In this document: positions 1 through 64,000 of the stretch, piece by piece
How positions within the stretch are numbered: position 1 is the stretch's first letter
How the letters are laid out: each line of letters opens with the position of its first letter
NCBI RefSeq assembly: GCF_001677475.2
Contig: NZ_CP015229.1
From: Escherichia coli
Lineage (GTDB): Bacteria; Pseudomonadota; Gammaproteobacteria; Enterobacterales; Enterobacteriaceae
Reading direction: 5' to 3' (one strand)
DNA length: 64,000 nt
Notes under the pieces: generated by a model
Database searches by the model: none
What the model was told of the DNA's origin: nothing
What the model saw: the letters and a program-made list of their open reading frames with translations, nothing else
Program-made: the position numbers and the translations under genes

Positions 1-127
1 CCTTCAGCCGGGGTAAAAAGACATCGGCATTCAACTCCTGTTCTGAAGGGTGAGCGACCACACAGGCTACTTCACAAGTACGGCAGCCAATACAGTCAGC
101 CGGATTAACGATAACTAACGATTTCAT
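1..127 (-). CDS. ygfS: 4Fe-4S ferredoxin-type oxidoreductase subunit, N-terminal part only (gene continues past the left edge)
   Basis: Minus-strand ATG at 127-125 overlaps the ygfT stop (ATGA); translation [22 protein letters not shown] has a CxxCxxC ferredoxin motif; sits downstream of ygfT as in K-12. Confidence 0.6.
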
Positions 128-2046
128 CACGATGCCTTCGTATCAAACAGAGTTAACATATCGCGCGCCGCCTGCCTTCCTGCGGCCATTGCAGTGACAA
201 CCAGATCCGCGCCATGAACTGCATCACCACCAGCAAAGACTTTTTTCAGATGCGTCTGGGTAGGTAAATACCCGACGTCACCGGTTTGAATCAGGCCCCA
301 TTTATCGAGTTTAATTCCGCTGCCCTGCAACCACGGCATGGCATGCGCCTGGAAACCAAAGGCCATAATGAGAACATCGGCGGGCAATTCAAACTCTGAA
401 CCCGCTACCGGACGAGGACGACGGCGACCATCCGGCCCCGGCTCACCCATGGCGGTACGAATCAGGCCCACCGCAGTTAAACGCCCATCTTCGTCACAAG
501 CGATATATTGCGGCTGAACATTGAACTGAAACTCGACACCTTCCTCGCGCGCATTGACCACCTCTTTGCGCGAGCCCGGCATACTGACTTCATCACGACG
601 ATACGCGCAGGTCACGCTGGCGGCATTGAGGCGGATGGAAGTCCGCAAACAATCCATGGTCGTATCGCCACCGCCCAATACCACGACTCGCTTACCTTCC
701 ACATCCGTCAGCGGATACTCTTCAGACTCCGGCAACCCCATGAGCTGGCGGGTATGGGCAGTCAGGAATGGTAGAGCCTGAATGACACCGGGCGCATCTT
801 CATGCGGCAGATCTGCTCGCATCATCCCGTAAGTCCCCACGCCGATGAAAACTGCATCATATTCAGAAGTTAAATCGCTAAAGGCAATATCGCGGCCAAT
901 TTCACAGTTAAGATGAAAGTCGATTCCCATTGCGGTGAATATCTCTCGCCGCTGGCTTAATACCGTTTTATCGAGTTTGAAAGGAGGTATGCCAAAAGTC
1001 AGCATACCGCCAATTTCTGGATGGCGATCAAAGACATCAACCTGAACTCCTGCGCGCGCCAAAATATCAGCACACCCTAACCCTGCAGGCCCTGCGCCAA
1101 TCACCGCCACTTTTTCGATACGGGGAACAACTTTGCTGACATCGGGACGCCAGCCCATCGCCAGCGCGGTATCGGTAATGTAGCGTTCCAGATTCCCGAT
1201 AGAGACTGCGCCAGAGTGATCTTTCAAAGTACATGCGCCTTCACAAAGACGGTCCTGTGGACATACCCTGCCGCAGATTTCTGGCAAGGAACTGGTCTGG
1301 TGGCAAAGTTCTGCCGCTTCAATAATCTTTCCTTCCTGCACCAGACGGATGTAATCCGGAATAGCGTTATGCAGCGGGCAATGCCAGTTGCAGTTAGCTT
1401 TTTCGGCGCAATAAACACAGCGGTCACTCTCATAAGTCGCTTGTTGTGGATCCAGCCCGTAATAGATTTCGCCAAAGTGGGTTTTCCGTTCACTCGCTGA
1501 AATTTTATCTGCGCCTTTACGCGAGTTAACGGGGAGCAACGCTGCACTGCGAGATGGCTGAGCGTCTGATGACGCTTTTCCTGCTGCCGTTTTGCGCTGG
1601 CGGACCACCTTTATCTGTTGCAACCCTTTATCGTCCATCAGCCGTAACGCCTGTGTTGGGCAGACTTCAATACAGGCTTGCGTGCCGGAACTACGCTGGT
1701 TACAAAGGTCGCATTTCTGCGCAATCGTATCGACCATCTCAACGACGCCAAAGGGGCAAGCGATTGCGCATCTTTTACAACCAATACATTTTTGCTCGTC
1801 CAGTTGTACGCTATCGGGCTGGAAAGTCAGAGCATTAACCGGACAAGCCGTAACGCAAGGGGCATTGTTGCAGTGATGGCAGGCCACCGGATTCGCAGCC
1901 TGGCCTTTCCCTACAACGTGGATACGCGGTCGAAAGTCACTGTGACTCAGCGGCCAGTTTTCTTGATTATGTGCCATCGCACAGGCAATTTCACAAGCAT
2001 GACAGCCTATACATTCCGCAGCTTCAGCAGCGATAAACTTATTCAT
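127..2046 (-). CDS. ygfT: fused Fe-S / FAD-NAD(P)-binding oxidoreductase (GltD-like), 639 aa
   Basis: ORF 127..2061; N-terminal Cys clusters and GxGxxG motif ([10 protein letters not shown]); start at MNKFIAAE gives the K-12 length. Confidence 0.85.
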
Positions 2047-2481
2047 TTGCATCCCTTTCATTTAATGAGTTATGTCTTCTCAAATTTCGCGATGCAATAA
2101 ATGGGCATATATTAGGTAGCATGGCCGATTTAATTATAATTTTGCGACTGAGTTCAAATTATTGCCCCTCAATCTGTGCCGCTTTCATTATTTCAACATT
2201 GCCGACCAAAAGAGAGCTAACCAGATAAAAACGATTAAATACGAGAGTGCGACATGCCAGAATGATTAATGAAATATCAATATGAGAAAATTACAGATAA
2301 TTCCATTGTCAGGTTCTCTTCTCATTTTCGTGGTTTAACCACGATTATGTGATTGCCTCCGCAATTCCTGTCTCTAACTCCCCTTCCTCGCAAAAACTGG
2401 CACTCCACGAGCATGTGTTTAGACAGTTTCATTAACGTAAACGGTTGCTTTTTACTCTGGCGAGCGAAAGGAGAAACACTG

Positions 2482-3930
2482 ATGAGCGCCATAGATTCCC
2501 AACTTCCCTCATCTTCAGGGCAAGATCGCCCAACTGATGAGGTTGACCGCATATTATCACCAGGAAAGCTGATCATACTCGGTCTGCAACACGTCCTTGT
2601 CATGTACGCAGGTGCAGTCGCTGTTCCTCTTATGATTGGTGACCGACTGGGCCTCTCAAAAGAAGCTATTGCGATGCTCATTAGCTCGGATCTCTTTTGC
2701 TGCGGGATCGTCACATTATTGCAATGTATCGGTATCGGCCGCTTTATGGGGATCCGCCTGCCGGTGATTATGTCGGTGACCTTCGCCGCTGTAACACCAA
2801 TGATAGCCATTGGGATGAACCCGGATATCGGCCTGCTGGGGATATTCGGTGCCACTATCGCCGCGGGTTTTATCACCACATTATTAGCGCCACTTATCGG
2901 TCGCTTGATGCCTTTATTCCCGCCACTGGTTACCGGTGTGGTTATTACTTCTATCGGACTTAGCATCATTCAGGTGGGTATTGACTGGGCCGCAGGAGGT
3001 AAAGGGAATCCGCAATATGGTAATCCTGTTTATTTAGGTATCTCCTTTGCTGTCTTAATTTTTATCTTGCTCATTACTCGCTATGCGAAAGGATTTATGT
3101 CCAACGTCGCCGTATTACTGGGGATTGTATTTGGCTTTTTACTTTCGTGGATGATGAATGAAGTCAATTTATCCGGGCTACATGATGCTTCATGGTTTGC
3201 GATTGTCACGCCGATGTCATTTGGTATGCCGATTTTCGATCCCGTTTCCATTCTGACCATGACTGCCGTGTTAATCATCGTGTTTATCGAGTCGATGGGG
3301 ATGTTCCTGGCACTGGGTGAAATAGTCGGTCGTAAACTCTCTTCACACGATATTATTCGCGGGTTGCGTGTCGATGGCGTAGGGACAATGATAGGCGGAA
3401 CGTTTAACAGCTTCCCCCACACGTCATTTTCTCAAAACGTTGGCCTGGTTAGCGTGACGCGCGTTCATAGCCGCTGGGTGTGTATTTCTTCGGGAATTAT
3501 ATTAATCCTGTTTGGCATGGTGCCAAAAATGGCGGTGCTGGTCGCCTCCATTCCGCAATTTGTGCTGGGCGGTGCTGGGCTGGTGATGTTCGGCATGGTA
3601 CTGGCGACAGGGATTCGAATTCTGTCGCGCTGTAACTACACCACCAACCGTTACAACCTCTATATTGTGGCGATCAGTCTCGGCGTTGGCATGACTCCGA
3701 CGCTCTCTCACGATTTCTTTTCTAAGTTACCGGCCGTACTGCAACCGTTGCTGCATAGCGGCATTATGCTCGCAACCCTTAGCGCCGTTGTGCTGAACGT
3801 CTTCTTTAATGGCTATCAGCATCATGCTGATCTGGTGAAGGAATCCGTCTCTGATAAAGATTTAAAAGTCAGGACAGTACGTATGTGGCTTCTGATGCGC
3901 AAGCTGAAGAAAAATGAGCATGGAGAATAA
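2482..3930 (+). CDS. uacT: NCS2-family uric acid/xanthine permease, 482 aa
   Basis: ORF 2353..3930; start chosen at ATG 2482 with AGGAG 9 nt upstream; polytopic membrane protein; position between ygfT and idi. Confidence 0.85.
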   Translation: MSAIDSQLPSSSGQDRPTDEVDRILSPGKLIILGLQHVLVMYAGAVAVPLMIGDRLGLSKEAIAMLISSDLFCCGIVTLLQCIGIGRFMGIRLPVIMSVTFAAVTPMIAIGMNPDIGLLGIFGATIAAGFITTLLAPLIGRLMPLFPPLVTGVVITSIGLSIIQVGIDWAAGGKGNPQYGNPVYLGISFAVLIFILLITRYAKGFMSNVAVLLGIVFGFLLSWMMNEVNLSGLHDASWFAIVTPMSFGMPIFDPVSILTMTAVLIIVFIESMGMFLALGEIVGRKLSSHDIIRGLRVDGVGTMIGGTFNSFPHTSFSQNVGLVSVTRVHSRWVCISSGIILILFGMVPKMAVLVASIPQFVLGGAGLVMFGMVLATGIRILSRCNYTTNRYNLYIVAISLGVGMTPTLSHDFFSKLPAVLQPLLHSGIMLATLSAVVLNVFFNGYQHHADLVKESVSDKDLKVRTVRMWLLMRKLKKNEHGE

Positions 3931-3931
3931 T

Positions 3932-4057
3932 ATGAATCTTTTAATGCGCGCTATATTCAGTCTGTTGTTGCTTTTTACTCTCTCTATTCCTGTCATTTCT
4001 GACTGTGTTGCAATGGCCATTGAAAGTCGCTTCAAATATATGATGCTGCTTTTTTAA
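3932..4057 (+). CDS. candidate small hydrophobic protein, 41 aa (MNLLMRAIFSLLLLFTLSIPVISDCVAMAIESRFKYMMLLF)
   Basis: ATG 2 nt after the uacT stop with GGAG 6 nt upstream; single predicted TM helix; too short for the ORF track; not validated. Confidence 0.25.
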   Translation: MNLLMRAIFSLLLLFTLSIPVISDCVAMAIESRFKYMMLLF

Positions 4058-4178
4058 ATGGTTTTACCTGTCGACATCCGCTCAAAACGGGCGGTTGTCG
4101 ATAAACGCTCACTTGGTTAATCATTTCACTCTTCAATTATCTATAATGATGAGTGATCAGAATTACATGTGAGAAATT

Positions 4179-4727
4179 ATGCAAACGGAACACGTCATTT
4201 TATTGAATGCACAGGGAGTTCCCACGGGTACGCTGGAAAAGTATGCCGCACACACGGCAGACACTCTCTTACATCTCGCGTTCTCCAGTTGGCTGTTTAA
4301 TGCCAAAGGACAATTATTAGTTACCCGCCGCGCTCTGAGCAAAAAAGCATGGCCTGGCGTGTGGACTAACTCGGTTTGTGGGCACCCACAACTGGGAGAA
4401 AGCAACGAAGACGCGGTGATCCGCCGTTGCCGTTATGAGCTTGGCGTGGAAATTACGCCTCCTGAATCTATCTATCCTGACTTTCGCTATCGCGCCACCG
4501 ATCCGAATGGCATTGTGGAAAATGAAGTGTGTCCGGTATTTGCCGCACGCACGACCAGTGCATTACAGATCAACGATGATGAAGTGATGGATTATCAATG
4601 GTGTGATTTAGCAGATGTATTACACGGTATTGATGCCACACCGTGGGCGTTCAGTCCGTGGATGGTGATGCAGGCAGCCAATAGTGAAGCAAGAAAATTG
4701 TTGTCTGCTTTCGCGCAGCACAATTAA
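4179..4727 (+). CDS. idi: isopentenyl-diphosphate delta-isomerase, 182 aa
   Basis: ORF 4179..4727; Nudix-type IPP isomerase sequence; convergent with lysS. Confidence 0.9.
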
Positions 4728-4752
4728 AAAACCCCGACATTTGCCGGGGTTG
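4726..4752. terminator. bidirectional intrinsic terminator between convergent idi and lysS
   Basis: Stem CCCCG/CGGGG (4732-4749) flanked by an A-run upstream, which is a T-run on the lysS strand. Confidence 0.6.
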
Positions 4753-4769
4753 TGAGCATAACGTAATGC

Positions 4770-6287
4770 TTATTTTACCGGACGCATCGCCGGGAACAGA
4801 ATAACGTCGCGGATGGTATGGCTGTTGGTGAACAGCATTACCATACGGTCGATACCAATTCCCAGACCTGCTGTCGGCGGTAAGCCGTGTTCCAGTGCGG
4901 TGACATAATCTTCGTCGTAGAACATCGCTTCGTCGTCACCTGCATCTTTCGCGGCAACCTGATCCAGGAAGCGCTGCGCCTGATCTTCCGCGTCATTCAG
5001 CTCGCTAAAGCCGTTACCGATTTCACGACCACCGATAAAGAACTCAAAGCGGTCTGTGATTTCCGGGTTAACGTCGTTACGACGCGCCAGCGGAGAAACT
5101 TCTGCCGGATATTCAGTAATGAAGGTCGGCTGGATCAGATGTGCTTCTGCCACTTCTTCGAAGATCTCGGTAACGATACGGCCCAGACCCCAGCTCTTCT
5201 CAACGTGGATGCCGATAGATTCAGCAATCGCTTTCGCAGAGTCGAAGTTGTCCAGATCTGCCATGTCGGTTTCCGGGCGATATTTCTTGATCGCTTCACG
5301 CATGGTCAGTTTTTCGAACGGTTTACCGAAGTCCAGCGTTACGTCGCCGTAGGTCACTTCCGTCTTACCGAGAATATCCTGTGCCAGAGTACGGAACAGC
5401 GATTCGGTCAGCTCGATCAGATCTTTGTAATCTGCGTAAGCCATATAGAGTTCCATCATGGTGAACTCTGGGTTATGACGTACGGAAATACCTTCGTTAC
5501 GGAAGTTACGGTTGATTTCGAATACACGCTCGAAGCCACCGACCACCAGACGCTTGAGGTACAGTTCCGGCGCGATACGCAGGTACATGTCGAGATCCAG
5601 CGCATTATGGTGGGTGATGAACGGACGCGCAGCCGCACCGCCTGGGATCACCTGCATCATCGGCGTTTCAACTTCCATAAAGCCGCGATTCACCATGAAC
5701 TGGCGAATGCCAGAGAGGATCTGCGAGCGCACTTTAAAGGTGTTGCGGGATTCATCGTTAGAGATGAGATCCAGATAACGCTGACGATAGCGCGCTTCCT
5801 GGTCCTGCAAGCCGTGGAATTTGTCCGGCAGCGGACGCAGTGCTTTGGTCAGCAGACGCAGCTCGGTGCAGTGGATAGACAGTTCGCCAGTTTTGGTTTT
5901 GAACAGTTTACCTTTCGCGCCGAGGATGTCGCCGAGGTCCCATTTTTTGAACTGCTCGTTGTAAACGCCTTCCGGCAGATCGTCACGGGCAACGTACAGC
6001 TGAATGCGGCCCCCCACGTCCTGCAGGGTAACGAAAGACGCTTTACCCATAATACGACGGGTCATCATGCGGCCGGCAACGGCGACTTCGATGTTCAGCG
6101 CTTCCAGTTCTTCGTTCTCTTTACCGTCGAATTCTGCGTGCAATTGGTCAGAGGTATGATCGCGACGGAAATCGTTCGGGAAGGCAATCCCCTGCTCGCG
6201 CAGGTTCGCCAGCTTCTCACGACGCGTTTTCAGTTCATTGTTAAGATCGACTACCGCGTCAGCGCCCTGTGCGTGTTGTTCAGACAT
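4770..6287 (-). CDS. lysS: lysyl-tRNA synthetase (constitutive), 505 aa
   Basis: ORF 4770..6287; class II aaRS; immediately downstream of prfB as in the prfB-lysS operon. Confidence 0.95.
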
Positions 6288-6296
6288 GTTGGTTCC

Positions 6297-7395
6297 TCAT
6301 AACCCTGCTTTCAAACTTGCTTCGATAAATTGATCCAGGCTGCCGTCCAGCACGGCCTGCGTGTTACGGGTTTCTACCCCGGTACGCAGATCTTTAATGC
6401 GGGAGTCATCAAGGACATAAGAACGAATCTGGCTGCCCCAGCCGATGTCGGATTTGTTATCTTCCATCGCCTGCTTCTCGGCATTTTTCTTCTGCATCTC
6501 CAGTTCATAAAGCTTCGCTTTCATCTGCTTCATGGCCTGGTCTTTGTTCTTGTGCTGGGAACGGTCGTTCTGGCACTGGGTCACGATCCCAGTTGGGATG
6601 TGAGTAATACGCACCGCAGATTCGGTACGGTTAACGTGCTGACCGCCCGCGCCGGACGCGCGATAAACGTCAATGCGCAGATCCGCCGGGTTGATTTCGA
6701 TATCAATATCATCATCAACTTCCGGGTAAACAAACGCAGAGCTGAACGACGTGTGGCGACGACCGCCGGAGTCAAACGGGCTCTTACGCACCAGGCGGTG
6801 AACGCCAGTTTCTGTACGCAGCCAGCCGTAAGCGTAATCGCCGGAGATTTTGATCGTCACGGATTTAATACCCGCCACTTCACCTTCCGACTCTTCGATG
6901 ATTTCAGTTTTGAAACCACGCGATTCTGCCCAGCGCAGATACATACGCTCAAGCATGCTCGCCCAGTCCTGTGCTTCCGTACCGCCAGACCCCGCCTGAA
7001 TATCGAGGTAGCAGTCGGCGCTGTCATATTCGCCAGAGAACATACGGCGGAACTCAAGCTGCGCCAGTTTTTCTTCCAGGGCGTCGAGTTCAGCAACGGC
7101 TTCGTTAAAGGTTTCTTCGTCGTCAGCTTCTACAGCCAGTTCCAGCAGACCAGAAACATCTTCCAGCCCCTGTTTCATTTGGTCGAGGGTGTCGACAACG
7201 GCTTCGAGGGAGGAACGCTCTTTACCCAGCGCCTGTGCGCGTTCGGGTTCGTTCCAGACATCCGGCTGTTCCAGCTCGGCGTTTACTTCTTCCAGACGCT
7301 CTTTCTTGGCGTCGTAGTCAAAGATACCCCCTAAGAACGTCGGAGCGTTCCGTGAGGTCCTGAATGCGATTATTTACCGGATTAATTTCAAACAT
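6297..7395 (-). CDS. prfB: peptide chain release factor 2, made by programmed +1 frameshift (365 aa)
   Basis: Frame 0 is ATG 7395..7393 through Leu25 (7324..7322) then in-frame TGA (7320..7318); the +1 frame continues 7319..6297 and matches ORF 6297..7178. Site reads CTT AGG GGG TAT CTT TGA C with the internal SD AGGGGG. Confidence 0.95.
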
Positions 7396-7485
7396 GGTCT
7401 GATTTCTTTTATTGAGCTAGTCAAAATGCGGTGATAAGAGCGGGATTGTACCCAATCCACGCTCTTTTTTATAGAGAAGATGACG

Positions 7486-9219
7486 CTAAATTGGCCAGAT
7501 ATTGTCGATGATAATTTGCAGGCTGCGGTTGCCGCGAAACTCGTTAATATCGAGCTTGTAAGCCAGTTGTACTTCGCGCACGCCGTTATCCGGCCAGAGG
7601 GCGGTATCGACATTAAAAGCAATACCATCCAGCAGCGGACCGCCGCCGACCGGTTCGACCATCACCTTCAAATGACGTTCGCCCACCAGCCGCTGTTGCA
7701 GCAGACGGAAATGACCGTCAAACAGCGGCTCCGGGAACATCTGCCCCCACGGGCCAGCATCGCGCAGCAGCTGAGCCACTTCCATGGTCATTTCGGCCGG
7801 GCTTAACGGACCGTCTGACACTACTTCGCCTTGCAATAGCGAAGGGTCCAGCCACTCAGAAACCAGTTCGCCAAACCGTTGTTGAAAGAGTTCGAATTTA
7901 TCCTCTTCCAGCGACAAACCCGCCGCCATCGCATGACCGCCAAACTTGAGCATCATGCCGGGGTAGAGTGTGTCTAATCGCTCCAGCGCATCACGCATAT
8001 GCAGCCCCTGAATCGAGCGACCGGAACCTTTCAGCGTACCGTCACCTGCTGGCGCAAAGGCGATAACCGGACGGTGAAAACGCTCTTTGATGCGCGAAGC
8101 CAGAATACCGACAACGCCCTGATGCCATTCGGGGTGATACATTGCCAGCCCGCCGGGTAGCGTGTCACGGCTGCGCTCCAGTTTCTCGCACAGGGTCAGG
8201 GCTTCAATCTGCATTCCTTGTTCGATCTCTTTTCGCGTCTGGTTTAGCGCATCGAGTTCATTTGCCAGCACGCGCGCTTCGCCGATGTTGTCGCAGAGCA
8301 ACAGCGCCACACCGACGGACATATCATCCAGTCGCCCGGCAGCATTGAGACGTGGCCCCAGCGCAAAACCTAAATCGCTGGCGGCGAGTTTTTGTGCATC
8401 ACGGTTTGCCACTTCAAGCAGAGCTTTAATCCCTGGACGGCACTTTCCGGCACGGATGCGACTCATCCCCTGCCAGGTCAGAATGCGATTATTAGCGTCC
8501 AGCGGCACGACGTCCGCTACTGTCCCCAGCGCGACCAGATCCAGCAGTTCTGCCAGGTTAGGAATTGCGATGCCATGCTCATCAAACCAGCCCTGATCAC
8601 GCAAAAAGGTGCGCAGCGCCAGCATCAGATAAAACGCCACACCCACGCCTGCCAGTGATTTCGACGGGAAATTACAGTCGCGCAAGTTAGGGTTAATGAT
8701 CGCTTCCGCTGCGGGTAATGTGTCGCCCGGCAAATGGTGATCGGTAACAATAACCGGAATGCCCAACGAGCGAGCGTGTTCAACCCCCGCATGGGAGGAA
8801 ATTCCGTTATCCACCGTGACAATTAACTGCGCGCCACGGGCATGGGCCTGATCGACCACTTCCGGGCTTAAGCCGTAACCGTCTTCGAAACGGTTTGGAA
8901 CCAGGTAGTCGATATTGCTGCAACCAAGCGAGCGCATCGCCAGCACGCTTAGAGCCGTACTGGTGGCACCGTCTGCGTCGAAATCACCGACCACAATAAT
9001 CCGCGTTCCTTCGCGAAAAGCGTTGTAAAGGATCTCAACGGCCTTTTCGACGCCGCTCAGTTGCTGCCAGGGCAGCATACCTTTAACACTGCGTTCCAGT
9101 TCTTGCGCACTGCGTACTCCCCGGCTGGCGTATAAACGGCGCAGCAAGGGAGGCAATTCAGCGGGCAAGTCTGCCGTTTCATCGACTTCACGGCGACGAA
9201 GTTGTATCTGTTGTTTCAC
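7486..9219 (-). CDS. recJ: single-strand-specific 5'-3' DNA exonuclease RecJ, 577 aa
   Basis: ORF 7486..9219; DHH phosphoesterase motifs (VVGDFDADG, DHH); xerD-dsbC-recJ order. Confidence 0.95.
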   Translation of the reverse strand: MKQQIQLRRREVDETADLPAELPPLLRRLYASRGVRSAQELERSVKGMLPWQQLSGVEKAVEILYNAFREGTRIIVVGDFDADGATSTALSVLAMRSLGCSNIDYLVPNRFEDGYGLSPEVVDQAHARGAQLIVTVDNGISSHAGVEHARSLGIPVIVTDHHLPGDTLPAAEAIINPNLRDCNFPSKSLAGVGVAFYLMLALRTFLRDQGWFDEHGIAIPNLAELLDLVALGTVADVVPLDANNRILTWQGMSRIRAGKCRPGIKALLEVANRDAQKLAASDLGFALGPRLNAAGRLDDMSVGVALLLCDNIGEARVLANELDALNQTRKEIEQGMQIEALTLCEKLERSRDTLPGGLAMYHPEWHQGVVGILASRIKERFHRPVIAFAPAGDGTLKGSGRSIQGLHMRDALERLDTLYPGMMLKFGGHAMAAGLSLEEDKFELFQQRFGELVSEWLDPSLLQGEVVSDGPLSPAEMTMEVAQLLRDAGPWGQMFPEPLFDGHFRLLQQRLVGERHLKVMVEPVGGGPLLDGIAFNVDTALWPDNGVREVQLAYKLDINEFRGNRSLQIIIDNIWPI

Positions 9220-9224
9220 GCGAA

Positions 9225-9935
9225 TTATTTACCGCTGGTCATTTTTTGGTGTTCGTCGAGGAATTCTTTCATGTCTTTCGGTGGCTGGTAACCCGGAACA
9301 AGTGTGCCATTGCTCAGCACAATTGCCGGTGTGCCGCTAACGCCAAGCTGGACGCCAAGTGCGTAATGATCGGCAATATCGATATCGCAACTTGCCGGAG
9401 TGGCAGCTTTACCTGCCATCACATCATCAAACGCTTTGTTTTTATCTTTCGCACACCAGATAGCTTTCATTTCTTTCTCTGCATCGCTGTCCAGCCCCTG
9501 GCGCGGGAAAGCAAGATAACGCACGGTGATCCCCAGCGCGTTGTAGTCTGCCATTTGCTCATGCAGTTTGTGGCAGTAACCACAGGTAATATCAGTAAAC
9601 ACGGTGATGACGTGTTTTTCCTGCGGCGCTTTATAAACGATCATCTCTTTTTCAAGCGCATTCAACTGCTTTAACAGCATCTTATTGGTGACATTGACCG
9701 GAGCCGTGCCACTAACGTCATACATTGGCCCCTGAATGATATGTTTACCATCATCGGTGATGTACAACACACCGCTGTTAGTCAGAACTGTCTTCATGCC
9801 AGCTACAGGCGCGGGCTGAATATCGCTGCTTTTGATGCCCATTTTGGCTAACGTTTGTTGAATTGCCGCGTCATCAGCCTGAGCAAAGCCTGAAAACGCC
9901 GCTAACAAAGTAAACAACATAAAACCTTTCTTCAT
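9225..9935 (-). CDS. dsbC: periplasmic disulfide isomerase DsbC, 236 aa
   Basis: ORF 9225..9935; signal peptide and CGYC active site. Confidence 0.95.
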   Translation of the reverse strand: MKKGFMLFTLLAAFSGFAQADDAAIQQTLAKMGIKSSDIQPAPVAGMKTVLTNSGVLYITDDGKHIIQGPMYDVSGTAPVNVTNKMLLKQLNALEKEMIVYKAPQEKHVITVFTDITCGYCHKLHEQMADYNALGITVRYLAFPRQGLDSDAEKEMKAIWCAKDKNKAFDDVMAGKAATPASCDIDIADHYALGVQLGVSGTPAIVLSNGTLVPGYQPPKDMKEFLDEHQKMTSGK

Positions 9936-9959
9936 AAATCTTCCCGTTCTTTTCAGACA

Positions 9960-10856
9960 TCACGCCCGCGGGTGATGCTGTTGATGAAGTTGCCGCAGAC
10001 GCTCGGTAGCGACATGCGTATAAATTTGCGTGGTGGAGAGATCGCTGTGGCCCAGTAGCATCTGCACCACGCGTAAATCCGCACCATGATTTAATAAATG
10101 AGTGGCAAAAGCGTGACGCAACACATGCGGTGACAGCTTTTCGCTGTCGATACCCGCCAGCACGGCATAATGTTTAATGCGGTGCCAGAAGGTTTGTCGC
10201 GTCATCTGCTGCGCACGCTGGCTGGGGAACAACACATCAATAGAGACACCGTTCAACAACCACGGTCGCCCATGCTCGAGATACGTTTCCAGCCAGTAAA
10301 CCGCCTCTTCACCTAACGGTACCAGGCGCTCTTTGTTGCCTTTACCAATGACCCGCACTACGCCCTGACGCAGGCTGATATCACTCATTGTCAGTCCGAC
10401 CAGTTCAGAGACACGCAGCCCGGTAGCATACAACACTTCAAGCATGGCTTTATCGCGTAGCTCCAGTGGCTGATCAATTAATGGTGCCTGTAATAAACGT
10501 TCAACCTGCGCTTCGCTTAAATCTTTTGGCAAACGCTGGGGCAATTTCGGTGAAGCGAGATGCGCACTGGGATCGTCTTCACGAAACTTTTCGCGATAAA
10601 GATACTGGAACAATCGGCGCACTGCACTCAGCAAACGCGCTGAGCTGGTGGCTTTATACCCGCCCTCCAGCCGTTCTGCCAGTAATGCCTGCAAATCGTC
10701 ACTTTGCGCAGTCGCCAGCGTCAACCCGCGGTGATGCAACCACTCCACCATCATTGACAGATCGCGACGGTATGCGTTCAACGTATTTTCAGCCAGATTT
10801 TTTTCCAGCCACAGAGCATCAAGAAACTGCTCGATGCGTGCCAGATCCTGTTTCAC
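9960..10856 (-). CDS. xerD: site-specific tyrosine recombinase XerD, 298 aa
   Basis: ORF 9960..10856; tyrosine recombinase C-terminal motifs (HxLRH...Y); core gene, not an integrase of a mobile element. Confidence 0.95.
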   Translation of the reverse strand: MKQDLARIEQFLDALWLEKNLAENTLNAYRRDLSMMVEWLHHRGLTLATAQSDDLQALLAERLEGGYKATSSARLLSAVRRLFQYLYREKFREDDPSAHLASPKLPQRLPKDLSEAQVERLLQAPLIDQPLELRDKAMLEVLYATGLRVSELVGLTMSDISLRQGVVRVIGKGNKERLVPLGEEAVYWLETYLEHGRPWLLNGVSIDVLFPSQRAQQMTRQTFWHRIKHYAVLAGIDSEKLSPHVLRHAFATHLLNHGADLRVVQMLLGHSDLSTTQIYTHVATERLRQLHQQHHPRA

Positions 10857-10967
10857 TTGCGCCCCTTATGGTCACTCATTTGATCCATTATGCCTTATTG
10901 TGCCGTGACTAAAGCGATTCTGATACACTAGCCGCAAAAGCCACAGCAGAATCGAGAAGCTTACGTT

Positions 10968-11489
10968 ATGAATATGGGTCTTTTTTACGGTTCCAGCACC
11001 TGTTACACCGAAATGGCGGCAGAAAAAATCCGCGATATTATCGGCCCAGAACTGGTGACCTTACATAACCTCAAGGACGACTCCCCGAAATTAATGGAGC
11101 AGTACGATGTGCTCATTCTGGGTATCCCGACCTGGGATTTTGGCGAAATCCAGGAAGACTGGGAAGCCATCTGGGATCAGCTCGACGACCTGAACCTCGA
11201 AGGTAAAATTGTTGCGCTGTATGGGCTTGGCGATCAACTGGGATACGGCGAGTGGTTCCTCGATGCGCTCGGTATGCTGCATGACAAGCTCTCGACCAAA
11301 GGCGTGAAGTTCGTCGGCTACTGGCCAACGGAAGGATATGAGTTTACCAGCCCGAAACCGGTGATTGCTGACGGGCAACTGTTCGTGGGCCTGGCGCTGG
11401 ACGAAACTAATCAGTATGACCTTAGCGACGAGCGTATTCAGAACTGGTGCGAGCAAATCCTCAACGAAATGGCAGAGCATTACGCCTGA
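10968..11489 (+). CDS. fldB: flavodoxin 2, 173 aa
   Basis: ORF 10968..11489; flavodoxin fold sequence; divergent from xerD. Confidence 0.9.
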
Positions 11490-11528
11490 TGTCACTGACG
11501 GCTTAGCGCATATGCTTTGCCGTCATCT

Positions 11529-12195
<667 letters not shown>

Positions 12196-12425
12196 TCACG
12201 AAAATCCAGTACCCGGCTATTGTAACGTGTTTTTCGACTTCTTTTACGGGAATATCAGTAAACACAATCGCGATCGCGAAATTAATTCACAACAATTCAA
12301 GAGCTTCATTTTTTTGGAAGTCGCCTCGCAGAAGGCACAGATCGCGTAGTGAAAGCACTTGCATTGCCTCATAGCTCTTTTACCATTAGTTATTAATACG
12401 CCGTTAAGCAACTCAGGACTCTATT

Positions 12426-13406
12426 ATGGCTTTTACACCTTTTCCTCCCCGTCAGCCTACGGCTTCTGCCCGTTTACCGCTGACGCTGATGACGCTTGAT
12501 GACTGGGCGCTTGCCACCATTACTGGCGCGGACAGCGAAAAATATATGCAGGGTCAGGTGACAGCAGATGTCAGCCAGATGACAGAAAATCAGCATCTGC
12601 TCGCCGCCCATTGCGACGCCAAAGGTAAAATGTGGAGCAATTTACGTCTGTTCCGCGACGGCGATGGCTTTGCATGGATTGAACGGCGCAGCGTGCGTGA
12701 ACCGCAGCTGACTGAACTGAAAAAATATGCGGTGTTCTCTAAAGTGACCATCGCGCCAGACGACGAGCGTGTGCTGCTTGGTGTTGCCGGTTTTCAGGCG
12801 CGCGCCGCGCTGGCCAATCTCTTTAGTGAACTGCCTTCGAAAGAAAAACAGGTAGTTAAAGAAGGCGCGACCACTTTGCTATGGTTTGAACACCCGGCAG
12901 AACGTTTCCTGATCGTAACCGATGAAGCTACTGCCAATATGCTGACCGATAAACTGCGCGGTGAAGCGGAACTGAACAATAGCCAACAGTGGCTGGCATT
13001 AAACATTGAAGCGGGTTTCCCGGTGATTGATGCCGCGAACAGCGGGCAGTTTATCCCACAGGCGACCAATCTCCAGGCGCTGGGCGGTATCAGCTTTAAG
13101 AAAGGCTGTTATACCGGACAAGAGATGGTGGCGCGAGCAAAATTCCGTGGTGCCAATAAACGTGCGCTCTGGTTGCTGGCAGGTAGTGCCAGCCGACTGC
13201 CGGAAGCTGGTGAAGATTTAGAGCTGAAAATGGGCGAGAACTGGCGTCGCACCGGTACGGTGCTGGCTGCGGTAAAACTGGAAGATGGTCAGGTCGTGGT
13301 ACAGGTCGTCATGAATAACGATATGGAACCGGACAGCATCTTCCGCGTGCGTGACGATGCGAATACATTGCATATCGAGCCGCTGCCGTATTCGCTCGAA
13401 GAGTAA
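12426..13406 (+). CDS. ygfZ: folate-binding Fe-S cluster repair/tRNA modification protein YgfZ, 326 aa
   Basis: ORF 12426..13406; GcvT-like fold sequence with KGCYTGQE motif. Confidence 0.9.
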
Positions 13407-13413
13407 ATCTCTG

Positions 13414-13448
13414 TGTCGCATCAGGCATTTATCGCCTGATGCGACACG
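13414..13448. terminator. long perfect hairpin between convergent ygfZ and yqfA
   Basis: GTGTCGCATCAGGC / GCCTGATGCGACAC, 14-bp perfect stem with a 7-nt loop; arms contain the REP-like GCCTGATGCG motif. Confidence 0.6.
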
Positions 13449-13482
13449 GGTGTGTCTTTTCAGGCCTACAAAGGCACACCCA

Positions 13483-14145
<663 letters not shown>

Positions 14146-14305
14146 TTACTCCGGAGAAACGTACACGCACATGTATACCTCTCCAGCGTAACTGAGAATA
14201 GTTCCAGTGAACACCTGTTAGCTAAAATAAATTCTGATTTGAGACTAATCTCCGAAAAATCAGGAAATTAAATGCGAAATTTCAACTAACAGGCGTGAGT
14301 TCAAT

Positions 14306-14617
14306 TTAAAGGCATTTAAATTCAATCACATAAAACTGTGTCTGGCCGGGATAGATATCGGCAATGACCTTTTTCAGATCAGTCAGGGGCATATTTTCCT
14401 GCTCTGCATGTTTTTCCGTCAGTGTATCCAGCGTTACGGTTGAGGTTGCGGTGACTTCAATCGTGCAAAAATAACCGTCATCTTCAAAACGTCCGACACG
14501 AAGCACATCACCCGTTTTGAAGTGCGATTCAGACTCGTCGCGGATGGTGATGGTTTTACGCCCAGCCAGAATGTCATCCTGGAAACGTTGAAAAAAAGTG
14601 ATGTCGTTTGGCTGCAT
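14306..14617 (-). CDS. yqfB: ASCH-domain protein YqfB, 103 aa
   Basis: ORF 14306..14617; matches the K-12 length and position, divergent from bglA. Confidence 0.85.
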
Positions 14618-14634
14618 GGTACTATTTCCTGTAA

Positions 14635-16095
<1,461 letters not shown>

Positions 16096-16106
16096 GTAGA
16101 TGAAGT

Positions 16107-16139
16107 ACCGGATGCAATGCTTGTTGCGTTGCATCCGGT
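16107..16139. terminator. hairpin between convergent bglA and ygfF
   Basis: ACCGGATGCAA ... TTGCATCCGGT, 11-bp stem. Confidence 0.55.
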
Positions 16140-16156
16140 CAGACAACTTTCCTGCT

Positions 16157-16900
16157 TTATTTCCCGCCCGCCAAATCGATAAAACTTCCCGTGACATAAG
16201 AGGCTTTATCACTAAGCAGCCAGACAATGGCCTGCGCGACCTCTTCCGCCTGTCCGCCGCGCTGCATGGGGATGTTCGACTTAACGCGATCGACGCGTCC
16301 GGGTTCACCACCGCTGGCATGCATTTCGGTATAAATAAACCCAGGCCGCACGCCGTTAACGCGAATGCCCTGCGCGGCGACTTCCAGCGATAATCCGGTG
16401 GTTAACGTATCAATCGCCCCTTTCGATGCCGCATAATCAACGTATTCTCCGGGTGATCCCAGCCTGGCTGCTACCGAAGAAACATTGACGATAGCGCCGC
16501 CACTGCCGCCGTTTTTCAGCGCCATGCGTTTTACCGCCTCGCGGCAGCAGAGAAAATAACCCGTCACGTTGGTGGAAAGTACTTGGTTGATTCGCTCTGC
16601 CGTGAGATTTTCCACTGTGCATTGGGTAAACAATATTCCTGCGTTATTGACCAGCGCGGCTAACGGTTCATCACGCTGATCGATTGCTGTAAACATTGCG
16701 ATAACCTGATTTTCGTCGCTGATATCCGCCTGGAGCACAAATGCCTTGCCACCGGCTTGCGTTATTAAGTTCACCACTTCCTGCGCCGCGTGGAGGTTTT
16801 GCTGATAATTAACCGCCACCGTATACCCTTCTTTTACCAGCAGCAGCGCAGTTGCCCGCCCAATGCCGCGACTACCACCGGTCACAAGTGCTATAGCCAT
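16157..16900 (-). CDS. ygfF: short-chain dehydrogenase/reductase, 247 aa
   Basis: ORF 16157..16900; TGGSRGIG Rossmann motif and YAASK catalytic motif. Confidence 0.9.
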   Translation of the reverse strand: MAIALVTGGSRGIGRATALLLVKEGYTVAVNYQQNLHAAQEVVNLITQAGGKAFVLQADISDENQVIAMFTAIDQRDEPLAALVNNAGILFTQCTVENLTAERINQVLSTNVTGYFLCCREAVKRMALKNGGSGGAIVNVSSVAARLGSPGEYVDYAASKGAIDTLTTGLSLEVAAQGIRVNGVRPGFIYTEMHASGGEPGRVDRVKSNIPMQRGGQAEEVAQAIVWLLSDKASYVTGSFIDLAGGK

Positions 16901-16916
16901 TTGTTTTCCCCAAAAA

Positions 16917-17106
16917 TAAAGGCGCCGAAGCGCCTTTCAAATTGATGACAAAGTGCGTTTTTATGCCGGATGCGGCGTGAACGCCTTATCCAGCCTACAA
17001 GATCGTGCAAATTCAATACATTGCAGAGACCATGTAGGCCTGATAAACGAAGTGCATCAGGCAATGTTGAGTTTGTCATCAGCCTCAAAGGCGCCGAAGC
17101 GCCTTT
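16917..17106. repeat. REP pair (BIME/RIP-like): two inverted REP units with a linker, bracketed by duplicated hairpin AAAGGCGCCGAAGCGCCTTT
   Basis: REP unit TGCCGGATGCGGCGTGAACGCCTTATCCAGCCTAC (about 16964-16998) and inverted unit TGCCTGATGCACTTCGTTTATCAGGCCTAC (about 17033-17064); identical 20-bp hairpins at 16918-16937 and 17087-17106. Confidence 0.8.
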
Positions 17107-17128
17107 AGAAGATAGTCGAATCAGTAAA

Positions 17129-20002
17129 TTACTGGTATTCGCTAATCGGTACGCAGGAGCAGAACAGGTTACGGTCGCCGTAAACATCATCCAGACGTTT
17201 CACTGTTGGCCAGTATTTGTCTGCCACGCCTGCCGGGAATACTGCAACGTCACGGCTGTACGGATGCGCCCACTCGGCGACCAGTTCGCTCTGAATGTGC
17301 GGCGCGTTCACCAGCGGGTTATCTTCCAGCGGCCAGACACCAGCTTTCACCTGTTCAATTTCTGCGCGGATAGCCAGCATAGCGTCGATAAAGCGATCCA
17401 GTTCCACTTTGCTTTCAGATTCAGTCGGTTCAACCATCAGCGTACCCGCCACCGGGAACGACATCGTCGGCGCGTGGAAACCGTAGTCGATCAGGCGCTT
17501 GGCAATATCCAGCTCGCTGATGCCGGTTTCTTCTTTCAGCGGGCGAATATCGAGAATACATTCGTGCGCCACGCGACCGTCGCGACCGGTATACAGCACC
17601 GGGAAGGCATCCTGCAGGCGGCTGGCAATATAGTTGGCGTTAAGAATTGCCACCTGGCTTGCTTTTTTCAGCCCTTCTGCGCCCATCATGCGGATGTACA
17701 TCCAGCTGATTGGCAGAATGGATGCGCTACCGAACGGTGCCGCAGAAACCGCGCCCTGACGGGTTAACATGCCTTCGATTTGCACCACGCTATGACCCGG
17801 TACAAACGGTGCCAGATGCGCTTTCACACCGATCGGTCCCATACCCGGACCACCACCGCCGTGCGGAATGCAGAAAGTTTTATGCAGGTTAAGGTGCGAA
17901 ACATCCGCGCCAATAAAGCCCGGCGAAGTGATACCAACCTGAGCGTTCATGTTCGCGCCATCAAGGTAAACCTGACCACCGAACTGATGCACGACTTCAC
18001 ACACCTCACGGATCGTTTCTTCATACACGCCGTGGGTGGAAGGATAGGTCACCATGATACAGGAGAGGTTATCGCCCGCCTGTTCCGCTTTCGCGCGCAG
18101 ATCAGTCAGATCGATGTTGCCGTTTTTATCACACGCCACAACCACCACCTGCATTCCTGCCATATGTGCAGAAGCGGGGTTAGTTCCGTGCGCAGAAGCC
18201 GGGATCAGGCAGATATCGCGATGCCCTTCGTTGCGGCTTTCATGATAATGACGAATCGCCAGCAGGCCCGCATATTCGCCCTGTGCGCCAGAGTTCGGCT
18301 GCATACAAACGGCGTCGTAACCGGTCAGTTTCACCAGCCAGTCAGCCAACTGCGCAATCATCTGCTGATAACCTTCGGCCTGTTCCGGCGGGCAGAACGG
18401 GTGCAGTTCGGCAAATTCCGGCCAGGTGATTGGGATCATCTCGGCGGCGGCGTTCAGTTTCATGGTGCAGGAACCCAGCGGGATCATCGCCTGATTCAGC
18501 GCCAGATCTTTACGCTCCAGCGAGTGCATATAGCGCATCATTTCGGTTTCGCTGTGGTAGCGATTAAACACCGGATGAGTGAGGATTTCGTCGTCGCGCA
18601 GCATCGCAGGCTGAATAGAGCGGCTGTCGTGAGCCACGTCTTTGTCCAGCGTGTCGATCTCCAGCCCGTGGTTATCGCCCAGCAGCACGCTGAAAAGCTG
18701 CATCACGTTTTCACGCGTGGTGGTTTCATCAAGGGTGATCCCAACCGCGTTCAGGATATCGCTACGCAGGTTGATTTCAGCCGCTTCGGCACGCGTCAGT
18801 ACGCCCGCTTTGTCGGCCACTTCCACACACAAGGTGTCGAAATAGTGCGCATGACGCAGTTTCAGACCTTTTTGTTGCAGGCCCGCCGCCAGGATATCGG
18901 TCAGACGGTGGATGCGGTTAGCGATACGTTTCAGGCCCACCGGGCCGTGATAAACGGCATACAGGCTGGCGATGTTTGCCAGCAGTACCTGGGAAGTACA
19001 AATGTTGGAGTTCGCTTTCTCACGGCGAATATGTTGCTCGCGAGTCTGCATCGCCATGCGCAGCGCGGTATTGCCAGCTGCATCTTTCGATACACCGATA
19101 ATACGGCCCGGCATTGAGCGTTTGTATTCATCTTTCGCCGCAAAGAATGCCGCGTGTGGGCCTCCGTAGCCCATCGGCACGCCGAAACGTTGCGCCGAAC
19201 CAAAGACAATATCCGCGCCCTGTTTACCCGGCGCAGTTAACAGCACCAGCGCCATAATATCGGCGGCAACGCTGACCACGATTTTGCGTGATTTCAGTTC
19301 GCTGATAAGCGCAGTATAGTCGTGGATTTCACCGGTAGTGCCGACCTGCTGTAACAGCACGCCGAAGACGTCCTGATGATCGAGCACTTTTTGCGCGTCA
19401 TCGACAATCACTTCAAAACCAAAGGTTTCGGCACGAGTACGGACCACATCCAGCGTTTGCGGATGCACATCGGAAGCCACGAAGAAGCGGTTGGCATTTT
19501 TCAGTTTGCTGACGCGTTTCGCCATCGCCATTGCTTCGGCGGCAGCAGTGGCTTCGTCAAGAAGAGAAGCCGATGCCATATCCAGCCCGGTTAAATCCAG
19601 CGTTACCTGCTGGAAGTTGAGCAGTGCTTCAAGGCGGCCCTGGGAGACTTCAGGTTGATACGGAGTATACGCGGTATACCAGCCCGGATTTTCCAGCATG
19701 TTACGCAGGATAACCGGCGGTAACTGCACGGCGGTGTACCCCATGCCGATGTAAGACGTGAAGCGTTTATTGCGACTGGCAATAGCCTTGAGTTCTGCCA
19801 GTGCGGCGTATTCGGTCGCCGGTGCGCCAACCTGCGGCGGAGTCGCAAGCTGAATATCTTTCGGCACAATCTGGCCGGTCAGCGCGTTTAACGATTGTGC
19901 GCCAACGGCATTCAGCATTTCTTGCTGTTGCGCGGCGTCCGGTCCGATATGGCGTTCAATAAAAGCGCCGCTGTTTTCAAGCTGGCTTAACGTCTGTGTC
20001 AT
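17129..20002 (-). CDS. gcvP: glycine dehydrogenase (decarboxylating), glycine cleavage P protein, 957 aa
   Basis: ORF 17129..20086; start at [11 protein letters not shown] (ATG 20002..20000) gives the K-12 length. Confidence 0.95.
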
Positions 20003-20120
20003 GAGCGATGGTTCCTGAAACGTGCAGTGAATTGTGAACCTCTCTCCTTGCGAAGAGAGTGAGGGTGAGGCGTAAAAGTTCCTCACCCTGATCCTCTCCC
20101 GCAGAAGAGGAATAAAGCCG

Positions 20121-20510
20121 TTACTCGTCTTCTAACAATGCTTCGTATGCGGTCGCATCCAGCAGTGATTCCAGTTCGCTTTCATCGCTGGCTTTGATTT
20201 TGAAAATCCAGCCGCCTGCATACGGTTCGCTGTTCACCAGTTCCGGGGAATCGCTCAGTGCGTCGTTTACCGCCACGATTTCACCGCTTACTGGCGCATA
20301 AATGTCTGACGCCGCTTTTACTGATTCGGCAACCGCGCAGTCATCGCCCGCGCTAACCGTTGCGCCCACTTCCGGCAGGTCAACAAACACCATATCGCCT
20401 AACAGCTCCTGGGCATGTTCGGTGATACCAACGGTGTAAGTGCCGTCGGCTTCTTTACGCAGCCATTCGTGTTCTTTGCTGTATTTCAGTTCTGCTGGTA
20501 CGTTGCTCAT
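20121..20510 (-). CDS. gcvH: glycine cleavage system H protein (lipoyl carrier), 129 aa
   Basis: ORF 20121..20513; lipoyl-lysine motif ESVKAAS. Confidence 0.95.
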
Positions 20511-20533
20511 CAATCAATCTCCAAAAAAGTAAA

Positions 20534-21628
20534 TCACGCGACGGCTTTACCGTTACGCACAAAAACAGGTTTCGTCACTTTAACCGGCATTTCACGGTTG
20601 CGAATTTGCACAATCGCTGTTTCACCAATACCTTCCGGCACGCGCGCCAGCGCAATGCTGTAACCCAGCGTCGGGGAGAAAGTACCGCTGGTGATAATGC
20701 CTTCATGCTGGTTGCCCTGCGCATCGGTAAAGCGTACCGGCAGTTCATTACGCAGCACGCCTTTTTCGGTCATCACCAGACCAACCAGTTTTTCTGTGCC
20801 ATGCTCACGCTGCACTTCCAGGGCTTCACGACCGATAAAGTCACGATCTGCCGGTTCCCAGGCGATAGTCCAGCCCATGTTGGCGGCTAACGGAGAAATG
20901 GTTTCGTCCATCTCCTGACCATAAAGATTCATACCCGCTTCCAGACGCAGCGTGTCACGCGCGCCCAGGCCGCATGGCTTAACGCCCGCTTCCACCAGCG
21001 CACGCCAGAAATCGGCCGCTTTTTCATTGGGCAGCGCAATTTCATAGCCCGCTTCACCGGTATAACCAGTGGTGGCAATAAACAGATCGCCCGCCTGCAC
21101 GCCAAAGAACGGTTTCATCCCTTCCACCGCCTGACGCTGGGCGTCATTAAACAGTGTGGCAGCTTTTGCCTGCGCATTCGGCCCTTGTACGGCAATCATG
21201 GAAAGGTCATCACGAACGGTAATTTCGATGCCGAAAGGTTCAGCGTGTTGGGTGATCCAGGAGAGGTCTTTTTCGCGGGTGGCGGAGTTAACAACGAGGC
21301 GGAAGAAATCTTCAGTAAAATAGTAGACGATGAGATCATCTATCACACCGCCAGAGGCATTCAACATCCCCGAGTAAAGGGCTTTGCCGCTTTTGGTGAG
21401 TTTCGCCACATCGTTCGCCAGCAGATAACGCAGAAACTCCCGGGTGCGGCTGCCGCGGAGATCGACGATGGTCATATGTGACACATCAAACATTCCGGCA
21501 TCGGTACGTACCGCATGATGTTCGTCGATTTGCGAACCGTAATGCAGCGGCATCATCCAGCCGTGGAAATCCACCATGCGAGCGCCGCAAAGCGTGTGTT
21601 GTTCGTACAAAGGAGTCTGTTGTGCCAT
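20534..21628 (-). CDS. gcvT: aminomethyltransferase, glycine cleavage T protein, 364 aa
   Basis: ORF 20534..21628; first gene of gcvTHP. Confidence 0.95.
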
Positions 21629-21990
21629 CTTGTCCTCATTGAATAAGCGGGGCTGACAACTTTTTCATGGCGAAATTATCACCACGAAACCCAGCATCGG
21701 GGCCACTCCCGGTCCCCAACGCAATCGTTCTCTTTTGTCTGAACTTACCACCGAAACAGACTGTTAACCATAAGGTAAAATTGATCATCACATTAGCTTA
21801 TGGTTAAAAAACGCCAAAATCGCAACAGAATAAAAAACCAAAAAACACACCAGTTTCTATACAAAGATGATGCTATTAGAAAGTTAATTTGAATAAGGCA
21901 ATATTAAGAACTGAAAAAATGTCAAAAAATACTAAATCAAAAAATCATGGCATTAGAAAATATAATGCGAAAACGGAGGTGAAATTAGTT
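21629..21990 (-). promoter_or_regulatory. gcvTHP promoter and upstream control region
   Basis: About 450 bp of AT-rich non-coding DNA upstream of gcvT; in K-12 this region holds the gcvT promoter and the GcvA/Lrp/PurR sites. Individual sites not mapped here. Confidence 0.5.
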
Positions 21991-22000
21991 TATTTCAAAT

Positions 22001-22032
22001 GAGGAAAATCTCCCGGCGAAAAAACCGGGAGA
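22001..22032 (-). terminator. intrinsic terminator downstream of ubiI (end of pepP-ubiH-ubiI unit)
   Basis: Perfect 8-bp stem TCTCCCGG/CCGGGAGA with 8-nt loop, followed on the minus strand by TTTTCCTC. Confidence 0.7.
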
Positions 22033-22075
22033 TGAAAGTGTGATGGGTATCAAATAAACAACAGAGGAAAAATTT

Positions 22076-23278
22076 TTAACGCAGCCATTCAGGCAAATCG
22101 TTTAATCCCATTGCCTGGCGGATAAGTTGCGGCTTAACGCCAGGAAGCGTGTCGGCCAGTTTCAAACCAATATCACGCAGCAGTTTTTTCGCCGGATTGG
22201 TACCGGAAAACAGATCGCGGAATCCCTGCATACCAGCCAGCATCAGCGCCGCACTGTGCTTGCGGCTACGCTCATAGCGACGCAGATAAATGTACTGCCC
22301 GATGTCTTTCCCCTGACGATGCAACCGTTTCAGTTCAGCAATCAGCTCTGCAGCATCCATAAAGCCGAGATTTACCCCCTGCCCCGCCAGCGGGTGAATG
22401 GTATGCGCGGCGTCGCCCACCAGCGCCAGACGATGCGCGGCAAACTGGCGCGCATAACGCCCCGTCAGTGGGAACACCTGACGCGCGCTCTCAACCTTGC
22501 ATAAGCCAAGGCGATTATCAAAAGCGATATTTAACGCGCGATTAAATTCGTCTTCACTTGCCTGCTGCATCCGCTGCGCTTCCTCTGGCGACAGTGACCA
22601 GACAATCGAGCAAAGATGCGGATCGCTAAGCGGTAAAAAGGCCAGAATGCCTTCGCCATGGAAAACCTGCCGCGCCACCGCATCATGCGGTTCTTCCGTG
22701 CGAATGGTCGCTACCAGCGCGTGATGCTGATAATCCCAGAAAGTCAGCGGAATATCGGCTTTGTTGCGCAACCAGGAATTAGCGCCGTCCGCGCCAATCA
22801 CCAGGCGCGCCGTTAACATGCTGCCATCTTTCAGCGTCAGGAAGGTTTCGTTTTCTCCCCAGGCGACCTGCTGTAATTCTGCGGGGGCCAACAGAGTGAT
22901 ATCTGACGACTGATGCGCTTTGTTCCACAGCGCGTAGTGAATCACTGAGTTTTCAACGATATGCCCAAGATGGCTATAGCCCATGCTTTGATCGTCAAAC
23001 GAAATGTGACCAAAACTGTCTTTGTCCCACACTTCCATGCCGTGATAGCAGCTGGCCCTACGAGCGAGAATGTCCTGCCAGACGCCAAGACGGGTGAGTA
23101 ATTTTTCGCTGGCGGCATTGATAGCCGAAACGCGCAGTTGTGGTGGTGCATCCGCCGCCAGAGGTTCCGGTACGCGCTGCTCCAGTACGGCAACGCGTAA
23201 GCCGCTACCCTGTAAGCCGCAGGCAACCGCCAGCCCCACCATGCCGCCGCCAACAATGGCTACATCAACACTTTGCAT
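22076..23278 (-). CDS. ubiI: FAD-dependent 2-octaprenylphenol hydroxylase UbiI (VisC), 400 aa
   Basis: ORF 22076..23278; N-terminal GGGMVG FAD-binding motif. Confidence 0.9.
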   Translation of the reverse strand: MQSVDVAIVGGGMVGLAVACGLQGSGLRVAVLEQRVPEPLAADAPPQLRVSAINAASEKLLTRLGVWQDILARRASCYHGMEVWDKDSFGHISFDDQSMGYSHLGHIVENSVIHYALWNKAHQSSDITLLAPAELQQVAWGENETFLTLKDGSMLTARLVIGADGANSWLRNKADIPLTFWDYQHHALVATIRTEEPHDAVARQVFHGEGILAFLPLSDPHLCSIVWSLSPEEAQRMQQASEDEFNRALNIAFDNRLGLCKVESARQVFPLTGRYARQFAAHRLALVGDAAHTIHPLAGQGVNLGFMDAAELIAELKRLHRQGKDIGQYIYLRRYERSRKHSAALMLAGMQGFRDLFSGTNPAKKLLRDIGLKLADTLPGVKPQLIRQAMGLNDLPEWLR

Positions 23279-23300
23279 TGTTTATTCCTTAAAACCGCCT

Positions 23301-24479
23301 TCAACGCGCCACCCAACCGAGGGTGCGCTGCGCCAGCACATCGCGTGCCGGGGTGAATAATTCCATCGTCATCAGCCCGATGTTGCGCCCGACAACCAGC
23401 GGCGTCCAACGGTTGGCAAAAAGATGTACAAGGCTGTCCGTGACGCCAATGGTTGCTTCGCGATCGCTCTGTCGACGCTGCTGATAACGACACAATACGC
23501 CGTAATCACCCATGTCTTCTCCGCGCTCCTGCGCCTGAGTCAGGGTTTCCGCAAGACTCATGACATCTCGCATACCGAGGTTGAATCCTTGCCCGGCAAT
23601 TGGGTGCAGAGTTTGCGCCGCATTGCCCACCAGCACGGTACGATGGGTAATAGGTCTGGCGGCGCGGGTTAACGCCAGCGGATAAGCACTGCGTTTACCT
23701 GCGTGGGTAATTTTCCCAAGTCGCCAACCAAAGGCCGACTGGAGTTCACGGCAAAACTTCTCATCACTCCACGACAGCACCTCTTCGCGCCGTTCCAGTG
23801 GATGACACCAGACCAGCGAACAGCGTCCGTCAGACATCGGCAACATCGCCAGCGGGCCATGTTGTGTAAAGCGTTCAAAAGCGCGCCCTTCATGCGCAAC
23901 GGAAGTCGCAACGTTGGCAATCACAGCCAGTTGTTCGTAAGGCTCCTGCTGCCAGTCAACGCCGCACGCGGTGGCTAACGCTGAATGGGTGCCATCAGCG
24001 GCTACCAGCACGCGGCCCGTCAGCGTCTCGCCACTCTCCAGCGTCACTTCAACGTGACTCTGAGTACGGGCAACGTTAGCCACGCGATCCGGGCAATGCA
24101 GCGTTACGCCAGGTGCTTTTCGCAGCAATGCAAACAGCCGTTGCCCGACATTATGCAATTCGACAACCTGCCCCAGCGCCGCCAGTTGGTAATCTTCTGC
24201 GGCGAGGGTGACGAATCCGGCATGACCACGATCGCTGACATGCACGGTAGTGATGGCGGTTGCGCAATCAGCCAAAGATTGCCAGACGCCGATGCGCGCC
24301 AGTTGCTGACAGGTACCCGCCGCCAGCGCAATAGCTCGTCCATCAAAGCCCGGATGAGCATGTGACTCTGGTGCGGTCGCCTCAATTAAATGAACCGGCA
24401 GCGCCCCGTGACTTAACCGGGAAATAGCCAGCGCCAGCGTCGCGCCCGCCATGCCGCCACCGACGATGATTACGCTCAT
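23301..24479 (-). CDS. ubiH: 2-octaprenyl-6-methoxyphenol hydroxylase UbiH, 392 aa
   Basis: ORF 23301..24479; GGGMAG FAD motif; 4-nt overlap with the pepP stop. Confidence 0.9.
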   Translation of the reverse strand: MSVIIVGGGMAGATLALAISRLSHGALPVHLIEATAPESHAHPGFDGRAIALAAGTCQQLARIGVWQSLADCATAITTVHVSDRGHAGFVTLAAEDYQLAALGQVVELHNVGQRLFALLRKAPGVTLHCPDRVANVARTQSHVEVTLESGETLTGRVLVAADGTHSALATACGVDWQQEPYEQLAVIANVATSVAHEGRAFERFTQHGPLAMLPMSDGRCSLVWCHPLERREEVLSWSDEKFCRELQSAFGWRLGKITHAGKRSAYPLALTRAARPITHRTVLVGNAAQTLHPIAGQGFNLGMRDVMSLAETLTQAQERGEDMGDYGVLCRYQQRRQSDREATIGVTDSLVHLFANRWTPLVVGRNIGLMTMELFTPARDVLAQRTLGWVAR

Positions 24480-25801
24480 TGCTTTCTCGCAGCTGCCATC
24501 AACGCTTCGATTTCTTCCGGCTTTTTCACCACGCTGGCGGTGAGGTTTTCGTTGCCGGTTTCGGTAATCACAATGTCGTCTTCAATACGAATGCCGATAC
24601 CGCGATATTGTTCTGGCACATCCGCATCCGGCGCGATATACAGACCAGGCTCTACGGTCAGTACCATCCCCGGTTCCAGAATGCGCGAGCGATCCTGACC
24701 ATAAACGCCAACGTCATGGACATCCAGTCCTAACCAGTGGCTAAGGCCATGCATAAAGAAAGGACGATGGGCGTTCTGAGCGATCAGTTCATCAACATCA
24801 CCTTTCAGAATGCCGAGTTTTACCAGGCCGCTAACCATGATACGCACCACTTCACCGGTGACTTCCTGAATGGAAGTTCCCGGACGATACAGGCGCAGGC
24901 TGGTTTCAAGAGACTCCAGCACAATGTCGTAGATTTCACGCTGGGCCTGAGTGAATTTGCCGTTGACCGGGAAGGTGCGGGTAATATCGCCAGCGTAACC
25001 TTTGTATTCGCAACCCGCATCAATCAACACCAGGTCACCGTCACGCAGTTCACACTCGTTTTCGGTGTAATGCAGAATGCAGCCGTTTTCACCGCTGCCG
25101 ACGATGGTGTTGTAGGACGGATAACGCGCACCGTGGCGGTTAAATTCGTGGTGAATTTCGCCTTCCAGATGGTACTCGAACATTCCCGGACGGCATTTTT
25201 CCATCGCCCGGGTATGCGCCAGGGCGGTGATTTCTCCCGCGCGGCGAAGTACGGCAATCTCTTCCGGCGATTTGAACAGGCGCATTTCATGGACCATGGG
25301 ACGCCAGTCGATCATCGTTGCCGGTGCGGTGAGATTTTGCCGCGAACCTTTACGCAGTTTTTCCAGCGCGCTGTTCACGATTTCATCAGCATATGCATAT
25401 TCGCCCTGGGCGTGGTAAACCACATCCAGACCATTAAGTAGTTGATAAAGTTGCTGATTAATTTCGCTGAATGCCAGTGCGCGGTCAACGCCCAGTTTCT
25501 CTGGCGCGGCATCCTGACCTAAACGACGGCCAAACCAGATCTCCGCCGTCAGGTCGCGAACGCGGTTAAACAGAACGCTGTGATTATGAGTGTCATCGCT
25601 TTTAATCAGCACCAGCACCGCTTCCGGTTCGTTAAAGCCGGTGAAGTACCAGAAGTCACTGTTCTGACGATAGGGGTATTCGCTGTCGGCGCTACGTGTT
25701 ACTTCTGGTGCAGCAAAAATCAGCGCGGCGCTGCCGGGTTGCATTTGCTCCACCAGGGCCTGACGGCGACGCTGAAACTCTTGCCGGGATATCTCACTCA
25801 T
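24476..25801 (-). CDS. pepP: Xaa-Pro aminopeptidase (aminopeptidase P II), 441 aa
   Basis: ORF 24476..26014; start at MSEISRQEF (ATG 25801..25799) gives the K-12 length; M24 metallopeptidase motifs. Confidence 0.9.
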   Translation of the reverse strand: MSEISRQEFQRRRQALVEQMQPGSAALIFAAPEVTRSADSEYPYRQNSDFWYFTGFNEPEAVLVLIKSDDTHNHSVLFNRVRDLTAEIWFGRRLGQDAAPEKLGVDRALAFSEINQQLYQLLNGLDVVYHAQGEYAYADEIVNSALEKLRKGSRQNLTAPATMIDWRPMVHEMRLFKSPEEIAVLRRAGEITALAHTRAMEKCRPGMFEYHLEGEIHHEFNRHGARYPSYNTIVGSGENGCILHYTENECELRDGDLVLIDAGCEYKGYAGDITRTFPVNGKFTQAQREIYDIVLESLETSLRLYRPGTSIQEVTGEVVRIMVSGLVKLGILKGDVDELIAQNAHRPFFMHGLSHWLGLDVHDVGVYGQDRSRILEPGMVLTVEPGLYIAPDADVPEQYRGIGIRIEDDIVITETGNENLTASVVKKPEEIEALMAAARKQ

Positions 25802-25826
25802 AACACTCTCCTTACGTTTTTTGTTT

Positions 25827-26405
25827 TTAGTGTAGAGTCGGTTTTTGTACTTCTGGCGCGGTCGGTTGCGGATGAGTAAAGGTGTCGTGGCATAACAGCG
25901 CGGCAACACGAACGTATTCGATGATCTCTTCAAGCGACATTTCAAGCTCTTCCTGATCTTCGTCTTCGTCGTAGCCCAGCTGCGCGATGTTACGCAGATC
26001 GTCGATAGCTTCACCGGTTTCTCCGGTCACTTTGTCCAGCTTCGGTTGCGTAACGCCAAGACCAAGCAGGAAGTGATTGACCCAACCTGCCAGCGCATCA
26101 GCCCGATCGAAAACGCTGACATCATCGCCATCAGGCAGATAAAGCTGAAAAAGGAAGCCGTCATCCTGCAGGGCATCGCTGGTGGCAGAGTGCATTTTGC
26201 GCAGTGCCTGTGCCAGCTCATGACCGAAAGCCATGCCTTCGTTCGTCAGGTCGTGAAGTAGCGGCAGCCATGAGCTGTCATCGTTACCGCCACATATCAT
26301 CCCGCTGATTAAACCATGCATCTCAGCAGGGGTCAGACCCGTCCCTTGTTGGTTCAGATACTGGTTCATTTCGTTGTAACCAGGCATTTCGTTCTGTATA
26401 GACAT
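25827..26405 (-). CDS. ygfB: UPF0149 family protein YgfB, 192 aa
   Basis: ORF 25827..26411; start at MSIQNEM chosen for the K-12 length. Confidence 0.8.
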
Positions 26406-26506
26406 AAGCATTCGTCGTCAAAGGGAGGAATATTCATGATATGCTACCACTTTGGGCCCTGGTGGACCAGAAAAGGGCTTGTCTCTTCTCATCAGGGTAG
26501 CTATAG

Positions 26507-26902
<396 letters not shown>

Positions 26903-26943
26903 CACTTTTCGGTTTACTGTGGTAGAGTAACCGTGAAGACAAA

Positions 26944-27127
26944 ATTTCTCTGAGATGTTCGCAAGCGGGCCAGTCCCCTGAGCCGATATTTCATACCACA
27001 AGAATGTGGCGCTCCGCGGTTGGTGAGCATGCTCGGTCCGTCCGAGAAGCCTTAAAACTGCGACGACACATTCACCTTGAACCAAGGGTTCAAGGGTTAC
27101 AGCCTGCGGCGGCATCTCGGAGATTCC
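26944..27127 (+). ncRNA. ssrS: 6S RNA
   Basis: Matches the E. coli 6S RNA as I remember it from ATTTCTCTGAGATGTTCGCAAGCGGGCCAGTCCCC to GGCATCTCGGAGATTCC; ends approximate to a few nt. Confidence 0.9.
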
Positions 27128-27201
27128 CTTCTTATCTGGCACCAGCCATGACGCAACTACCAGAACTCCCACTGACATTATCCCGACAAGAAATCCGCAA
27201 A

Positions 27202-27750
27202 ATGATTCGGCAACGTCGTCGTGCGTTAACGCCGGAACAACAGCAGGAAATGGGTCAACAAGCCGCTACCCGGATGATGACGTATCCCCCGGTGGTGATG
27301 GCACATACGGTCGCTGTATTCCTCTCTTTTGATGGCGAACTCGACACCCAGCCACTCATAGAACAACTCTGGCGCGCCGGTAAGCGCGTATATCTTCCAG
27401 TTTTGCATCCCTTTAGTGCCGGTAATTTGCTGTTCCTGAATTACCATCCGCAAAGCGAACTGGTGATGAACAGGTTGAAGATCCATGAGCCAAAACTGGA
27501 TGTGCGTGACGTGCTACCCCTTTCCCGATTAGACGTGTTGATCACACCGCTGGTCGCCTTTGATGAGTACGGTCAGCGCCTGGGAATGGGCGGTGGTTTT
27601 TATGATCGGACCTTACAAAACTGGCAGCGCTATCAAATGCAACCGGTGGGTTATGCGCATGATTGTCAGTTGGTGGAAAAACTCCCCGTTGAAGAGTGGG
27701 ATATCCCACTTCCTGCGGTGGTTACACCGTCGAAAGTCTGGGAGTGGTAA
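27202..27750 (+). CDS. fau: 5-formyltetrahydrofolate cyclo-ligase, 182 aa
   Basis: 3' part of ORF 27004..27750; start at MIRQRRRALT (ATG 27202) lies outside the 6S RNA and gives the K-12 length. Confidence 0.85.
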   Translation: MIRQRRRALTPEQQQEMGQQAATRMMTYPPVVMAHTVAVFLSFDGELDTQPLIEQLWRAGKRVYLPVLHPFSAGNLLFLNYHPQSELVMNRLKIHEPKLDVRDVLPLSRLDVLITPLVAFDEYGQRLGMGGGFYDRTLQNWQRYQMQPVGYAHDCQLVEKLPVEEWDIPLPAVVTPSKVWEW

Positions 27751-27810
27751 GGGCGACACACCTGCATCGCCCTGATTGACATCGTTGATTCTTTAACCTA
27801 ATTTAGTGAG

Positions 27811-27951
27811 TAAGGGTAAGGGAGGATTGCTCCTCCCCTGAGACTGACTGTTAATAAGCTGGGAAACTTATGAGTAACAGTACAATCAGTATGATGACAA
27901 GTCGCATCATAACCCTTCTCCTTTAAGCCCTCGCTTCGGTGAGGGCTTTTC
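27811..27951 (+). ncRNA. sibC: Sib-family antitoxin sRNA (SibC), antisense to ibsC
   Basis: Promoter TTGACA (27776-27781), 17-nt spacer, TAATTT (27799-27804); terminator hairpin AGCCCTCGCTTCGGTGAGGGCT plus T-run at 27926-27951; ends approximate. Confidence 0.65.
27851..27910 (-). CDS. ibsC: type I toxin peptide IbsC, 19 aa (MMRLVIILIVLLLISFPAY as translated here)
   Basis: Minus-strand ATG 27910..27908 to TAA 27853..27851; short hydrophobic peptide fully inside the antisense sRNA. Confidence 0.7.
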   Translation of the reverse strand: MMRLVIILIVLLLISFPAY

Positions 27952-28085
27952 CGTTACAGCCCCATGCTGCCCTGCCATCGTAAATCCCCATTAAATAAAC
28001 ACAACGCATTGATCTGACTTTGATTTATTTTCTGGAGCAGACTCGCAAAGTAGAATGCGCAACGCGGCAACGGTGTGGAGAAGGG

Positions 28086-28117
28086 ATAAAAAAACGGGCA
28101 AGTCAGTGACCTGCCCG
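28086..28117 (-). terminator. serA intrinsic terminator
   Basis: Stem CGGGCA/TGCCCG followed on the minus strand by a T-run (plus-strand ATAAAAAAA at 28086-28094). Confidence 0.65.
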
Positions 28118-28138
28118 TTGATTGTCAGAGAAGGGGAA

Positions 28139-29371
28139 TTAGTACAGCAGACGGGCGCGAATGGTACCCGGAATAGCTTTCATTGCCTGCAGCGCTTTTT
28201 CGGCAACGTCTTCGTCGGCTTCAATATCAATAACTACATAACCCATCTGGGCGGAAGTTTGCAGATATTGCGCGGCGATGTTGACCCCCTGCTCGGCAAA
28301 AATTTTGTTGAGCGCAGTTAGCACGCCCGGACGGTTTTCGTGGATGTGCATCAGACGACGCCCACCGTGCAGTGGCAGCGAGACTTCCGGGAAGTTCACC
28401 GCAGAGAGCGTTGAGCCATTGTCAGAGTACTTGATCAATTTACCCGCAACTTCCAGGCCGATATTCTCCTGCGCTTCCTGAGTCGAACCGCCAATGTGTG
28501 GCGTCAGAAGAACGTTGTCGAATTCACACAGCGGAGAGGTAAATGGATCGCTATTGGTCGCCGGTTCCGTCGGGAATACGTCGATTGCCGCCCCCGCCAG
28601 ATGTTTGCTCGCCAGCGCGTCACACAGCGCTGGAATATCCACCACAGTACCGCGCGAGGCATTAATTAGCAGCGAGCCGGGCTTCATTAGTGAAATTTCT
28701 TTCGCGCCCATCATATTTTTGGTGGACGGATTCTCTGGTACATGCAGACTCACCACATCGCTCATATTCAGCAGGTCAGAAAGATGCTGTATCTGAGTGG
28801 CGTTGCCTAGCGGCAGTTTGTTTTCAATATCATAAAAGTAAACATACATTCCCAGCGATTCAGCCAGAATGCCCAATTGCGTACCAATATGACCGTAGCC
28901 GATGATACCCAGCTTTTTGCCGCGCGCTTCAAAAGAACCCGCCGCCAGTTTGTTCCACACGCCACGGTGCGCTTTAGCATTGGCTTCCGGCACGCCGCGC
29001 AATAGCAGCAGCAGTTCGCCAATCACCAGCTCCGCAACAGAGCGAGTATTTGAGAACGGTGCGTTAAATACCGGGATACCGCGTTTTGCCGCCGCATCCA
29101 GATCAACCTGGTTTGTTCCGATACAGAAACAGCCAATAGCGACCAGTTTTTCTGCGGCGTTGATCACGTCTTCAGTCAGATGGGTACGGGATCGCAGGCC
29201 GATGAAGTGGGCATCGCGGATGGATTCTTTTAATTGTTCATCATCCAGCGCGCCTTTGTGAAATTCGATGTTGGTGTAACCAGCTGCACGAAGGCTTTCC
29301 AGCGCCTTTTGGTGCACGCCTTCTACCAGCAGAAACTTAATCTTGTCTTTCTCCAGCGATACCTTTGCCAT
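28139..29371 (-). CDS. serA: D-3-phosphoglycerate dehydrogenase, 410 aa
   Basis: ORF 28139..29371; 2-hydroxyacid dehydrogenase motifs and C-terminal ACT domain region. Confidence 0.95.
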   Translation of the reverse strand: MAKVSLEKDKIKFLLVEGVHQKALESLRAAGYTNIEFHKGALDDEQLKESIRDAHFIGLRSRTHLTEDVINAAEKLVAIGCFCIGTNQVDLDAAAKRGIPVFNAPFSNTRSVAELVIGELLLLLRGVPEANAKAHRGVWNKLAAGSFEARGKKLGIIGYGHIGTQLGILAESLGMYVYFYDIENKLPLGNATQIQHLSDLLNMSDVVSLHVPENPSTKNMMGAKEISLMKPGSLLINASRGTVVDIPALCDALASKHLAGAAIDVFPTEPATNSDPFTSPLCEFDNVLLTPHIGGSTQEAQENIGLEVAGKLIKYSDNGSTLSAVNFPEVSLPLHGGRRLMHIHENRPGVLTALNKIFAEQGVNIAAQYLQTSAQMGYVVIDIEADEDVAEKALQAMKAIPGTIRARLLY

Positions 29372-29626
29372 TTACCCAATCCTGTCTTTTGAAATGTTGT
29401 GTGCGGATTTGCGTCCGCCTTTCAACATATCAAAAAATAATATTGCGGCAATATGAACGTTTGCGTCGCGATGTTGAGGAAATATCACGCAAAGGTAATT
29501 ATTGGATGAATATGCTGGTTTAGAGGATTTATTTAGAGCAATCGACAATAGCCAGGTAAAAACGTGACACATGTCACCAAATTTAATGAAGAGAATTTTT
29601 TTAACGGGGGAGGTTCCCCCGTCAGA

Positions 29627-30286
29627 TCATTTCACAATGGTTTTGACACCGTCAGGTGTGCCAATCAGCGCAACGTCCGCGCCACGGTTAGCAAACAAGC
29701 CAACAGTCACCACGCCAGGAATCGCATTTATGGCGTTTTCCATCGCTATCGGGTCAAGGATTTCCATGCCGTGGACGTCGAGGATCACGTTGCCGTTATC
29801 GGTCACCACGCCCTGACGGTATTCCGGACGACCGCCCAGTTTCACCAGCTGGCGCGCCACTGCACTACGTGCCATCGGGATAACTTCTACTGGCAGCGGG
29901 AATTTGCCCAGAATATCAACCTGCTTGGAGGCGTCGGCAATACAGATAAATTTTTCCGCAACCGAAGCAATGATTTTTTCACGGGTCAGCGCCGCGCCGC
30001 CGCCTTTGATCATTTGCATGTGGCCGTTGATTTCATCTGCGCCATCAACGTAGATGCCAAGGCTGTCGACTTCGTTGAGATCAAAAACGTGAATGCCGAG
30101 GCTTTTCAGTTTTTCAGTGGAAGCATCTGAACTGGAAACGGCCCCTTCAATCTGGCCTTTCATTGTACCGAGCGCGTCAATAAAGTGTGCGGCGGTGGAA
30201 CCTGTACCTACACCAACAATGGTGCCGGGCTGAACATACTGAAGTGCCGCCCATCCTACTGCTTTTTTCAATTCATCCTGCGTCAT
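29627..30286 (-). CDS. rpiA: ribose-5-phosphate isomerase A, 219 aa
   Basis: ORF 29627..30322; start at [10 protein letters not shown] (ATG 30286..30284) gives the K-12 length. Confidence 0.9.
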
Positions 30287-30322
30287 GATCGTTTCGCCTG
30301 TGGTATGAAATTTCACACGCAT

Positions 30323-30520
30323 TATACTCTAAATAATTCGAGTTGCAGGAAGGCGACAAGAGAGTGACAAATTCGTCAGGAACGAATTTGCCCAGCCGCA
30401 GGCTGGCCTTCGGTGAGAGACATGGATGTCTCTCATTAATCCCCAGGAGCTTACAGAAGTAAGTGACTGGGGTGAGCGAACGCAGACGCAGCACATGCAA
30501 CTTGAAGTATGACGAGTATA
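30323..30520. repeat. ERIC/IRU element, long form with a ~70-bp internal insertion
   Basis: Contains the ERIC core AAGTAAGTGACTGGGGTGAGCG; collinear with the inverted copy at 42381..42507 except for extra DNA at about 30368-30437. Confidence 0.8.
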
Positions 30521-30566
30521 TACAAAAAAAGCGATTCAGACCCCGTTGGCAAGCCGCGTGGTTAAC

Positions 30567-30770
30567 TCATCCATAAAATATCGCGCAATGGCGGGCATCC
30601 CCTTTCGCCCGGCAAATAAAGCATACAACGGTCTGGGTATGCCGCTCCACGGTGCGAACAGAGGCAATAACGCCACGCCATTCAACATAACCAGGGCGCG
30701 AAGTCGCTAAGCGAAATGCAATAGCGCAAATCCCTGATCTTTTAAGCTGCGCGTTTAACCATTGATACAA
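30567..30770 (-). pseudogene. yqfE: short ORF in the rpiA-argP spacer, possibly the yqfE remnant
   Basis: Only the ORF track (67 aa) and its position; no recognisable domain. Confidence 0.2.
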
Positions 30771-30862
30771 ATGTTACCCACCGACGGCTTCGGTATATGC
30801 AACCTGACACAAAATTGTGTCATAGTGCAGGAAAAAGCATTTACCAGGAGCAGACAACAGCA

Positions 30863-31756
30863 ATGAAACGCCCGGACTACAGAACATTACAGGCACTGGA
30901 TGCGGTGATACGTGAACGAGGATTTGAGCGCGCGGCACAAAAGCTGTGCATTACACAATCAGCCGTCTCACAGCGCATTAAGCAACTGGAAAATATGTTC
31001 GGGCAGCCGCTGTTGGTGCGTACCGTACCGCCGCGCCCGACGGAACAAGGGCAAAAACTGCTGGCACTGCTGCGCCAGGTGGAGTTGCTGGAAGAAGAGT
31101 GGCTGGGCGATGAACAAACCGGTTCAACTCCGCTGCTGCTTTCACTGGCGGTCAACGCTGACAGTCTGGCGACGTGGTTGCTTCCGGCGCTGGCTCCTGT
31201 GTTAGCTGATTCGCCTATCCGCCTCAACTTGCAGGTAGAAGATGAAACCCGCACTCAGGAACGTCTGCGCCGTGGCGAAGTGGTCGGCGCGGTGAGTATT
31301 CAACATCAGGCGCTGCCGAGTTGTCTTGTCGATAAGCTCGGTGCGCTTGACTATCTGTTCGTCAGCTCAAAACCGTTTGCCGAAAAATATTTCCCTAACG
31401 GCGTAACGCGTTCGGCATTATTGAAAGCACCTGTGGTCGCCTTTGACCATCTTGACGATATGCACCAGGCCTTTTTGCAGCAAAACTTCGATCTGCCCCC
31501 AGGCAGCGTACCGTGCCATATCGTTAATTCTTCAGAAGCGTTCGTACAACTTGCTCGCCAGGGCACCACCTGCTGTATGATCCCGCACCTGCAAATCGAG
31601 AAAGAACTGGCCAGCGGTGAATTGATTGACTTAACGCCGGGGCTATTTCAACGCCGGATGCTCTACTGGCACCGCTTTGCTCCTGAAAGCCGCATGATGC
31701 GTAAAGTCACTGATGCGTTGCTCGATTATGGTCACAAAGTCCTTCGTCAGGATTAA
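30863..31756 (+). CDS. argP: LysR-type transcriptional regulator ArgP (IciA), 297 aa
   Basis: ORF 30797..31756; start at [10 protein letters not shown] (ATG 30863); N-terminal LysR HTH. Confidence 0.9.
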
Positions 31757-31959
31757 TCCATCAAATAATGCCTGATAGCACATATCAGGCGTTATCCTCA
31801 CTTCTTTTTGTATTCCTTGAAACACATCACAAAATAGACAAATCTCAGGCGGCAAAAAACGACGTCTGAATGCATTTTTTTTGCTGGAGACAAACCCACG
31901 TAAAAAGCTCACCGTAAGCGCAAATACCCTCATTTTGATTGCGTTTTACGGAGCAAATA

Positions 31960-34104
31960 ATGTCTAAGGTGCAGGAGTGGCAACAGCTTGCCAACAAGGA
32001 ATTGAGCCGTCGGGAGAAAACTGTCGACTCGCTGGTTCAGCAAACCGCGGAAGGGATCGCCATCAAGCCGCTGTATACCGAAGCCGATCTCGATAATCTG
32101 GAGGTGACAGGTACCCTTCCTGGTTTGCCCCCCTACGTTCGTGGCCCGCGTGCCACTATGTATACCGCCCAACCGTGGACCATCCGTCAGTATGCTGGTT
32201 TTTCAACAGCAAAAGAGTCCAACGCTTTTTATCGCCGTAACCTGGCCGCCGGGCAAAAAGGTCTTTCCGTTGCGTTTGACCTTGCCACCCACCGAGGCTA
32301 CGACTCCGATAACCCGCGCGTGGCGGGCGACGTCGGCAAAGCGGGCGTTGCTATCGACACCGTGGAAGATATGAAAGTCCTGTTCGACCAGATCCCGCTG
32401 GATAAAATGTCGGTTTCGATGACCATGAATGGCGCAGTACTACCAGTACTGGCGTTTTATATTGTCGCCGCAGAAGAGCAAGGTGTTACACCCGATAAAC
32501 TGACCGGCACCATTCAAAACGATATCCTCAAAGAGTATCTTTGCCGCAACACCTATATTTACCCGCCAAAACCGTCAATGCGTATTATCGCAGACATCAT
32601 CGCCTGGTGTTCCGGCAACATGCCGCGATTTAATACCATCAGTATCAGCGGTTACCATATGGGTGAAGCGGGTGCCAACTGCGTGCAGCAGGTAGCATTT
32701 ACGCTCGCTGATGGGATTGAGTACATCAAAGCAGCAATCTCCGCCGGGCTGAAAATTGATGACTTCGCTCCTCGCCTGTCGTTCTTCTTCGGCATTGGCA
32801 TGGATCTGTTTATGAACGTCGCCATGTTGCGTGCGGCACGTTATTTATGGAGCGAAGCGGTCAGTGGATTTGGCGCACAGGATCCGAAATCACTGGCGCT
32901 GCGTACCCACTGCCAGACCTCAGGCTGGAGCCTGACTGAACAGGATCCGTATAACAACGTTATCCGCACCACCATTGAAGCACTGGCTGCAACGCTGGGC
33001 GGTACTCAGTCACTGCATACCAACGCCTTTGATGAAGCGCTTGGTTTGCCTACCGATTTCTCAGCACGCATTGCCCGCAATACCCAGATCATCATTCAGG
33101 AAGAATCAGAACTCTGCCGCACCGTCGATCCACTGGCCGGATCCTATTACGTTGAGTCGCTGACCGATCAAATCGTCAAACAAGCCAGAGCTATTATCCA
33201 ACAGATCGACGAAGCCGGTGGCATGGCGAAAGCGATCGAAGCAGGTCTGCCAAAACGAATGATCGAAGAGGCCTCAGCGCGCGAACAGTCGCTGATCGAC
33301 CAGGGCAAGCGTGTCATCGTTGGTGTCAACAAGTACAAACTGGATCACGAAGACGAAACCGATGTACTTGAGATCGACAACGTGATGGTGCGTAACGAGC
33401 AAATTGCTTCGCTGGAACGCATTCGCGCCACCCGTGATGATGCCGCCGTAACCGCCGCGTTGAACGCCCTGACTCACGCCGCACAGCATAACGAAAACCT
33501 GCTGGCTGCCGCTGTTAATGCCGCTCGCGTTCGCGCCACCCTGGGTGAAATTTCCGATGCGCTGGAAGCCGCTTTCGACCGTTATCTGGTGCCAAGCCAG
33601 TGTGTTACCGGCGTGATTGCGCAAAGCTATCATCAGTCTGAGAAATCGGCCTCCGAGTTCGATGCCATTGTTGCGCAAACGGAGCTGTTCCTTGCCGACA
33701 ATGGTCGTCGCCCGCGCATTCTGATCGCTAAAATGGGCCAGGATGGGCACGATCGCGGCGCAAAAGTGATCGCCAGCGCCTATTCCGATCTCGGTTTCGA
33801 CGTAGATTTAAGCCCGATGTTCTCTACACCTGAAGAGATCGCCCGCCTGGCAGTAGAAAACGACGTTCACGTAGTGGGCGCATCCTCACTGGCTGCCGGT
33901 CATAAAACGCTGATCCCGGAACTGGTCGAAGCGCTGAAAAAATGGGGACGCGAAGATATCTGCGTAGTCGCCGGTGGCGTCATTCCGCCGCAGGATTACG
34001 CCTTCCTGCAAGAGCGCGGCGTGGCGGCGATTTATGGTCCAGGTACACCTATGCTCGACAGCGTGCGCGACGTACTGAATCTGATAAGCCAGCATCATGA
34101 TTAA
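31960..34104 (+). CDS. scpA: methylmalonyl-CoA mutase (sleeping beauty mutase), 714 aa
   Basis: ORF 31939..34104; start at MSKVQEWQQ (ATG 31960); C-terminal B12-binding DxHxxG motif ([10 protein letters not shown]). Confidence 0.9.
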
Positions 34105-35092
34105 TGAAGCCACGCTGGCAGAAAGTATTCGCCGCTTACGTCAGGGTGAGCGTGCCACGCTCGCCCAGGCCATGACGTTGGTGGAAAGCCGTCACCCGCG
34201 TCATCAGGCGCTAAGTACGCAGCTGCTTGATGCCATTATGCCGTTCTGTGGTAACGCCCTGCGACTGGGCGTTACCGGCACACCCGGCGCGGGGAAAAGT
34301 ACCTTTCTTGAAGCCTTTGGCATGTTGTTGATTCGTGATGGATTAAAGGTTGCGGTTATTGCGGTCGATCCCAGCAGCCCGGTCACTGGCGGTAGCATCC
34401 TCGGGGATAAAACCCGCATGAATGACCTTGCGCGTGCCGAGGCGGCGTTTATTCGCCCGGTACCCTCCTCCGGCCATCTGGGCGGTGCCAGTCAGCGAGC
34501 GCGGGAATTAATGCTGTTATGCGAAGCGGCGGGTTATGACGTAGTGATTGTCGAAACGGTTGGCGTCGGGCAGTCAGAAACGGAAGTCGCCCGCATGGTG
34601 GACTGTTTTATCTCGTTGCAAATTGCCGGTGGCGGCGATGATCTGCAGGGCATTAAAAAGGGGCTGATGGAAGTGGCAGATCTGATCGTTATCAACAAAG
34701 ACGATGGCGATAACCATACCAATGTCGCCATTGCCCGGCATATGTACGAGAGTGCCCTGCATATTCTGCGACGTAAATACGACGAATGGCAGCCACGGGT
34801 TCTGACTTGTAGCGCACTGGAAAAACGTGGAATCGATGAGATCTGGCACGCCATCATCGACTTCAAAACCGCGCTAACTGCCAGTGGTCGATTACAACAA
34901 GTGCGGCAACAACAATCGGTGGAATGGCTGCGTAAGCAGACCGAAGAAGAAGTACTGAATCGCCTGTTCGCGAATGAAGATTTCGATCGCTATTACCGCC
35001 AGACGCTTTTAGCGGTCAAAAACAATACGCTCTCACCGCGCACCGGCCTGCGGCAGCTCAGTGAATTTATCCAGACGCAATATTTTGATTAA
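34097..35092 (+). CDS. argK: G3E-family GTPase ArgK/MeaB-like, 331 aa
   Basis: ORF 34097..35092; P-loop GTPGAGKST; 8-nt overlap with scpA. Confidence 0.9.
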
Positions 35093-35102
35093 AGGAATTT
35101 TT

Positions 35103-35888
35103 ATGTCTTATCAGTATGTGAACGTTGCCACTATCAACAAAGTGGCGGTCATTGAGTTTAACTATGGCCGAAAACTTAATGCCTTAAGTAAAGTCTTTAT
35201 TGATGATCTTATGCAGGCATTAAGCGATCTCAACCGGCCGGAAATTCGCTGTATCATTTTGCGCGCGCCGAGTGGATCCAAAGTCTTCTCCGCAGGTCAC
35301 GATATTCACGAACTGCCGTCTGGCGGTCGCGATCCGCTCTCCTATGATGATCCGTTGCGTCAAATCACCCGCATGATCCAAAAATTCCAGAAACCGATCA
35401 TTTCGATGGTGGAAGGTAGTGTTTGGGGTGGCGCATTTGAAATGATCATGAGTTCCGATCTGATCATCGCCGCCAGTACCTCAACCTTCTCAATGACGCC
35501 TGTAAACCTCGGCGTCCCGTATAACCTGGTCGGCATTCACAACCTGACCCGCGACGCGGGCTTCCACATTGTCAAAGAGCTGATTTTTACCGCTTCGCCA
35601 ATCACCGCCCAGCGCGCGCTGGCTGTCGGCATCCTCAACCATGTTGTGGAAGTGGAAGAACTGGAAGATTTCACCTTACAAATGGCGCACCACATCTCTG
35701 AGAAAGCGCCGTTAGCCATTGCCGTTATCAAAGAAGAGCTGCGTGTACTGGGCGAAGCGCACACCATGAACTCCGATGAATTTGAACGTATTCAGGGGAT
35801 GCGCCGCGCGGTTTATGACAGCGAAGACTACCAGGAAGGGATGAACGCTTTCCTCGAAAAACGTAAACCTAATTTCGTTGGTCATTAA
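35103..35888 (+). CDS. scpB: methylmalonyl-CoA decarboxylase (crotonase fold), 261 aa
   Basis: ORF 35061..35888; start at MSYQYVNVAT (ATG 35103). Confidence 0.85.
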   Translation: MSYQYVNVATINKVAVIEFNYGRKLNALSKVFIDDLMQALSDLNRPEIRCIILRAPSGSKVFSAGHDIHELPSGGRDPLSYDDPLRQITRMIQKFQKPIISMVEGSVWGGAFEMIMSSDLIIAASTSTFSMTPVNLGVPYNLVGIHNLTRDAGFHIVKELIFTASPITAQRALAVGILNHVVEVEELEDFTLQMAHHISEKAPLAIAVIKEELRVLGEAHTMNSDEFERIQGMRRAVYDSEDYQEGMNAFLEKRKPNFVGH

Positions 35889-35911
35889 TCCCTGCGAACG
35901 AAGGAGTTAAA

Positions 35912-37390
35912 ATGGAAACTCAGTGGACAAGGATGACCGCCGATGAAGCGGCAGAAATTATCCAGCATAACGACATGGTGGCATTTAGCGGCTTTACCCC
36001 AGCGGGTTCGCCGAAAGCCTTACCCACCGCGATTGCCCGCAGAGCTAACGAACAGCATGAGGCCAAAAAGCCGTATCAAATTCGCCTGCTGACGGGGGCG
36101 TCAATCAGCGCCGCCGCTGACGATGTACTTTCTGACGCCGATGCTGTTTCCTGGCGTGCGCCATATCAAACATCGTCCGGTTTACGTAAAAAGATCAATC
36201 AGGGCGCGGTGAGTTTCGTTGACCTGCATTTGAGCGAAGTGGCGCAAATGGTCAATTACGGTTTCTTCGGCGACATTGATGTTGCCGTCATTGAAGCATC
36301 GGCACTGGCACCGGATGGTCGAGTCTGGTTAACCAGCGGGATCGGTAATGCGCCTACCTGGCTGCTGCGGGCGAAGAAAGTGATCATTGAACTCAATCAC
36401 TATCACGATCCGCGCGTTGCAGAACTGGCAGATATTGTGATTCCTGGCGCGCCACCGCGGCGCAATAGCGTGTCGATCTTCCATGCAATGGATCGCGTCG
36501 GTACCCGCTATGTGCAAATCGATCCGAAAAAGATTGTCGCCGTCGTGGAAACCAATTTGCCCGACGCCGGTAATATGCTGGATAAGCAAAATCCCATGTG
36601 CCAGCAGATTGCCGATAACGTGGTCACGTTCTTGTTGCAGGAAATGGCGCATGGGCGTATTCCGCCGGAATTTCTGCCGCTGCAAAGTGGCGTGGGCAAT
36701 ATAAATAATGCAGTCATGGCGCGACTAGGGGAAAACCCGGAAATTCCTCCGTTCATGATGTATTCGGAAGTGCTACAGGAATCAGTGGTGCATTTACTGG
36801 AAACGGGCAAAATCAGCGGGGCCAGCGCCTCCAGCCTGACTATCTCGGCCGATTCCCTGCGCAAGATTTACGACAATATGGATTACTTTGCCAGCCGCAT
36901 TGTGTTGCGTCCGCAGGAAATTTCCAATAACCCGGAAATCATCCGTCGTCTGGGCGTCATCGCTCTGAACGTCGGCCTGGAGTTTGATATTTACGGGCAT
37001 GCCAACTCAACACACGTAGCCGGGGTCGATCTGATGAACGGCATCGGCGGCAGCGGTGATTTTGAACGCAACGCGTATCTGTCGATCTTTATGGCCCCGT
37101 CGATTGCTAAAGAAGGCAAGATCTCAACCGTCGTGCCAATGTGCAGCCATGTTGATCACAGCGAACACAGCGTCAAAGTGATCATCACCGAACAAGGGAT
37201 CGCCGATCTGCGCGGTCTTTCCCCGCTTCAACGCGCCCGCACGATCATTGATAATTGTGCACATCCTATGTATCGGGATTATCTGCATCGCTATCTGGAA
37301 AATGCGCCTGGCGGACATATTCACCACGATCTTAGCCACGTCTTCGACTTACACCGTAATTTAATTGCAACCGGCTCGATGCTGGGTTAA
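35912..37390 (+). CDS. scpC: propionyl-CoA:succinate CoA transferase, 492 aa
   Basis: ORF 35912..37390; last gene of the scpA-argK-scpB-scpC operon. Confidence 0.9.
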   Translation: METQWTRMTADEAAEIIQHNDMVAFSGFTPAGSPKALPTAIARRANEQHEAKKPYQIRLLTGASISAAADDVLSDADAVSWRAPYQTSSGLRKKINQGAVSFVDLHLSEVAQMVNYGFFGDIDVAVIEASALAPDGRVWLTSGIGNAPTWLLRAKKVIIELNHYHDPRVAELADIVIPGAPPRRNSVSIFHAMDRVGTRYVQIDPKKIVAVVETNLPDAGNMLDKQNPMCQQIADNVVTFLLQEMAHGRIPPEFLPLQSGVGNINNAVMARLGENPEIPPFMMYSEVLQESVVHLLETGKISGASASSLTISADSLRKIYDNMDYFASRIVLRPQEISNNPEIIRRLGVIALNVGLEFDIYGHANSTHVAGVDLMNGIGGSGDFERNAYLSIFMAPSIAKEGKISTVVPMCSHVDHSEHSVKVIITEQGIADLRGLSPLQRARTIIDNCAHPMYRDYLHRYLENAPGGHIHHDLSHVFDLHRNLIATGSMLG

Positions 37391-38283
37391 TGACTCGTCC
37401 CGTCACGATCTTCAGCAATATGCTGAAGCATCGTGGCGGTATAACGATGATTTCTGATTGAATAAAGATATTCCTGCATATACATCGGCCTGTGCGGTGC
37501 ATCAAAATATTTCAGCGTTGCCGGATTCACCAGTCGCCAGGCAAAATGCGGGATCACCGTCAGAAAATGTCCGCGCTCCACGGCGCTGATTTTGGCCATA
37601 AAACTGTAGGGACGATAAATAATGGTTGGATTGATCCCACAAGGTCGCATATTCGCATCAATCATTGCTTCGAAGTTGGCCCGGTTCTGAAAGCGCATTT
37701 GCAGCCAGGGCAGCTCCTGAAGCAGCTCTTGCTCTTGACGCTCTTCATAACGGCGAGAAACGAGAAAGCCCAATCGCAGCGGCGGTAGTTCACTGATAGT
37801 CAGGTTTTCCAGTTCCTGAACTCGTGAAGATACATGCTGTGGGGAGATAATAAAATCTAACTGACGGTCAAAAAGATTATCGATAACGCCGTTTTCGCTG
37901 AACTCAACTGGCTGGGCGGTCACGCCTTCATACTTATCTCCGAGACTAATCAACTGATCGAAAATAATTGTCGGATAAGTATTATCTATGCCAATCACAA
38001 TTTCTCGTGAACGACGCCCTGAGTTATGGATTTCATTATCAATCGCAGAAAGTCGTTGATAAACCGGGAACAGTTTTTGATACAGTTCCTGTCCGGCTTT
38101 ATTGAGGCTGATATTATTATCTTTGCGGGTAAATAGCGTATAGCCAATTTGTTCTTCCAGCGCGGCAATGCTTTTACCAAATGGCGAAGCCGTCATATGG
38201 ATTTTTTCTGCCGCCCGGGCAATATTATTGGTTTGCGCTAATAAAATGAAATTGCGCATCTTTTTCGAAATAAAAATGTCCAT
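37387..38283 (-). CDS. ygfI: LysR-family transcriptional regulator, 298 aa
   Basis: ORF 37387..38283; N-terminal HTH; 3' end overlaps the scpC stop by 4 nt (convergent). Confidence 0.85.
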   Translation of the reverse strand: MDIFISKKMRNFILLAQTNNIARAAEKIHMTASPFGKSIAALEEQIGYTLFTRKDNNISLNKAGQELYQKLFPVYQRLSAIDNEIHNSGRRSREIVIGIDNTYPTIIFDQLISLGDKYEGVTAQPVEFSENGVIDNLFDRQLDFIISPQHVSSRVQELENLTISELPPLRLGFLVSRRYEERQEQELLQELPWLQMRFQNRANFEAMIDANMRPCGINPTIIYRPYSFMAKISAVERGHFLTVIPHFAWRLVNPATLKYFDAPHRPMYMQEYLYSIRNHRYTATMLQHIAEDRDGTSH

Positions 38284-38421
38284 ACCCCCTCCCCCGCATC
38301 CTTGTCCGCTTAACCGTTTCAGTCAGCCTATCCTTGATGAAACCGCGAGCAAAGATAGGTGATTACGTCATGGTTTTACAGAAAATTACAGAAAAAGGAG
38401 GCAATATCGGGTAAAGGCATT

Positions 38422-38443
38422 AGCCCGACGAATACGTCGGGCT
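38422..38443 (-). other. 9-bp-stem hairpin just downstream of yggE (possible terminator or 3' stabiliser)
   Basis: AGCCCGACG-AATA-CGTCGGGCT; no clean T-run follows on the minus strand. Confidence 0.35.
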
Positions 38444-38450
38444 ACAAATA

Positions 38451-39191
38451 TTATTGTGCTGCAGGTGTTTTAGCGGGTTGTTGATCCACAGGTTCTAACT
38501 GGAAGACCACATCGACCTGATCATCAAACTGAATAGCGGCCTGCTCGTAAGTTTCCTGGGCGGACACCGGCGCGGCATCGGCTTTCATCATCCGCACCAT
38601 TGGGCTGGGCTGATAGTTGGAAACATGGTAGCGCACGCTATATACCGGCCCCAGTTTACGATGAAAGCCGTTCGCCAGTTCCTGCGCCTGATGAATCGCG
38701 TTATCAATCGCTGCCTTACGCGCTTTGTCTTTATAGGCATCCGGCTGCGCCACGCCCAGCGACACAGAACGAATTTCGTTAAGACCCGCCTTCAGCGCGC
38801 CATCCAGCAAGGAATTCAGTTTGTCTAACTGACGGAGCGTGACTTCCACCGTTCTCACAGCACGGTAGCCTTTCAGGATACTTTTACCATCCTGATAATC
38901 ATAATCTGGCTGGGTGCGTAAGTTCGCTGAGCTGATATCTTTTTTCGCGATCTGATTGAGTTCAAGGAAGGAAATGTATTGTGCGACGCGCTCATCCGCC
39001 TGTTTCTTGGCAGTAGCGGCATCCTTCGCGGCCACGTTGACTTCAATCGCAAGAGTGGCAATGTCTGGCACCGCATCCACGCTTGCCGTACCGGAGGTGA
39101 CAATATGCGGTCCATCCGGCAATTCGTTAGCCTGCGCTGCCATCCCGCTAATACCCATTAATGCCGCCAGGGCGATAACTTTGAACTTCAC
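38451..39191 (-). CDS. yggE: periplasmic DUF541/SIMPL-like protein YggE, 246 aa
   Basis: ORF 38451..39191; N-terminal signal peptide. Confidence 0.85.
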   Translation of the reverse strand: MKFKVIALAALMGISGMAAQANELPDGPHIVTSGTASVDAVPDIATLAIEVNVAAKDAATAKKQADERVAQYISFLELNQIAKKDISSANLRTQPDYDYQDGKSILKGYRAVRTVEVTLRQLDKLNSLLDGALKAGLNEIRSVSLGVAQPDAYKDKARKAAIDNAIHQAQELANGFHRKLGPVYSVRYHVSNYQPSPMVRMMKADAAPVSAQETYEQAAIQFDDQVDVVFQLEPVDQQPAKTPAAQ

Positions 39192-39283
39192 GTTAGTCTC
39201 TCCGTGTTAATTGACTTGCCTAAAATTCAGGACCTCTGGAGGCAAGCTTAGCGCCTCTGTTTTATTTTTCCATCAGATAGCGC

Positions 39284-39919
39284 CTAACTGAACAAGGCTT
39301 GTGCATGAGCAATACCGTCTCTCGCCAGCTGCAAAGCAATAAACCACATAACACATCCCACTACCAGATTGATAATGCGCTGTGATTTTGCCGTGCGCAG
39401 GCGCGGTGCCAGCCAGGCTGCGAGAATAGCCAGACCAAAGAACCACAGGAAAGAGGCGCTAATTGTCCCGAGCGCAAACCAACGTTTTGGTTCCACATCA
39501 AGTTGCCCGCCAAGGCTGCCCAGCACAACAAAAGTATCCAGGTAAACATGCGGGTTCAGCCAGGTCACTGCCAACATGGTGGCGATAATTTTCCATCTGC
39601 CTTGCTTCAGGACTTCGGCACTGGCTAACTCAATGTTACTGCTCATTGCTGTTTTAAAAGCGCCAAAACCATACCACAGCAAGAAGGCTACGCCGCCCCA
39701 GGTGACCAGCGCCAGCAACCACGGCGACTGCATCAATAACGCGCTGCCACCAAAAATCCCCGCGCAAATCAGGACCAAATCGCTGATAGCACAAAGTAAG
39801 GCAATCATAATGTGGTACTGACGACGAATGCCCTGATTCATCACAAAAGCATTTTGTGGACCGAGCGGTAGGATCATAGCTGCGCCAAGCACAAGACCTT
39901 GAAAGTAATAAGAAAACAC
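39284..39919 (-). CDS. argO: arginine exporter ArgO (LysE family), 211 aa
   Basis: ORF 39284..39919; multi-TM LysE-type sequence. Confidence 0.9.
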
Positions 39920-40004
39920 GTTGTATATTCCGAATTAAGTATCTGATGCAGAGACTATATCGCGGGATTGTTATTAGCGGAAATTGATAATATTAATTGG
40001 CAAT

Positions 40005-40048
40005 CAGAAAAACTAATAAGAGAGAGGCCAGAGAGTATTATCTGGCCT
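40005..40048 (-). terminator. hairpin downstream of mscS
   Basis: Perfect 8-bp stem AGGCCAGA/TCTGGCCT; T-rich tract on the minus strand about 10 nt after the stem. Confidence 0.45.
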
Positions 40049-40057
40049 CAGCGTTGA

Positions 40058-40918
<861 letters not shown>

Positions 40919-41050
40919 TCAATATTCCTTTTCAACTGACTCAAAATGGAGAAATACACTCCGCCGCCTTATGACGGGCAGTCTGACAAGGGTAAACAAT
41001 AAAGCATAATTTTGCCAAATAGATCACAGATTTCTCATCTGTATCACCTT

Positions 41051-41250
41051 GCTTTTGGCGAAAAATCCCCGCAGAGCGGGGCTCAGACAGATATCAATGT
41101 GCGCTTTGTCATGCCGGATGCGGCGTGAACGCCTTATCCGGCCTACAAAAACCTGCAAATTCAATATATTGCAGGATACGTGTAGGCCTGATAAGCGTAG
41201 CGCATCAGGCAACTTTTCTTTTGGCGAAAAAAAGACCCGCAGAGCGGGCC
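41051..41250. repeat. REP pair (BIME/RIP-like) bracketed by a ~30-bp direct repeat containing a small hairpin
   Basis: REP unit TGCCGGATGCGGCGTGAACGCCTTATCCGGCCTAC and inverted unit TGCCTGATGCGCTACGCTTATCAGGCCTAC; flanks TTTTGGCGAAAAA..CCCGCAGAGCGGG at 41054-41083 and 41220-41250. Confidence 0.8.
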
Positions 41251-41274
41251 TTGAGATAAGCAGAAAGGAATATC

Positions 41275-42354
41275 TTACAGAACGTCGATCGCGTTCAGTT
41301 CCTGGAATGCTTTTTCCAGACGAGCGATCATCGAAGTCTGACCGGCACGCAGCCATACACGCGGATCGTAGTATTTCTTGTTCGGCTGATCTTCGCCTTT
41401 CGGGTTACCCAGCTGACCCTGCAGATAAGCTTCGTTTGCTTTGTAGTAGTTCAGAACGCCTTCCCAGGTTGCCCATTGGGTATCGGTATCGATGTTCATT
41501 TTAACTACGCCGTAGCTTACGGAGTCTTTGATTTCCTGAGCAGTAGAACCGGAACCACCGTGGAATACGAAGTTCAGGCTGTTGTGCGGCAGGTTGTGTT
41601 TCTTAGAAACATATTCCTGAGAATCACGCAGGATGGTCGGAGTCAGAACCACGTTACCCGGCTTGTAAACACCGTGTACGTTACCGAAGGACGCTGCGAT
41701 GGTGAAACGCGGGCTGATTTTGCTCAGCTCGGTATACGCATAATCAACGTCTTCCGGCTGGGTGTACAGTGCAGAAGCGTCCATGTGGCTGTTGTCCACG
41801 CCGTCTTCTTCACCACCGGTGCAACCCAGTTCGATTTCCAGAGTCATGCCGATTTTGGACATGCGCTCCAGGTATTTAGAGCAGATTTCGATGTTCTCTT
41901 GCAGAGATTCTTCAGACAGGTCGATCATGTGAGAAGAGAACAGCGGCTTGCCGGTAGCTGCGAAGTGTTTTTCACCCGCGTCCAGCAGACCGTCGATCCA
42001 CGGCAGCAGTTTCTTCGCGCAGTGGTCGGTGTGCAGGATAACCGGAACACCATAATGTTCAGCCATCTGGTGAACGTGATGCGCACCAGAGATCGCGCCC
42101 AGGATAGCAGCACCCTGCGGAACATCAGATTTCACGCCTTTACCAGCGATAAAGGAAGCACCACCGTTGGAGAACTGAACGATAACCGGCGCTTTAACTT
42201 TAGCAGCGGTTTCCAGTACGGCGTTGATGGAGTCAGTACCGACGCAGTTTACTGCTGGCAGTGCGAAGTTGTTTTCTTTTGCTACCTGGAAAACTTTCTG
42301 TACGTCATCACCAGTGATTACGCCAGGTTTTACGAAATCAAAAATCTTAGACAT
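41275..42354 (-). CDS. fbaA: fructose-bisphosphate aldolase class II, 359 aa
   Basis: ORF 41275..42438; start at MSKIFDFVKPG (ATG 42354..42352) gives the K-12 length. Confidence 0.95.
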   Translation of the reverse strand: MSKIFDFVKPGVITGDDVQKVFQVAKENNFALPAVNCVGTDSINAVLETAAKVKAPVIVQFSNGGASFIAGKGVKSDVPQGAAILGAISGAHHVHQMAEHYGVPVILHTDHCAKKLLPWIDGLLDAGEKHFAATGKPLFSSHMIDLSEESLQENIEICSKYLERMSKIGMTLEIELGCTGGEEDGVDNSHMDASALYTQPEDVDYAYTELSKISPRFTIAASFGNVHGVYKPGNVVLTPTILRDSQEYVSKKHNLPHNSLNFVFHGGSGSTAQEIKDSVSYGVVKMNIDTDTQWATWEGVLNYYKANEAYLQGQLGNPKGEDQPNKKYYDPRVWLRAGQTSMIARLEKAFQELNAIDVL

Positions 42355-42380
42355 GTCTCTTGTCCTGTATCGTCGGGCCT

Positions 42381-42507
42381 TATACTCGTCATACTTCAAG
42401 TTGCATGTGATGCGTCTGCGTTCGCTCACCCCAGTCACTTACTTATGTAAGCTCCTGGGGATTCACTCTCTTGTCGCCTTCCTGCAACTCGAATTATTTA
42501 GAGTATG
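42381..42507. repeat. ERIC/IRU element, short ~127-bp form, in the pgk-fbaA intercistronic region
   Basis: Contains both ERIC core strings (ATGTAAGCTCCTGGGGATTCAC and the reverse complement of AAGTAAGTGACTGGGGTGAGCG); inverted relative to the copy at 30323..30520. Confidence 0.85.
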
Positions 42508-42568
42508 AAAAAGTGCGTGCTTTAAAAGCGCGCTGCAACAAGGGCAGGTTTCCCTGCCCTGTGATTTT

Positions 42569-43732
42569 TTACTTCTTAGCGCGCTCTTCGAGCATCGCTA
42601 CTGCAGGCAGTACTTTACCTTCCACGAATTCGAGGAATGCGCCGCCGCCAGTGGAGATGTAGGAGATTTTGTCAGCAATGCCGAACAGGTCGATTGCTGC
42701 CAGAGTGTCGCCGCCGCCAGCGATGGAGAACGCTTCGCTGTCTGCGATAGCGTTAGCCACGATTTCAGTACCTTTGCGGAAGTTCGGGAATTCGAACACG
42801 CCAACCGGACCGTTCCACAGAATGGTTTTCGCATTCTTCAGGATTTCAGCCAGTTCCTGAGCGGAAGCATCACCGATATCCAGGATCTGCTCGTCAGCTT
42901 TCACATCGTTAACAGATTTCAGGGTAGCCGGTGCAGTTTCAGAGAACTCGGTTGCTACGCGAACATCAGACGGAACCGGGATGTTGCAGGTGGTCAGCAG
43001 ACGTTTAGCTTCGTCAACCAGGTCAGCTTCGTAAAGGGATTTACCCACATCGTGGCCTTGTGCCGCGATAAAGGTGTTAGCGATACCACCACCAACAATC
43101 AGCTGGTCAGCGATTTTAGACAAGGAGTCCAGAACGGTCAGTTTGGTAGATACTTTAGAACCACCAACGATAGCCACCATCGGGCGAGCAGGTTCTTTCA
43201 GTGCTTTACCCAGCGCGTCCAGTTCAGCTGCCAGCAGCGGGCCTGCGCACGCAACGTCAGCGAATTTACCGATACCGTGAGTAGAAGCCTGCGCGCGGTG
43301 AGCAGTACCGAATGCGTCCATTACGAACACGTCACACAGTGCAGCGTATTTTTTGGACAGGGTTTCGTCGTCTTTCTTCTCGCCTTTGTTGAAGCGAACG
43401 TTTTCCAGAACAACCAGTTCACCTTCAGCAACGTCAACGCCGTCGAGGTAATCTTTAACCAGACGAACCGGGTTAGACAGTTTGTCTTTCAGGTAGTTAA
43501 CAACCGGCAGCAGAGAGAATTCTTCGTTGTACTCGCCTTCGGTAGGACGACCCAGGTGGGAAGTTACCATCACTTTTGCGCCTTGTTTCAGGGCCAGTTC
43601 GATGGTCGGCAGAGAAGCACGGATACGCGCATCGCTGGTTACTTTCCCGTCTTTTACTGGTACGTTCAGATCCGCACGGATAAATACACGTTTCCCAGCA
43701 AGATCCAGATCGGTCATCTTAATTACAGACAT
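42569..43732 (-). CDS. pgk: phosphoglycerate kinase, 387 aa
   Basis: ORF 42569..43795; start at [11 protein letters not shown] (ATG 43732..43730). Confidence 0.95.
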
Positions 43733-43781
43733 GGTGAATCCTCTCGTTGATTCTAAAAGTTTTGCAGACGCTGCTTGCGTC

Positions 43782-44801
43782 TTACCTGAAAGCAACAGTA
43801 GCCATAGCTAACGTCGTGTCGAGCATTCGGTTAGCAAAGCCCCATTCGTTATCGCACCAGACCAACGTTTTGATCAGGTGTGCACCACTGACCCGGGTTT
43901 GGGTGCCATCGACAATGGCACTGTGCGGATCGTGGTTAAAATCTACAGAGACCAACGGCAATTCCGTATAGTCAACTATACCATGAAATGCACCTTGTGC
44001 TGCTTTTTGCAGCAACAGGTTGACTTCATTGGCTTTTACAGGTTTCTTCACCGTCACGCTTAAATCGATTGCCGTCACATTTATGGTTGGCACACGTACC
44101 GCAATCGCCTCAAAGCGATCGTTAAATTGCGGAAAAAATCGTGTGATACCGGCGGCCAGTTTAGTATCGACCGGAATGATCGACTGGCTGGCTGCCCGGG
44201 TGCGACGCAGGTCAGGATGGTATGCATCAATAACCTGTTGATCGTGCATGGCGGAGTGAATTGTGGTCACAGTGCCGGACTCAATACCGTACGCATCATC
44301 TAACAATTTGATGACGGGAATTATGCAATTCGTGGTACAGGAAGCGTTAGAAACGATGCGGTGTTCCGCACGAAGTTGATCCTGATTGACGCCGTAAACA
44401 ACGGTCGCGTCGAGATCGTTACTGCCAGGATGTGAAAAGAGCACTTTTTTAGCCCCGGCGGCAATGTGCGCTTCGCCATGCTCGCGGGAGCCATATACGC
44501 CGGTGCAGTCGAGGACTACATCAACGCCAAGTTCACGCCAGGGGAGCGATTGCAGTGAACGTTCATGCAATACGCGGATGGCGTCATCACCAACAAAAAG
44601 TTGATCGCGTTCCTGTCGTACTTCCCATGCAAAACGGCCATGGCTGGTGTCATATTTCAACAAATGCGCCATGCCCGCAGCATCCGCCAGTTCGTTGATT
44701 GCCACCACGGTAATTTCCGCCCGACGTCCGGATTCATACAAAGCACGAACCACATTACGCCCGATGCGACCGAAGCCATTTATCGCTACGCGTACGGTCA
44801 T
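43782..44801 (-). CDS. epd: D-erythrose-4-phosphate dehydrogenase, 339 aa
   Basis: ORF 43782..44885; start at [15 protein letters not shown] (ATG 44801..44799); GAPDH-family Rossmann motif. Confidence 0.9.
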
Positions 44802-45028
44802 AGATCTCCTGCAAGGTTTTCCCTGAGCAAATTTGCCAGACAGAGTAATCCAGCAAATCGTCCGGGGAAACCTTACCTGTCGCAAACTGCGACTGATTGG
44901 TTAATTGTCGAACATTTAATCGACTGAAACGCTTCAGCTAGGATAAGCGAAACGTGGAATAAAAGGAATGATTGTCCAGTCAAAGAAGACAATTATCTGA
45001 CTTACGTCACGTTTTCAGCCCCGCCCCT

Positions 45029-45044
45029 GTGGAATTTATTCCAC
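45029..45044. promoter_or_regulatory. candidate operator: inverted repeat GTGGAAT-TT-ATTCCAC, with an extra GTGGAAT half-site at 44954..44960
   Basis: Perfect 7-2-7 inverted repeat in the divergent epd / PPC-ECF operon spacer; no binding factor identified. Confidence 0.3.
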
Positions 45045-45172
45045 TTTGCAGAATCACGAATAAGCGTAGCAAAATCTTTTCGTTGTGCCGTCACAAACCC
45101 TGACTTATATCAGAATATGACTGATGCAGCGTCGATATTATCCGCAATACGTCCGAGTTTCGGAGTACTCCA

Positions 45173-45604
45173 ATGATGACATTGCCCTACCCATATTCTT
45201 CCTCCGCACGCTTTTACTCGCTGCGCCTGCTCCCCGGGCAGGAAGTTCTCTCCCAATTGCGCGCCTTCACGCAGCAACAACAACTCCACGCCGCGTGGAT
45301 TGCAGGTTGTACCGGCAGTCTGACTGACGTCGCCTTACGCTATGCCGGACAAGAAAACACGGCCCTACTAAGCGGTAAGTTCGAAGTCATCGCATTGAAC
45401 GGCACGCTGGAACAGAGTGGTGAACATCTTCATCTCTGCGTTTCCGATCCACACGGCACGATGCTTGGCGGTCATATGATGCCCGGCTGTACCGTGCGGA
45501 CCACGCTTGAACTGGTGATCGGCTGCCTTGAGGAACTGGCGTTTAGCCGCCAGTCTTGCGCGCTTTCTGGTTACGACGAGTTGCATATTTCCCCCGTTAA
45601 ATAA
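45173..45604 (+). CDS. PPC/DUF296-like domain protein, 143 aa (first gene of the island operon)
   Basis: ORF 45173..45604; GGAG 9 nt upstream; domain assigned from memory of the family (AAWIxGCxGSL, HLHLCVSDPHG, GGH..PGCTV). Confidence 0.7.
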   Translation: MMTLPYPYSSSARFYSLRLLPGQEVLSQLRAFTQQQQLHAAWIAGCTGSLTDVALRYAGQENTALLSGKFEVIALNGTLEQSGEHLHLCVSDPHGTMLGGHMMPGCTVRTTLELVIGCLEELAFSRQSCALSGYDELHISPVK

Positions 45605-45626
45605 CTACTTTCAGAGAGGTTTTCTT

Positions 45627-46205
45627 ATGGCGCGTCGCCACTTTTCCAGTCAGGCGTTGGTGTTGATCGTTATATCTATCGCCATCAATATGATCGGCGG
45701 GCAACTGGCCAGCATGGTCAAATTACCTATATTTCTCGACTCCATCGGCACACTTATTAGCGCGGTACTGCTTGGTCCGGTGATCGGGATGCTGACCGGC
45801 TTACTGACCAATTTACTCTGGGGATTGCTAACCGACCCGATCGCCGCCGCATTTGCGCCCGTCGCGATGGTCATCGGCCTGGTCGCCGGTTGGCTGGCGC
45901 GAGCGGGTTGGTTCCGCACCCTGCCAAAAGTTGTTGTCAGCGGCGTGATTATTACGCTTGTGGTAACGGTCGTCGCTGTACCGCTGCGTACTGCGCTGTT
46001 CGGCGGTGTCACCGGTAGCGGAGCCGATTTGTTCGTTGCCTGGATGCACTCAATGGGGCAAAACCTGGTGGAGTCGGTGGCGATTACGGTGATAGGCGCG
46101 AACCTGGTCGATAAAGTTCTCACAGCGGTGATTGTCTGGCTTTTACTGCGTCAGCTGCCGATTCGCACCACGCGCCATTTTCCGGCAATGGCAGCCGTGC
46201 GCTAA
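45627..46205 (+). CDS. ECF-transporter substrate-specific (S) component-like membrane protein, 192 aa
   Basis: 3' part of ORF 45528..46205; start at MARRHFSSQ (ATG 45627) with GAGAGG upstream; about 6 hydrophobic helices. Confidence 0.65.
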   Translation: MARRHFSSQALVLIVISIAINMIGGQLASMVKLPIFLDSIGTLISAVLLGPVIGMLTGLLTNLLWGLLTDPIAAAFAPVAMVIGLVAGWLARAGWFRTLPKVVVSGVIITLVVTVVAVPLRTALFGGVTGSGADLFVAWMHSMGQNLVESVAITVIGANLVDKVLTAVIVWLLLRQLPIRTTRHFPAMAAVR

Positions 46206-46913
46206 ATGCATCCGTTTACCTCATTAACGCTGTGGGCGCTGGCAGCCTGCACCACGCTAATCCTGCCCGCGCAGACCATTTTGCCGGTCTATAGCGCGGC
46301 GACCTTTCTCTGCCTTATTGCGTTAAAGTCCACGCGGCGGCGAGCAAAATATGTCGTCTGGCTGATGTTCTCGCTGGGGGCTGGACTGTGGCTGGTACAC
46401 GGTGGCTGGCTGACAGAATGGCTAAGCGGCACGCCACGCTCGCCAGAACGGTGGGCGCATGCTATTACGCTCTGGTTGCGGATTCTGGCGATTGTTTCAA
46501 CCTCGCAGTTGTGGATGCAATTCGTCCCCGTGCAACGTTTTATCCGCGCTTTGTTTGCTTCTCGCCTGCCGCCAGGCGTCGCTTATCTGTTTGCCGGGCC
46601 GTTATTGGTCGTTGAGCAGTTAAAACGGCAATTAGCGATTATTCATGAAGCGCAGCGTGCCCGCGGCGTGCCTCTGGATGAGGGCTGGTATCAACGTTTA
46701 CATGCGATGCCCGCGTTAATTATTCCGCTAACACACAATGCGCTAAACGATCTTGCTGTCCGTGGTGCGGCGCTGGATATGCGGGCATTTCGGATCCACA
46801 GCCGACGAACAACGTTGTGGGCACCAGCCGATAGCCCCCTACAACGCGTAGCGCGTTACACCATGATCTTGCTGATGCTGGCAGAATTCGGAGCGTGGAT
46901 ATGGTTACGTTAG
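46206..46913 (+). CDS. ECF-transporter transmembrane (T) component, CbiQ/EcfT family, 235 aa
   Basis: ORF 46206..46913; start abuts the previous stop (TAAATG); C-terminal coupling-helix motifs QRARG and AVRGAA. Confidence 0.75.
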   Translation: MHPFTSLTLWALAACTTLILPAQTILPVYSAATFLCLIALKSTRRRAKYVVWLMFSLGAGLWLVHGGWLTEWLSGTPRSPERWAHAITLWLRILAIVSTSQLWMQFVPVQRFIRALFASRLPPGVAYLFAGPLLVVEQLKRQLAIIHEAQRARGVPLDEGWYQRLHAMPALIIPLTHNALNDLAVRGAALDMRAFRIHSRRTTLWAPADSPLQRVARYTMILLMLAEFGAWIWLR

Positions 46914-47578
46914 AACAGTTTCGCTATTGCCCGACAAACTCAACGCATCCTCCGTTCTGTTATGACTTTCACTATGTCAAACCGGGGATAGTCGCCATCT
47001 TTGGTGACAACGGCAGTGGCAAAAGTACGCTGGCGCAACTGATGGCGGGCTGGTATCCAGACTTTCTACCAGGAGAGATAACCGGCACGGGGACACTTCT
47101 CGGTACGCCCATTGGGCATCTCCCGCTTAATGAACAATCCGCCACCATCCAGCTCGTCCAGCAATCGCCCTATTTGCAGCTCTCCGGCTGTACCTTTAGC
47201 GTGGAAGAAGAAGTTGCCTTTGGGCCAGAAAATCTGTGTCTTGCTGAAAAAGAGATTATGGCGAGGATTGATGCCGCCCTGACTCTGAGCGAGTGCCAGC
47301 CGTTGCGCCATCGACACCCGGCAACACTCTCCGGTGGAGAGACACAGCGCGTGGTCATCGCCTGCGCTATCGCGATGCAGCCAAAACTATTAATTCTTGA
47401 TGAAGCCTTTAGCCGCCTGACGCCGCAGGCCAGCGAAATGCTGTTGCAGCGCTTACAACACTGGGCGTTTGAACGTGGTTCGCTGATTATTCTTTTTGAA
47501 CGTCATCGCACACCTTTCCTGAACTACTGCCAGCAAGCGTGGCAACTGCAAAACGGAGCGCTCCAGCCACTATGTTAA
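46895..47578 (+). CDS. ABC ATPase (EcfA-like), 227 aa
   Basis: ORF 46895..47578; Walker A GDNGSGKST, signature LSGGETQR, Walker B LLILDEA; overlaps the T gene by 19 nt. Confidence 0.85.
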   Translation: MDMVTLEQFRYCPTNSTHPPFCYDFHYVKPGIVAIFGDNGSGKSTLAQLMAGWYPDFLPGEITGTGTLLGTPIGHLPLNEQSATIQLVQQSPYLQLSGCTFSVEEEVAFGPENLCLAEKEIMARIDAALTLSECQPLRHRHPATLSGGETQRVVIACAIAMQPKLLILDEAFSRLTPQASEMLLQRLQHWAFERGSLIILFERHRTPFLNYCQQAWQLQNGALQPLC

Positions 47579-48249
47579 CGTTAAATCAGGTAACTTATCG
47601 CTGGCCTGGCGCGGCAACGGATTGTCTTTGCGACATTTCTCTGCAACTCAAACAAGGCGAATGGCTGGCGCTGACCGGCGACAATGGCGCAGGGAAATCG
47701 ACGCTGTTACGAGTAATGGCAGGTCTTCTTACGCCCACAGCCGGTACAGTTATGCTGCAACAACAGACGATGAAAAACCTGAAAAACCGCCAGCGCGCGG
47801 CAAAGATTGGCGTACTGTTTCAGGAAGCGGAAAACCAGCTTTTTCACAGCACCGTCGCTGACGAGATCGCATTTGGTTTGAAACTGCAAAAATGCCCGGC
47901 GGATGAAATCACTCAACGTACCCATGCTGCCCTGCAATGCTGTCAGTTAGCAGACACTGCCAGCGCGCACCCGTTGGATCTGCATAGTGCGCAGCGACGG
48001 ATGGTCGCCGTCGCCTGCCTGGAAGCACTCTCTCCGCCACTATTGCTGCTGGACGAGCCGAGTCGGGATTTTGACGAAAATTGGTTGAGCGTGTTTGAAA
48101 GCTGGCTGGAGAAGTGCCGCCAGCGAGGCTCGAGCGTCGTAGCAATCAGTCATGACGCCGCATTTACCCGGCGTCATTTCTCTCGTGTGGTGCGACTGGA
48201 AGATGGTGTAATCAGGAACGTTAATCCACCAGACGATATTCACCCGTAG
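47572..48249 (+). CDS. ABC ATPase (EcfA'-like) with a degenerate signature motif, 225 aa
   Basis: 3' part of ORF 47539..48249; start at MLTLNQVTY (ATG 47572, ATGTTAA overlap with the upstream stop); Walker A GDNGAGKST, Walker B LLLLDEP, H-loop ISHD; signature position reads LHSAQR. Confidence 0.8.
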   Translation: MLTLNQVTYRWPGAATDCLCDISLQLKQGEWLALTGDNGAGKSTLLRVMAGLLTPTAGTVMLQQQTMKNLKNRQRAAKIGVLFQEAENQLFHSTVADEIAFGLKLQKCPADEITQRTHAALQCCQLADTASAHPLDLHSAQRRMVAVACLEALSPPLLLLDEPSRDFDENWLSVFESWLEKCRQRGSSVVAISHDAAFTRRHFSRVVRLEDGVIRNVNPPDDIHP

Positions 48250-48934
48250 CGGTCATCATTAAAGTCAAATTTGCAGGCAGACTCTCTTCCAGCACCCGGC
48301 GAACATTCGGCCCGTCGGTACGGTCATAAAAAGCTTCTGCGTCTGCCAGTGATAACCCTCCCGCCAGCTTGCGCCCCACCAGTCGTTCCCGCAACGCAGT
48401 AGCTGGCGCATTGATAAAGATCGAGAAATCACAAAATTGCGCAAGCTGGCACCACTTCTCGTCGTCCAGCAACAACCAGTTTCCTTCGACGATGACGAGT
48501 GGTGCGGTAACGTGCAACGCATCTTCAACAGGATCATGCTTTTGTCGATCATACTGCGGCCACGCACAATCCCCTTCCACTACCTGGCGCAGGTTTTCCG
48601 CCAGTTTCGCTACATCGAATGTCTCTGGTGCGCCTTTGAAGGGGCGCAATTGATGCGCATCCAGCCAGCTATTGTAATGGTGAAAACCATCCATCGGGAG
48701 TGTCTGAATAGCGGGTAGTTCCGGGTCTTGTTGCGCGAGATATTCCCAGAAGGTGGTTAGGGTAGATTTACCCGTCCCCGGCGGAGCGCAAAGAAAAACC
48801 ACCGTACGCCGCTGCGGATTTACCGTCTGTAAGGCCGCCAGCATACGCAGTAGCGTTTTATGAACATTCTCAATTTCATCATCAGAGTACTGCGCCTGTA
48901 CCTTTAGTCCATTCACCGTCAGTTCGATTTTCAC
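48221..48934 (-). CDS. yggC: P-loop nucleoside/pantothenate kinase-like protein YggC, 237 aa
   Basis: ORF 48221..48934; P-loop GTGKST; 3' end overlaps the convergent EcfA' gene by 29 nt. Confidence 0.85.
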   Translation of the reverse strand: MKIELTVNGLKVQAQYSDDEIENVHKTLLRMLAALQTVNPQRRTVVFLCAPPGTGKSTLTTFWEYLAQQDPELPAIQTLPMDGFHHYNSWLDAHQLRPFKGAPETFDVAKLAENLRQVVEGDCAWPQYDRQKHDPVEDALHVTAPLVIVEGNWLLLDDEKWCQLAQFCDFSIFINAPATALRERLVGRKLAGGLSLADAEAFYDRTDGPNVRRVLEESLPANLTLMMTATGEYRLVD

Positions 48935-49440
48935 GGCGTTAATTCCTTTAAGGTTGTCGTTACTGCCAGCGTCAGCGCCGTTTTGACCATCCCGCTAAAA
49001 CGCGCCTCTGACCAGACGGCGAAATCGGCGAACTTCATCGCTTTCAACGCGTCATAGAGCGTCGCATTGCGGATTATGCTATTGACGTTGCTGATAAAAT
49101 CCCAGGTCATGTCATCGGCAAATCCGGGCATTTCATCCTGTTCGTTCAGGTAATGCCAGAACTGGGAAAAATGCGTGATATCGGCGTACAGCCATTTATC
49201 CATTTTCCCCAGCGCATAAATCAAACGCAGTGCAACATCAATATCGTCAAGCGGGCCGCTTTGGGCGAGTAACGGCTTCACTGCATATTCGACGATCTCT
49301 TCATCATTATCGACAAACAGCGACGGCAGAAACTGGCGTATCCCCTGGAGCAAAATAGAATGCGCAGTTTTCATAAATGAAAATAAATTGTCCTGTGCCT
49401 CCAGTTGCTCAAGCACATCATCTTCTGTCAGCGTCGCCAT
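48931..49440 (-). CDS. yggD: MtlR-like putative transcriptional regulator YggD, 169 aa
   Basis: ORF 48931..49440; 4-nt overlap with yggC. Confidence 0.85.
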   Translation of the reverse strand: MATLTEDDVLEQLEAQDNLFSFMKTAHSILLQGIRQFLPSLFVDNDEEIVEYAVKPLLAQSGPLDDIDVALRLIYALGKMDKWLYADITHFSQFWHYLNEQDEMPGFADDMTWDFISNVNSIIRNATLYDALKAMKFADFAVWSEARFSGMVKTALTLAVTTTLKELTP

Positions 49441-49461
49441 TGGTCTTCCGATAGATCACCA

Positions 49462-50427
49462 TCAATGCAGGGAGTCTATTATATTACACGTTTGGTCCGC
49501 GCCGCCGATCAGTAATGTCTGCGTCCGCACCCCATTCGCCGTCTGTTGGATTCCGTTCACCAACTCGCCGCCCGTCACGCCCGTAGCGCTAAAGAGGATA
49601 TCGTTCCCCCTCACCAGTTCATCGAGCGAGTACACACGGTTAACGTCAACGCCCATTTCCTTGCAACGCTTGCGCTCCTGCTCTGCAATCTGCCGATTTT
49701 CCGTGTAATCCCCTTTAGCCTGACAAAAGTCAATCAGCTCGGCCTGCATATCCCCGCCTAATGCTTTAACGGCACAGGCAGAAATCACGCCTTCTGGCGC
49801 ACCGCCGATGGTGTACATCACATCGTAAGGATTATCCTGCCAGCAGGTCAGCACGCTGGCGGCGACATCGCCATCCGGCAGGGCAAAAACCTTCACGCCC
49901 AGCTGTGTTGCTTCCTCAATTGCGGCACTCAGGCGCGGTTTATCCAGCGTAACCATACGCAGCTTGTCCAGCGGTTTGCCTAACGCTTTCGCCACGTTGC
50001 GCAAGTTGTCCGCCAGAGGCATGGACAGATCAATCGCGCCCGCCGCCAGCCGATTAACAACCAGTTTTTTCATATACATATCGGGCGCGTGTAACAGGCT
50101 ATCTCGAGGGGCGAAAGCCATGACCGCCAGCGCATTGCTCTGCCCCATCGCCACCATCCGCGTGCCTTCAATGGGATCGACCGCGATATCGACTTCTGGC
50201 CCATCGCCTTTGCCCACCTCTTCGCCAATCCACAGCATCGGCGCATGGTCAATTTCTCCCTCGCCGATAACCACTCGCCCACGAAAAGCGACGTCGTTCA
50301 ACGCCTGGCGCATCGCGGTGACCGCCAGGCCGTCGATTTTGTTTTTATCGCCACATCCGGTTTGCGGCCAGGCAGCCAACGCTGCCTGTTCCGTAACGCG
50401 AAATAATGGCCACGCCAGGGACATCAT
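49462..50427 (-). CDS. yggF: class II (GlpX-type) fructose-1,6-bisphosphatase YggF, 321 aa
   Basis: ORF 49462..50427. Confidence 0.85.
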   Translation of the reverse strand: MMSLAWPLFRVTEQAALAAWPQTGCGDKNKIDGLAVTAMRQALNDVAFRGRVVIGEGEIDHAPMLWIGEEVGKGDGPEVDIAVDPIEGTRMVAMGQSNALAVMAFAPRDSLLHAPDMYMKKLVVNRLAAGAIDLSMPLADNLRNVAKALGKPLDKLRMVTLDKPRLSAAIEEATQLGVKVFALPDGDVAASVLTCWQDNPYDVMYTIGGAPEGVISACAVKALGGDMQAELIDFCQAKGDYTENRQIAEQERKRCKEMGVDVNRVYSLDELVRGNDILFSATGVTGGELVNGIQQTANGVRTQTLLIGGADQTCNIIDSLH

Positions 50428-51701
50428 TGCGTGGTCTCCCCAATATCAACGCCAAATTGTGCCAGCAGATATTTCTCGGCCTGTTCATTCCAGATGCCGT
50501 GCGTTTCCTCAACCAACCGCGCCAGCTCTTTAAACAGCGGATCGGTTTTGCCTTTTTCGGCAAAATCGGCAATGGCAGTGAGCGGCATGGTCACGCCGTT
50601 ATAAATGAGTTTTTTACCGCCAGGGATATCCGGCAGATTGAGCACGGTTTCTGGCACCGCATCCAGGCCACCAATATGGGTCACCATAAACGACGGCTGT
50701 AACTGTCCTGTGGCGCTAAGGGCAATCGCCTCTTTCATGTCGTCCGTTGAACCGCCAGATGTACCGACGACGTGCGTGCTGTTGTAATGGACGTTGTAGA
50801 AATTAAACGGCACTTTGAAGTTTTTATCCGTCGGACCGGCAAAGAAGTTCAGACAGCCATCTTCCGCCAGTAATTCGTCAGCCATCTCAACGACAGCAGG
50901 CACCGCCGCATAAACAAAAATGTCATCGAACCCGGCATCTCCTGTAAGCGCCCGCAGCATCTGGACTGGATCGCTCATCCCTTTGGTATTCACATACACC
51001 AGCTCAATGCCTTTACTAGCCGCCAGTTCCACCGGCAGCAGCTTCTGTACCTGCGCCAGGCGTTTGTCGTCGATATCGACCACCACCACCCGCGACGGTT
51101 GTATGCCACCGTTAATGGCGTAATCGATAGCGCCAATGCCCATTGGACCAGCACAGGCCAGCAGTGCAATATTGCCGCCAGGTTTGACGCCCATGCGATG
51201 CTCATAAACATATTGCGTGGTGTGATAATTGGCATGATAAGCGCCAATAATGCAGCACATAGGCTCTGCCAGCGACGCAGCAGCAAAATAAGAGCCGTGA
51301 TACGGTAATACGCAGCCCAAATTAATGGCTACCTCTGGAATAATCATATAGGTGGCGTTACCGCCAAAATATTCGTAGCTGTAGCCCGCTGAATATCCGC
51401 TTGGTAACCCCATTGCCGGTTGCAATACAAAACGCTGGCCTTTTTTATATTTGCCGGTGAGATTTTTACCCACTTCAACAATAACCCCGGCACATTCATG
51501 TCCGGTAATGACCGGATGATTTTCTAAATCGTCGGATACGCGTTTATGTTCACTACCGAGTAACGCCGCTTTCCAGGTGGATAAACAGACGCTGTCAGAA
51601 ATTACACTCACTAACAGTTCATTATCGGTAATTTCTGGCAGTTCAAATTCGCGCAGACGGACATCCCGCTTGCCATAAATAGCAGCAACTTTGGTTTTCA
51701 T
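50424..51701 (-). CDS. yggP: Zn-dependent polyol/sugar-phosphate dehydrogenase (MDR family) YggP, 425 aa
   Basis: ORF 50424..51701; 4-nt overlap with yggF. Confidence 0.85.
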   Translation of the reverse strand: MKTKVAAIYGKRDVRLREFELPEITDNELLVSVISDSVCLSTWKAALLGSEHKRVSDDLENHPVITGHECAGVIVEVGKNLTGKYKKGQRFVLQPAMGLPSGYSAGYSYEYFGGNATYMIIPEVAINLGCVLPYHGSYFAAASLAEPMCCIIGAYHANYHTTQYVYEHRMGVKPGGNIALLACAGPMGIGAIDYAINGGIQPSRVVVVDIDDKRLAQVQKLLPVELAASKGIELVYVNTKGMSDPVQMLRALTGDAGFDDIFVYAAVPAVVEMADELLAEDGCLNFFAGPTDKNFKVPFNFYNVHYNSTHVVGTSGGSTDDMKEAIALSATGQLQPSFMVTHIGGLDAVPETVLNLPDIPGGKKLIYNGVTMPLTAIADFAEKGKTDPLFKELARLVEETHGIWNEQAEKYLLAQFGVDIGETTQ

Positions 51702-51715
51702 TTTTACCTCTGTAA

Positions 51716-53104
51716 TCAGTGTTTATGTTCGGCGGTTAATTGATTAAATAAAGTGTCGAGTTTTGGATCGCCAATATAGTTACTAATCAATATCAGTGGT
51801 TTATCCGTCACACGTTTCACGCGCCCTTCCAGACTGGCATGAGTAACGACGATATCCGCATCCGCAGGCACGTTTTCTATCGCGTAATGTTTTACTTCAA
51901 TTGCCAGCCCCGCTTTTTCCAGGCGTTTACGGAAGGTGGTCGCGCCCATCGCACTGGAGCCCATCCCCGCATCGCAAACAAAGGCGATACGCTTAACCTT
52001 GCTTAACGAGAATGCACCTTCTTGTTTCATCGCCTTAACCGCATTGGCTGACTGAGCAAACTCATATTCGCTCTCCGTTTCCACCGTTTTTTCCATCTTC
52101 AGTATCAGCGAAGTGATAGCAAAGGACACCAGGGTACCTACCGTAACACCGGCAATTGTCGCCAGGAATGAGCCTTTCGGCGTCAGCGCCAGGTAAGCAA
52201 AGATAGACCCCGGACTTGGGCCAGCCACCAGACCACCGTCCAGTAAGTTAAACATCCAGGTGCCAGACATACCGCCCGCAATCATGGCAATAATGGTCAG
52301 CGGCTTCATCAGCACATATGGGAAATACAGTTCGTGGATCCCACCGAGGAAGTGAATAATCATCGCCCCGGGCGCAGAACGTTTACTCATCCCTTTACCA
52401 AACAAGGTAAACGCCAGCAGCAGCCCCAGGCCCGGACCTGGGTTAGAGGCCACCATAAAGAAGATGGATTTACCGTTAACCGAAGCCTGTTGCATTCCCA
52501 GCGGATAATAGACGCCCTGATCGATCGCGTTATTGAGGAAAAGCACTTTCGCCGGTTCATTGATGACTGACAGCAGAGGCAGATAACCCGCATGTACCAG
52601 CGCCTCAATACACTCTTTGACGAAAGTATTGGCAATTAACACCGCCGGGCCGATCACTTCAAAACCCAGCAGACAAAGGAGCATCCCCGCGATACCTAAT
52701 GAGAAGTTATTGATAACCATCTCAAAACCGGCAGGTATGCGTTTTTCCAGTGCCTTATCGACATATTTTATGACCAGACCACCGAGCGGCCCCATAATCA
52801 TCGAACCAAGGAACATCGGGATCTCTGCGCCGACGATCACACCAATAGTACCTATTCCGCCCATGACCGCCCCGCGTTTACCGCCGACCAGATGACCACC
52901 GGTAGAACCAATCATCACGGGCAATAAATAGGTAATCATCGGGCCGACAATTTTGGCGAAATGTTCATTCGGCAGCCAACCGGTGGGAATAAATAACGCA
53001 GTTATAAAACCCCAGGCAATAAAAGCACCGATATTGGGAATGACCATTGCAGTCAAAAAGCCCCCAAAAGCCTGGACCCTTGCACGAGCAGACTTGTTTT
53101 CCAT
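51716..53104 (-). CDS. cmtA: PTS mannitol-family EIICB component (cryptic), 462 aa
   Basis: ORF 51716..53104; polytopic N-terminal domain plus C-terminal EIIB with conserved Cys (AFVCDAGMGSS). Confidence 0.9.
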   Translation of the reverse strand: MENKSARARVQAFGGFLTAMVIPNIGAFIAWGFITALFIPTGWLPNEHFAKIVGPMITYLLPVMIGSTGGHLVGGKRGAVMGGIGTIGVIVGAEIPMFLGSMIMGPLGGLVIKYVDKALEKRIPAGFEMVINNFSLGIAGMLLCLLGFEVIGPAVLIANTFVKECIEALVHAGYLPLLSVINEPAKVLFLNNAIDQGVYYPLGMQQASVNGKSIFFMVASNPGPGLGLLLAFTLFGKGMSKRSAPGAMIIHFLGGIHELYFPYVLMKPLTIIAMIAGGMSGTWMFNLLDGGLVAGPSPGSIFAYLALTPKGSFLATIAGVTVGTLVSFAITSLILKMEKTVETESEYEFAQSANAVKAMKQEGAFSLSKVKRIAFVCDAGMGSSAMGATTFRKRLEKAGLAIEVKHYAIENVPADADIVVTHASLEGRVKRVTDKPLILISNYIGDPKLDTLFNQLTAEHKH

Positions 53105-53131
53105 AATATTATCCTGTAGAGGAGAGAGTCA

Positions 53132-53575
53132 TTATCCGCGGCTGATTATGTCCGCTAATTGTTTTTCTGATGATGCTGTTAAGAGTTGTTCGAGTATTTC
53201 TTCTTCGCTCAGTAATTCACTTAACGCCTGAATAGCGCCAATGTGCGAATCGGCATCGGCAGCAGAAAGCCCGATGAGTAATTTAATCGGTTCGTCATTC
53301 CCCGGGAAATAAACGCCTTGTTTAAGTAACGTTAAAGACATCCCGGTTTTAAGCGCCCCACATTCCGGTCGAGCATGAGGCATTGCCACGCCTGGTGCGA
53401 GAATATAATAAGGACCATTGCTGATGGTGGAGTCTTTAATAGACTGAATGTAATTCTCGCTGATATAGTTTTTATCCAGCAATGATGCCATCGAGAAATC
53501 GATAGCTTCCTGCCAATCTTTTGCTGAATGTATAACTGAGATTGATGATTCTGGAAAATAATCAATAAGCCGCAT
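53132..53575 (-). CDS. cmtB: PTS mannitol-family EIIA component (cryptic), 147 aa
   Basis: ORF 53132..53575; EIIA-Mtl active-site His region (VAMPHAR). Confidence 0.9.
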   Translation of the reverse strand: MRLIDYFPESSISVIHSAKDWQEAIDFSMASLLDKNYISENYIQSIKDSTISNGPYYILAPGVAMPHARPECGALKTGMSLTLLKQGVYFPGNDEPIKLLIGLSAADADSHIGAIQALSELLSEEEILEQLLTASSEKQLADIISRG

Positions 53576-53951
53576 AAATTATCCTTATTTTATTTTTAGG
53601 GTACCGTCCGGCGGTAAAAATAAAATACTCGTGCGGTTTAATGAAAGCAATTGGGTACGCGAGAAGAAAAACCCCATGAACAAAAATAATAAAACTTTAA
53701 ATAACAACAACATGAAATTGATATTTTTAAAGTCAACTTTGTATTTGTTATGTTTATCACAAAATCAACATTTTGATTGTTGTTGTATTTGTGATGCATA
53801 TCGCCATTTATTTATTGAATGTCCGAAAACATACTTTTTTAATGCAATGTTTTTTCGCTATACCCCTTTATAGATTCTGAATTCTCACCTGTCGGCTATT
53901 TTCTCCTCACCTCATGTGACATATTCCCCACTTTACTCAAGGAAGATTCAT

Positions 53952-54860
53952 ATGAAAGCACCTGTTTCATTAACCTCATTTCGCCCACAAAAATCTATTG
54001 CTATCGCCATTGGCGTGCTTGCCGTGGTTGTGCTGCCATTTCTCTCGTATTACACCGTTAATGAAGGTGAACGCGGCATTTTGCTGCGCTACGGAAAAAT
54101 CGTAAAAGTTGCCGAGCCGGGTCTGGGTTTTAAGATCCCTTTTATGGAAAGCGTGGAGAAAATTTCCACGCGTAATCAGGCTGTGGTTTATCAGGGATTA
54201 CAGGCCTACAGCCGCGACCAGCAACCGGCACAAATGACAGTATCAGTCAGCTTCCACATTAAACCTTCAGAAGCTGGCGCAGTTTATACAACCTACAACA
54301 CCATTGAATCTTTAAAAGAGCGTCTGATCGTCCGCCAGCTGCCAACCCAACTGGAGAACGTTTTCGGGCAATATACAGCCATCAGCGCGGTACAGGATCG
54401 TACAAAACTGGTTCAGGATCTGCAAAATGCCATGCGTAAAGCCGTTGTTGGCCCGGTGGTGATTGATGGTGTTCAGATTGAAAATATTGATTTTTCTGAC
54501 GCTTATGAAAAATCGATTGAAGATCGAATGAAAGCAGAAGTCGCCATTGCCACACGTAAGCAAAATCTGGAAACAGAGAAAATCCAGGCGCAAATAGCGG
54601 TAACTCAGGCCCAGGCAGAGGCAGACAGTAAACTGGCGGCAGCCAAAGCAGAAGCGGAAACTATTCGCGTAAGAGGCGCGGCAGAGGCTTAAACTATTCG
54701 TTTAAAAAGTGCGGCTGAAGCAGAAGCGATCCGCCTGCGCGGTGAAGCTCTGCGGGATAATCCCGGACTTGTTGCCCTCACCACTGCTGAGCGTTGGGAC
54801 GGTAAGCTACCCGATACCATGATCCCCGGCAGTACAGTTCCGTTTATCTCTACTAAGTAA
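53952..54860 (+). pseudogene. SPFH/band-7 (prohibitin-like) membrane protein gene interrupted by an in-frame TAA at 54690..54692
   Basis: ORF 53916..54692 (start probably ATG 53952 with AAGGAAG upstream); N-terminal TM helix, SPFH-like core, AEA-rich tail; the same frame continues 54693..54860 (55 codons); the stop sits where the upstream repeat copy has GAA. Confidence 0.65.
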
Positions 54861-54885
54861 AAAAAGGGCCGATTTCGCGGCCCTT
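54859..54885 (-). terminator. tktA intrinsic terminator
   Basis: Stem GGGCCG/CGGCCC (54866-54883) followed on the minus strand by a 7-nt T-run (plus-strand A-run 54859-54865). Confidence 0.7.
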
Positions 54886-54905
54886 CTCACAAAGCATCTT
54901 ACCGA

Positions 54906-56897
54906 TTACAGCAGCGCTTTGGCTTTCGCAACAACGTTGTCAACGGTGAAGCCGAACTCTTCAAACAGCAGTTCTGCCGGAGCAGATTCACCGAAGGTGG
55001 TCATGCCGACGATAGCACCGTTCAGGCCAACATACTTGTACCAGTAGTCAGCAATGCCAGCTTCCACCGCAACGCGTGCAGTAACCGCTTTCGGCAGTAC
55101 GGATTCACGGTAAGCCGCATCCTGCTTGTCGAATGCGTCGGTAGACGGCATGGAAACCACGCGCGCTTTCACGCCTTCGGCAGTCAGTTTTTCGTAGGCA
55201 GCAACCGCCAGTTCAACTTCAGAACCGGTAGCGATGAAGATCAGTTCCGGCTGACCGGCACAGTCTTTCAGCACATAACCACCGCGCGCGATGTTTGCCA
55301 GCTGCTCTTCAGTACGTTCCTGCTGCGCCAGGTTCTGACGGGAGAGGATAAGCGCAGTCGGGCCGTCCTGACGCTCAACGCCGTATTTCCACGCGACCGC
55401 GGATTCAACCTGGTCACACGGACGCCATGTGGACATGTTCGGGGTCACGCGCAGAGAAGCGACCTGCTCTACCGGCTGGTGAGTCGGGCCATCTTCGCCC
55501 AGACCGATGGAGTCGTGGGTGTAAACCATCACCTGACGCTGTTTCATCAGCGCAGCCATACGTACGGCGTTACGTGCGTATTCCACGAACATCAGGAAGG
55601 TGGAGGTGTACGGCAGGAAGCCACCGTGCAGGGAGATACCGTTAGCAATCGCGGTCATACCGAACTCGCGAACACCGTAGTGGATGTAGTTACCCGCAGC
55701 ATCTTCGTTGATTGCTTTAGAACCAGACCACAGGGTCAGGTTAGACGGTGCCAGGTCAGCAGAGCCGCCGAGGAATTCCGGCAACAGCGGACCGAACGCT
55801 TCAATCGCATTCTGAGACGCTTTACGGCTGGCGATTTTCGCCGGATTAGCCTGCAGTTTAGCGATGAATTCTTTCGCTTTGGCGTCGAAGTCAGACGGCA
55901 TTTCGCCTTTCATACGGCGGGTAAATTCAGCGGCTTCCTGCGGATAAGCTTTCGCGTAAGCCGCGAATTTCTCGTTCCATGCGGATTCTTTCGCCTGGCC
56001 TGCTTCTTTCGCATCCCACTGAGCATAGATTTCAGACGGGATTTCGAACGGTGCATATTTCCAGCCCAGCTGTTCGCGGGTCAGGGCGATTTCAGCGTCG
56101 CCCAGCGGCGCACCGTGGGAGTCGTGCGTACCGGCTTTGTTCGGGGAACCGAAACCGATGATGGTTTTGCACATCAGCAGGGACGGTTTGTCAGTCACTG
56201 CGCGCGCTTCTTCTACTGCGCGTTTGATGGATGCCGCGTCATGACCGTCGATGCCGCGAATAACGTGCCAGCCGTAAGCTTCGAAACGCATTGCGGTGTC
56301 GTCGGTGAACCAGCCTTCAACGTGGCCATCGATAGAGATACCGTTGTCATCGTAGAACGCAATCAGTTTACCCAGCTTCAGCGTACCCGCCAGAGAGCAA
56401 ACTTCGTGGGAGATACCTTCCATCATGCAGCCGTCGCCCATGAAGGCGTAGGTGTAGTGGTCGACGATGTCGTGGCCCGGACGGTTAAACTGCGCCGCCA
56501 GCGTTTTTTCTGCAATCGCCATACCGACTGCGTTGGCAATACCCTGACCCAGCGGACCAGTAGTGGTTTCCACACCAGCGGTGTAACCCACTTCCGGGTG
56601 ACCCGGAGTTTTAGAGTGCAGCTGACGGAAGTTTTTCAGTTCTTCCATCGGCAGATCGTAACCGGTGAGGTGCAGCAGGCTGTAGATCAGCATGGAGCCG
56701 TGGCCGTTGGACAGCACGAAGCGGTCACGGTCAGCCCAGGACGGATTCTGCGGGTTGTGTTTCAGGAAATCACGCCACAGGACTTCGGCAATGTCAGCCA
56801 TACCCATAGGGGCACCCGGGTGACCGGATTTGGCTTTCTGTACTGCGTCCATGCTCAGCGCACGAATAGCATTGGCAAGCTCTTTACGTGAGGACAT
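54906..56897 (-). CDS. tktA: transketolase 1, 663 aa
   Basis: ORF 54906..56927; start at [12 protein letters not shown] (ATG 56897..56895); TPP-binding motifs. Confidence 0.95.
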
Positions 56898-57174
56898 TTT
56901 GACTCCAGATCGGATGATGAAGGGCACGCCCTTAACGACTTGACGACAGCGCGTTTTGGGCTACGCCAGAAAATTTGCCAACAATTTACCGCAAGCCGCG
57001 CGTCATGTACATGGAACATCCTTTTGCCGCTTCAGAAATCTCTGGATCATGCTCGCATGTTGCGCAATCTGCTCGCCCGTCCGCTGCGCTTTTCCTTATA
57101 CTGAGACTGAGCGTCGATTCACCTGCAAACGGCGCATTTTTAGAATAATCCTGACCTTGTGCGGAAGAGAAAAC

Positions 57175-57933
57175 ATGAAAATTCGCGCCTTATTGGTAGC
57201 AATGAGCGTGGCAACGGTACTGACCGGTTGCCAGAATATGGACTCCAACGGACTGCTCTCATCAGGAGCGGAAGCTTTTCAGGCTTACAGTTTGAGTGAT
57301 GCGCAGGTGAAAACCCTGAGCGATCAGGCATGTCAGGAGATGGACAGCAAGGCGACGATTGCGCCAGCCAATAGCGAATACGCTAAACGTCTGACAACTA
57401 TTGCCAATGCGCTAGGCAACAATATCAACGGTCAGCCGGTGAATTACAAAGTGTATATGGCGAAGGATGTGAACGCCTTTGCAATGGCTAACGGCTGTAT
57501 CCGCGTCTATAGCGGGCTGATGGATATGATGACGGATAACGAAGTCGAAGCGGTGATCGGTCACGAGATGGGGCACGTGGCGTTAGGCCATGTGAAAAAA
57601 GGGATGCAGGTGGCGCTTGGTACAAATGCCGTGCGAGTAGCTGCGGCCTCTGCGGGCGGGATTGTCGGCAGTTTATCGCAATCACAACTTGGTGATCTGG
57701 GCGAGAAATTAGTCAATTCGCAATTCTCCCAGCGCCAGGAAGCAGAAGCCGATGATTACTCTTATGATCTTCTGCGCCAACGCGGCATCAGCCCGGCAGG
57801 TCTTGCCACCAGCTTTGAAAAACTGGCGAAACTGGAAGAAGGCCGCCAAAGCTCAATGTTTGACGACCACCCAGCATCCGCCGAACGCGCCCAGCATATT
57901 CGCGATCGTATGAGCGCGGATGGGGTTAAGTGA
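57175..57933 (+). CDS. loiP: outer-membrane M48-family metalloprotease LoiP, 252 aa
   Basis: 3' part of ORF 56956..57933; start at MKIRALLVAM (ATG 57175); lipobox LTGC; HEMGH zinc motif. Confidence 0.9.
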   Translation: MKIRALLVAMSVATVLTGCQNMDSNGLLSSGAEAFQAYSLSDAQVKTLSDQACQEMDSKATIAPANSEYAKRLTTIANALGNNINGQPVNYKVYMAKDVNAFAMANGCIRVYSGLMDMMTDNEVEAVIGHEMGHVALGHVKKGMQVALGTNAVRVAAASAGGIVGSLSQSQLGDLGEKLVNSQFSQRQEAEADDYSYDLLRQRGISPAGLATSFEKLAKLEEGRQSSMFDDHPASAERAQHIRDRMSADGVK

Positions 57934-57940
57934 TTTCATA

Positions 57941-57972
57941 TTTCTCCGACAGGAATGTCGGAGAAATTTTCA
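57941..57972 (+). terminator. loiP intrinsic terminator
   Basis: TTTCTCCGACA-GGAAT-GTCGGAGAAA followed by TTTTCATTC. Confidence 0.75.
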
Positions 57973-58018
57973 TTCAGGATCGGTCACAGTCATTAAACAA
58001 GCTCAATCATTGGGGGCA

Positions 58019-59581
58019 TCAATTCGCTTCGTAGATTGCTTTATCCGGTGTATCCGATTGCACCTCTACTACATCGGCAGTGCTTACGCCACAAGCCCAG
58101 GCAAAAGCCGTCTCTGTTCCTTCAGGTAATGGAGTATCCCAGGGTAAAGTACGCCACGGACTCCCCTGCTCTTTTAATAAAGATGTAATGGCTTTCTTAA
58201 AAAGAATATGGGTAATCAGGTGCCGTTTATCCGTTGCTTTCCAGTACCAACGGGCCAGCAAAAAATGTCCGGCCAATTCGCGCCAGCTTCTGTAATGTTG
58301 CTGTACGCGTCTGGCTGCCAGCATCGAAAAATCGACCATTTCACGCTGGGTAATGTATCCCACTTGCGCCCCGCTATTACATAGCATGACAAAGCGCACC
58401 ATATCCCAGGCACAAAAATCTATGTCGCATATTTTACGTCGATTTTTTCTGACCATCTGTAGCTGCCACAAACGCTCTTTCGCTTCGCTACTTAATTTCG
58501 CGTTCTGAGCTAATTGCTGAGCGAACGCGCTATATTCAGCATCCGGCATTTCGCTATCGTTTTTGATCTGTTCTTCATAAACTGAACGATGCCCTGCTAC
58601 AAACAAAGCTAAGAGTTGCTCAAGTAACGAATCCCGATCAAAGACGCCCCACATGTCAGCAAGGGACTCAACTTCACTTTTGCAATCATTCTCTGCTTCC
58701 ACGGAATCATCATTAACGACTCGTCGCGCCCAGTGATTGTTACCCGCAATGGCATAAGGCGCGCCGACTGCCATTGCCCAACGTTCGGCAGCAGGAATTT
58801 TTTGAATTGAGGGATCTTTACAGGATGCTTTGAAAAGGCGATGTCCGGCGAACACCAGGCCATAACCAATCCACAAAACAGCCACCAAGGCGAGAATAAG
58901 TATTATCGCTACCAGATAAAGGGCATATTTGCCTATTGTCAGTAAGACATCCAGCCAGGAAGAGTCTGGCTCCGTAACTGTTTGCTCCACCGATGTCAAA
59001 GGGGACTTACTGACCCGCTCTGGCGCGGTCCTCGTCAACAGAGGGAAATCCCTATGTTGCTTGAATGAGCGTTTTTTAAGCAAATCTATTTTTTTCTGCA
59101 CCTCATCAGTAACCCGACCGTTTTTTTCAAACTCATGTAACGATGCAAAATCAATCGCCGCAATCTTCCATTTACCATCCCCTTCACGGATTAATTCCAT
59201 TGGAATATCAATATAAGATTGGTGACCAAAAAAAGCACCAATCTGCGCCTTGTCGCCTTCGACGAAGGTCGCTAAAGGATCGCTATAACTGGGGAAACGT
59301 CGTTTACACGTTTTGGGTGACTCTTGCCAGTATTTCAGTACAGGCTCCATTAAAGCAGGCGTAAATACTTGCTGCATTTCCACAAGGCGATCGTGCGAAT
59401 CTGTGCTGGTGACAAACTCAGGGCCACATAATGCGCGATAACTCTTTTTGACGACAGAGGAAATAGCTTCTTTGTCTTGTTGCAGCTGTGCGGCAATTTT
59501 CTGTTTTTCTGCTCTATCGCAGCCAGTTGATAAAAGAAATAACAAACAAAGAAGAGGCTTCCAGGGAAGAGTGCGTTCCAT
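58019..59581 (-). CDS. hypothetical membrane protein, 520 aa: N-terminal signal/lipobox-like segment, one internal TM helix, large C-terminal domain (possibly DUF1266-like)
   Basis: ORF 58019..59581; N-terminus MERTLPWKPLLCLLFLLSTGC; internal hydrophobic segment YALYLVAIILILALVAVLWIGYGLVFAG; domain assignment is from memory and tentative. Confidence 0.7.
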   Translation of the reverse strand: MERTLPWKPLLCLLFLLSTGCDRAEKQKIAAQLQQDKEAISSVVKKSYRALCGPEFVTSTDSHDRLVEMQQVFTPALMEPVLKYWQESPKTCKRRFPSYSDPLATFVEGDKAQIGAFFGHQSYIDIPMELIREGDGKWKIAAIDFASLHEFEKNGRVTDEVQKKIDLLKKRSFKQHRDFPLLTRTAPERVSKSPLTSVEQTVTEPDSSWLDVLLTIGKYALYLVAIILILALVAVLWIGYGLVFAGHRLFKASCKDPSIQKIPAAERWAMAVGAPYAIAGNNHWARRVVNDDSVEAENDCKSEVESLADMWGVFDRDSLLEQLLALFVAGHRSVYEEQIKNDSEMPDAEYSAFAQQLAQNAKLSSEAKERLWQLQMVRKNRRKICDIDFCAWDMVRFVMLCNSGAQVGYITQREMVDFSMLAARRVQQHYRSWRELAGHFLLARWYWKATDKRHLITHILFKKAITSLLKEQGSPWRTLPWDTPLPEGTETAFAWACGVSTADVVEVQSDTPDKAIYEAN

Positions 59582-59664
59582 CTATTTATTCCATTAAAAA
59601 CACGGTAATAACAATCCATTAAAAAACAGCAGTCAGGGTAAAGATGACTTAATTAACAGGATAG

Positions 59665-59701
59665 GTTTTAAATGATAAGTCCCTTGTGCCAGACAAGGGA
59701 C
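59665..59701 (-). terminator. hairpin downstream of speB
   Basis: Perfect 8-bp stem GTCCCTTG/CAAGGGAC followed on the minus strand by a T-rich tract. Confidence 0.5.
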
Positions 59702-59730
59702 TGTGCAAAAAATTCGACCAGGCAGGTTAC

Positions 59731-60651
59731 TTACTCGCCCTTTTTCGCCGCCTGAATATACAGCATCTCCAGCGCCAGCGTTGCCGCTGCCAGAGCAGTG
59801 ATTTCCGACTGATCGTATGCCGGAGCCACTTCCACTACGTCCATCCCAACGATGTTGAGATCTTTCAGGCCGCGTACCAGTTTAATGGCGCGATCGGAGG
59901 TCAGGCCGCCAATTACCGGCGTACCGGTGCCTGGTGCAAAAGCAGGATCCAGGCAGTCGATATCAAAGGTCAGGTAAACCGGCATATCACCCACAATCTG
60001 TTTCACCTGGGCGATAACATCATCCACGCTGCGATCGTTCACCTGGCAGGCGTCCAGCACGGTAAAGCCGTTGTCTTTATCAAACTCGGTACGAATACCA
60101 ATCTGCACGGAATGATTCGGGTCAATCAGACCTTCTTTTGGCGCGGTATAGAACATCGTGCCGTGGTCAAATTCACAACCGTTCGCATAGGTATCGGTGT
60201 GAGCGTCAAAGTGTACCAGCGCCATTTTGCCGAAATGTTTTGCATGGGCGCGCAGCAGCGGCAGCGTAACAAAGTGGTCACCACCGAAGGAGAGCATACG
60301 CTTACCGGCAGCCAGCAGTTTCTCTGCGTGCGCCTGCAATTTCTCGCTCATCTCACGGGCATCGCCGAAGGCATATACCAGATCGCCGCAGTCCACGACG
60401 TTCAGGCGCTCGCGCATGTCGAAATTCCACGGGAAACGGTTGTGTTCCCAGGCCAGGTTAGTTGATACCTGACGGATAGCCGCCGGACCGTGACGACCAC
60501 CCGCACGACCAGAAGTGGCCATATCGAACGGTACGCCGGTAATCACCCAGTCAGCATCGCTGTCATACGGCTGGAAGTTCATCGGCAGGCGTAAAAAACC
60601 AAAGGCGTTGGAAACCAGTGAGTTATCGTATTGATGCCCTAAGGTGCTCAT
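59731..60651 (-). CDS. speB: agmatinase (agmatine ureohydrolase), 306 aa
   Basis: ORF 59731..60651; arginase-fold metal-binding motifs ([14 protein letters not shown]). Confidence 0.95.
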
Positions 60652-60678
60652 GGATGGACTCCTATTACAAAGTCGATA

Positions 60679-60721
60679 TAAAAAAACCCTTCCGCGTCGT
60701 TAGGCCCGACGAGGAAGGGTT
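60679..60721 (-). terminator. strong intrinsic terminator after the lipoprotein gene, about 30 nt upstream of the speB start codon
   Basis: Long stem AACCCTTCC...GGAAGGGTT with an inner CGTCG/CGACG pairing, followed on the minus strand by a 7-nt T-run. Confidence 0.7.
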
Positions 60722-60786
60722 GGATTTGCGAAACACAAGTTTGTGCTAATTATCGCCTTAAATGGGCGAGGCATCAAGCGAGGTTG

Positions 60787-61518
60787 CTATTTCCGACACG
60801 GTGGCGGCGCATAGCCATTGTTATCTGCTGGAAAAGCTTGTCCAGAGCACGGTGGCAGCGCGTTTTGCGCCGGGCCTTGTAATTCAAAGGCGGCAAAGCC
60901 GATTACCCCGGTATTACGCACATCGCCTTGCGCCGAATTGGCGGCGTAGGAATCAGCAACGTTGGCGAACTGAAAAGCCGCTTCGGTATGTTTATCTTTG
61001 CGGAATCCTTTAATCGCTAACGAATCTCCGGCATTCACAATATAACCGTTGTTATTCAGCGAACCTTGCTTGCCGTTCAGCACATCCAGGCCATCAACCG
61101 TAGCAACGATCTCGTAATTGGTGTTCCGGCTGTAGTTACGGACATATAATTGATAATTCATCCCCACTCTGGCATGAACAATATATCGCGGTTCATTATT
61201 TGATGAATCATAAACTCGCGTAATAGGTAGAGAATTAAAATTCGCATCACGAATAGCATATTCCAGTTCGTTAATACGAATGCTATAAACACGGTCGTAG
61301 CCGGAAGGAATATTTGTCGAATAATTAATAACGATCATCTCTGCCGGATCGCGCCAGGCGCGTTCAGCAGATACGCCCTGAACCGTTGAGTGCACATCTC
61401 CACCCCAGGCAGTGCCGACATTGCCCGATGCACTGCTATTATACTGCGCATTACTTGAGCAACCAGCCAACAACACGACTAATGCCACCAACGCGCTACG
61501 TACTTTCCATTTTTTCAT
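60787..61518 (-). CDS. hypothetical lipoprotein, 243 aa
   Basis: ORF 60787..61518; signal peptide with classic lipobox (VVLLAG-C, Cys20); N/S/Y-rich mature part; no domain recognised. Confidence 0.7.
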   Translation of the reverse strand: MKKWKVRSALVALVVLLAGCSSNAQYNSSASGNVGTAWGGDVHSTVQGVSAERAWRDPAEMIVINYSTNIPSGYDRVYSIRINELEYAIRDANFNSLPITRVYDSSNNEPRYIVHARVGMNYQLYVRNYSRNTNYEIVATVDGLDVLNGKQGSLNNNGYIVNAGDSLAIKGFRKDKHTEAAFQFANVADSYAANSAQGDVRNTGVIGFAAFELQGPAQNALPPCSGQAFPADNNGYAPPPCRK

Positions 61519-61600
61519 TACCGTTCCCTCTATTTAATTAATACAGCGATTGTAGGGGGGTTATTTAATAATAAAAGCAGCCAAATTATTTTTAAGAATA

Positions 61601-61644
61601 TATAAAAAGAAAGCGGGCCGATTTACGTAAATAAATCGACCCGC
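61601..61644 (-). terminator. speA intrinsic terminator
   Basis: GCGGGCCGATTTA ... TAAATCGACCCGC, 13-bp stem with one mismatch, followed on the minus strand by TTTCTTTTTATA. Confidence 0.7.
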
Positions 61645-61661
61645 CAGCGGAATAATCTTAA

Positions 61662-63638
61662 TTATTCATCTTCAAGATAGGTATATCCGTACAACCCTGC
61701 CTCGAACTCTTCAAGGAACTGTTGTTGCAATTCAGCATCAAGATCGGTTTTCTTCACTTGATCACGGAACTGAGTTAACAGCGTTTTCGGATCGAGCTGT
61801 ACATATTGCAGCATGTCCGCCACGGTATCGCCTTCGTCAGACAGTTCTACTTCTACGCTACCGTCAGGGAAGACGAACACGTCAACCGCTTCGGTATCAC
61901 CGAACAGGTTGTGCATATTGCCGAGGATCTCCTGATATGCGCCGACCATAAAGAAACCGAGCATCGGCGGATTCTCCGGATCGTACTCCGGCATTGGCAT
62001 TGTCGTGGCAATACCGTCACCATCAATATAGTGGTCGATAGCACCGTCAGAGTCACAGGTAATATCCAGCAACACAGCGCGGCGTTCCGGCACTTGATCC
62101 AGCCCTTCCAGCGGCAGAACCGGGAACAACTGGTCGATCCCCCATGCGTCCGGCATCGACTGGAACAGCGAGAAGTTGACGTACATTTTGTCCGCCATAC
62201 GTTCCTGCAGCTCGTCGATAATCGGGCGATGCGCACGGTTTTGCGGATCCAGTTGCTTCTGCACTTCATGGCACATGCTCAGATAGAGTTGTTCTGCCCA
62301 TGCACGTTCTTGCAGATTGTAAGTGCCCGAAGAGTATCCGATATGAATATCGTGCAGATCCATCTGGCTGTCATGCAGCCACTCACGCAGAGAACGGCGA
62401 GTCCCCGGTTCGTGCATTTCCTGCCAGGTTTCCCACATGCTTTGCAGGGCGCGCGGTGCGTCTTCTGCAGGTGCGGTCGGCACCGTGTATTCGTTACGTT
62501 CCACGCCGATGATATTTGACACCAGCACGGTGTGATGCGCAGTCACCGCACGACCCGACTCGGTGATTACCGTCGGATGCGGCAGACCATTTTCTTCACA
62601 CGCATCACCAATCGCCCAGATGATGTTGTTAGCGTATTCATTGAGGCCGTAGTTCACCGAACAGTCGGACTGCGAACGGGTGCCTTCATAATCCACGCCC
62701 AGGCCGCCGCCGACGTCGAAGCACTGAATATTGACGCCCAGCTTGTGCAGTTCCACATAGAAACGCGCGGATTCACGAACGCCTGTCGCGATATCGCGAA
62801 TATTCGCCATCTGCGAACCGAGGTGGAAGTGCAGCAGTTGCAGACTGTCGAGACGCCCGGCTTCACGCAGCGTTTCAACCAGTTGCAGTACCTGAGTCGC
62901 AGCCAGGCCGAACTTCGATTTTTCCCCGCCGGAGGACTGCCATTTACCGGAGCCCTGCGAAGCCAGACGTGCACGCACGCCCAGACGAGGAACGACATTC
63001 AGACGTTCTGCTTCATCCAGCACAATGGCAATTTCTGACATCTTCTCAATGACCAGATAGACCTTGTGGCCCATCTTCTCGCCAATTAATGCCAGGCGGA
63101 TATATTCGCGGTCCTTATAACCGTTGCAAACGATGACGCTACGGGTCATGCCAGCATGTGCCAGCACCGCCATCAACTCCGCTTTGGAACCGGCTTCCAG
63201 GCCCAGCGGTTCGCCCGAATGAATCAGGGACTCAATCACGCGGCGGTGCTGGTTAACTTTGATCGGATAAACGAGGAAGTAATCGCCGTTATAGCCGTAG
63301 GATTCCCGCGCACGTTTGAACGCGGCGTTAATAGAACGCAAACGGTGCTGCAGGATCTGTGGGAAACAGAACAGTGCAGGCAGACGCTGGCCCTGTGCTT
63401 CACGAGTTTTCACTAACTGCGCGAGATCGACGCGAGCTTCCGGGACGTCCGGGTCCGGGCACACGCTAATGTGGCCCAGCTCGTTAACGTCATAGTAGTT
63501 ATTGCCCCACCAGGCAATATTGTAAGTACGCAGCATCTTGCTGGCTTCCTGGGAGCTCATTGCAACCTCCTGCATGGAGCGTAGTACACCGTGTTCGCCC
63601 GCTGACGAAGGCAAACCCATAGACATGTCGTCAGACAT
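61662..63638 (-). CDS. speA: biosynthetic arginine decarboxylase, 658 aa
   Basis: ORF 61662..63650; start at [12 protein letters not shown] (ATG 63638..63636) gives the K-12 length. Confidence 0.95.
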
Positions 63639-63646
63639 AGCGAACC

Positions 63647-63778
63647 TCAAATTATTTTATTAAGTGTAAAACAGTTAACGACTATCGCAGCCTGGAACTG
63701 CGATAACAACCCATAAGCACATGGATTTTCCAGCAGTGAATGCTGACGCTCCAACTGCGCAACCGGTTTCTTTTTCAT
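63647..63778 (-). CDS. yqgB: small protein YqgB, 43 aa ([43 protein letters not shown])
   Basis: Minus-strand ATG 63778..63776 to TGA 63649..63647, ending 8 nt before the speA start; matches my recollection of K-12 YqgB; too short for the ORF track. Confidence 0.65.
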
Positions 63779-63913
63779 AACATTATTAAGCACATAACCG
63801 AACGTAAGTGTGACAGTTCGGCGAAACCACGAGAAAACTCTTGTTTTTACAAGAGCGCCCTTGTTCAGTCCTCAGTAACTGTAACCAGCTCTTGAATCCT
63901 GAGAAGCGCCGAG

Positions 63914-64000
63914 ATGGGTATAACATCGGCAGGTATGCAAAGCAGAGATGCAGAGTGCGGGGAACGAATCTTCACCAGAACGGTGAGACAGGTTAAGCAG
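63914..64000 (+). CDS. yqgC: possible 5' part of yqgC (runs off the right edge)
   Basis: ATG at 63914 opens a frame ([20 protein letters not shown]...) still open at the window end; position matches K-12 yqgC but the sequence was not verified. Confidence 0.25.

What the first reader, a model, noticed from the sequence alone, without database searches (positions are those of the whole stretch)
3932..4057. Unannotated 41-codon hydrophobic ORF coupled to the uacT stop
Two nucleotides after the uacT stop an ATG with GGAG 6 nt upstream opens a 41-codon frame encoding MNLLMRAIFSLLLLFTLSIPVISDCVAMAIESRFKYMMLLF, with one predicted TM helix. Its placement and RBS fit a translationally coupled small membrane protein. 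Such peptides are often transporter accessory factors and are usually missed by ORF callers.
Basis: seen in the sequence. Interest (0 to 1): 0.4.

Follow-up and report, generated by a model that had tools for sequence, protein, structure and literature searches.

The report
Known small membrane protein gene yqfG
The 41-codon frame right after the urate transporter gene uacT is real and protein-coding, but it is the already named and studied E. coli small membrane protein gene yqfG, so the finding is correct in substance and not new.

Summary
uacT ends with TAA at 3928-3930. One base later, ATG 3932 opens a 41-codon frame (3932-4057), with GGAG six bases upstream. The peptide is exactly as quoted.

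It is not unannotated. It is yqfG ("protein YqfG"), 100% identical to RefSeq WP_001050745.1 and 40/41 identical to the K-12 allele. It is full-length in 5359 of 5426 complete E. coli genomes. [quoted passage not shown] Its physiological role is unknown.

My comparative test supports a coding gene:
- dN/dS is 0.03-0.39.
- Within Escherichia, 19 of 25 variable sites fall at third codon positions.
- The frame is intact in E. albertii, cryptic Escherichia clades, three Citrobacter species, an unidentified enterobacterium and Kluyvera.
- It always lies directly downstream of uacT, even where idi is absent.

The one-base stop-start spacing is kept everywhere except Kluyvera. This fits translational coupling but does not prove it.

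The idea that YqfG is a UacT accessory factor rests on this synteny alone and remains untested. Plasmid-borne ygfU alone already raises urate uptake, so YqfG is unlikely to be an obligatory subunit.

Verdict: already known, low interest.

The parts
2482..3930 (+). uacT (ygfU), urate/proton symporter, 482 aa. It is the upstream cistron, and its last codons carry the yqfG Shine-Dalgarno sequence.
   Evidence: RefSeq annotation of the identical strain EC931. ORF list. Xan_ur_permease Pfam hit on the orthologues.
3922..3925 (+). GGAG Shine-Dalgarno element for yqfG, 6 nt before the ATG, inside uacT codons Gly-Glu.
   Evidence: Direct reading. Other taxa keep a purine-rich element here: AGGA in Citrobacter, GAGGA in L092, weaker GGTG in E. 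albertii and the cryptic clades.
3932..4057 (+). yqfG, 41-aa small inner-membrane protein. It has the n-region Arg6, a hydrophobic helix at about residues 7-23 with invariant Pro20, and a C-terminal tail with invariant Ser32-Arg33 and near-invariant Phe34; every full-length family member ends in Phe.
   Evidence: 100% identical to WP_001050745.1 'protein YqfG'. dN/dS 0.03-0.39 and third-position bias. Family alignment. AF2 predicts a single helix over residues 3-40. RseP cleavage and membrane integration come from the literature.
4069..4103 (+). Conserved stem-loop 11 nt after the yqfG stop. It is the probable 3'-end or terminator hairpin of the uacT-yqfG transcript and has no U-tract.
   Evidence: RNA MFE -22.9 kcal/mol (z -4.7) on the + strand versus -16.1 (z -2.1) on the - strand. 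11 consensus pairs, 6 of them with compensatory double changes across 10 taxa. Not called by the terminator scan.
4032..4124 (-). Antisense small ORF, the yqfH locus. It is 30 aa in this strain and is annotated 'hypothetical protein'. It overlaps the last 26 nt of yqfG.
   Evidence: RefSeq annotation. K-12 YqfH is 23 aa. The difference comes from a 1-nt indel in a T-run. ORF length varies from 17 to 61 aa across Escherichia.
4095..4124 (+). idi promoter TTGTCG-18-AATCAT. Its -35 hexamer lies in the 3' arm of the hairpin. idi therefore has its own promoter and is not part of the uacT-yqfG unit.
   Evidence: Promoter listed for the yqfG>idi spacer in PMC3946193. Located by direct reading.

Best explanation
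The ORF is yqfG, a known and conserved gene for a 41-residue single-pass inner-membrane protein.

Shown here:
- It is identical to RefSeq YqfG.
- Its reading frame is under purifying selection.
- It is always the gene immediately downstream of uacT.
- In Escherichia and Citrobacter the ATG lies one base after the uacT stop, with a purine-rich SD inside the last uacT codons.
- A conserved hairpin follows the gene, and idi has its own promoter.

Shown by others, for the K-12 allele (L3F difference):
- N-terminally tagged YqfG is integrally membrane-associated. Its topology is predicted as type II (N-in/C-out).
- It is cleaved within the membrane by the S2P protease RseP, in vivo at chromosomal RseP levels and in vitro.

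Inferred:
- uacT and yqfG form a bicistronic unit.
- Ribosomes terminating at the uacT stop reinitiate at the yqfG ATG, so YqfG is made in proportion to UacT.
- The peptide inserts like an uncleaved signal anchor, and RseP sets its lifetime.
- Its physiological role is unknown. The most likely role (about 40%) is as a non-essential modulator or stabiliser of UacT, as with other small-protein/transporter pairs.
For: Identity and annotation: 5359 of 5426 complete genomes; 'protein YqfG' in 39 of 40 sampled rows; listed as a previously known sORF at NC_000913.3:3032817-3032942.

Coding constraint:
- dN/dS is 0.03 against E. albertii, 0.12-0.14 against cryptic clades, and 0.22-0.39 against Citrobacter and L092. 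Fisher p ranges from 6e-5 to 7e-3.
- Variable sites by codon position are 4/2/19 within Escherichia, p = 1.6e-5.
- The length is exactly 41 codons in all Escherichia and Citrobacter homologues.
- Natural in-frame indel alleles exist in the helix.

Linkage to uacT:
- Every examined homologue lies just after a 482-aa Xan_ur_permease.
- This includes Kluyvera and L092, where idi is absent.

Transcript end and separate idi promoter.

Membrane integration, predicted type II topology and RseP cleavage: PMC4597795 and PMC10470546.
Against: Coupling is not demonstrated:
- The junction RNA is no more structured than shuffled sequence, so nothing forces dependence on uacT translation.
- E. coli has a good independent SD.
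- In Kluyvera the homologue lies 66 nt downstream of uacT, behind a hairpin and with its own AGGA.

A UacT-related function has no direct support:
- Several enterobacterial uacT loci lack yqfG: C. freundii, Serratia oryzae, Pluralibacter, Morganella, Hafnia and Edwardsiella.
- ygfU alone on a plasmid raises urate uptake.

Other limits:
- The primary papers on native expression (Hemm 2008 and 2010, Fontaine 2011) could not be read here.
- All RseP data use tagged, plasmid-expressed YqfG.
Confidence: 0.9

Rival explanations
1. YqfG is a real small membrane protein, but its function is unrelated to UacT. It might act on another partner, or as a decoy or competitor substrate within the RseP/envelope quality-control system. 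On this view its position after uacT is just operon hitch-hiking that supplies transcription.
For: The only experimentally established interaction is with RseP. UacT orthologues of similar divergence exist without yqfG. UacT works when overexpressed alone.
Against: The adjacency to uacT survives changes in the downstream neighbourhood (idi, rhaSR-like genes, or other genes) across Escherichia, Citrobacter, L092 and Kluyvera. No homologue was found in any other context.
Confidence: 0.3
2. YqfG is a pre-peptide. Residues 1-23 act as a cleavable Sec-type signal peptide. Signal peptidase releases a 16-18-residue periplasmic peptide (DCVAMAIESRFKYMMLLF), and RseP merely clears the leftover signal peptide.
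For: The layout is n-region (Arg6), h-region, then invariant Pro20. A -3/-1 small-residue site follows it in all 19 family members: V-I-S|D, A-I-S|E, and V-Q-A|G in Kluyvera. The best-conserved motif (ESRF, terminal Phe) lies in the would-be mature part. RseP is a known signal-peptide peptidase, and YqfG was chosen as a substrate because it resembles signal peptides.
Against: The -3/-1 rule is loose, and many positions satisfy it. AF2 models one continuous helix. HA-MBP-YqfG accumulates at roughly full size in the absence of RseP, although a 2-kDa loss would be hard to see. No cleavage data exist.
Confidence: 0.1
3. The act of translating the frame matters, not the peptide. Ribosomes reading through to 11 nt before the hairpin would protect the uacT 3' region from Rho or RNases, or would influence the overlapping antisense yqfH and idi promoter region.
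For: The stop codon lies 11 nt from a conserved hairpin. An antisense ORF and the idi promoter overlap this region.
Against: Amino-acid-level constraint (dN/dS well below 1), invariant Arg6/Pro20/Ser32/Arg33, and a conserved 41-residue length would not be expected if only ribosome transit mattered. In Kluyvera the gene is separate from uacT and still conserved.
Confidence: 0.04
4. YqfG is a type I toxin-like hydrophobic peptide (Hok/Ibs/Ldr style), controlled by antisense transcription from the yqfH side.
For: It is small and hydrophobic. It groups with HokB and HokE as a class I RseP substrate. An antisense ORF or transcript overlaps its 3' end in this strain.
Against: It has no dedicated promoter or leader and is fused to the end of a transporter gene. 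It is single-copy and nearly universal in E. coli. The passages read from the RseP studies mention no toxicity for YqfG constructs. The antisense ORF is poorly conserved and absent in Citrobacter.
Confidence: 0.03

Closest known systems
YqfG of E. coli K-12 (gene yqfG, NC_000913.3:3032817-3032942). Cited as a small membrane protein from Hemm et al. 2008 and used as an RseP model substrate.
   Same: Same locus (uacT-yqfG-yqfH-idi), same 41-aa length, and 40 of 41 residues identical. The window allele is itself RefSeq WP_001050745.1 'protein YqfG'.
   Different: Only Leu3 here versus Phe3 in K-12. In this strain the antisense yqfH ORF is frameshifted to 30 aa and overlaps the end of yqfG.
Small proteins that bind and modulate transporters in E. 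coli: AcrZ-AcrB, KdpF-KdpABC, MgtS-MgtA/PitA, MntS-MntP, SgrT-PtsG, CydX-CydAB (own knowledge of the field).
   Same: It is a peptide under 50 aa with a single helix, encoded next to and in the same orientation as a membrane transporter gene. The linkage is conserved across genera.
   Different: No binding, stabilisation or activity effect on UacT has been shown. UacT functions when expressed alone. Many uacT loci lack the peptide. This is an analogy only, not membership.
Remnant signal peptides and other small membrane proteins degraded by RseP (YkgR, HokB, HokE, Blr, YshB).
   Same: It has a signal-peptide-like n/h/c layout and a very short periplasmic tail. RseP cleavage was demonstrated in all four assays, placing it in class I.
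   Different: It is an independently translated gene product, not a by-product of secretion. It is not known to be toxic or to be processed by signal peptidase.

Membership tests
YqfG (E. coli small membrane protein) | Sequence identity to the reference protein | tested here: met
   100% identical to WP_001050745.1 'protein YqfG', and 40/41 identical to the K-12 allele WP_001010156.1.
YqfG (E. coli small membrane protein) | Locus: immediately downstream of uacT and upstream of idi, on the same strand | tested here: met
   uacT 2482-3930, yqfG 3932-4057, idi 4179-4727. The order matches the RefSeq records.
YqfG (E. coli small membrane protein) | Match to a curated family model (HMM) | tested here: inconclusive
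   No NCBIfam or Pfam model exists for YqfG. Only sub-threshold chance hits were found. Membership therefore rests on identity and synteny.
YqfG (E. coli small membrane protein) | Protein is made from the native locus and is membrane-integral | not testable with these tools
   The literature reports membrane integration of tagged YqfG and lists it as a known sORF. The original tagging papers are not held.
RseP (S2P) substrates | Single type II (N-in/C-out) transmembrane segment with a short periplasmic part, and RseP-dependent cleavage | not testable with these tools
   The sequence fits: Arg6, a hydrophobic segment at 7-23, and an 18-aa tail. Cleavage is shown experimentally for the K-12 allele. 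The window allele differs only at residue 3.
Translationally coupled gene pair | Stop and start overlap or lie within a few nucleotides, with the SD inside the upstream gene | tested here: met
   TAA-T-ATG, with GGAG in the last uacT codons. The one-base gap is conserved in Escherichia, Citrobacter and L092.
Translationally coupled gene pair | Downstream start masked by RNA structure that upstream translation opens | tested here: not met
   Junction folds are no more stable than shuffles: z = +1.9 and -0.03 for E. coli, -1.0 for Citrobacter, +1.4 for E. albertii.
Translationally coupled gene pair | Downstream translation depends on upstream translation | not testable with these tools
   This needs a uacT premature-stop reporter experiment. 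The uncoupled arrangement in Kluyvera shows that coupling is not essential to the family.
Small-protein transporter modulators (AcrZ/KdpF/MgtS type) | Physical association with the transporter and an effect on its activity or stability | not testable with these tools
   Conserved gene adjacency is the only support. ygfU alone raises urate uptake.
Bacterial lipoprotein / cleavable secretory pre-peptide | Lipobox Cys, or a conserved signal peptidase I site after the h-region | tested here: inconclusive
   The lipobox is rejected: Cys25 is Gly or Ser in Citrobacter and Gly in Kluyvera. A -3/-1 site after Pro20 is present in all members, but the rule is permissive.

The most novel reading that the evidence does not exclude
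YqfG may not be a resident membrane protein. It may instead be a uacT-linked pre-peptide. On this reading its first 23 residues are a cleavable signal peptide, later cleared by RseP. The conserved 16-18-residue C-terminal part (invariant Ser-Arg, near-invariant Phe34, every full-length member ending in Phe) would be released at the periplasmic face. There it could modulate UacT or a PDZ-type envelope protease. A milder version is more likely (about 0.35): the intact peptide is a dedicated, non-essential regulator or stabiliser of the urate transporter.
Probability: 0.1. Interest if true: 0.5.

Novelty: already known. Interest (0 to 1): 0.1.

Why it matters
As a discovery it does not matter, because yqfG is named, annotated and experimentally handled. 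The residual value is modest. YqfG has no known physiological function. The comparative data here show purifying selection, a conserved Pro20/Ser-Arg-Phe signature, and strict linkage to uacT in four enterobacterial genus-level lineages regardless of downstream genes. This gives a concrete, testable hypothesis that it acts with the urate transporter. That is relevant to small-protein biology, and marginally to engineered urate-degrading E. coli strains that overexpress ygfU without it.

Tried and rejected
- NCBIfam and Pfam scans of YqfG, its Citrobacter and Kluyvera homologues, and YqfH found no family model, only sub-threshold noise.
- An Rfam scan of 3800-4300 gave only a 19-bit chance hit against a 100-bit threshold.
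- The consensus terminator and promoter scan found no canonical terminator after yqfG.
- Folding of the uacT/yqfG junction showed no structure that would enforce coupling.
- AlphaFold2 on the 19-sequence family alignment gave one long helix and nothing more. No fold search was run, because a single helix is uninformative. A fused UacT-YqfG model was not attempted, because the tool returns no inter-residue error or contact information.
- Hemm 2008, Hemm 2010, Fontaine 2011 and the EcoSal small-proteome review are not held.
- Supplements of two initiation-profiling papers are not held.
- A search for 'b4684' returned only unrelated papers.
- The lipoprotein idea was rejected because Cys25 is not conserved.
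- The type I toxin idea was rejected on gene context and distribution.
- The 'Vibrio parahaemolyticus' partial YqfG (P0042, a 216-bp contig) was treated as probable contamination.
- The taxon of locus L092 was not identified.

Full report
**Observation**

The window around the finding reads ...CAT GGA GAA TAA T ATG AAT CTT... .
- uacT stops with TAA at 3928-3930.
- After a single T, ATG 3932 opens 41 codons ending with TAA at 4055-4057.
- GGAG (3922-3925) lies 6 nt upstream of the ATG.
- Two more in-frame ATGs (3914, 3920) lie within the end of uacT.
- An open frame of this length has a chance probability of about 0.14 at the local base composition of 36% G+C. The ORF alone is therefore not evidence of a gene.

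**Identity**

A megablast of 3850-4180 against 5,426 complete E. coli genomes matched 5,383 of them.
- The features under the match are 'uacT', 'yqfG: protein YqfG', 'protein YqfH' (or 'hypothetical protein') and 'idi'.
- Strain EC931 is 100% identical over the queried stretch and annotates the CDS at exactly these coordinates as yqfG, WP_001050745.1.
- A K-12-like strain (identical to the K-12 reference yqfG sequence) carries WP_001010156.1, which differs only by Phe3 for Leu3.
- With the ORF alone as query, 5,359 of 5,426 genomes hold it full-length at 95% identity or more. 39 of 40 rows spread over the ranking show the yqfG annotation.
- A Ribo-seq paper lists yqfG (NC_000913.3:3032817-3032942) among 'previously known sORFs'.

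The word 'unannotated' in the finding is therefore wrong.

**What is known**

Akiyama et al. 2015 describe YqfG as a small membrane protein of unknown function.
- They cite Hemm et al. 2008, and they predict type II (N-in/C-out) topology with TMHMM.
- HA-MBP-YqfG is integrally membrane-associated.
- It is cleaved by wild-type but not by E23Q RseP, and helix-destabilising substitutions between Ile8 and Phe15 modulate cleavage (PMC4597795).

Yokoyama et al. 2023 place YqfG in class I of RseP substrates. It was cleaved in all four assays: plasmid RseP, chromosomal RseP, the 3xFLAG form, and purified enzyme in vitro (PMC10470546). Both papers chose it because it resembles a remnant signal peptide. 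I found no paper in the held library that addresses its physiological role.

I fetched uacT loci from one genome per species and searched downstream of uacT. I also ran single-sequence and profile protein searches and looked up contexts.

Intact homologues were found in:
- E. albertii and cryptic Escherichia clades;
- Citrobacter sp. R56, C. enshiensis and C. amalonaticus, all 41 aa at 51-56% identity;
- an unidentified enterobacterium (L092/L093, 59%);
- Kluyvera (38 aa, 29-31%).

Every one lies directly after a 482-aa Xan_ur_permease that is 81-99% identical to UacT. In Escherichia, Citrobacter and L092 the ATG is one base after the uacT stop.

In Kluyvera the gene is 66 nt downstream, behind a strong hairpin and with its own AGGA. 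idi follows only in Escherichia and Citrobacter. L092 has AraC-family genes downstream, and Kluyvera has unrelated genes. The peptide gene therefore travels with uacT, not with idi.

It is absent after uacT in C. freundii M-21, Serratia oryzae, Pluralibacter, Morganella, Hafnia and Edwardsiella.

**Coding constraint**

| Comparison (E. coli window allele against) | dN/dS (Nei-Gojobori) |
|---|---|
| E. albertii (7 synonymous, 1 non-synonymous change) | 0.03 |
| Cryptic Escherichia clades | 0.12-0.14 |
| Citrobacter and L092 | 0.22-0.39 |

- One-sided Fisher p ranges from 6e-5 to 7e-3.
- Variable sites by codon position are 4/2/19 within Escherichia (binomial p = 1.6e-5) and 22/10/35 over ten taxa.
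- Nearly all other frames carry stops.
- Natural alleles with +2, +4, -3 and -4 residue in-frame indels occur in the hydrophobic helix.
- Invariant residues are Arg6, Leu14, Pro20, Ser32 and Arg33. Phe34 is near-invariant, and every full-length family member in the alignment ends in Phe.
- yqfG evolves much faster than uacT, whose dN/dS is about 0.02, but it is clearly constrained as a protein.

**Anatomy and mechanism**

The hydrophobic core is residues 7-23. AF2 predicts one helix over residues 3-40, confident to about residue 30.

The junction RNA is not structured beyond shuffled controls. Any coupling would therefore be termination-reinitiation by proximity, not unmasking of a hidden start. 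E. albertii and the cryptic clades have a weaker GGTG in place of GGAG, which would make them more dependent on reinitiation.

Eleven nucleotides after the stop lies a stem-loop (4069-4103).
- It is markedly more stable on the + strand (-22.9 kcal/mol, z -4.7) than on the - strand.
- Six of its 11 consensus pairs show compensatory double changes across taxa.
- It lacks a U-tract and is not called as a terminator.
- The idi promoter reported by Shimada et al. (TTGTCG-18-AATCAT) starts in its 3' arm.

I infer a uacT-yqfG bicistronic transcript that ends at or is protected by this hairpin, with idi transcribed separately.

**Function**

The accessory-factor idea is supported only by conserved adjacency. 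Against an obligatory role, plasmid-borne ygfU alone increases whole-cell urate consumption in E. coli Nissle (PMC9067508), and several uacT orthologues have no yqfG. I put a UacT-related modulatory role at about 40%.

A more speculative reading also remains open. All family members have a -3/-1 small-residue site just after the invariant Pro20, which is compatible with signal-peptidase cleavage and release of the conserved C-terminal 16-18-mer. The rule is permissive and there are no data, so I give this about 10%.

**Verdict**

Novelty: already known. Interest: low.

Noticed in passing
window 4069-4103 (+): A stem-loop 11 nt after the yqfG stop is conserved across Escherichia, Citrobacter and L092, with 6 of 11 pairs showing compensatory double changes. 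It is much more stable as + strand RNA and has no U-tract, so the terminator scan misses it. It is probably the 3' end of the uacT-yqfG transcript.
   Followed up: partly
window 4032-4124 (-): The antisense small ORF yqfH is 23 aa in K-12, where VanOrsdel 2018 confirmed it by tagging. In this strain it is 30 aa because of a 1-nt deletion in a T-run (window about 4062-4065), and it overlaps the last 26 nt of yqfG. Across Escherichia the ORF is 17, 23, 30 or 61 aa, and it is absent in Citrobacter. It lies antisense to the conserved hairpin, so its sequence seems shaped by the RNA structure rather than by protein-level selection.
   Followed up: partly
window 4050-4057 (+): The yqfG stop sits in a T6-A3 homopolymer context (CTTTTTTAAATGG). 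Database entries of 56-66 aa (e.g. P0001, P0005, P0014) are read-through forms consistent with length changes in this run. These could be real variants or sequencing errors.
   Followed up: no
window 3914-3931 (+): Two in-frame ATGs (3914, 3920) upstream of the annotated start would give 47- or 45-aa forms. Citrobacter and L092 also have an in-frame ATG 9-12 nt upstream. The Kluyvera homologue starts at the position equivalent to residue 3, which favours the short form.
   Followed up: partly
L004 4453-4760 (Citrobacter freundii M-21); L006 4447-4632 (Kluyvera); L092 689-1966: The neighbourhood is mosaic. In C. freundii, uacT is followed by a terminator and then lysS directly, with both yqfG and idi missing. 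Kluyvera and L092 keep the yqfG-like gene without idi. idi therefore looks like a separate insertion between yqfG and lysS in the Escherichia/Citrobacter lineage.
   Followed up: partly
proteins P0018, P0024, P0039, P0040 (E. coli alleles of yqfG): Natural in-frame insertions (+2, +4 aa) and deletions (-3, -4 aa) occur within or just after the hydrophobic helix. Helix length is therefore tolerant while the frame is kept.
   Followed up: no
window 6297-7400 (-): prfB with its well-known programmed +1 frameshift lies in the window. It is annotated as such in RefSeq, and the two ORF pieces are visible in the ORF list. This is ordinary.
   Followed up: no

Follow-up and report, generated by a model that had tools for sequence, protein, structure and literature searches.

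The gene prfB lies at 7395..6297 on the minus strand of the window, i.e., of the whole 64,000-nucleotide stretch of DNA analyzed here, where it is intact and codes for RF2 (peptide chain release factor 2). We conclude, with a probability of about 98%, that expression of this intact RF2 gene requires the classic programmed +1 frameshift at codon 25/26. Full-length RF2 can be reached only through a +1 shift, and the frame under selection is frame 0 before the site and the +1 frame after it.

Layout and sequence of the frameshift site

The coding sequence is split between two reading frames, which meet at a compact set of sequence elements:

7395..7321, minus strand: prfB frame 0, comprising ATG and 24 further sense codons (RF2 residues 1-25, as aligned to solved E. 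coli RF2)
7332..7327, minus strand: internal Shine-Dalgarno (SD)-like AGGGGG, three nucleotides 5′ of the slippery CUU
7326..7324, minus strand: spacer codon TAT/UAU (Tyr24), read from the sequence
7323..7320, minus strand: slippery CUU U, consisting of CTT (7323..7321) and the T at 7320, which is the skipped base
7320..7318, minus strand: in-frame, RF2-specific stop TGA/UGA, codon 26 of frame 0
7317, minus strand: C after the UGA, shared with the first +1 codon, GAC (7319..7317), as its third base
7319..6297, minus strand: prfB +1 frame, comprising 340 sense codons (RF2 residues 26-365) and the TGA at 6299..6297

On the minus strand, the sequence around the site reads exactly CTT AGG GGG TAT CTT TGA C, and frame 0 ends after 25 codons at the TGA at 7320..7318, just as a preliminary description of this DNA had claimed. 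Its placement of AGGGGG three nucleotides before the slippery CUU U (7332..7327, with the spacer at 7326..7324) is confirmed, as is its +1 frame of 340 codons running to 6297 (from GAC at 7319..7317 to TGA at 6299..6297). The join that it suggested needs one correction. The second segment, 7319..6297, stands, but the first was given as 7395..7322 and should end at 7321, because the suggested segments add up to 1,097 nucleotides and are out of frame. The in-frame join is 7395..7321 plus 7319..6297 on the minus strand, which comprises 1,098 nucleotides and encodes 365 amino acids plus the stop.

Every sequence element of the prfB cassette is found at the site: a UGA at codon 26 that is followed by C, a CUU U that overlaps this stop, and an AGGGGG that is separated from CUU by exactly 3 nucleotides. 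When CUU occupies the P site, the spacer codon UAU is in the E site, and UGA-C is a weak termination context (PMC12421855). In the 64-kb window, a search that tolerates up to two mismatches still finds the 16-mer AGGGGGTATCTTTGAC a single time (0.03 occurrences expected). The AGGGGGU tract also forms the strongest predicted duplex with the anti-SD sequence in the prfB mRNA (−11.7 kcal/mol versus a mean of −2.2 kcal/mol, SD of 2.2). For this prediction, we took the anti-SD sequence to be the canonical tail of E. coli 16S rRNA, as the window contains no rRNA gene. A tRNA scan of the 64-kb window detected zero tRNA genes, and hence none for the slipping tRNA-Leu.

Instead of changing frame, the ribosome might pass the UGA in frame, either by suppression or by insertion of selenocysteine. 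UGA-C is a leaky stop context, which speaks for such readthrough. However, frame 0 past the UGA encodes an arginine-rich sequence that is unlike RF2 and reaches its next stop at codon 58 (7224..7222), and across prfB frame 0 contains 25 stops. Moreover, an Rfam scan of the whole window placed no family, SECIS or otherwise, over the frameshift site, and the 141-nucleotide fold around the site has a z-score of −0.74, i.e., no stimulatory structure. We regard the chance that readthrough operates here as negligible. The lack of an outstanding structure at the site is expected of a frameshifting mechanism built from linear elements alone; as such a cassette needs no structured RNA, the absence of an Rfam family is uninformative about the frameshift itself.

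A frame restored in the RNA, through transcriptional slippage on the T-run rather than by the ribosome, is just as hard to credit. The site does contain a short homopolymer (TTT), but three Ts are far below the run lengths that are known to support RNA polymerase slippage. Additionally, the site combines a conserved SD-like element, a fixed 3-nucleotide spacer, and a stop specific to RF2, all of which belong to a mechanism that acts in translation.

Identity of the joined product

The product of the +1 frameshift carries the domains and motifs that are expected of RF2, since the PCRF and RF-1 domains and the GGQ and SPF motifs are all present:

7304..6738, minus strand: PCRF domain (Pfam PF03462), residues 31-219
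6782..6774, minus strand: SPF tripeptide, the stop-codon recognition motif of RF2, residues 205-207
6713..6384, minus strand: RF-1 domain (Pfam PF00472), residues 228-337
6659..6657, minus strand: codon of Ala246, located by alignment to solved RF2
6647..6639, minus strand: GGQ, the peptidyl-tRNA hydrolysis motif, residues 250-252

The preliminary description had proposed, as a check, an alignment of the joined translation to RF2, with a failure across the junction to count against its reading. In our alignment to solved E. coli RF2 chains, the joined translation covers residues 1-365 (E about 1e−240) and passes the junction without a gap (..LRGYL is followed directly by DYDAK..). It is identical to the chain in PDB entry 1gqe at 364 of 365 residues, the sole difference being residue 298 (Leu here, Val in 1gqe). 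Against the RF2 of E. coli K-12 in 1ml5 and other entries, 364 of 365 residues are again identical, with residue 246 as the sole difference (Ala here, Thr in K-12). The product scores 525.9 bits with TIGR00020, the curated prfB model, whose cutoff is 370, and is thereby assigned to the RF2 family. Models of RF1 give 304 to 306 bits, which is under their cutoffs of 400 to 423.

Ala at residue 246 is the canonical, or “B-type,” state of RF2, whereas Thr at this residue is peculiar to E. coli K-12. The presence of Ala246 indicates that the source of the window is not a K-12 derivative. The RF2 of the window should be the more active form, given its Ala246 (PMC5373646).

The same region could also be read as encoding two separate products without any frameshift, namely, a leader peptide of 25 amino acids and an N-truncated RF2 of 293 amino acids that starts at ATG 7178. 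This ATG is indeed the first start codon of the +1 frame. Yet codons 26-72 (7319..7179), which contain no start codon, align residue for residue with solved RF2 and show the third-position variability of the +1 frame (49 sequences), and the PCRF domain starts at residue 31, upstream of Met73. Furthermore, from its upstream stop (7376..7374) up to ATG 7178, the +1 frame lacks any ATG, GTG, or TTG, and, therefore, residues 26-72 cannot come from independent initiation. We consider separate initiation very unlikely and the programmed frameshift to be the source of these residues.

Conservation of the site within E. coli

The 1.4-kb prfB region has a match of at least 95% identity in 5,425 of the 5,426 complete RefSeq E. 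coli genomes, with one match per genome. The conservation of the frameshift site was counted on the same base (5,425/5,426 complete E. coli genomes at ≥95% identity). For a 60-nucleotide query with the site at its center, the identity is ≥99% in 4,410 E. coli genomes and 95 to 99% in the other 1,015. The slippery CUU U is invariant across six aligned Escherichia sequences. Both variants recovered near the site are silent: CTC/CTA at 7354, upstream, is in the third position of a frame-0 codon, and TAC/TAT at 7314, downstream, is in the third position of a +1 codon.

Relative to E. coli alleles, prfB of the window carries about 1% silent differences. In comparison with one E. coli allele (L002), prfB has 11 differences, every one of them at the third position of a +1 codon. 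If differences were uniformly distributed over codon positions, the probability of such a placement would be, by our arithmetic, about (1/3)^11, or roughly 6e−6.

In every E. coli record inspected, RefSeq/PGAP annotates the orthologue as a two-piece coding sequence with the remark “programmed frameshift” (WP_001701073.1). Together with the RF2 alignment of the joined product and its TIGR00020 score, this annotation supports the earlier interpretation of the site as the classic RF2 autoregulatory frameshift.

Conservation of the site beyond E. coli

An exact match to the 19-mer CTTAGGGGGTATCTTTGAC was found at at least 120 loci in at least 120 species in a scan of 100,044 species genomes; by our rough estimate, about 2 matches would be expected by chance in this 298-Gb genome collection. 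Among the matches listed, the carriers of the 19-mer are mostly Gammaproteobacteria, with some Betaproteobacteria. Two metagenome-assembled genomes that are labelled Eremiobacterota and Deltaproteobacteria (L086 and L098) also carry the exact 19-mer cassette, which could be due to either binning contamination or true conservation.

Flanking sequences allowed a test of the gene layout at 100 loci among the matches listed. All 100 of these loci are prfB genes with the same two-frame layout and a +1 frame of 340 to 349 codons, and in 80 of them the first open reading frame (ORF0) has 24 or 25 codons. The joined products from all 100 testable loci among the matches listed align across the junction through residue 365, with 59 to 99.7% identity to the RF2 of the window. 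The GGQ motif is present in 100/100 and the SPF motif in 99/100 of the orthologues tested among the matches listed.

To locate the selected reading frame, we used per-site entropies in a gap-free stack of 49 sequences. Upstream of the motif, the entropy peaks at position 3 of frame 0 (1.64 bits versus 0.95 and 0.64 bits at the other positions). Downstream, the peak is at position 3 of the +1 frame (1.54 bits versus 0.77 and 0.56 bits). This switch of phase indicates that the selected reading frame moves by +1 exactly at the site. As a comparative signal, the frame switch speaks independently against both a pseudogene and a sequencing error.

A pseudogene or mis-sequenced prfB, in which the interruption is a true frameshift mutation or an indel introduced by sequencing or assembly, would explain why a naive list of open reading frames gives just a 25-amino-acid and a 293-amino-acid ORF here, as a broken gene would. 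Against this explanation, the same interruption and motif occur in six aligned Escherichia sequences and at 100/100 testable loci of other species among the matches listed, and the 60 nucleotides around the site are matched in 5,425/5,426 complete E. coli genomes at ≥95% identity. Each frame is also under purifying selection on its own side of the site, and RF2 is an essential factor. We judge a broken or mis-sequenced gene to be exceedingly unlikely, and the conservation of the site already effectively refutes it. The statement in the preliminary description that prfB must not be called a pseudogene is, thus, borne out by the site conservation and by the purifying selection on both frames.

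On the evidence presented above, all four alternatives to the programmed frameshift, i.e., a pseudogene, initiation at ATG 7178, UGA readthrough, and transcriptional slippage, were rejected, and none of our results speaks against the programmed frameshift.

For annotation, which is where the value of the finding lies, the appropriate entry for the gene is join(7395..7321, 7319..6297), minus strand, with the product RF2 and the note “programmed frameshift.” Annotations as a pseudogene or as a 25-amino-acid ORF plus a truncated 293-amino-acid ORF should be avoided. The locus is also a convenient positive control for recoding-site detectors applied to this genome.

Genes and elements next to prfB

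The order of genes around prfB is that of E. coli, xerD-dsbC-recJ-prfB-lysS; in the E. coli records inspected, idi comes next. The following features flank the gene:

7466..7436, minus strand: stable, interrupted hairpin of 13 bp in the 90-nucleotide recJ-prfB spacer (z = −3.0)
6287..4770, minus strand: lysS (lysine--tRNA ligase, 505 amino acids, class II lysyl-tRNA synthetase domains), the downstream partner of prfB
4751..4730, minus strand: intrinsic-terminator-like hairpin and T-run after lysS, from the promoter/terminator consensus scan

The start of lysS is located 9 nucleotides past the prfB stop, and the SD sequence of lysS (GAGGA) overlaps that stop codon. In the recJ-prfB spacer, a consensus scan found no sigma-70-like promoter. 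The inner stem of the spacer hairpin also scores as terminator-like on the plus strand in the consensus scan, and the hairpin may be a terminator or attenuator of recJ, or a processing site.

Opposite prfB, an antisense ORF of 334 amino acids (6330..7334, plus strand) has no Pfam match and most probably represents a shadow ORF of prfB, whose frame is strongly codon-biased.

Other features of the window

The E. coli region ygfT-prfB-gcv-ssrS-pgk/fbaA-tkt-speA is collinear with the whole window (1..64000). Even the best match among the 5,426 complete RefSeq E. coli genomes has an identity of just 97.2 to 98.4% to the window, with the differences evenly spread, and the identity to the type strain of E. 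albertii is 92.5% over 8.7 kb. Judged from these sequence identities, the window looks like DNA of a divergent Escherichia lineage, possibly of a cryptic clade, rather than of mainstream E. coli.

The stretch from 50001 to 64000, which contains tkt, speA, cmtA, yggP, and a gene for a DUF1266 protein, is covered to at least 80% in just 1,853 of the 5,425 E. coli genomes. This low coverage indicates that the stretch includes a variably present segment.

On the plus strand, gathering-level Rfam matches place 6S/SsrS RNA at 26944..27127 and a Sib antitoxin small RNA at 27776..27926. Also at the gathering level, two copies of a short element, ES036 (CssrF), are located at 16999..17041 and 41147..41189 on the plus strand. 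The scan gave no other Rfam hits in the window. E. albertii DNA adjoining prfB has short matches of 82 to 85% identity near 16959..17088 and 41102..41216 of the window, and these matches suggest a REP/BIME-type repeat that is dispersed among intergenic regions.

Proposed mechanism of RF2 autoregulation

The mechanism described here, including the ribosomal nature of the shift, the roles of the SD-like element, the E site, and the P site and the autoregulation of RF2 level, is drawn by analogy from published work on the identical E. coli cassette. As not a single base of the cassette differs, the functional steps of this mechanism can be carried over to the window. In the published summary, abundant RF2 ends translation at the premature UGA, while scarce RF2 leads to a pause on the weak UGA-C; the SD-like tract then forms a duplex with the anti-SD sequence and displaces the E-site tRNA, and a slip from CUU to UUU yields full-length RF2 (PMC12421855).

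Applied to the window, ribosomes would start at ATG 7395, read 25 codons, and pause when the P site contains tRNA-Leu on CUU (7323..7321) and the A site contains UGA-C, a poor stop. When RF2 is abundant, the UGA would be recognized and a 25-residue peptide released. When RF2 is scarce, the pause would persist, and AGGGGG(U), three nucleotides upstream, would pair with the 3′ tail of 16S rRNA, a pairing that is reported to destabilize the E-site tRNA. The P-site tRNA-Leu would then slip from CUU to UUU, making GAC (7319..7317) the new A-site codon, and 340 further codons would be read to give the 365-amino-acid RF2. The outcome would be a negative feedback loop on the level of RF2.

Experiments on the identical sequence of E. 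coli have demonstrated both frameshifting and its fall as RF2 activity rises (PMC12421855, PMC5373646). Ribosome profiling puts frameshifting at the native locus of K-12 at about 28%, and at about 21% when RF2 is of the more active “B-type,” with Ala246 (PMC5373646). A premature stop in prfB is present in 64% of 12,753 genomes, where near-invariance or hyper-conservation is reported for AGGGGG, the 3-nucleotide spacer, CTTT, TGA, and the C after it, and TAG is never used (PMC12421855).

In a divergent lineage, the combination of an unchanged cassette, an Ala246 RF2, and a possibly different usage of UGA might shift the set-point of frameshifting relative to K-12, although we think this unlikely. 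Such a shift, if true, would be a quantitative nuance and would involve no new mechanism.

Comparison with known frameshifting systems

The closest known system is the +1 frameshift of E. coli prfB (Craigen & Caskey, Weiss et al., reviewed in PMC12421855), whose cassette is identical and is likewise located at codon 25/26. The E. coli system also shares with the window an ORF0 of 25 codons, a +1 frame of 340 codons, a product of 365 amino acids, and the recJ-prfB-lysS context. Compared with K-12 prfB in particular, the cassette shows no difference, but the RF2 of the window has Ala246 and that of K-12 has Thr246 (PMC5373646).

The prfB sites of other bacteria share the SD-like AGGGGG, the 3-nucleotide spacer, CTTT, TGA, and the following C (PMC12421855). 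In other lineages, the spacer codon varies and a few sites use TTTTTGA, neither of which applies to the window. Actinomycetota and Mycoplasmatota are without the prfB frameshift motif (PMC12421855).

The feature described here is, hence, the textbook prfB +1 frameshift, which is already known and will not surprise specialists. Among more distant systems, eukaryotic antizyme and the yeast elements Ty1 and Ty3 likewise shift by +1 where the A-site codon is slow to be decoded, and use this shift as a sensor. They differ from prfB in that their stimulators are of other kinds and involve no SD:anti-SD pairing, and in that their effectors are polyamines or rare tRNAs.

Follow-up and report, generated by a model that had tools for sequence, protein, structure and literature searches.

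What is the long palindrome lodged between the convergent genes ygfZ and trhA (yqfA) of Escherichia coli, and what might it do for the two messages whose coding sequences meet there? In the window, by which we mean the whole stretch of 64,000 nucleotides that was analysed, the sequence GTGTCGCATCAGGC-ATTTATC-GCCTGATGCGACAC constitutes a 14-bp inverted repeat around a loop of 7 nt. A preliminary description had called its stem perfect, and so it is: the two arms, 13413-13426 and 13434-13447, are 100% complementary. The palindrome had been placed at 13414-13448, one base away from its actual position, 13413-13447, and the gap between the ygfZ stop and the stem, given as 8 nt, measures 6 nt (ATCTCT). 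The distance of 35 nt from the stem to the trhA stop (13483-13485, minus strand) had been counted correctly.

The 14-bp stem is the longest perfect hairpin of the window when loops of 3-10 nt are allowed, the runner-up having 12 bp. The window was simulated 40 times with a first-order Markov model, and the longest perfect stem per simulation varied between 8 and 12 bp, so that 14 bp exceeds chance. Compared with dinucleotide shuffles, the 96-nt region folds with a z-score of -8.3 on the + strand and -7.2 on the - strand. As for the other hairpins of the window, the second-longest is situated at 57940-57967 (ATTTCTCCGACA-GGAA-TGTCGGAGAAAT, with a 12-bp stem and a 4-nt loop), and further perfect ones of 10 bp occur at 38421-38444, 59678-59702 and 34250-34276.

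The two genes and the elements between them are arranged as follows.

12426-13406, + strand: ygfZ coding sequence, 326 aa, with the stop codon TAA at 13404-13406 (from the ORF list; annotated as ygfZ in matching E. coli genomes).
13407-13412: linker ATCTCT, 6 nt, from the ygfZ stop to the stem; ATCTCT in 11 of 11 aligned short E. coli-type alleles.
13413-13426, + strand: left arm of the palindrome, GTGTCGCATCAGGC, which copies the head half of a z2 REP in inverted orientation, without the other half and without GTAG; perfect complement of 13434-13447.
13427-13433: loop ATTTATC, a 7-nt head-to-head linker; ATTTATC in E. coli alleles, ATCTATT or ATCTATC in cryptic clades.
13434-13447, + strand: right arm of the palindrome, GCCTGATGCGACAC, which is the REP head half; pairs either with the left arm (100%) or with the REP's own tail half at 13452-13465 (79%).
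13434-13469, - strand: complete 36-nt z2-type REP, GTAGGCCTGAAAAGACACACCCGTGTCGCATCAGGC (an iREP on the + strand), 31/36 identical to K-12 REP3, with a tail motif match and an imperfect hairpin of its own (-16.8/-16.4 kcal/mol).
13448-13481: second hairpin, GGGTGTGTCTTT / AAAGGCACACCC, 12 pairs and a 10-nt loop, built from the REP loop, tail and flank; 1 nt from the trhA stop.
13466-13469, - strand: GTAG tetranucleotide of the REP (CTAC on the + strand), by direct reading; abuts the stem.
13483-14142, - strand: trhA (yqfA) coding sequence, 219 aa, with the stop codon at 13483-13485 (from the ORF list; annotated as trhA/yqfA in matching genomes).

The right arm of the palindrome is thus the head of a larger unit. 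In E. coli, a REP is defined as an imperfect palindrome of 30-40 nt, with GTAG located 5' of its foot and a mismatch in its stem (Ton-Hoang et al. 2012, PMC3333891). At 13434-13469 there is an imperfect palindrome of 36 nt; its GTAG, at 13466-13469, directly adjoins the foot of the palindrome; and its stem is interrupted by an internal loop, the kind of mismatch that is needed for TnpAREP binding. Folded alone, it adopts the structure ((((((...(((((....)))))...)))))).... at -16.8 kcal/mol, with arms that are 79% complementary. The tail reads TTTTC instead of the TTATC of the canonical z2 unit, which enlarges the internal loop to 3x3. The unit is extragenic, lying between the two stop codons, and belongs to a high-copy family: its head motif occurs 4 times in the window against 0.03 expected, its tail motif 8 times against 0.39, and the K-12 spacer sequence finds matches at a median of 11 places per genome. 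A match to the tail motif at 57275-57288, CTTTTCAGGCTTAC, contains 2 mismatches, has no REP head near it and is most likely due to chance.

Taking as z2 reference the K-12 copies at the ygfZ-trhA locus rather than a published consensus, 31 of the 36 positions are identical to K-12 REP3 (GCCTGATGCGACGCTGGCGCGTCTTATCAGGCCTAC), and a compensated stem pair accounts for one of the differences. The preliminary description had asked for such a comparison with REPs, which identifies 13434-13469 as a z2-type unit like the copy found at the same locus in K-12. It had also pointed to a REP-like motif in the arms; this motif, GCCTGATGCG, does recur, with 3 occurrences in the window where 0.25 are expected. 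Its notion of a solo REP-derived unit was right about the derivation and wrong about the solitude: a complete z2 REP at 13434-13469 is accompanied by an inverted half-copy. The third arm at 13452-13465, the CTAC/GTAG tail at 13466-13469 and the neighbouring hairpin at 13448-13481 had escaped notice. No REP features are annotated in this region of the RefSeq K-12 record, and the REP call rests on the sequence itself. Altogether, it is nearly certain that the element consists of a REP plus an inverted half-copy of the REP head.

Since the REP head pairs here with the extra left half-copy, the 14-bp hairpin is not the REP's own fold: the composite stem reaches -26.7 kcal/mol, against -16.8 kcal/mol for the latter. 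The second hairpin, at 13448-13481, is predicted at -18.4 kcal/mol on the + strand and -13.6 kcal/mol on the - strand. Both hairpins appear in the minimum-energy fold of either strand and, standing side by side, they take up nearly all of the 76-nt spacer. The second hairpin is allele-specific and absent from K-12-type alleles.

How does this arrangement relate to known classes of elements? With the z2 REPs of BIME-2 arrays it shares the 36-nt unit, the GTAG foot, the imperfect stem, the extragenic position between convergent genes and a number of units that varies between strains. It differs from them in having one full REP, which is partnered by a half-copy, likewise of z type, set head-to-head across a 7-nt linker. 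In a canonical BIME, this partner is a full y REP placed across an S or L linker, whereas here it is a 14-nt z-type half-copy without GTAG. With respect to the canonical z2 unit, the REP of the window has its own stem weakened (TTATC to TTTTC), and the change in its inner stem, from GACGC/GCGTC to GACAC/GTGTC, is compensated.

A BIME is defined as two complete inverse REPs, y with z1 or z2, joined by an L or S linker. The hairpin falls outside this definition because its partner is a same-type half-copy with a 7-nt linker. Textbook BIME-1 elements are found elsewhere in the window, at 16965-17062 and 41113-41210, each composed of a y REP and an inverted z1 REP on either side of a long linker. 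The linkers of the two, 16999-17041 and 41147-41189, match the Rfam family of the ES036/CssrF sRNA (RF02751) above its gathering score; RF02751 therefore appears to correspond to the BIME-1 linker.

At the locus itself, Rfam gives no match at gathering thresholds. The sub-threshold hits are naRNA4 (RF02564) and a spurious microRNA; with 25.0 bits against a gathering score of 59.5, the locus stays outside the naRNA4 family. Like REP325/naRNA4 (Harris et al. 2026 preprint), which contains z2 units and is transcribed in a 3'UTR, it can be assigned a role of the same kind as the one proposed there, terminator and stabiliser. REP325 is, however, an array of 12 hairpins inside an operon, and the window presents a single unit between convergent genes.

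The spacer between ygfZ and trhA varies in size. Its 76 nt in the window compare with 195 nt in K-12, where three REPs follow one another (z2, inverted y, z2). This K-12-type three-REP allele is present in approximately 2197 of 5426 complete genomes (at least 80% query coverage), and an allele of the window's length in roughly 2900 of the same 5426. The K-12 allele contains a 29-nt perfect direct repeat with a spacing of 119 bp; subtracting one 119-bp unit from it gives exactly the short allele carried by other strains (L009/L012), whose spacer measures 76 nt as in the window. It is documented that the number of BIME units at one locus varies between strains (PMC3333891). The 76-nt spacer is the one-unit allele of a size-variable REP/BIME locus.

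Depending on the allele, the number of REPs at this position is 1, 3 or at least 5. Among the outgroups, multi-REP arrays are found in E. albertii, E. whittamii and most cryptic-clade genomes; the allele of one cryptic-clade genome is short. Citrobacter and Salmonella carry REP types of their own in the same spacer (L019-L038); in Yokenella (L077), it is REP-free and holds a simple GC hairpin that ends in a T-rich tail. REPs appear to have landed in this spacer repeatedly across Enterobacteriaceae. One contig in the comparison, L091 (CACSKA010000005.1), is labelled Chryseobacterium sp. 18061, but its YgfZ is 81% identical to that of E. coli and ranks among Enterobacteriaceae; the assembly is probably contaminated or mislabelled.

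The window itself belongs to E. coli proper, its flanks being 97-98% identical to K-12. Over the 10 kb from 9000 to 19000, none of the 5426 complete E. coli genomes exceeds about 97.2% identity, and yet a 70-nt segment of the spacer is identical in six of them. Either the window comes from a sparsely sampled lineage, or the stretch 9000-19000 is a mosaic.

Is the perfection of the stem itself special? We compared eleven distinct short alleles, a shallow set for covariation. An inner core of about 11 bp (TCGCATCAGGC / GCCTGATGCGA) is common to the short alleles, and its left-arm sequence recurs in most E. coli alleles. The three outer pairs vary, the left arm reading GTG, GTA or TTA and the right arm CAC, CGC or CAA, and they do not co-vary: of the 11 allele classes, 3 lack pair 10-44 and 5 lack pair 12-42. 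In the REP stem, pair 37-56 is unpaired in 7 of 11 alleles. The identical 70-mer with the perfect 14-bp stem occurs in 6 of 5426 complete genomes, among them those of strains Z1323HEC0462 (NZ_CP148331) and XDL (NZ_CP043033). The figure counts exact 70-mers and is complemented by sampled neighbouring alleles, BLAST identity bands mixing partial and full exact matches. In the nearest alleles (strains 042, SMS-3-5, 118UI and PK8275), the stem is broken at a single position, different in each.

Covariation tells a similar story. For the palindrome, the eleven alleles provide one compensatory pair (A-U to U-A), from a single cryptic-clade allele, a result equalled by 153 of 500 shuffles. The REP's own inner stem contains one compensated pair, GACGC/GCGTC against GACAC/GTGTC, a weak signal (6/500). 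The second hairpin is 88.6% paired across alleles, with a covariation no different from that of shuffles. For E. albertii, E. whittamii and two genomes of cryptic clades, folding predicts the canonical REP hairpin, with the left arm unpaired, and a hairpin of some sort is present in the ygfZ-trhA spacer of every genome examined. The perfect 14 bp are a rare allelic state built on an 11-bp core, and neither the allele comparison nor the covariation gives a sign of selection on stem perfection.

As to how the perfect stem arose, one candidate is a quasipalindrome template switch (GTATC to GTGTC, matching GACAC). It cannot explain the O157:H7 allele, in which the left arm has GTGTC and the right arm GACGC, and recombination between alleles may account for the perfect stem equally well.

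We now turn to transcription. By definition, an intrinsic terminator combines a GC-rich stem with an immediately following U-rich tract of 7-8 nt; the hairpin possesses such a stem and lacks such a tract, its tails being GGGTGTGT on the + strand and AGAGATTT on the - strand. The first reading of the locus had already mentioned missing U-runs on its flanks. No T-run adjoins the stem on either strand, although TGTGTCTTTT begins 3 nt past it on the + strand. A lenient terminator scan flagged the + strand alone (13410-13450, 17 pairs), and did so only with the stem lengthened by G-T pairs.

In K-12, termination at this locus has been mapped on both strands with and without inhibition of Rho by bicyclomycin (BCM) (Adams et al. 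2021, PMC7815308). On the + strand, a Rho region is reported at 3042772, 283 nt into the antisense of trhA, with upstream/downstream coverage of 149/19 without BCM and 156/165 with it. On the - strand, the corresponding region is at 3042422, inside the spacer, with 191/42 without BCM and 188/174 with it (PMC7815308). Read-through in K-12 is nearly complete when Rho is inhibited; therefore, the K-12 hairpins alone do not stop the polymerase. The sole curated K-12 3' end in the spacer lies on the + strand at 3042438, 13 nt after REP2 (the inverted y), and the same listing gives no curated minus-strand 3' end near the K-12 spacer (PMC7815308). As this 3' end is some 108 nt beyond the homologue of our hairpin, K-12 transcripts read through the homologous 11-bp hairpin.

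On each strand of the window, a C-rich, G-poor tract is found 80-280 nt past the hairpins; the two rank between the 95th and the 99th percentile of the local background (C-G measured in 80-nt windows, for which the 95th percentile of the window is 0.125 and the 99th 0.188). They are plausible Rho-loading regions.

13588-13727, + strand (antisense to trhA): C-rich, G-poor tract, candidate Rho-loading region for ygfZ read-through (C-G +0.15 to +0.17).
13173-13332, - strand (antisense to ygfZ): C-rich, G-poor tract, candidate Rho-loading region for trhA read-through (C-G +0.15 to +0.19).

We propose that the hairpins probably serve as exonuclease barriers for both convergent mRNAs, with Rho terminating downstream. 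RNA polymerase coming from either gene would pass the hairpins, because no proper U-tract follows them; Rho would stop it a few hundred nt beyond, within the antisense of the neighbouring gene. The transcript would then be trimmed in the 3'-to-5' direction by PNPase and RNase II until these are blocked by the hairpins, and the mRNA 3' ends would thus be set and protected in both directions.

Several published observations are in line with such a scheme. After Rho-dependent termination, PNPase and RNase II trim the transcripts as far as stable stem-loops without a U-tract, REPs included (Dar & Sorek 2018, PMC6061677). REP325 has been characterised both as a stabiliser and as a terminator that depends in part on Rho, and a REP between two convergent genes is associated with a higher expression of both (Harris et al., bioRxiv 10.64898/2026.03.23.713779). 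In the supplements of the latter study, ygfZ and trhA feature only in expression tables, and the ygfZ-trhA locus is absent from the RepRanger supplements. The Rho dependence and the 3' end at the REP array come from the literature and concern the K-12 allele alone; for the hairpin of the window, we infer the barrier role. Less favourable to the scheme are the place of the K-12 3' end after REP2, the ordinary mRNA half-lives of genes with terminal REPs genome-wide, the missing covariation, the freely varying outer pairs and the predicted folds of E. albertii, E. whittamii and two cryptic-clade genomes.

A close functional parallel is offered by the protective 3' stem-loops of Rho-dependent transcripts and the classical REP stabilisers (PMC6061677; Newbury et al. 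1987, as cited there). They too are stable stem-loops without a U-tract, situated shortly after a coding sequence, and the likeness extends to the Rho termination mapped downstream at the orthologous K-12 locus and to the C-rich tracts downstream in the window. The difference is that the K-12 3' end, as mapped, follows another REP of the array. From the outset, the hairpin had been suspected of being a bidirectional 3' stabiliser rather than a classical terminator; the K-12 Rho data and the model of Dar & Sorek agree with this suggestion, the position of the K-12 3' end speaks against it, and both would carry over to the window by analogy from a longer, different allele.

Could the hairpin instead be a neutral by-product? 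It would then be debris of REP/BIME turnover, left by RAYT activity, deletion between direct REPs or recombination of alleles, and tolerated without any effect on the genes. We find this somewhat unlikely. The spacer is indeed highly variable between strains and species (1, 3 or 5+ REPs, with Citrobacter and Salmonella having their own types); the perfect form is limited to 6 of 5426 genomes, surrounded by neighbours with scattered single-base breaks; no covariation signal was detected; and between-strain variation of BIME copy number at a given locus is known. A global effect of REPs on half-life is lacking as well: genome-wide, genes with a terminal REP do not have longer-lived mRNAs (bioRxiv 10.64898/2026.03.23.713779). 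However, a stable stem-loop located 3' of a Rho-terminated gene is expected to affect the position of the 3' end, whatever its origin. The 11-bp core is conserved across E. coli alleles, and no genome examined, that of the REP-free Yokenella included, has a spacer devoid of some kind of hairpin.

Another possible effect, compatible with the exonuclease barrier that we favour, is a down-regulation coupled to translation: structures close to the stop codons would stall terminating ribosomes, leading to mRNA cleavage, trans-translation and lower amounts of YgfZ and TrhA. According to Liang et al. 2015, as related in PMC12306157, REPs less than 16 nt after a stop codon stall terminating ribosomes. 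Here, the stem starts 6 nt after the ygfZ stop, below this limit of 16 nt; on the other strand, the trhA stop is followed by the second hairpin after 1 nt and by the REP after 13 nt. When 15-18 nt counted from the start of the ygfZ stop codon (the codon plus 12-15 nt) are kept single-stranded, which is about the footprint of a ribosome, the palindrome shrinks to 8 or 5 bp, so a terminating ribosome would have to melt most of it. The published effect, though, was shown on canonical REP folds and not on a composite hairpin, and K-12 RNA-seq shows good expression of the two genes, with base means of ~5000 and ~3500. We hold a down-regulation of this sort to be unlikely.

It is quite improbable that the hairpin works as a bidirectional intrinsic terminator, its strength alone dislodging RNA polymerase arriving from either gene. 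Such terminators do resemble it in that one strong palindromic hairpin is common to two convergent genes, and the stem is GC-rich and very stable (-26.7 kcal/mol). The scan flag on the + strand, 13410-13450, comes with a marginal T-rich tail, TGTGTCTTTT, which may allow some intrinsic termination; the 306 bidirectional terminators predicted between convergent E. coli genes contain 78 REPs (Harris et al., bioRxiv 10.64898/2026.03.23.713779); and the GC hairpin of the REP-free Yokenella spacer, with its T-rich tail, is an ordinary one. Unlike these terminators, the hairpin has no flanking A- or U-tracts: no U-tract abuts the stem on either strand, no A-tract precedes it, and the minus-strand tail reads AGAGATTTACTC. 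In addition, K-12 is Rho-dependent on both strands, with nearly complete read-through on each under Rho inhibition, in an allele that is longer and whose core stem, at 11 bp, is weaker.

Finally, it is very improbable that the half-copy is an 'anti-REP' within a three-arm switch, keeping the REP out of its canonical mismatched fold, even if perfect-palindrome mutants are neither bound nor cleaved by TnpAREP (PMC3333891) and the 14-bp hairpin might therefore mask the REP. Were it true, the REP would be hidden on single-stranded DNA from the RAYT transposase TnpAREP, and the locus frozen; on RNA, a ribosome at the ygfZ stop would peel away the left arm and cause refolding downstream, coupling the 3' structure to translation.

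Established knowledge covers REPs, the copy-number polymorphism of BIMEs and the protection of 3' ends by REPs, and the locus is a strain variant of one that is already known. The value of the analysis lies mainly in a clean-up: a striking palindrome resolves into a standard REP with an inverted half-copy, and no new kind of element is involved. Still, a natural allelic series is available at a single convergent pair, comprising alleles with no perfect stem, with the 11-bp core, with the perfect 14 bp and with the three-REP array. It could serve to probe REP architecture with respect to mRNA 3' ends, Rho termination and translation termination. Among structured RNAs encoded elsewhere in the window, 6S RNA (ssrS, 139.8 bits) at 26944-27127 and a Sib antitoxin RNA (138.2 bits) at 27776-27926, both on the + strand, are ordinary for the region.

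Follow-up and report, generated by a model that had tools for sequence, protein, structure and literature searches.

A complete BIME-1 was most probably inserted at the terminator hairpin between gcvP and ygfF, so that the 20-bp hairpin is now present in full on either side of the element. The locus was analysed in a 64-kb stretch of Escherichia coli DNA, which is referred to as the window. Its sequence around the locus was approximately 94-95% identical to the best match among 5,426 complete RefSeq E. coli genomes. The exact YgfF protein was present on at least 24 public contigs deposited as E. coli, and the 228-bp spacer between ygfF and gcvP was identical in all seven that were checked.

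The ygfF-gcvP spacer and its insert

The gene bglA (14638-16095, plus strand) is followed in the window by ygfF (16157-16900, minus strand), whose name agrees with annotated homologous E. coli records, and by gcvP (17129-20086, minus strand; stop codon 17129-17131). The 228-bp spacer between the latter two held AAAGGCGCCGAAGCGCCTTT twice, at 16918-16937 and 17087-17106, as a direct repeat with 100% identity and a spacing of 169 nt. A third copy was absent from the window when one mismatch and any loop were permitted, and 0 of 100 shuffled sequences matched. Read on the gcvP strand, the distal copy (16918-16937, minus strand) is a 20-bp hairpin with an 8-bp stem and a UUCG loop. It was the only terminator-like site in a scan of that strand. 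A T-run followed this copy only (AAAGGCGCTTCGGCGCCTTT ATTTTTGGGG), with AUUUUU directly 3′ of the stem. The proximal copy (17087-17106, minus strand), likewise 20 bp, continues into GAGGCUG without a U-tract and failed the terminator scan. An intrinsic terminator combines a GC-rich stem-loop with an immediate U-tract; the distal copy has both, whereas the proximal copy does not. The A-TTTTT-GGGG tail 3′ of the distal hairpin (16908-16917, minus strand) scored as a terminator-like site and is best read as the U-tract of the original terminator together with the ygfF leader. The ygfF start codon (16898-16900, minus strand) lies 17 nt downstream of the distal hairpin foot on the minus strand. At the other end, a 22-nt spacer leads from the proximal hairpin to the gcvP stop codon (together 17107-17131, minus strand).

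The 149-bp insert between the hairpins (16938-17086) is assigned to a complete BIME-1 (RIB/RIP element), because the REP-external sequences at both of its ends match family-wide end motifs. On the plus strand, it starts with the left external motif caaattGATGACAAAGTGCGTTTTTAT (16938-16964), for which the consensus of 25 loci was tcagATTgtTGaCAAAGTGCgCtTTGTTcAT. This is followed by a Y-type REP, or palindromic unit, with its CCTAC end adjoining the linker (16965-16998), the 35-nt L linker (16999-17033), an inverted Z-type REP starting with GTAGG (17034-17063) and the right external motif ATGTTGAGTTTGTCATCAGCCTC (17064-17086; consensus ATTTTgCgTTTGTCatCAgtcTca), which ends exactly at the proximal hairpin. 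Both ends of the insert thus directly abut the hairpin copies. The left motif contains the arm GATGACAAA (16944-16952) and the right motif the arm TTTGTCATC (17072-17080), each located 6 nt inside a hairpin. The two arms sit within a 36-nt inverted repeat with 78% complementarity, and the 6-nt spacers between hairpin and arm agreed at two of six positions. Across the family, TTTGTCATCAG was found with up to two mismatches in 14 of 25 BIME-1 loci.

The composition of the insert agrees with the BIME-1/RIB/RIP elements of E. coli, which are known as inverted Y and Z1 REPs with a conserved long linker that often has an IHF site, present in single copy at transcription units' 3′ ends and polymorphic in presence and absence between strains (Gilson 1991; Boccard and Prentki 1993; Oppenheim 1993; summarised in Ton-Hoang 2012, PMC3333891). 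Here, Y and Z1 REPs are inverted with GTAG/CTAC toward the linker, the conserved long L linker and the external motifs on both sides are present, and a single, non-tandem unit lies beyond the last gene of a transcription unit, at its 3′ end. With the right external motif counted, this unit begins 43 nt past the gcvP stop codon on the minus strand. The linker includes TGCAAATTCAATACATTGCA (17007-17026), which fits a pattern common to at least 120 metagenome stretches. The corresponding Rfam family, ES036/CssrF, matched 16999-17041 with 40.8 bits at a gathering score of 37.6, and Rfam returned nothing but repeat-derived 'sRNA' families for the linker and the REPs. The L linker of BIME-1 was reported to carry an IHF site (Ton-Hoang 2012, PMC3333891), and a putative IHF site was assigned to the linker of the window by similarity. 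A transcript of 241 nt was predicted to fold as one long hairpin with the two 20-mers paired together (-95.8 kcal/mol, z = -8.2).

The sequence-only reading of this DNA had described an identical 20-bp hairpin on both sides of a REP pair, an inverted pair of short arms just inside the hairpins and a T-run on the gcvP strand after the distal hairpin only. The positions of both hairpins and both arms were recovered, and the terminator scan agreed on the T-run. The description of the insert was too narrow: the Y and Z REPs and their linker are there, but they are parts of a complete BIME-1 with external motifs.

Empty and occupied alleles

Exact matches to the 20-mer came from at least 120 stretches of Pseudomonas, Shewanella, Paraburkholderia, Flavobacteriales, Leptospira and other bacteria, whereas chance would give approximately 0.5 by our own estimate, which took the size of the database and the length of the pattern into account. 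The 20-mer is a near-ideal terminator that recurs by convergence, composed of A3, GGCGC, UUCG, GCGCC and U3. The 20-mer was also located at the end of mrcA in nearly every E. coli genome and in Citrobacter. Each E. coli genome held it at a median of two places, gcvP and mrcA, with a maximum of three. Since the 20-mer recurs across diverse bacteria, the identity of two copies is by itself weak evidence for a duplication, and the argument therefore rests on the comparison of alleles with and without the insert.

Alleles with a single hairpin were found in Citrobacter sp. FP75, Citrobacter sp. R56, C. youngae and Kluyvera genomosp. 1, all showing the order ygfF-ATG..cccaaaaaat-AAAGGCGCCGAAGCGCCTTT-aaaagatagt..-gcvP stop. 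The left flank of this hairpin is that of the distal copy in the window and the right flank is that of the proximal copy, so the A-TTTTT-GGGG tail and the segment between the proximal hairpin and the gcvP stop codon both recur in the empty sites. Phytobacter massiliensis also had a single hairpin and shared the flank on the ygfF side, but differed on the other side. The sample of outgroups consisted of the stretches with the 20-mer, at least 120 in number; E. fergusonii, Salmonella and others lay outside it.

For E. coli, an empty site of 51 nt was predicted by joining the left and right flanks of the window through one hairpin, and full-length matches to it were present in 18 of the 5,426 genomes. 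The empty strain 2020CK-00188 had the identical 20-mer, and the empty strain 2013C-4282 had a hairpin with a CAAA loop. The ygfF gene of strain 2020CK-00188 was 99.2% identical to that of one occupied strain (L006), and its YgfF protein accession was the same as that of two others (L002 and L010). The locus therefore shows a clean presence or absence of 169-172 bp on nearly the same background. The occupied form was detected in eight complete E. coli genomes and in one further genome with IS621 inside the Z-REP. Comparison with loci lacking the REP pair had been proposed in the sequence-only reading, which took the layout for a REP insertion into a pre-existing terminator with duplication of the target. 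The empty sites of Citrobacter, Kluyvera and 18 E. coli genomes, holding one hairpin and both flanks of the window, bear this out. Two hairpins without any REP between them, named there as the arrangement that would make the duplication older than the REPs and unrelated to them, were seen in none of the E. coli listings, which came from searches not built for that arrangement and gave no more than three 20-mers per genome.

The allele with one hairpin is probably ancestral, with the BIME-1 and the second hairpin copy gained together; as no transposition event was observed, we infer this direction of change from the alleles. Some of the empty alleles within E. coli could be secondary, arising where the stretch between the 20-bp repeats was precisely deleted. 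Bachellier reportedly described boxC insertions and the excision of whole BIME-1 elements in 1997.

Further alleles were present at the same locus. Most E. coli with ygfF, including K-12, had a single intact hairpin adjoining gcvP that was followed by TTTTT on the gcvP strand, and the gcvP-proximal hairpin of B2 alleles was likewise followed by TTTTT. Both BIME-1 end motifs are still discernible in the K-12-type allele (GAGATTGCTAACAAA.. and ..TTTGTCATCTGACTA), with a dispersed GC-rich repeat, presumably boxC, in place of the REP core. This repeat occupied a median of 15 places per genome. At the position of the distal hairpin, 12 of 21 nt matched in the K-12-type allele, and 28 of 42 positions matched ungapped when the adjoining end motif was included. 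The distal copy of this allele appears to have decayed in a lineage where the proximal copy gained a U5 tail. The alleles can be read as a series, with both copies intact in the window and, in K-12, a proximal copy with a U5 tail and an apparently decayed distal copy. Approximately 2,370 genomes of B2 and others, without ygfF at this position, carried the opposite orientation, with Z-L-Y, an end motif and one hairpin. A reversed BIME-1 with a single hairpin was also present in one E. albertii genome and in one divergent 'E. coli' genome, both of which had no ygfF beside gcvP. The reversed form may represent an inversion plus deletion or an independent insertion.

Other BIME-1 loci and alternative explanations

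The only other BIME-1 in the window was located between fbaA and mscS (41046-41251). It was bordered by a direct repeat of 35-37 bp that includes the fbaA terminator. The distal copy of this terminator (TTGCTTTTGGCGAAAAATCCCCGCAGAGCGGGGCT) is at 41049-41083 on the minus strand. The element (41084-41211, plus strand) consists of the left external motif at 41084-41112 and Y-L-Z at 41113-41211, and the proximal terminator copy follows at 41215-41251 on the minus strand. The two terminator copies were 87-90% identical. Empty alleles in ST131 and FEX669 contained the proximal copy as their sole copy. The duplication at fbaA reaches 17 nt past the hairpin, so cuts cannot have been placed at both hairpin feet every time.

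BIME-1 elements were sampled from metagenomes via the linker motif, yielding at least 120 stretches, of which 86 were usable and represented 25 distinct loci. The alignment score of the left against the right flank was 25 or higher at seven of the 25 loci; mismatched pairs, used as the null, had a mean of 14.6, a 99th percentile of 22 and a maximum of 26. By inspection, the same locus-specific GC hairpin was present directly outside both element ends at approximately ten of the 25 loci. There, the left copy ended 27-32 nt before Y and the right copy started 3-25 nt after Z, and the repeat copies were only 0-3 nt from the conserved element ends at these approximately ten independent loci. A strong hairpin abutted at least one element end at 18 loci and both ends at nine, versus two of 25 in controls offset by a further 40 or 70 nt outward. 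Approximately nine loci had a hairpin on one side only and approximately seven had no adjacent hairpin.

Predicted empty sites were also found for two loci outside the window. For pitA-uspB, a single match of 108 bp contrasted with a split match of 281 bp, and for rlmC-artJ, one genome was 100% identical to the prediction; the sequences at these two loci were read directly. Altogether, empty alleles were present at all four loci tested (gcvP-ygfF, fbaA-mscS, pitA-uspB and rlmC-artJ), and the size gain from empty to occupied allele was 166-173 bp at each of them. The duplicated segment measured 18-37 bp and its length tracked the extent of the hairpin. The length of the target duplication is set by the hairpin and follows no fixed stagger. 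On the outer flanks, the left copy kept the A-tract and the right copy the T-tract; insertion therefore parts the first copy from its U-tract, while the far copy retains it. As judged from these sequences, hairpin duplication is a recurrent property of BIME-1 beyond the gcvP locus.

The same layout would arise if the terminator had first been duplicated in tandem, for example by replication slippage, and a BIME-1 had later landed between the copies or preferred that gap. Hairpins are known hot spots for replication slippage. Slippage is also the usual explanation for the direct repeats that often surround variable segments in E. coli (PMC2884548). This order of events is nevertheless very unlikely. 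At four of four loci, one-hairpin alleles and hairpin-BIME-hairpin alleles were observed, with a hairpin-hairpin allele in no listing, and the 20-mer did not exceed three occurrences per E. coli genome. As the copies lie at the element ends at approximately ten loci, a prior tandem duplication would require two coincident events per locus. Two independent, convergent terminators, identical because the 20-mer is near-optimal, form the least probable explanation of all, although the wide recurrence of the 20-mer, including the ends of mrcA in E. coli and Citrobacter, is in line with it. At other BIME-1 loci, hairpins of unrelated sequence stand in the same arrangement, and the proximal copy at gcvP lacks a U-tract and hence is not an optimised terminator. 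Chance and convergence were ruled out by the flanks of the empty site, which has exactly one copy bordered by flanks from two different copies of the window.

An inverted origin of the second copy was also considered, in which the hairpin and TTTGTCATC would have been copied across the REP pair by fold-back template switching, extending a palindrome. The 78% complementarity of the 36-nt arms and the predicted pairing of the two 20-mers in the transcript speak for it, but the orientation of the loops does not. The plus strand reads CGAA in both copies, whereas an inverted copy would give TTCG versus CGAA, and the loops are also direct at fbaA (AGA/AGA) and at one further locus, L176 (GTT/GTT). 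In addition, only two of six positions agree between the 6-nt spacers, and the arms GATGACAAA and TTTGTCATC are family-wide BIME-1 end motifs that are present beside other hairpins. The fold-back origin was rejected on the direct loops at these three loci and is regarded as highly improbable. A slender chance, below that of a prior tandem duplication and above that of a fold-back, was given to an import of the whole block from the nudE-mrcA spacer by ectopic recombination or gene conversion via the shared hairpin. The median E. coli genome does have the 20-mer at both gcvP and mrcA, the order at mrcA is Z-L-Y, taaacaagtgcacTTTGTCAgcaaactg, hairpin, and the spacer from TTTGTCA to the hairpin agrees with the left side of the window at five of eight positions. 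This similarity is, however, explained by the shared BIME-1 consensus. The mrcA locus has one hairpin and no right external motif and is therefore unable to supply both junctions, in Citrobacter both loci carry the hairpin but no BIME-1, and the same architecture occurs elsewhere with hairpins that are found nowhere else. On the grounds of its single hairpin, its missing right end motif and the Citrobacter hairpins without BIME-1, the mrcA spacer was rejected as a donor.

Mechanism, known elements and termination

Insertion of the BIME-1 at the terminator hairpin could proceed via a palindromic target, extruded as a hairpin or cruciform, whose two feet would each be nicked on a different strand. 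The element would then be joined to the staggered ends, and gap filling would copy the whole palindrome on both sides. Candidate enzymes would be the REP-associated tyrosine transposase or a host structure-specific nuclease. Staggered nicks are suggested because the duplication spans the palindrome and varies with palindrome length; the specific model of nicks at the hairpin feet with subsequent fill-in is put forward tentatively and is rather unlikely to hold as it stands. The RuvC consensus (A/T)TT↓(G/C), compared by eye, did not fit the junctions.

How REP and BIME elements multiply has been a question since the 1980s, and a dedicated transposase homologue was found in 2010-2012. In E. coli, the gene for this RAYT, tnpA-REP, is located between yafL and fhiA, a locus outside the window. 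To our knowledge, no insertion event of a REP or BIME has been seen so far. In the REPIN/RAYT system, REP doublets are mobilised by a Y1 HUH transposase related to IS200/IS605 (Nunvar 2010, PMC2817692; Bertels and Rainey 2011, PMC3116915; Ton-Hoang 2012). This REP-associated transposase binds to the hairpins of REPs, and its cuts in single-stranded DNA fall at CT dinucleotides that flank a neighbouring hairpin (PMC3333891); transposition of the IS200/IS605 type was reported without target duplication (PMC3333891, PMC2817692). The BIME-1 of the window resembles a REPIN in being a non-autonomous, inverted REP doublet with GTAG/CTAC beside the stems, GTAG standing 5′ of the stem, that folds as a long hairpin. 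Its ends read ..TCTCA and ..TCTGA on the two strands, with TC↓T in both, which is comparable to the CT cleavage by the enzyme. It differs in the 20-bp direct repeat and the precise empty site, which were found here and in the same form at three further loci. Since the Y1 HUH class was reported without target duplication, the obvious candidate enzyme does not predict the observed footprint.

Bacterial MITEs such as the Correia and ERIC elements (Delihas 2011, PMC3184786) share with the BIME-1 a size of approximately 150 bp, terminal inverted repeats, a flanking direct target repeat and precise empty sites, and some MITE families also have an internal IHF site. The terminal inverted repeats agreed at nine of nine positions here and, for the outer parts of the family, at approximately 13 of 16 positions when the left end was compared with the reverse complement of the right end in the consensus of 25 loci. 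MITE duplications, in contrast, are short and of a fixed length set by a DDE transposase, whereas those of BIME-1 vary from locus to locus within 18-37 bp and coincide with a locus-specific palindromic hairpin. We know of no cognate transposase with ends matching those of BIME-1. Class C bacterial group II introns are said to insert just after intrinsic terminator hairpins, as attributed to Robart, Seo and Zimmerly in 2007. They are likewise mobile elements that use terminator stem-loops as structural targets in harmless 3′ regions, but they are retroelements encoding their own reverse transcriptase and the hairpin is not duplicated. Insertion sequences that target REPs, such as IS1397, ISKpn1 and IS621 of the IS110 family (Tobes and Pareja 2006, PMC1525189), also use extragenic palindromes in a structure- or sequence-specific manner, and IS621 was present in the Z-REP of one occupied allele at this locus. 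In those cases, however, the REP is the target, whereas here the REP-containing element is the insert and the terminator is the target.

REP and BIME elements have been described without target duplications or MITE signatures (Ton-Hoang 2012, Nunvar 2010, Delihas 2011, Bertels and Rainey 2011, Touzain 2010, Park 2021 and two recent preprints). Hairpin-length repeats at REP or BIME elements were undescribed in that literature, with Bachellier 1997, Boccard and Prentki 1993 and Gilson 1991 outside the comparison. Inverted repeats at the element ends and the direct duplication of the terminator hairpin were likewise unmentioned in the recent descriptions of BIME-1, to which the originals of the 1990s do not belong. 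The locus is thus a member of the known BIME-1 family with a hairpin-length duplication that is apparently under-described; that the duplication was truly unrecognised before is possible, if somewhat doubtful. The footprint comprises a conserved unit of 150 bp whose ends are inverted, flanking copies of a terminator hairpin that is specific to the locus and, in other strains, precise empty alleles. It predicts a GC-rich hairpin as the target, cuts on opposite strands at or near the hairpin feet and element ends of CAGATTG... and ...CAGTCTC. Its presence at many BIME-1 copies provides a concrete clue to the spread of BIME-1. It is conceivable, with rather less than even prospects, that BIME-1 and by extension the REP doublets of E. 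coli spread by targeting terminator stem-loops with duplication of the entire hairpin (18-37 bp), in a manner that has so far gone unrecognised and that the single-strand 'peel and paste' model of Y1 transposition does not predict. If this were true, the target, polarity and cut positions of a never-observed reaction could be read from the footprint. The siting of BIME-1 in 3′ UTRs, where the insertion would be harmless with the distal hairpin copy keeping the U-tract, would be explained as well.

For gcvP, the arrangement is consistent with the distal hairpin as the candidate operative terminator of gcvTHP. Since the proximal hairpin has no U-tract, read-through to the distal hairpin is expected. 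Transcripts of gcvTHP probably extend across the BIME-1 and end at the distal copy, in which case the BIME-1 would join the 3′ UTR of gcvP. In annotation, a hairpin that comes first after a gene may turn out to be a decapitated copy without a U-tract, and the real terminator may be located approximately 170 bp further on. A promoter-like site (TTGAAA, 16 nt, TATTTT) also overlapped the distal hairpin, with one site found, in line with the mean of 0.8 in shuffled sequences.

Alleles of the ygfF-gcvP spacer

In K-12-type alleles (E. coli comparison sequence L001, 401-667), a dispersed palindromic repeat stood in place of the REP core of BIME-1; this repeat is GC-rich and boxC-like and was found at a median of 15 places per genome. 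Both end motifs of BIME-1 were kept. The proximal hairpin carried a TTTTT tail and the distal hairpin position was degenerate, with 12 of 21 matches. A different interruption was detected in E. coli 2017-02-2CC (L006, 1440-2725), where IS621, a member of the IS110 family, lay within the Z-REP of the ygfF-gcvP BIME-1. The insertion point read ..ATGTAG / [IS621] / GCCTGATAA.., a site that fits the REP target reported for this element.

Approximately 2,370 of the 5,426 E. coli genomes did not contain ygfF. Examples were E. coli SCU-172, LF82 and FDAARGOS_144 (L003, L004 and L141); ygfF was also missing from E. albertii (L014) and the comparison sequence L110. In the genomes without ygfF, bglA and gcvP were adjacent and convergent, and what lay between them was a degenerate BIME-1 of opposite orientation plus one hairpin. 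This arrangement may have arisen from an inversion plus a deletion, or it may go back to a separate insertion.

The linker of the BIME-1 in the window (16999-17041) matched the Rfam family ES036 (CssrF sRNA) above the gathering threshold. The 'sRNA' family ES036 appears to be the BIME-1 repeat linker itself.

The 20-mer hairpin at mrcA and in unrelated bacteria

A hairpin identical to the 20-mer at gcvP was identified as the mrcA terminator of E. coli, in the nudE-mrcA spacer (L009, 1437-1535). A BIME-1 including its left end motif adjoined this hairpin, and no second copy of the hairpin was present at this locus. At mrcA of Citrobacter (L013, L034 and L039) only the 20-mer hairpin was found, and the mrcA locus of E. 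albertii (L015) held a Y-REP remnant and an end motif but nothing more of BIME-1. A scan of genome contigs (L011-L130) also detected the exact 20-mer AAAGGCGCCGAAGCGCCTTT in unrelated bacteria, with at least 120 stretches carrying it; by our own estimate, about 0.5 occurrences would be expected by chance. The recurrence of AAAGGCGCCGAAGCGCCTTT suggests that a single 'ideal' terminator with a UUCG loop has evolved convergently.

Hairpin copies at other BIME-1 loci and further REP sequences

The second BIME-1 of the window was located in the fbaA-mscS spacer (41046-41251) and was bracketed by a direct repeat of 35-37 bp containing the fbaA terminator hairpin. The empty allele of this spacer, with one copy, was present in ST131 and FEX669. 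Duplicated hairpin copies at fbaA and at the metagenome BIME-1 loci L176 and L162 often differed at paired stem positions or in the loop only. The fbaA pair showed A.C versus C-G at a paired stem position, and the closing pair in L176 was C-G in one copy and T-A in the other. Such differences suggest that selection for pairing, or template switches that corrected the palindrome, acted after the duplication.

Two variants of a single metagenome locus, L167 and L245, had a hairpin (GGTCAGATTgaaATCTGACC) abutting the right end of BIME-1 and none on the left. This hairpin itself included TCAGATT, with which the left end of BIME-1 begins.

Other REP sequences were also observed. A REP-like palindrome (CCGGATGCAatgcttgttgcgtTGCATCCGG) was located at window 16103-16140, in the interval where the 3' ends of bglA and ygfF face each other, and strains without ygfF carried a different REP at the equivalent place. 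Z-type REPs at window 13405-13475 formed a tail-to-tail pair (GTCGCATCAGGCatttatcGCCTGATGCGAC...), a BIME type other than BIME-1.

Follow-up and report, generated by a model that had tools for sequence, protein, structure and literature searches.

The window analysed here is a stretch of 64,000 nucleotides (64 kb) of Escherichia coli DNA, the minus strand of which carries the glycine-cleavage operon gcvT-gcvH-gcvP. gcvT occupies positions 20534-21628, gcvH positions 20121-20510 (stop codon included, at 20121-20123) and gcvP positions 17129-20002, with its ATG at 20002-20000. gcvH and gcvP are separated by an intercistronic spacer of 118 nt (20003-20120, minus strand), the first nucleotide of which is window position 20120. 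With the K-12 annotation of gcvH and gcvP, the K-12 spacer aligns collinearly with that of the window and shows four differences from it. The longer version of gcvP found in the list of open reading frames (17129-20086), which starts at a GTG at 20086 within the central hairpin described below, is an in-frame artefact, the annotated start being the ATG at 20002. The last 37 nt of the spacer (20003-20039, minus strand; ..TTCACAATTCACTGCACGTTTCAGGAACCATCGCTC) constitute a conserved gcvP leader with a Shine-Dalgarno AGGA at 20016-20013, which is almost invariant in Enterobacteriaceae regardless of the repeat that lies upstream. This leader is C/A-rich, can form a small hairpin over the Shine-Dalgarno AGGA and may be a translational control site or the target of a small RNA. 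Neither a sigma-70-like promoter (promoter scan) nor a minus-strand terminator (consensus scan) was returned between 19700 and 20700, so that this interval offers no support for an internal promoter of gcvP or for a classical terminator.

The RNA-sense strand of the spacer folds into three consecutive hairpins with a minimum free energy (MFE) of -44.3 kcal/mol, vs. -30.0 ± 3.3 kcal/mol for 200 dinucleotide shuffles, none of which folded as well (0/200; z = -4.39). A preliminary description of this DNA had reported three consecutive stem-loops in the spacer and a perfect 8-bp stem at 20063..20088. Both are indeed present, although the sequence was quoted there in the orientation opposite to that of the transcript, which, the operon being on the minus strand, corresponds to its reverse complement. 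Hairpin 1 (20092..20111, minus strand; 8 bp, UCCUCUUC-UGCG-GGAGAGGA, -11.8 kcal/mol) begins 9 nt past the gcvH stop codon; its stem includes one U.G pair and its loop is of the UNCG type. The central hairpin (20062..20089, minus strand; 9 bp, A-GGGUGAGG, 10-nt loop, CCUCACCC-U, -15.1 kcal/mol) is the strongest of the three and consists of a perfect GGGUGAGG/CCUCACCC stem plus an A-U pair; the GGGTGAGG/CCTCACCC stem of the preliminary description (20063-20088) lies inside it and is unique in the window, the pattern GGGTGAGG-N4-20-CCTCACCC occurring once in 64 kb vs. not at all in 100 shuffles. Hairpin 3 (20040..20059, minus strand; 8 bp, CUCUCUUC-GCAA-GGAGAGAG, -10.6 kcal/mol) includes one U.G pair, and its loop is of the GNRA type (GCAA in this strain vs. 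GUAA in K-12).

In E. coli, the spacer folds slightly better in the sense than in the antisense orientation (-44.3 vs. -40.5 kcal/mol). G.U pairs did not, however, favour the sense strand consistently across genera, and the argument for RNA-level selection built on such a bias was dropped. Cleavage by RNase III of an alternative long hairpin was also rejected, its continuous helix being too short (~15 bp plus an internal loop). An Rfam search of positions 16500-22500 at a permissive threshold returned no real match in the spacer, the sole hit there being whalefall-1 at chance level (19.8 bits vs. a gathering score of 37; E = 0.15).

Relationship to BoxC repeats

BoxC elements, also known as PIT or TMECO (Bachellier; Hoyne and Maher, 2000; Holder et al., 2015, PMC4666352), have the published consensus CCCTCNCCC-N3-6-GGGNGAGGG-N3-GGGNGAGGG and form inverted pairs at 5 of 18 K-12 loci (PMC4666352). 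The spacer, which is likewise intergenic, has the same block order, i.e., pyrimidine block, loop, purine block, 3-nt linker and second purine block, and its sense strand reads CCTCTTC-TGCG-GGAGAGG-ATCA-GGGTGAGG ... CCTCACCC-TCA-CTCTCTTC-GCAA-GGAGAGAG. Two BoxC-like units can be delimited: unit A (20080..20111, minus strand), which reads TCCTCTTC TGCG GGAGAGGA TCA GGGTGAGGA, and the inverted and more decayed unit B (20039..20070, plus strand), which reads CCTCTCTCC TTGC GAAGAGAG TGA GGGTGAGG. Their GGGTGAGG blocks face each other, as in the inverted pairs of K-12. This arrangement explains the three-hairpin layout, because each outer hairpin is made of the pyrimidine and purine blocks of one unit (hairpin 1 of the pyrimidine block and first purine block of unit A, hairpin 3 of the corresponding blocks of unit B read off the other strand), and the central hairpin is built from the two facing third blocks. 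The spacer is a decayed inverted pair of BoxC repeats inherited in synteny, an identity that the preliminary description had missed, as it had the absence of a terminator U-tract.

The resemblance is imperfect. Both units fail the strict published consensus: unit A has two mismatches to GGGNGAGGG-N3-GGGNGAGGG and about three more in its pyrimidine block, and unit B is worse. Unlike in BoxC, the G runs of the spacer are shortened (e.g., GGAGAGGA and GAAGAGAG), the gap between the units is 10 nt instead of 16-27 nt, and TCA and TGA take the place of the TTA (type A) and CCG (type B) linkers, while the inverted layout with facing third blocks is kept. The spacer is absent from the 23 listed K-12 copies. 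In an nhmmer search with a profile built from the 23 published K-12 TMECO copies, unit A was the best match of the window (E = 0.012) and unit B the second best in the 64 kb (E = 4.1). Each match is weak alone; the two are adjacent, inverted and located on the two halves of the spacer, and it is in this adjacency and orientation, not in the single scores, that the weight of the profile evidence lies. The inverted repeat as a whole has 29-nt arms with 72% complementarity. The element is thus best described as a decayed derivative of BoxC, not as a strict member of the family.

Synteny with other genera constitutes stronger evidence for the relationship than the profile matches. The gcvH region was fetched from 80 species and the gcvH-gcvP spacers were extracted, Salmonella and Klebsiella not being among these 80 loci. 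Near-canonical BoxC pairs are found 6-10 nt past the gcvH stop codon in Enterobacter cloacae, E. asburiae and Pseudocitrobacter, and the linkers in Enterobacter and Pseudocitrobacter are CAG or CCG plus TTA. More diverged pairs occupy the orthologous site in Buttiauxella (19 nt past the stop codon), Siccibacter and two further Enterobacteriaceae, and another Escherichia spacer of the set (L003) is an intermediate form with TTA/TAA linkers. All these spacers align block for block, and collinearly, with that of E. coli, which is thus homologous by descent to canonical BoxC copies, from the shared insertion site and the collinear alignment. Since the cross-genus MAFFT alignment was not structure-aware enough for column-wise covariation, each sequence was folded separately with a limited pair span; all of the BoxC-bearing relatives proved able to adopt the three-hairpin layout.

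RNA 3′ ends at the spacer and at other BoxC loci

The Term-seq map of K-12 MG1655 (Adams et al., 2021, PMC7815308, Suppl. file 1) places an RNA 3′ end at 3,049,097 (-), with 412,219 average reads in LB at OD 0.4 and 171,112 reads on a second sheet. The end at the gcvP terminator (3,046,123) has 36,065 reads (PMC7815308), a ratio of ~11 to be read in the knowledge that Term-seq counts are not strictly quantitative, and in published mapping no other RNA end in the gcv operon is as abundant as that at 3,049,097. Through the K-12/window alignment it falls at window position 20058 (minus strand; spacer nt 63), a U located 4 nt past the last paired base of the central hairpin and within the 5′ arm of hairpin 3. 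Term-seq, which the preliminary description had proposed as a check, hence finds an end immediately beyond the central stem. The stretch 3,048,400-3,049,099, made up of the promoter-distal half of the spacer and ~640 nt at the start of gcvP, contains no listed Rho termination region, and an internal gcvP 3′ end was scored as not Rho-dependent (PMC7815308). The same map contains two further 3′ ends near the start of the operon, one 66 nt inside gcvT (K-12 3,050,602; window ~21563, minus strand; 105,625 reads) and one in the gcvT 5′ UTR (K-12 3,050,723; window ~21684, minus strand; 80,101 reads), which hint at premature termination or processing there.

A U-tract is absent after all three hairpins, with T-scores of 0.4-1.1 vs. 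3.9 for the gcvP terminator. An RNA 3′ end does form in vivo, but the central hairpin (-15.1 kcal/mol) is followed immediately by CACUCUCUUCG (T-score 0.41) in place of a U-tract, and the element is therefore not a classical intrinsic terminator.

The position of the end recurs elsewhere. In the Term-seq table, 3′ ends lie 4-5 nt past the last paired base at five of the six BoxC hairpins examined, the gcv spacer included; the other four are at K-12 847,200, 3,781,065, 3,959,467 and 164,636, and their downstream sequences are unrelated. The BoxC hairpin at K-12 624,567 also coincides with a Term-seq end, so that the 4-5 nt offset is seen at four of the five ends outside gcv. Six further K-12 BoxC/TMECO loci have no Term-seq 3′ end. 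The association between BoxC and RNA 3′ ends is partial, not universal, and the effect may depend on the repeat being transcribed.

Trimming by 3′ exonucleases up to a stable stem is a long-known behaviour of REP elements. The spacer likewise places a stable hairpin inside a polycistronic transcript, with an offset that is independent of the tail (4 nt here, 4-5 nt at the four other loci). This fixed short offset leads us to favour a model in which the central hairpin of the decayed BoxC pair acts as a barrier to 3′ exonucleases and leaves a stable gcvTH mRNA, a reading that we consider probable, with limited confidence. As the gcvTHP mRNA is transcribed, the pyrimidine and purine blocks of each unit would pair into an outer hairpin, and the facing GGGTGAGG blocks would pair into the stronger central hairpin. 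Transcripts ended or cut downstream would be trimmed back through the weaker hairpin 3 (-10.6 kcal/mol) by 3′-to-5′ exonucleases, to which the central hairpin would be a barrier; trimming would stall 4 nt past the central stem and yield an abundant and stable gcvT-gcvH mRNA. GcvP would be encoded only by RNA intact across the spacer, and the net result would be more gcvTH than gcvP message from a single promoter. Such is the role of the classical terminator hairpins found at the orthologous site of other gamma-proteobacteria. Our own results or published data show the fold, the relationship to BoxC, the 3′ end in vivo and the pattern of conservation; we infer both that the end arises by trimming, not by polymerase release, and that the transcript ratio is under selection. 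A literature search found no direct measurement of gcvTH vs. gcvP mRNA or protein in E. coli.

The main weakness of the barrier model is the location of the 3′ end within the 5′ arm of hairpin 3: an exonuclease arriving from downstream must first unwind this hairpin of -10.6 kcal/mol, and must then stall at one that is only ~4.5 kcal/mol stronger. The end inside hairpin 3 is accounted for more simply by non-canonical termination at CUCUCUU followed by slight trimming. According to this alternative, the spacer would be a partial terminator, of a non-canonical type that is either U-poor and intrinsic or factor-assisted: RNA polymerase would release a fraction of the transcripts at or just past the central hairpin, near CUCUCUU, and read-through would supply gcvP. 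We regard it as the main rival of the barrier model, if a rather unlikely one. The 3′ end precedes the 3′ arm of hairpin 3, which is simple to understand if transcription stops there, and a classical hairpin followed by a U-run is present at the orthologous site in Photorhabdus, Yersinia, Serratia, Providencia, Pectobacterium and Pantoea and, judged by eye, in Dickeya, as well as in several Shewanella and Idiomarina spacers under a looser U-count rule. Moreover, the transcriptome map of Dickeya dadantii has an internal termination site after gcvH, at which ~71-76% of transcripts terminate (PMC9239193), and E. coli SMRT-Cappable-seq and SEnd-seq data also place a termination site after gcvH, as reported in that paper (PMC9239193). 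The supplements of SMRT-Cappable-seq and of TERMITe contain no gcvH entry. On the other hand, the tail CACUCUCUUCG lacks a U-tract and the minus-strand scan was negative; the same short offset at BoxC hairpins with unrelated downstream sequences points to trimming; and single PIT elements showed neither terminator nor promoter activity in the reporter tests of Hoyne and Maher (2002), as these are cited in PMC4666352.

The site of D. dadantii is alike in operon and position, and in yielding gcvTH transcripts together with read-through gcvTHP transcripts (PMC9239193). It differs in its structure, a GC-rich hairpin with a U-run, whereas E. coli has three BoxC-derived hairpins without one. The preliminary description had offered a processing or stabilising element, or a partial terminator, setting gcvT/H relative to gcvP; Term-seq and conservation support both, as alternatives.

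Variation and turnover of the spacer

Among 79 gamma-proteobacterial gcvH-gcvP spacers, 74 contain a hairpin of -14 kcal/mol or lower, mostly starting within ~20 nt of the gcvH stop codon. The element that supplies it varies: many of these hairpins are classical ones with a U-run, BoxC occupies the site in several Enterobacteriaceae, REPs hold it in Citrobacter, Lelliottia and Trabulsiella, and ERIC repeats in C. koseri and Kluyvera. The type of repeat (REP, ERIC or BoxC) differs across Enterobacteriaceae and even within Enterobacter. Only Erwinia and Rosenbergiella, the spacers of which measure 8-23 nt, are without a hairpin among the 79, and the element is therefore dispensable for the operon. 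Such a distribution would be expected if a hairpin of some kind had a conserved role after gcvH and the elements providing it replaced one another; it would be expected just as well of a site that simply tolerates the insertion of repeats.

Within E. coli, the spacer was found in 5,425 of 5,426 complete genomes, at ≥95% identity in all but a few, and at full length it is single-copy. Nine genomes sampled across the identity classes of these 5,425 gave seven alleles with six variable columns, none of them outside a loop: the central loop contains five, and the N of the GNRA loop is the sixth. The 50 stem positions and 50 flank positions were invariant in the nine genomes, and such a placement of the variable columns is expected by chance with P ~6e-6 (hypergeometric arithmetic on the nine genomes). 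The outer tetraloops keep their type, UGCG or UUCG in one case and GCAA or GUAA in the other. Conservation of the fold, the other check named in the preliminary description, is thus seen in E. coli as invariant stems and in the BoxC-bearing relatives as a shared capacity for the three-hairpin layout. In the central loop (20071-20080), 5 of 10 positions are polymorphic among the E. coli alleles, a 1-nt indel included, and this loop may be a mutational hot spot at the centre of a palindrome. In E. coli VTB96775v (L082, 226-395), the spacer measures 170 nt instead of 118 nt owing to a 52-bp palindromic expansion, which duplicates the central hairpin into a 31-bp perfect stem (MFE -96 kcal/mol) and is an example of repeat instability.

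These observations bear on the idea that the spacer is a neutral relic, i.e., a selfish BoxC pair decaying in a permissive site, in which case the 3′ end would arise without selection and the levels of GcvT, GcvH and GcvP would not meaningfully depend on it. BoxC has no established function (PMC4666352), both units have drifted from the consensus, the site accepts REP, ERIC or BoxC across Enterobacteriaceae, even inside Enterobacter, one E. coli strain carries the 52-bp expansion, and Erwinia and Rosenbergiella have no element at all. However, stem bases are invariant and loops polymorphic in the sampled alleles, both outer loops retain stable tetraloop types, the 3′ end of the spacer is the strongest in the operon, and a strong hairpin is kept in nearly every gamma-proteobacterial lineage sampled. 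We consequently judge a purely neutral relic to be unlikely.

The distance between hairpin 1 and gcvH could suggest yet another role. Liang, Rudd and Deutscher reportedly observed in 2015 that a REP element located within 15 nt of a stop codon stalls the terminating ribosomes and reduces output. By analogy, hairpin 1, 9 nt past the gcvH stop codon, could stall ribosomes and lower the output of GcvH, and it begins 6-10 nt past the stop codon in nearly all BoxC-bearing spacers, with the REPs of Citrobacter at a similar distance. Yet this constant distance is explained equally well by common descent from a single insertion, and a lower GcvH output would run opposite to the inferred excess of gcvTH mRNA; such a modulation of translation termination strikes us as barely plausible.

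A role at the DNA level would involve an intrastrand triplex or a cruciform adopted by the purine and pyrimidine blocks, with consequences for replication, recombination or supercoiling and not for RNA. Triplexes do form in vitro from canonical BoxC oligonucleotides, and local variability between strains is raised at BoxC loci (PMC4666352), to which may be added the 52-bp palindromic expansion and the divergence of the region downstream of gcvP, with REPs in this strain vs. a BoxC pair in K-12. The in vivo triplex was nevertheless not found by DMS footprinting (PMC4666352), the loss in the spacer of several G runs required for a triplex would weaken its potential to form one, and the RNA 3′ end is direct evidence of an effect on RNA, all of which makes a DNA-level role very improbable.

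The spacer among mRNA-end-forming elements

Intercistronic REP/BIME elements are reportedly mRNA stabilisers in malE-malF and in the his transport operon, according to work attributed to Newbury et al. in 1987 and Stern et al. in 1988. The gcvH-gcvP spacer resembles them in having a stable, repeat-derived hairpin between cistrons and a 3′ end a few nucleotides past the stem without a U-tract; the upstream message would be expected to outlast the downstream one, and REPs themselves hold this very site in Citrobacter, Lelliottia and Trabulsiella. It differs in belonging to another sequence family, no REP motif of the GCCGGATG type being present in the spacer. In the way it works, the element can be likened to a REP-type intercistronic stabiliser or to a leaky internal terminator; by descent it is a BoxC pair.

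A broader proposal is that BoxC pairs, like REPs, are mobile modules that set RNA 3′ ends without a U-tract, and that in Enterobacteriaceae, together with REP and ERIC, they have repeatedly replaced an ancestral intrinsic attenuator after gcvH, selection keeping some strong hairpin and, with it, an excess of gcvTH over gcvP, whichever element provides the hairpin at a given time. We put this forward tentatively, as an idea that is possible but on the doubtful side. BoxC has gone without an assigned function for 30 years, and the coincidence of this copy and of several canonical ones with precise 3′ ends suggests a REP-like behaviour at the RNA level; if BoxC does serve as a 3′-end module, this would be its first documented cellular role. 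The barrier model would also account for the way in which one promoter could give more gcvT-gcvH than gcvP message, a point of interest for those who use the native gcvTHP operon to engineer the assimilation of glycine or formate. The occupation of one site by BoxC, REP, ERIC or a classical terminator, depending on the genus, is a good example of functional replacement.

The internal 3′ end after gcvH was already known from published datasets, as was the BoxC repeat itself. What is new is modest: an unlisted, decayed copy of BoxC, the association of precise RNA 3′ ends with BoxC hairpins, and the observation that BoxC, REP, ERIC and classical terminators replace one another at a single operon site. 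The spacer is a real and fairly ordinary mRNA-end-forming element, and it overturns nothing.

Repeats are also found at the other end of gcvP. In this strain, REP/BIME units lie after the gcvP terminator (window 16950-17060; L001 1950-2100), where Rfam ES036/CssrF matches 16999-17041 (plus strand; 40.8 bits, above the gathering score) and naRNA4 matches 16957-16995 in part (minus strand). At the matching place downstream of gcvP, K-12 carries a canonical inverted pair of BoxC (TMECO 10+11), so that its gcvP lies between two BoxC pairs.

Follow-up and report, generated by a model that had tools for sequence, protein, structure and literature searches.

The closest described system is the ssrS-fau (ygfA) unit of Escherichia coli K-12 (b2911-b2912), in which the genes are arranged as zapA-ssrS-fau-sibC/ibsC-serA. 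Binding of the sigma-70 RNA polymerase holoenzyme and templating of pRNA have been established for the 6S RNA of K-12 (PMC3299989) and Rho is reported to terminate ssrS transcripts within ygfA (Chae et al. 2011). The curated K-12 record (NC_000913.3 b2912, NP_417387.3; 3056241-3056789) assigns to fau 549 nt and a product of 182 aa, the form found on 571 contigs and represented in UniRef by the Swiss-Prot-derived 5FCL_ECOLI. A longer product came from tetracycline-inhibited ribosome profiling (TetRP) of E. coli K-12 (Nakahigashi 2016; PMC4909307), where ygfA is among the roughly 150 genes given a different start: row 100 of Table S2 gives an ATG at 3054209 (U00096.2), shifted by -54 and filed as '1. 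new site', with a 200-aa product beginning MTQLPELPLTLSRQEIRKMIRQ..., and Table S5 lists the gene again as 'alt-N'(new)' with 200 aa. The 200-aa start is thus already known, being present in RefSeq/PGAP and NCBIfam and having been reported experimentally in 2016.

At the protein level, the solved members of the 5-FCL/MTHFS family are 2jcb (B. anthracis), 1ydm (B. subtilis YqgN), 3hxt and 3hy3 (human) and 1sou (Aquifex), to which Fau is 23-30% identical. The N-terminal helix of Fau, in which a basic residue precedes x-x-[LI]-R, aligns to the very start of these proteins. Unlike them, the enterobacterial Fau has a variable tail of 10-12 residues before helix 1.

The ssrS-fau locus and its neighbours

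In the window, that is, the whole stretch of 64,000 nt of E. coli DNA that was analysed, the gene order was the same as in K-12, with zapA, ssrS and fau following each other as listed in Table 1. The strain is not K-12: the locus was 98.9% identical to that of K-12 over 901 nt of DNA and Fau differed at a few residues (...WQRYQMQP... here, ...WQHYKTQP... in K-12). The best match was E. coli EC42405 (99.9% identity), and the locus was present in 5425 of 5426 complete E. coli genomes. The zapA-ssrS-fau arrangement is the textbook enterobacterial one and is already known.

A covariance-model search with RF00013, which the sequence-only reading had proposed, gave a full-length match (model positions 1-187 of 187, + strand) of 139.8 bits with E = 2e-29. 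The score lay above the gathering score of 46.4 and the match covered the closing stem, the central bubble and the terminal stem. Over its 184 nt this 6S RNA was 100% identical to that of K-12, and it is predicted to bind the sigma-70 holoenzyme and to template pRNA, as established for the K-12 RNA. Upstream of ssrS, a sigma-70-like promoter was the sole match of a consensus scan in 1.5 kb, yet 1.4 matches were expected in shuffled sequence, which makes it weak evidence taken alone. Its 3' edge is some 7 nt short of position 26935, and it fits the known proximal ssrS promoter. Transcripts from the proximal promoter carry a short 5' leader on 6S RNA, and a purine-rich pre-6S leader (GTGAAGACAAA) was kept across genera.

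In the set of 80 Enterobacterales species, 79 loci had 6S RNA upstream of fau. The sole locus with a broken ssrS-fau linkage was that of Superficieibacter electus (NZ_PQGD01000004.1), where neither blastn nor Rfam detected 6S RNA within about 1.4 kb upstream of fau.

As in K-12, the SibC antitoxin RNA was localised in the interval that separates fau from serA, and it is overlapped by the type I toxin gene ibsC on the opposite strand. Some E. coli strains had an extra insertion of about 390 nt here with a second Ibs-family toxin (H22-H27, two pieces over 1293 nt). In the Yersinia pestis locus (L076), the sRNA Ysr224 (RF02770, 128.5 bits; 2189-2295, - strand) was found downstream of fau, in the place that SibC occupies in Escherichia, Citrobacter and Klebsiella.

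Table 1. Features of the ssrS-fau region, in coordinates of the window
Feature	Coordinates	Strand	Basis or remark
zapA	26573-26902		upstream neighbour of 6S RNA
Antisense ORF, 108 aa	26852-27178	-	spans the whole 6S gene
Sigma-70-like promoter, ATGACA-18-TAGAGT with TG	26899-26928	+	consensus scan, 9 of 12 matches, extended -10
ssrS (6S RNA gene)	26944-27127	+	RF00013 match and RefSeq E. coli annotation at the same place
248-aa ORF	27004-27750	+	mechanical ORF list; ATG start at 6S position 61; translation includes MWRSAVGEHARSVREALK...
ORF 5' extension, predicted non-coding	27004-27147	+	48 codons, 41 plus one base inside 6S
Spacer, 6S 3' end to fau ATG	27128-27147	+	20 nt, pyrimidine-rich, G-poor, no Shine-Dalgarno
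fau (ygfA), 5-formyltetrahydrofolate cyclo-ligase, 200 aa	27148-27750	+	best-supported CDS
Predicted N-terminal peptide of the 200-aa Fau			(M)TQLPELPLTLSR (MTQLPELPL...)
Region of the two-codon insertion in the Fau tail	27163-27174
Codons R13-Q-E-I-R17 (R61-R65 in ORF numbering)	27184-27198	+	start of helix 1; invariant Arg codon at 27196-27198
Internal Met19 codon (Met67 in ORF numbering)	27202-27204	+	start of the curated K-12 record, 182 aa, MIRQRRRALT...
SibC antitoxin RNA	27776-27926	+	RF00113, 138.2 bits
ibsC, type I toxin gene	about 27851-27910	-	overlaps SibC

Start codon of fau

The sequence-only reading held that 6S RNA sits inside a spurious 248-aa ORF which begins within the RNA gene, and that fau starts downstream of it, most likely at ATG 27202, which clears 6S RNA and gives the K-12 length. 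The downstream location of the start was borne out, and ATG 27202 does coincide with the start of b2912; the choice of that codon was not supported. Only ATGs 27004 and 27202 had been weighed, and a third one in the same frame, ATG 27148 (MTQLPELPLTLSRQEIRK...), had been overlooked. This ATG lies 20 nt after the 3' end of 6S RNA, at the same distance as in K-12, and gives a product of 200 aa. Taken together, the comparative, profile, structural and profiling evidence makes it very probable that fau is translated from ATG 27148, that the 248-codon ORF is an artefact and that ATG 27202 encodes an internal methionine, Met19.

RefSeq/PGAP annotates fau from ATG 27148 and not from 27202. The annotated gene has 603 nt and 200 codons for amino acids in E. 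coli (198 in one strain lacking two codons). In all the PGAP records sampled, a derivative of K-12 MG1655 among them, it begins 21 nt past the final base of 6S RNA. The 200-aa form was found on at least 1000 contigs, under RefSeq 'MULTISPECIES' names.

For the comparison, the fau loci of the 80 species were collected, 6S RNA was placed by blastn and the fau frame was extended upstream; in 13 loci the covariance model gave exactly the same 6S ends. All 80 species had an in-frame ATG after 6S RNA and upstream of the conserved R-x-x-[ILV]-R motif, exactly 10 codons upstream of it in 72 of them, and the codons for R13 to R17 varied at third positions only (71 species), the invariance of R13, R17 and the in-class ATG being partly circular, since the loci were anchored on the motif R..[ILV]R..[IVT]R and grouped into a '10-codon class'. 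The anchor was present in all loci, however, and the alignments across the family described below do not depend on it. In E. coli and E. albertii the ATG was 12 codons from the motif, owing to an in-frame insertion of two codons. The tail reads LPELPLTLS there and LPELxLS in other genera, and at least one E. coli strain (NZ_CP148323.1) is without the insertion and has a 198-aa Fau; this indel polymorphism falls where the curated K-12 record reads non-coding sequence.

The stretch between the two ATGs showed the substitution pattern of a gene. In the disputed codons 10-16, the seven before the Met67 position, diversity at the three codon positions was 0.26/0.11/0.59, close to the 0.20/0.16/0.57 of the undisputed fau body, and it was flat (0.59/0.53/0.62) in the 18 nt of spacer before the ATG. 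The ratio of synonymous to nonsynonymous single-nucleotide codon differences was 6693:1701 for these seven codons, 48703:11144 for the fau body and 1311:2358 for the spacer, indicating that the codons between ATG 27148 and ATG 27202 evolve as coding sequence. These data describe what is conserved, and not the behaviour of E. coli ribosomes in every condition.

Protein profiles also reached upstream of Met19. Fau matched PF01812 with 161.4 bits (cut-off 27; profile 1-186 of 186) and TIGR02727 with 178.2 bits (cut-off 84.9; profile 1-182 of 182), and position 1 of both profiles fell on ORF residue 61, six residues upstream of Met67. The NF007661 equivalog matched ORF residues 52-248 with 443.7 bits (cut-off 343; profile 2-198 of 198). 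Homologues in the PDB aligned from ORF residue 60-62, residues 9-25 of human MTHFS corresponding to ORF residues 60-76. The window gene is accordingly placed in the 5-FCL family by these matches, and an ATP-dependent conversion of 5-formyl-THF to 5,10-methenyl-THF is predicted for its product.

The N-terminal alignment of Fau homologues, which had been proposed as a check of ATG 27202, spoke against that codon. Among 130 representatives from a library clustered at no more than 50% identity (200-aa numbering), Arg stood at position 17 in 128, Lys or Arg at position 13 in 106, Leu or Ile at position 16 in 118 and Met at position 19 in one; a single representative began at or after the Met19 column. 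Thirteen columns were invariant in alignment A3 of 115 sequences (R17, E64, E114, P134, R144, G146, G148, G150, Y152, D153, G168, Q174 and W184), and the 200-aa product carried all of these residues, including the R144-G-x-G-x-G-x-Y-D core. The invariant Arg presumably has a role in phosphate or ATP binding.

An AF2 model of the 200-aa Fau made with the 115-sequence alignment reached a pLDDT of 96.4 and a pTM of 0.91; it replaced an earlier run with a shallow 17-sequence alignment (pLDDT 56), which was discarded. Residues 1-10 formed a less confident tail (pLDDT 70) and residues 13-25 formed helix 1 (pLDDT about 97), so modelled that R17 sits in the first half of the helix and Met19 in its middle. 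The top 12 Foldseek hits were all 5-FCL/MTHFS structures (2jcb: E = 1.2e-17, TM 0.85/0.90, rmsd 1.9 A), and the model superposed on the solved structures over 189-191 columns, beyond what 182 residues could supply. By this model, Fau has the MTHFS fold.

In the TetRP data, the reported shift leads to the same codon, since 27202 minus 54 is 27148. The signal at the new site in the three samples was 150.5/4.68/0.62, against 0/1.75/0.33 at the annotated site, with low depth at the weakly expressed ygfA and uneven replicates. The ygfA entry of PMC4909307 records no N-terminal peptide for either start, and the supplements of TRAINSPOTTER N-terminomics and INRI-seq have no ygfA/fau entry. The TetRP re-annotation thus gives the same start in a single low-depth supplementary row, and the comparative, profile and structural support assembled here goes beyond it.

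Against ATG 27148 it can be said that the curated K-12 reference and 5FCL_ECOLI use 182 aa, and that no Shine-Dalgarno sequence precedes it. ATG 27202 is equally without one, and so is ATG 27004: the best anti-Shine-Dalgarno duplexes for ATGs 27004, 27148 and 27202 were -0.7, -1.5 and -0.7 kcal/mol, against -7.3 kcal/mol for zapA. Shine-Dalgarno scoring therefore failed as a discriminator among the three ATGs.

The internal ATG and the frame through 6S RNA

Two readings give ATG 27202 a role in initiation. According to the first, initiation in Escherichia would be dual, with a minor 182-aa isoform lacking R13 and R17 made from ATG 27202 beside the main 200-aa product. The codon is indeed an ATG in E. 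coli, in Salmonella and in a handful of further genera (9 of 80 species), the annotated site gave a small non-zero TetRP signal in two of the three samples, and Nakahigashi (2016) reported signal at both sites in 22 of 67 re-examined genes. The same authors, however, filed ygfA as a new site and not as dual, and the internal ATG lacks a Shine-Dalgarno sequence. The equivalent codon was Leu in 31 species, Gln in 12, Thr in 11, His in seven and others in the rest, with GTG or TTG in none; this free variation among close relatives implies that no selection maintains an internal start. Without the invariant Arg, the short product is unlikely to be active. We consider dual initiation unlikely.

Still less probable is the second reading, the one preferred earlier from the sequence, in which fau starts only at ATG 27202 and the upstream 54 nt are an untranslated leader. 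It agrees with b2912 and with the UniRef representative, and its start clears 6S RNA. However, 71 of the 80 species have no start codon at this place, the supposed leader shows the coding-type substitution pattern, and the shorter product would lose six residues of the Pfam and TIGRFAM domain, have helix 1 truncated and lack the Arg conserved in 128 of 130 homologues. The TetRP signal at ATG 27202 was below that of the -54 site, and no Shine-Dalgarno sequence stands before it. With translation from ATG 27148 as the preferred reading, the curated b2912 and the Swiss-Prot 5FCL_ECOLI appear to be 18 residues too short and to miss the invariant Arg.

As for the 248-aa ORF, its frame across 6S RNA behaved as the sequence-only reading had anticipated. 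The 3' end of 6S RNA and the fau ATG were 15-28 nt apart in 70 of the 79 loci, and the remainder of this distance modulo 3 was evenly spread (24/31/24 of the 79 loci), so that the conserved end of the RNA was seen translated in each of the three frames (RHIHLEPRVQGLQPAAASRRFP, TKGSRVTACGGISEIP and NYDDTFTLNQGFKGYSLRRHLGDS), according to genus, ahead of the same MT... start. The fau frame met a stop inside 6S RNA in nearly all species outside Escherichia, opening at 6S position 113, 121 or 138 in most genera, and in the 80-species set it was open across the entire RNA only in E. coli and E. albertii. Homologues conserving the 6S-encoded extension were looked for in the 80 species and none was found. 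Neither did residues 1-51 of the ORF match any Pfam, TIGRFAM or NCBIfam profile, nor residues 1-48 any homologue save the identical Escherichia sequence. The 248-codon ORF would thus be an accident of Escherichia sequence, in which no in-frame stop crosses 6S RNA and an ATG occurs by chance at position 61, and is predicted not to be translated as such.

A coding gene that overlaps 6S RNA on the same strand and adds 48 residues to the N-terminus of Fau was therefore rejected as next to impossible, for although in E. coli and E. albertii an open frame runs from ATG 27004 and automatic pipelines call it, this ATG has no Shine-Dalgarno sequence and lies within an abundant, highly structured stable RNA, the frame at the junction is not conserved and is closed by stops in other genera, and the product, without homologues for its extension, is known only from unnamed automatic calls.

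The exact 248-aa product was found on 53 contigs, all of them such calls in Logan/ENA, and a cluster of 2588 members has a 248-aa sequence as its representative. Over-extension by automatic annotation, which had been foreseen, is thus real in practice. Three 256-aa proteins from Logan assemblies (P0003, P0010 and P0014) were extended through 6S RNA and, owing to a frameshift near residue 183, had an altered C-terminus (...TPWSPL...GDTPASP); errors of assembly or sequencing on top of the same start-site artefact are the probable cause. The antisense ORF across the 6S gene could likewise mislead gene callers.

The spacer between ssrS and fau and its possible role

The sequence between 6S RNA and fau was a pyrimidine tract throughout the genera compared. 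In 71 loci with a short spacer it consisted of 41% C, 35% T and 8% G, and its first 9 nt were essentially free of G (59 unique loci). Over the first 80 nt after 6S RNA, C and G amounted to 34% and 14%, against 27% and 29% in the fau body. No Shine-Dalgarno sequence was found in the spacer of any genus compared. The base before the fau ATG was C in 41 of 52 short-spacer loci and T in the rest. Tight spacing of about 20 nt is not universal: the 6S-to-fau distance was 59-125 nt in Klebsiella/Raoultella (L029, L036, L048, L062 and L063), in Yersinia pestis and in two further loci (L038 and L056).

We also considered an extended precursor stem formed by the purine leader and the pyrimidine trailer. 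The mean duplex energy was -4.65 kcal/mol, against -4.0 +/- 2.0 kcal/mol with shuffled trailers; this is indistinguishable from an effect of composition, and the stem is not claimed.

The composition of the spacer resembles that of a Rho loading site, and the start without a Shine-Dalgarno sequence that it leads into would be poorly translated. The spacer may be a rut site, a determinant of 6S 3' processing, or both. The two genes ssrS and fau are co-transcribed, and no intrinsic terminator-like site was found between them. Very probably fau is translated from ATG 27148 to give the 200-aa 5-formyltetrahydrofolate cyclo-ligase, in which residues 1-12 form the variable tail and helix 1 begins at R13 and bears the family-invariant R17. 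The lack of a Shine-Dalgarno sequence in a C-rich, G-poor tract would hold translation of fau low, the weak initiation at 27148 may expose the nascent RNA to Rho, and Fau would be made only from read-through transcripts.

A further step, which we put forward tentatively and regard as possible rather than probable, is that the G-free tract and the fau start, which come immediately after 6S RNA in nearly all Enterobacterales, form one dual-purpose element, serving both as the rut site for the Rho termination that defines the 3' end of the 6S precursor and as the initiation region of fau. Loading of ribosomes at ATG 27148 and loading of Rho would then compete, coupling 6S maturation and termination to the expression of fau and hence to folate salvage. 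If this were true, a start 54 nt further upstream would alter the reading of the published experiments on ssrS-ygfA termination and on the 'start-codon mutant'.

The practical consequences of the upstream start are small and it represents no new kind of biology. Cloning or modelling of Fau from the 182-aa entries could yield a truncated, possibly inactive protein, and the ygfA 'start-codon' mutants used in 6S studies could target the wrong codon. The 248-aa Fau of Escherichia, which does arise when genes are called without prior masking of stable RNAs, offers a clean test case. With its start 20 nt from the mature 3' end of 6S RNA, in the C-rich zone of the reported Rho termination of ssrS, fau is so placed that the position of its start codon bears on the tie between fau expression and 6S biogenesis.
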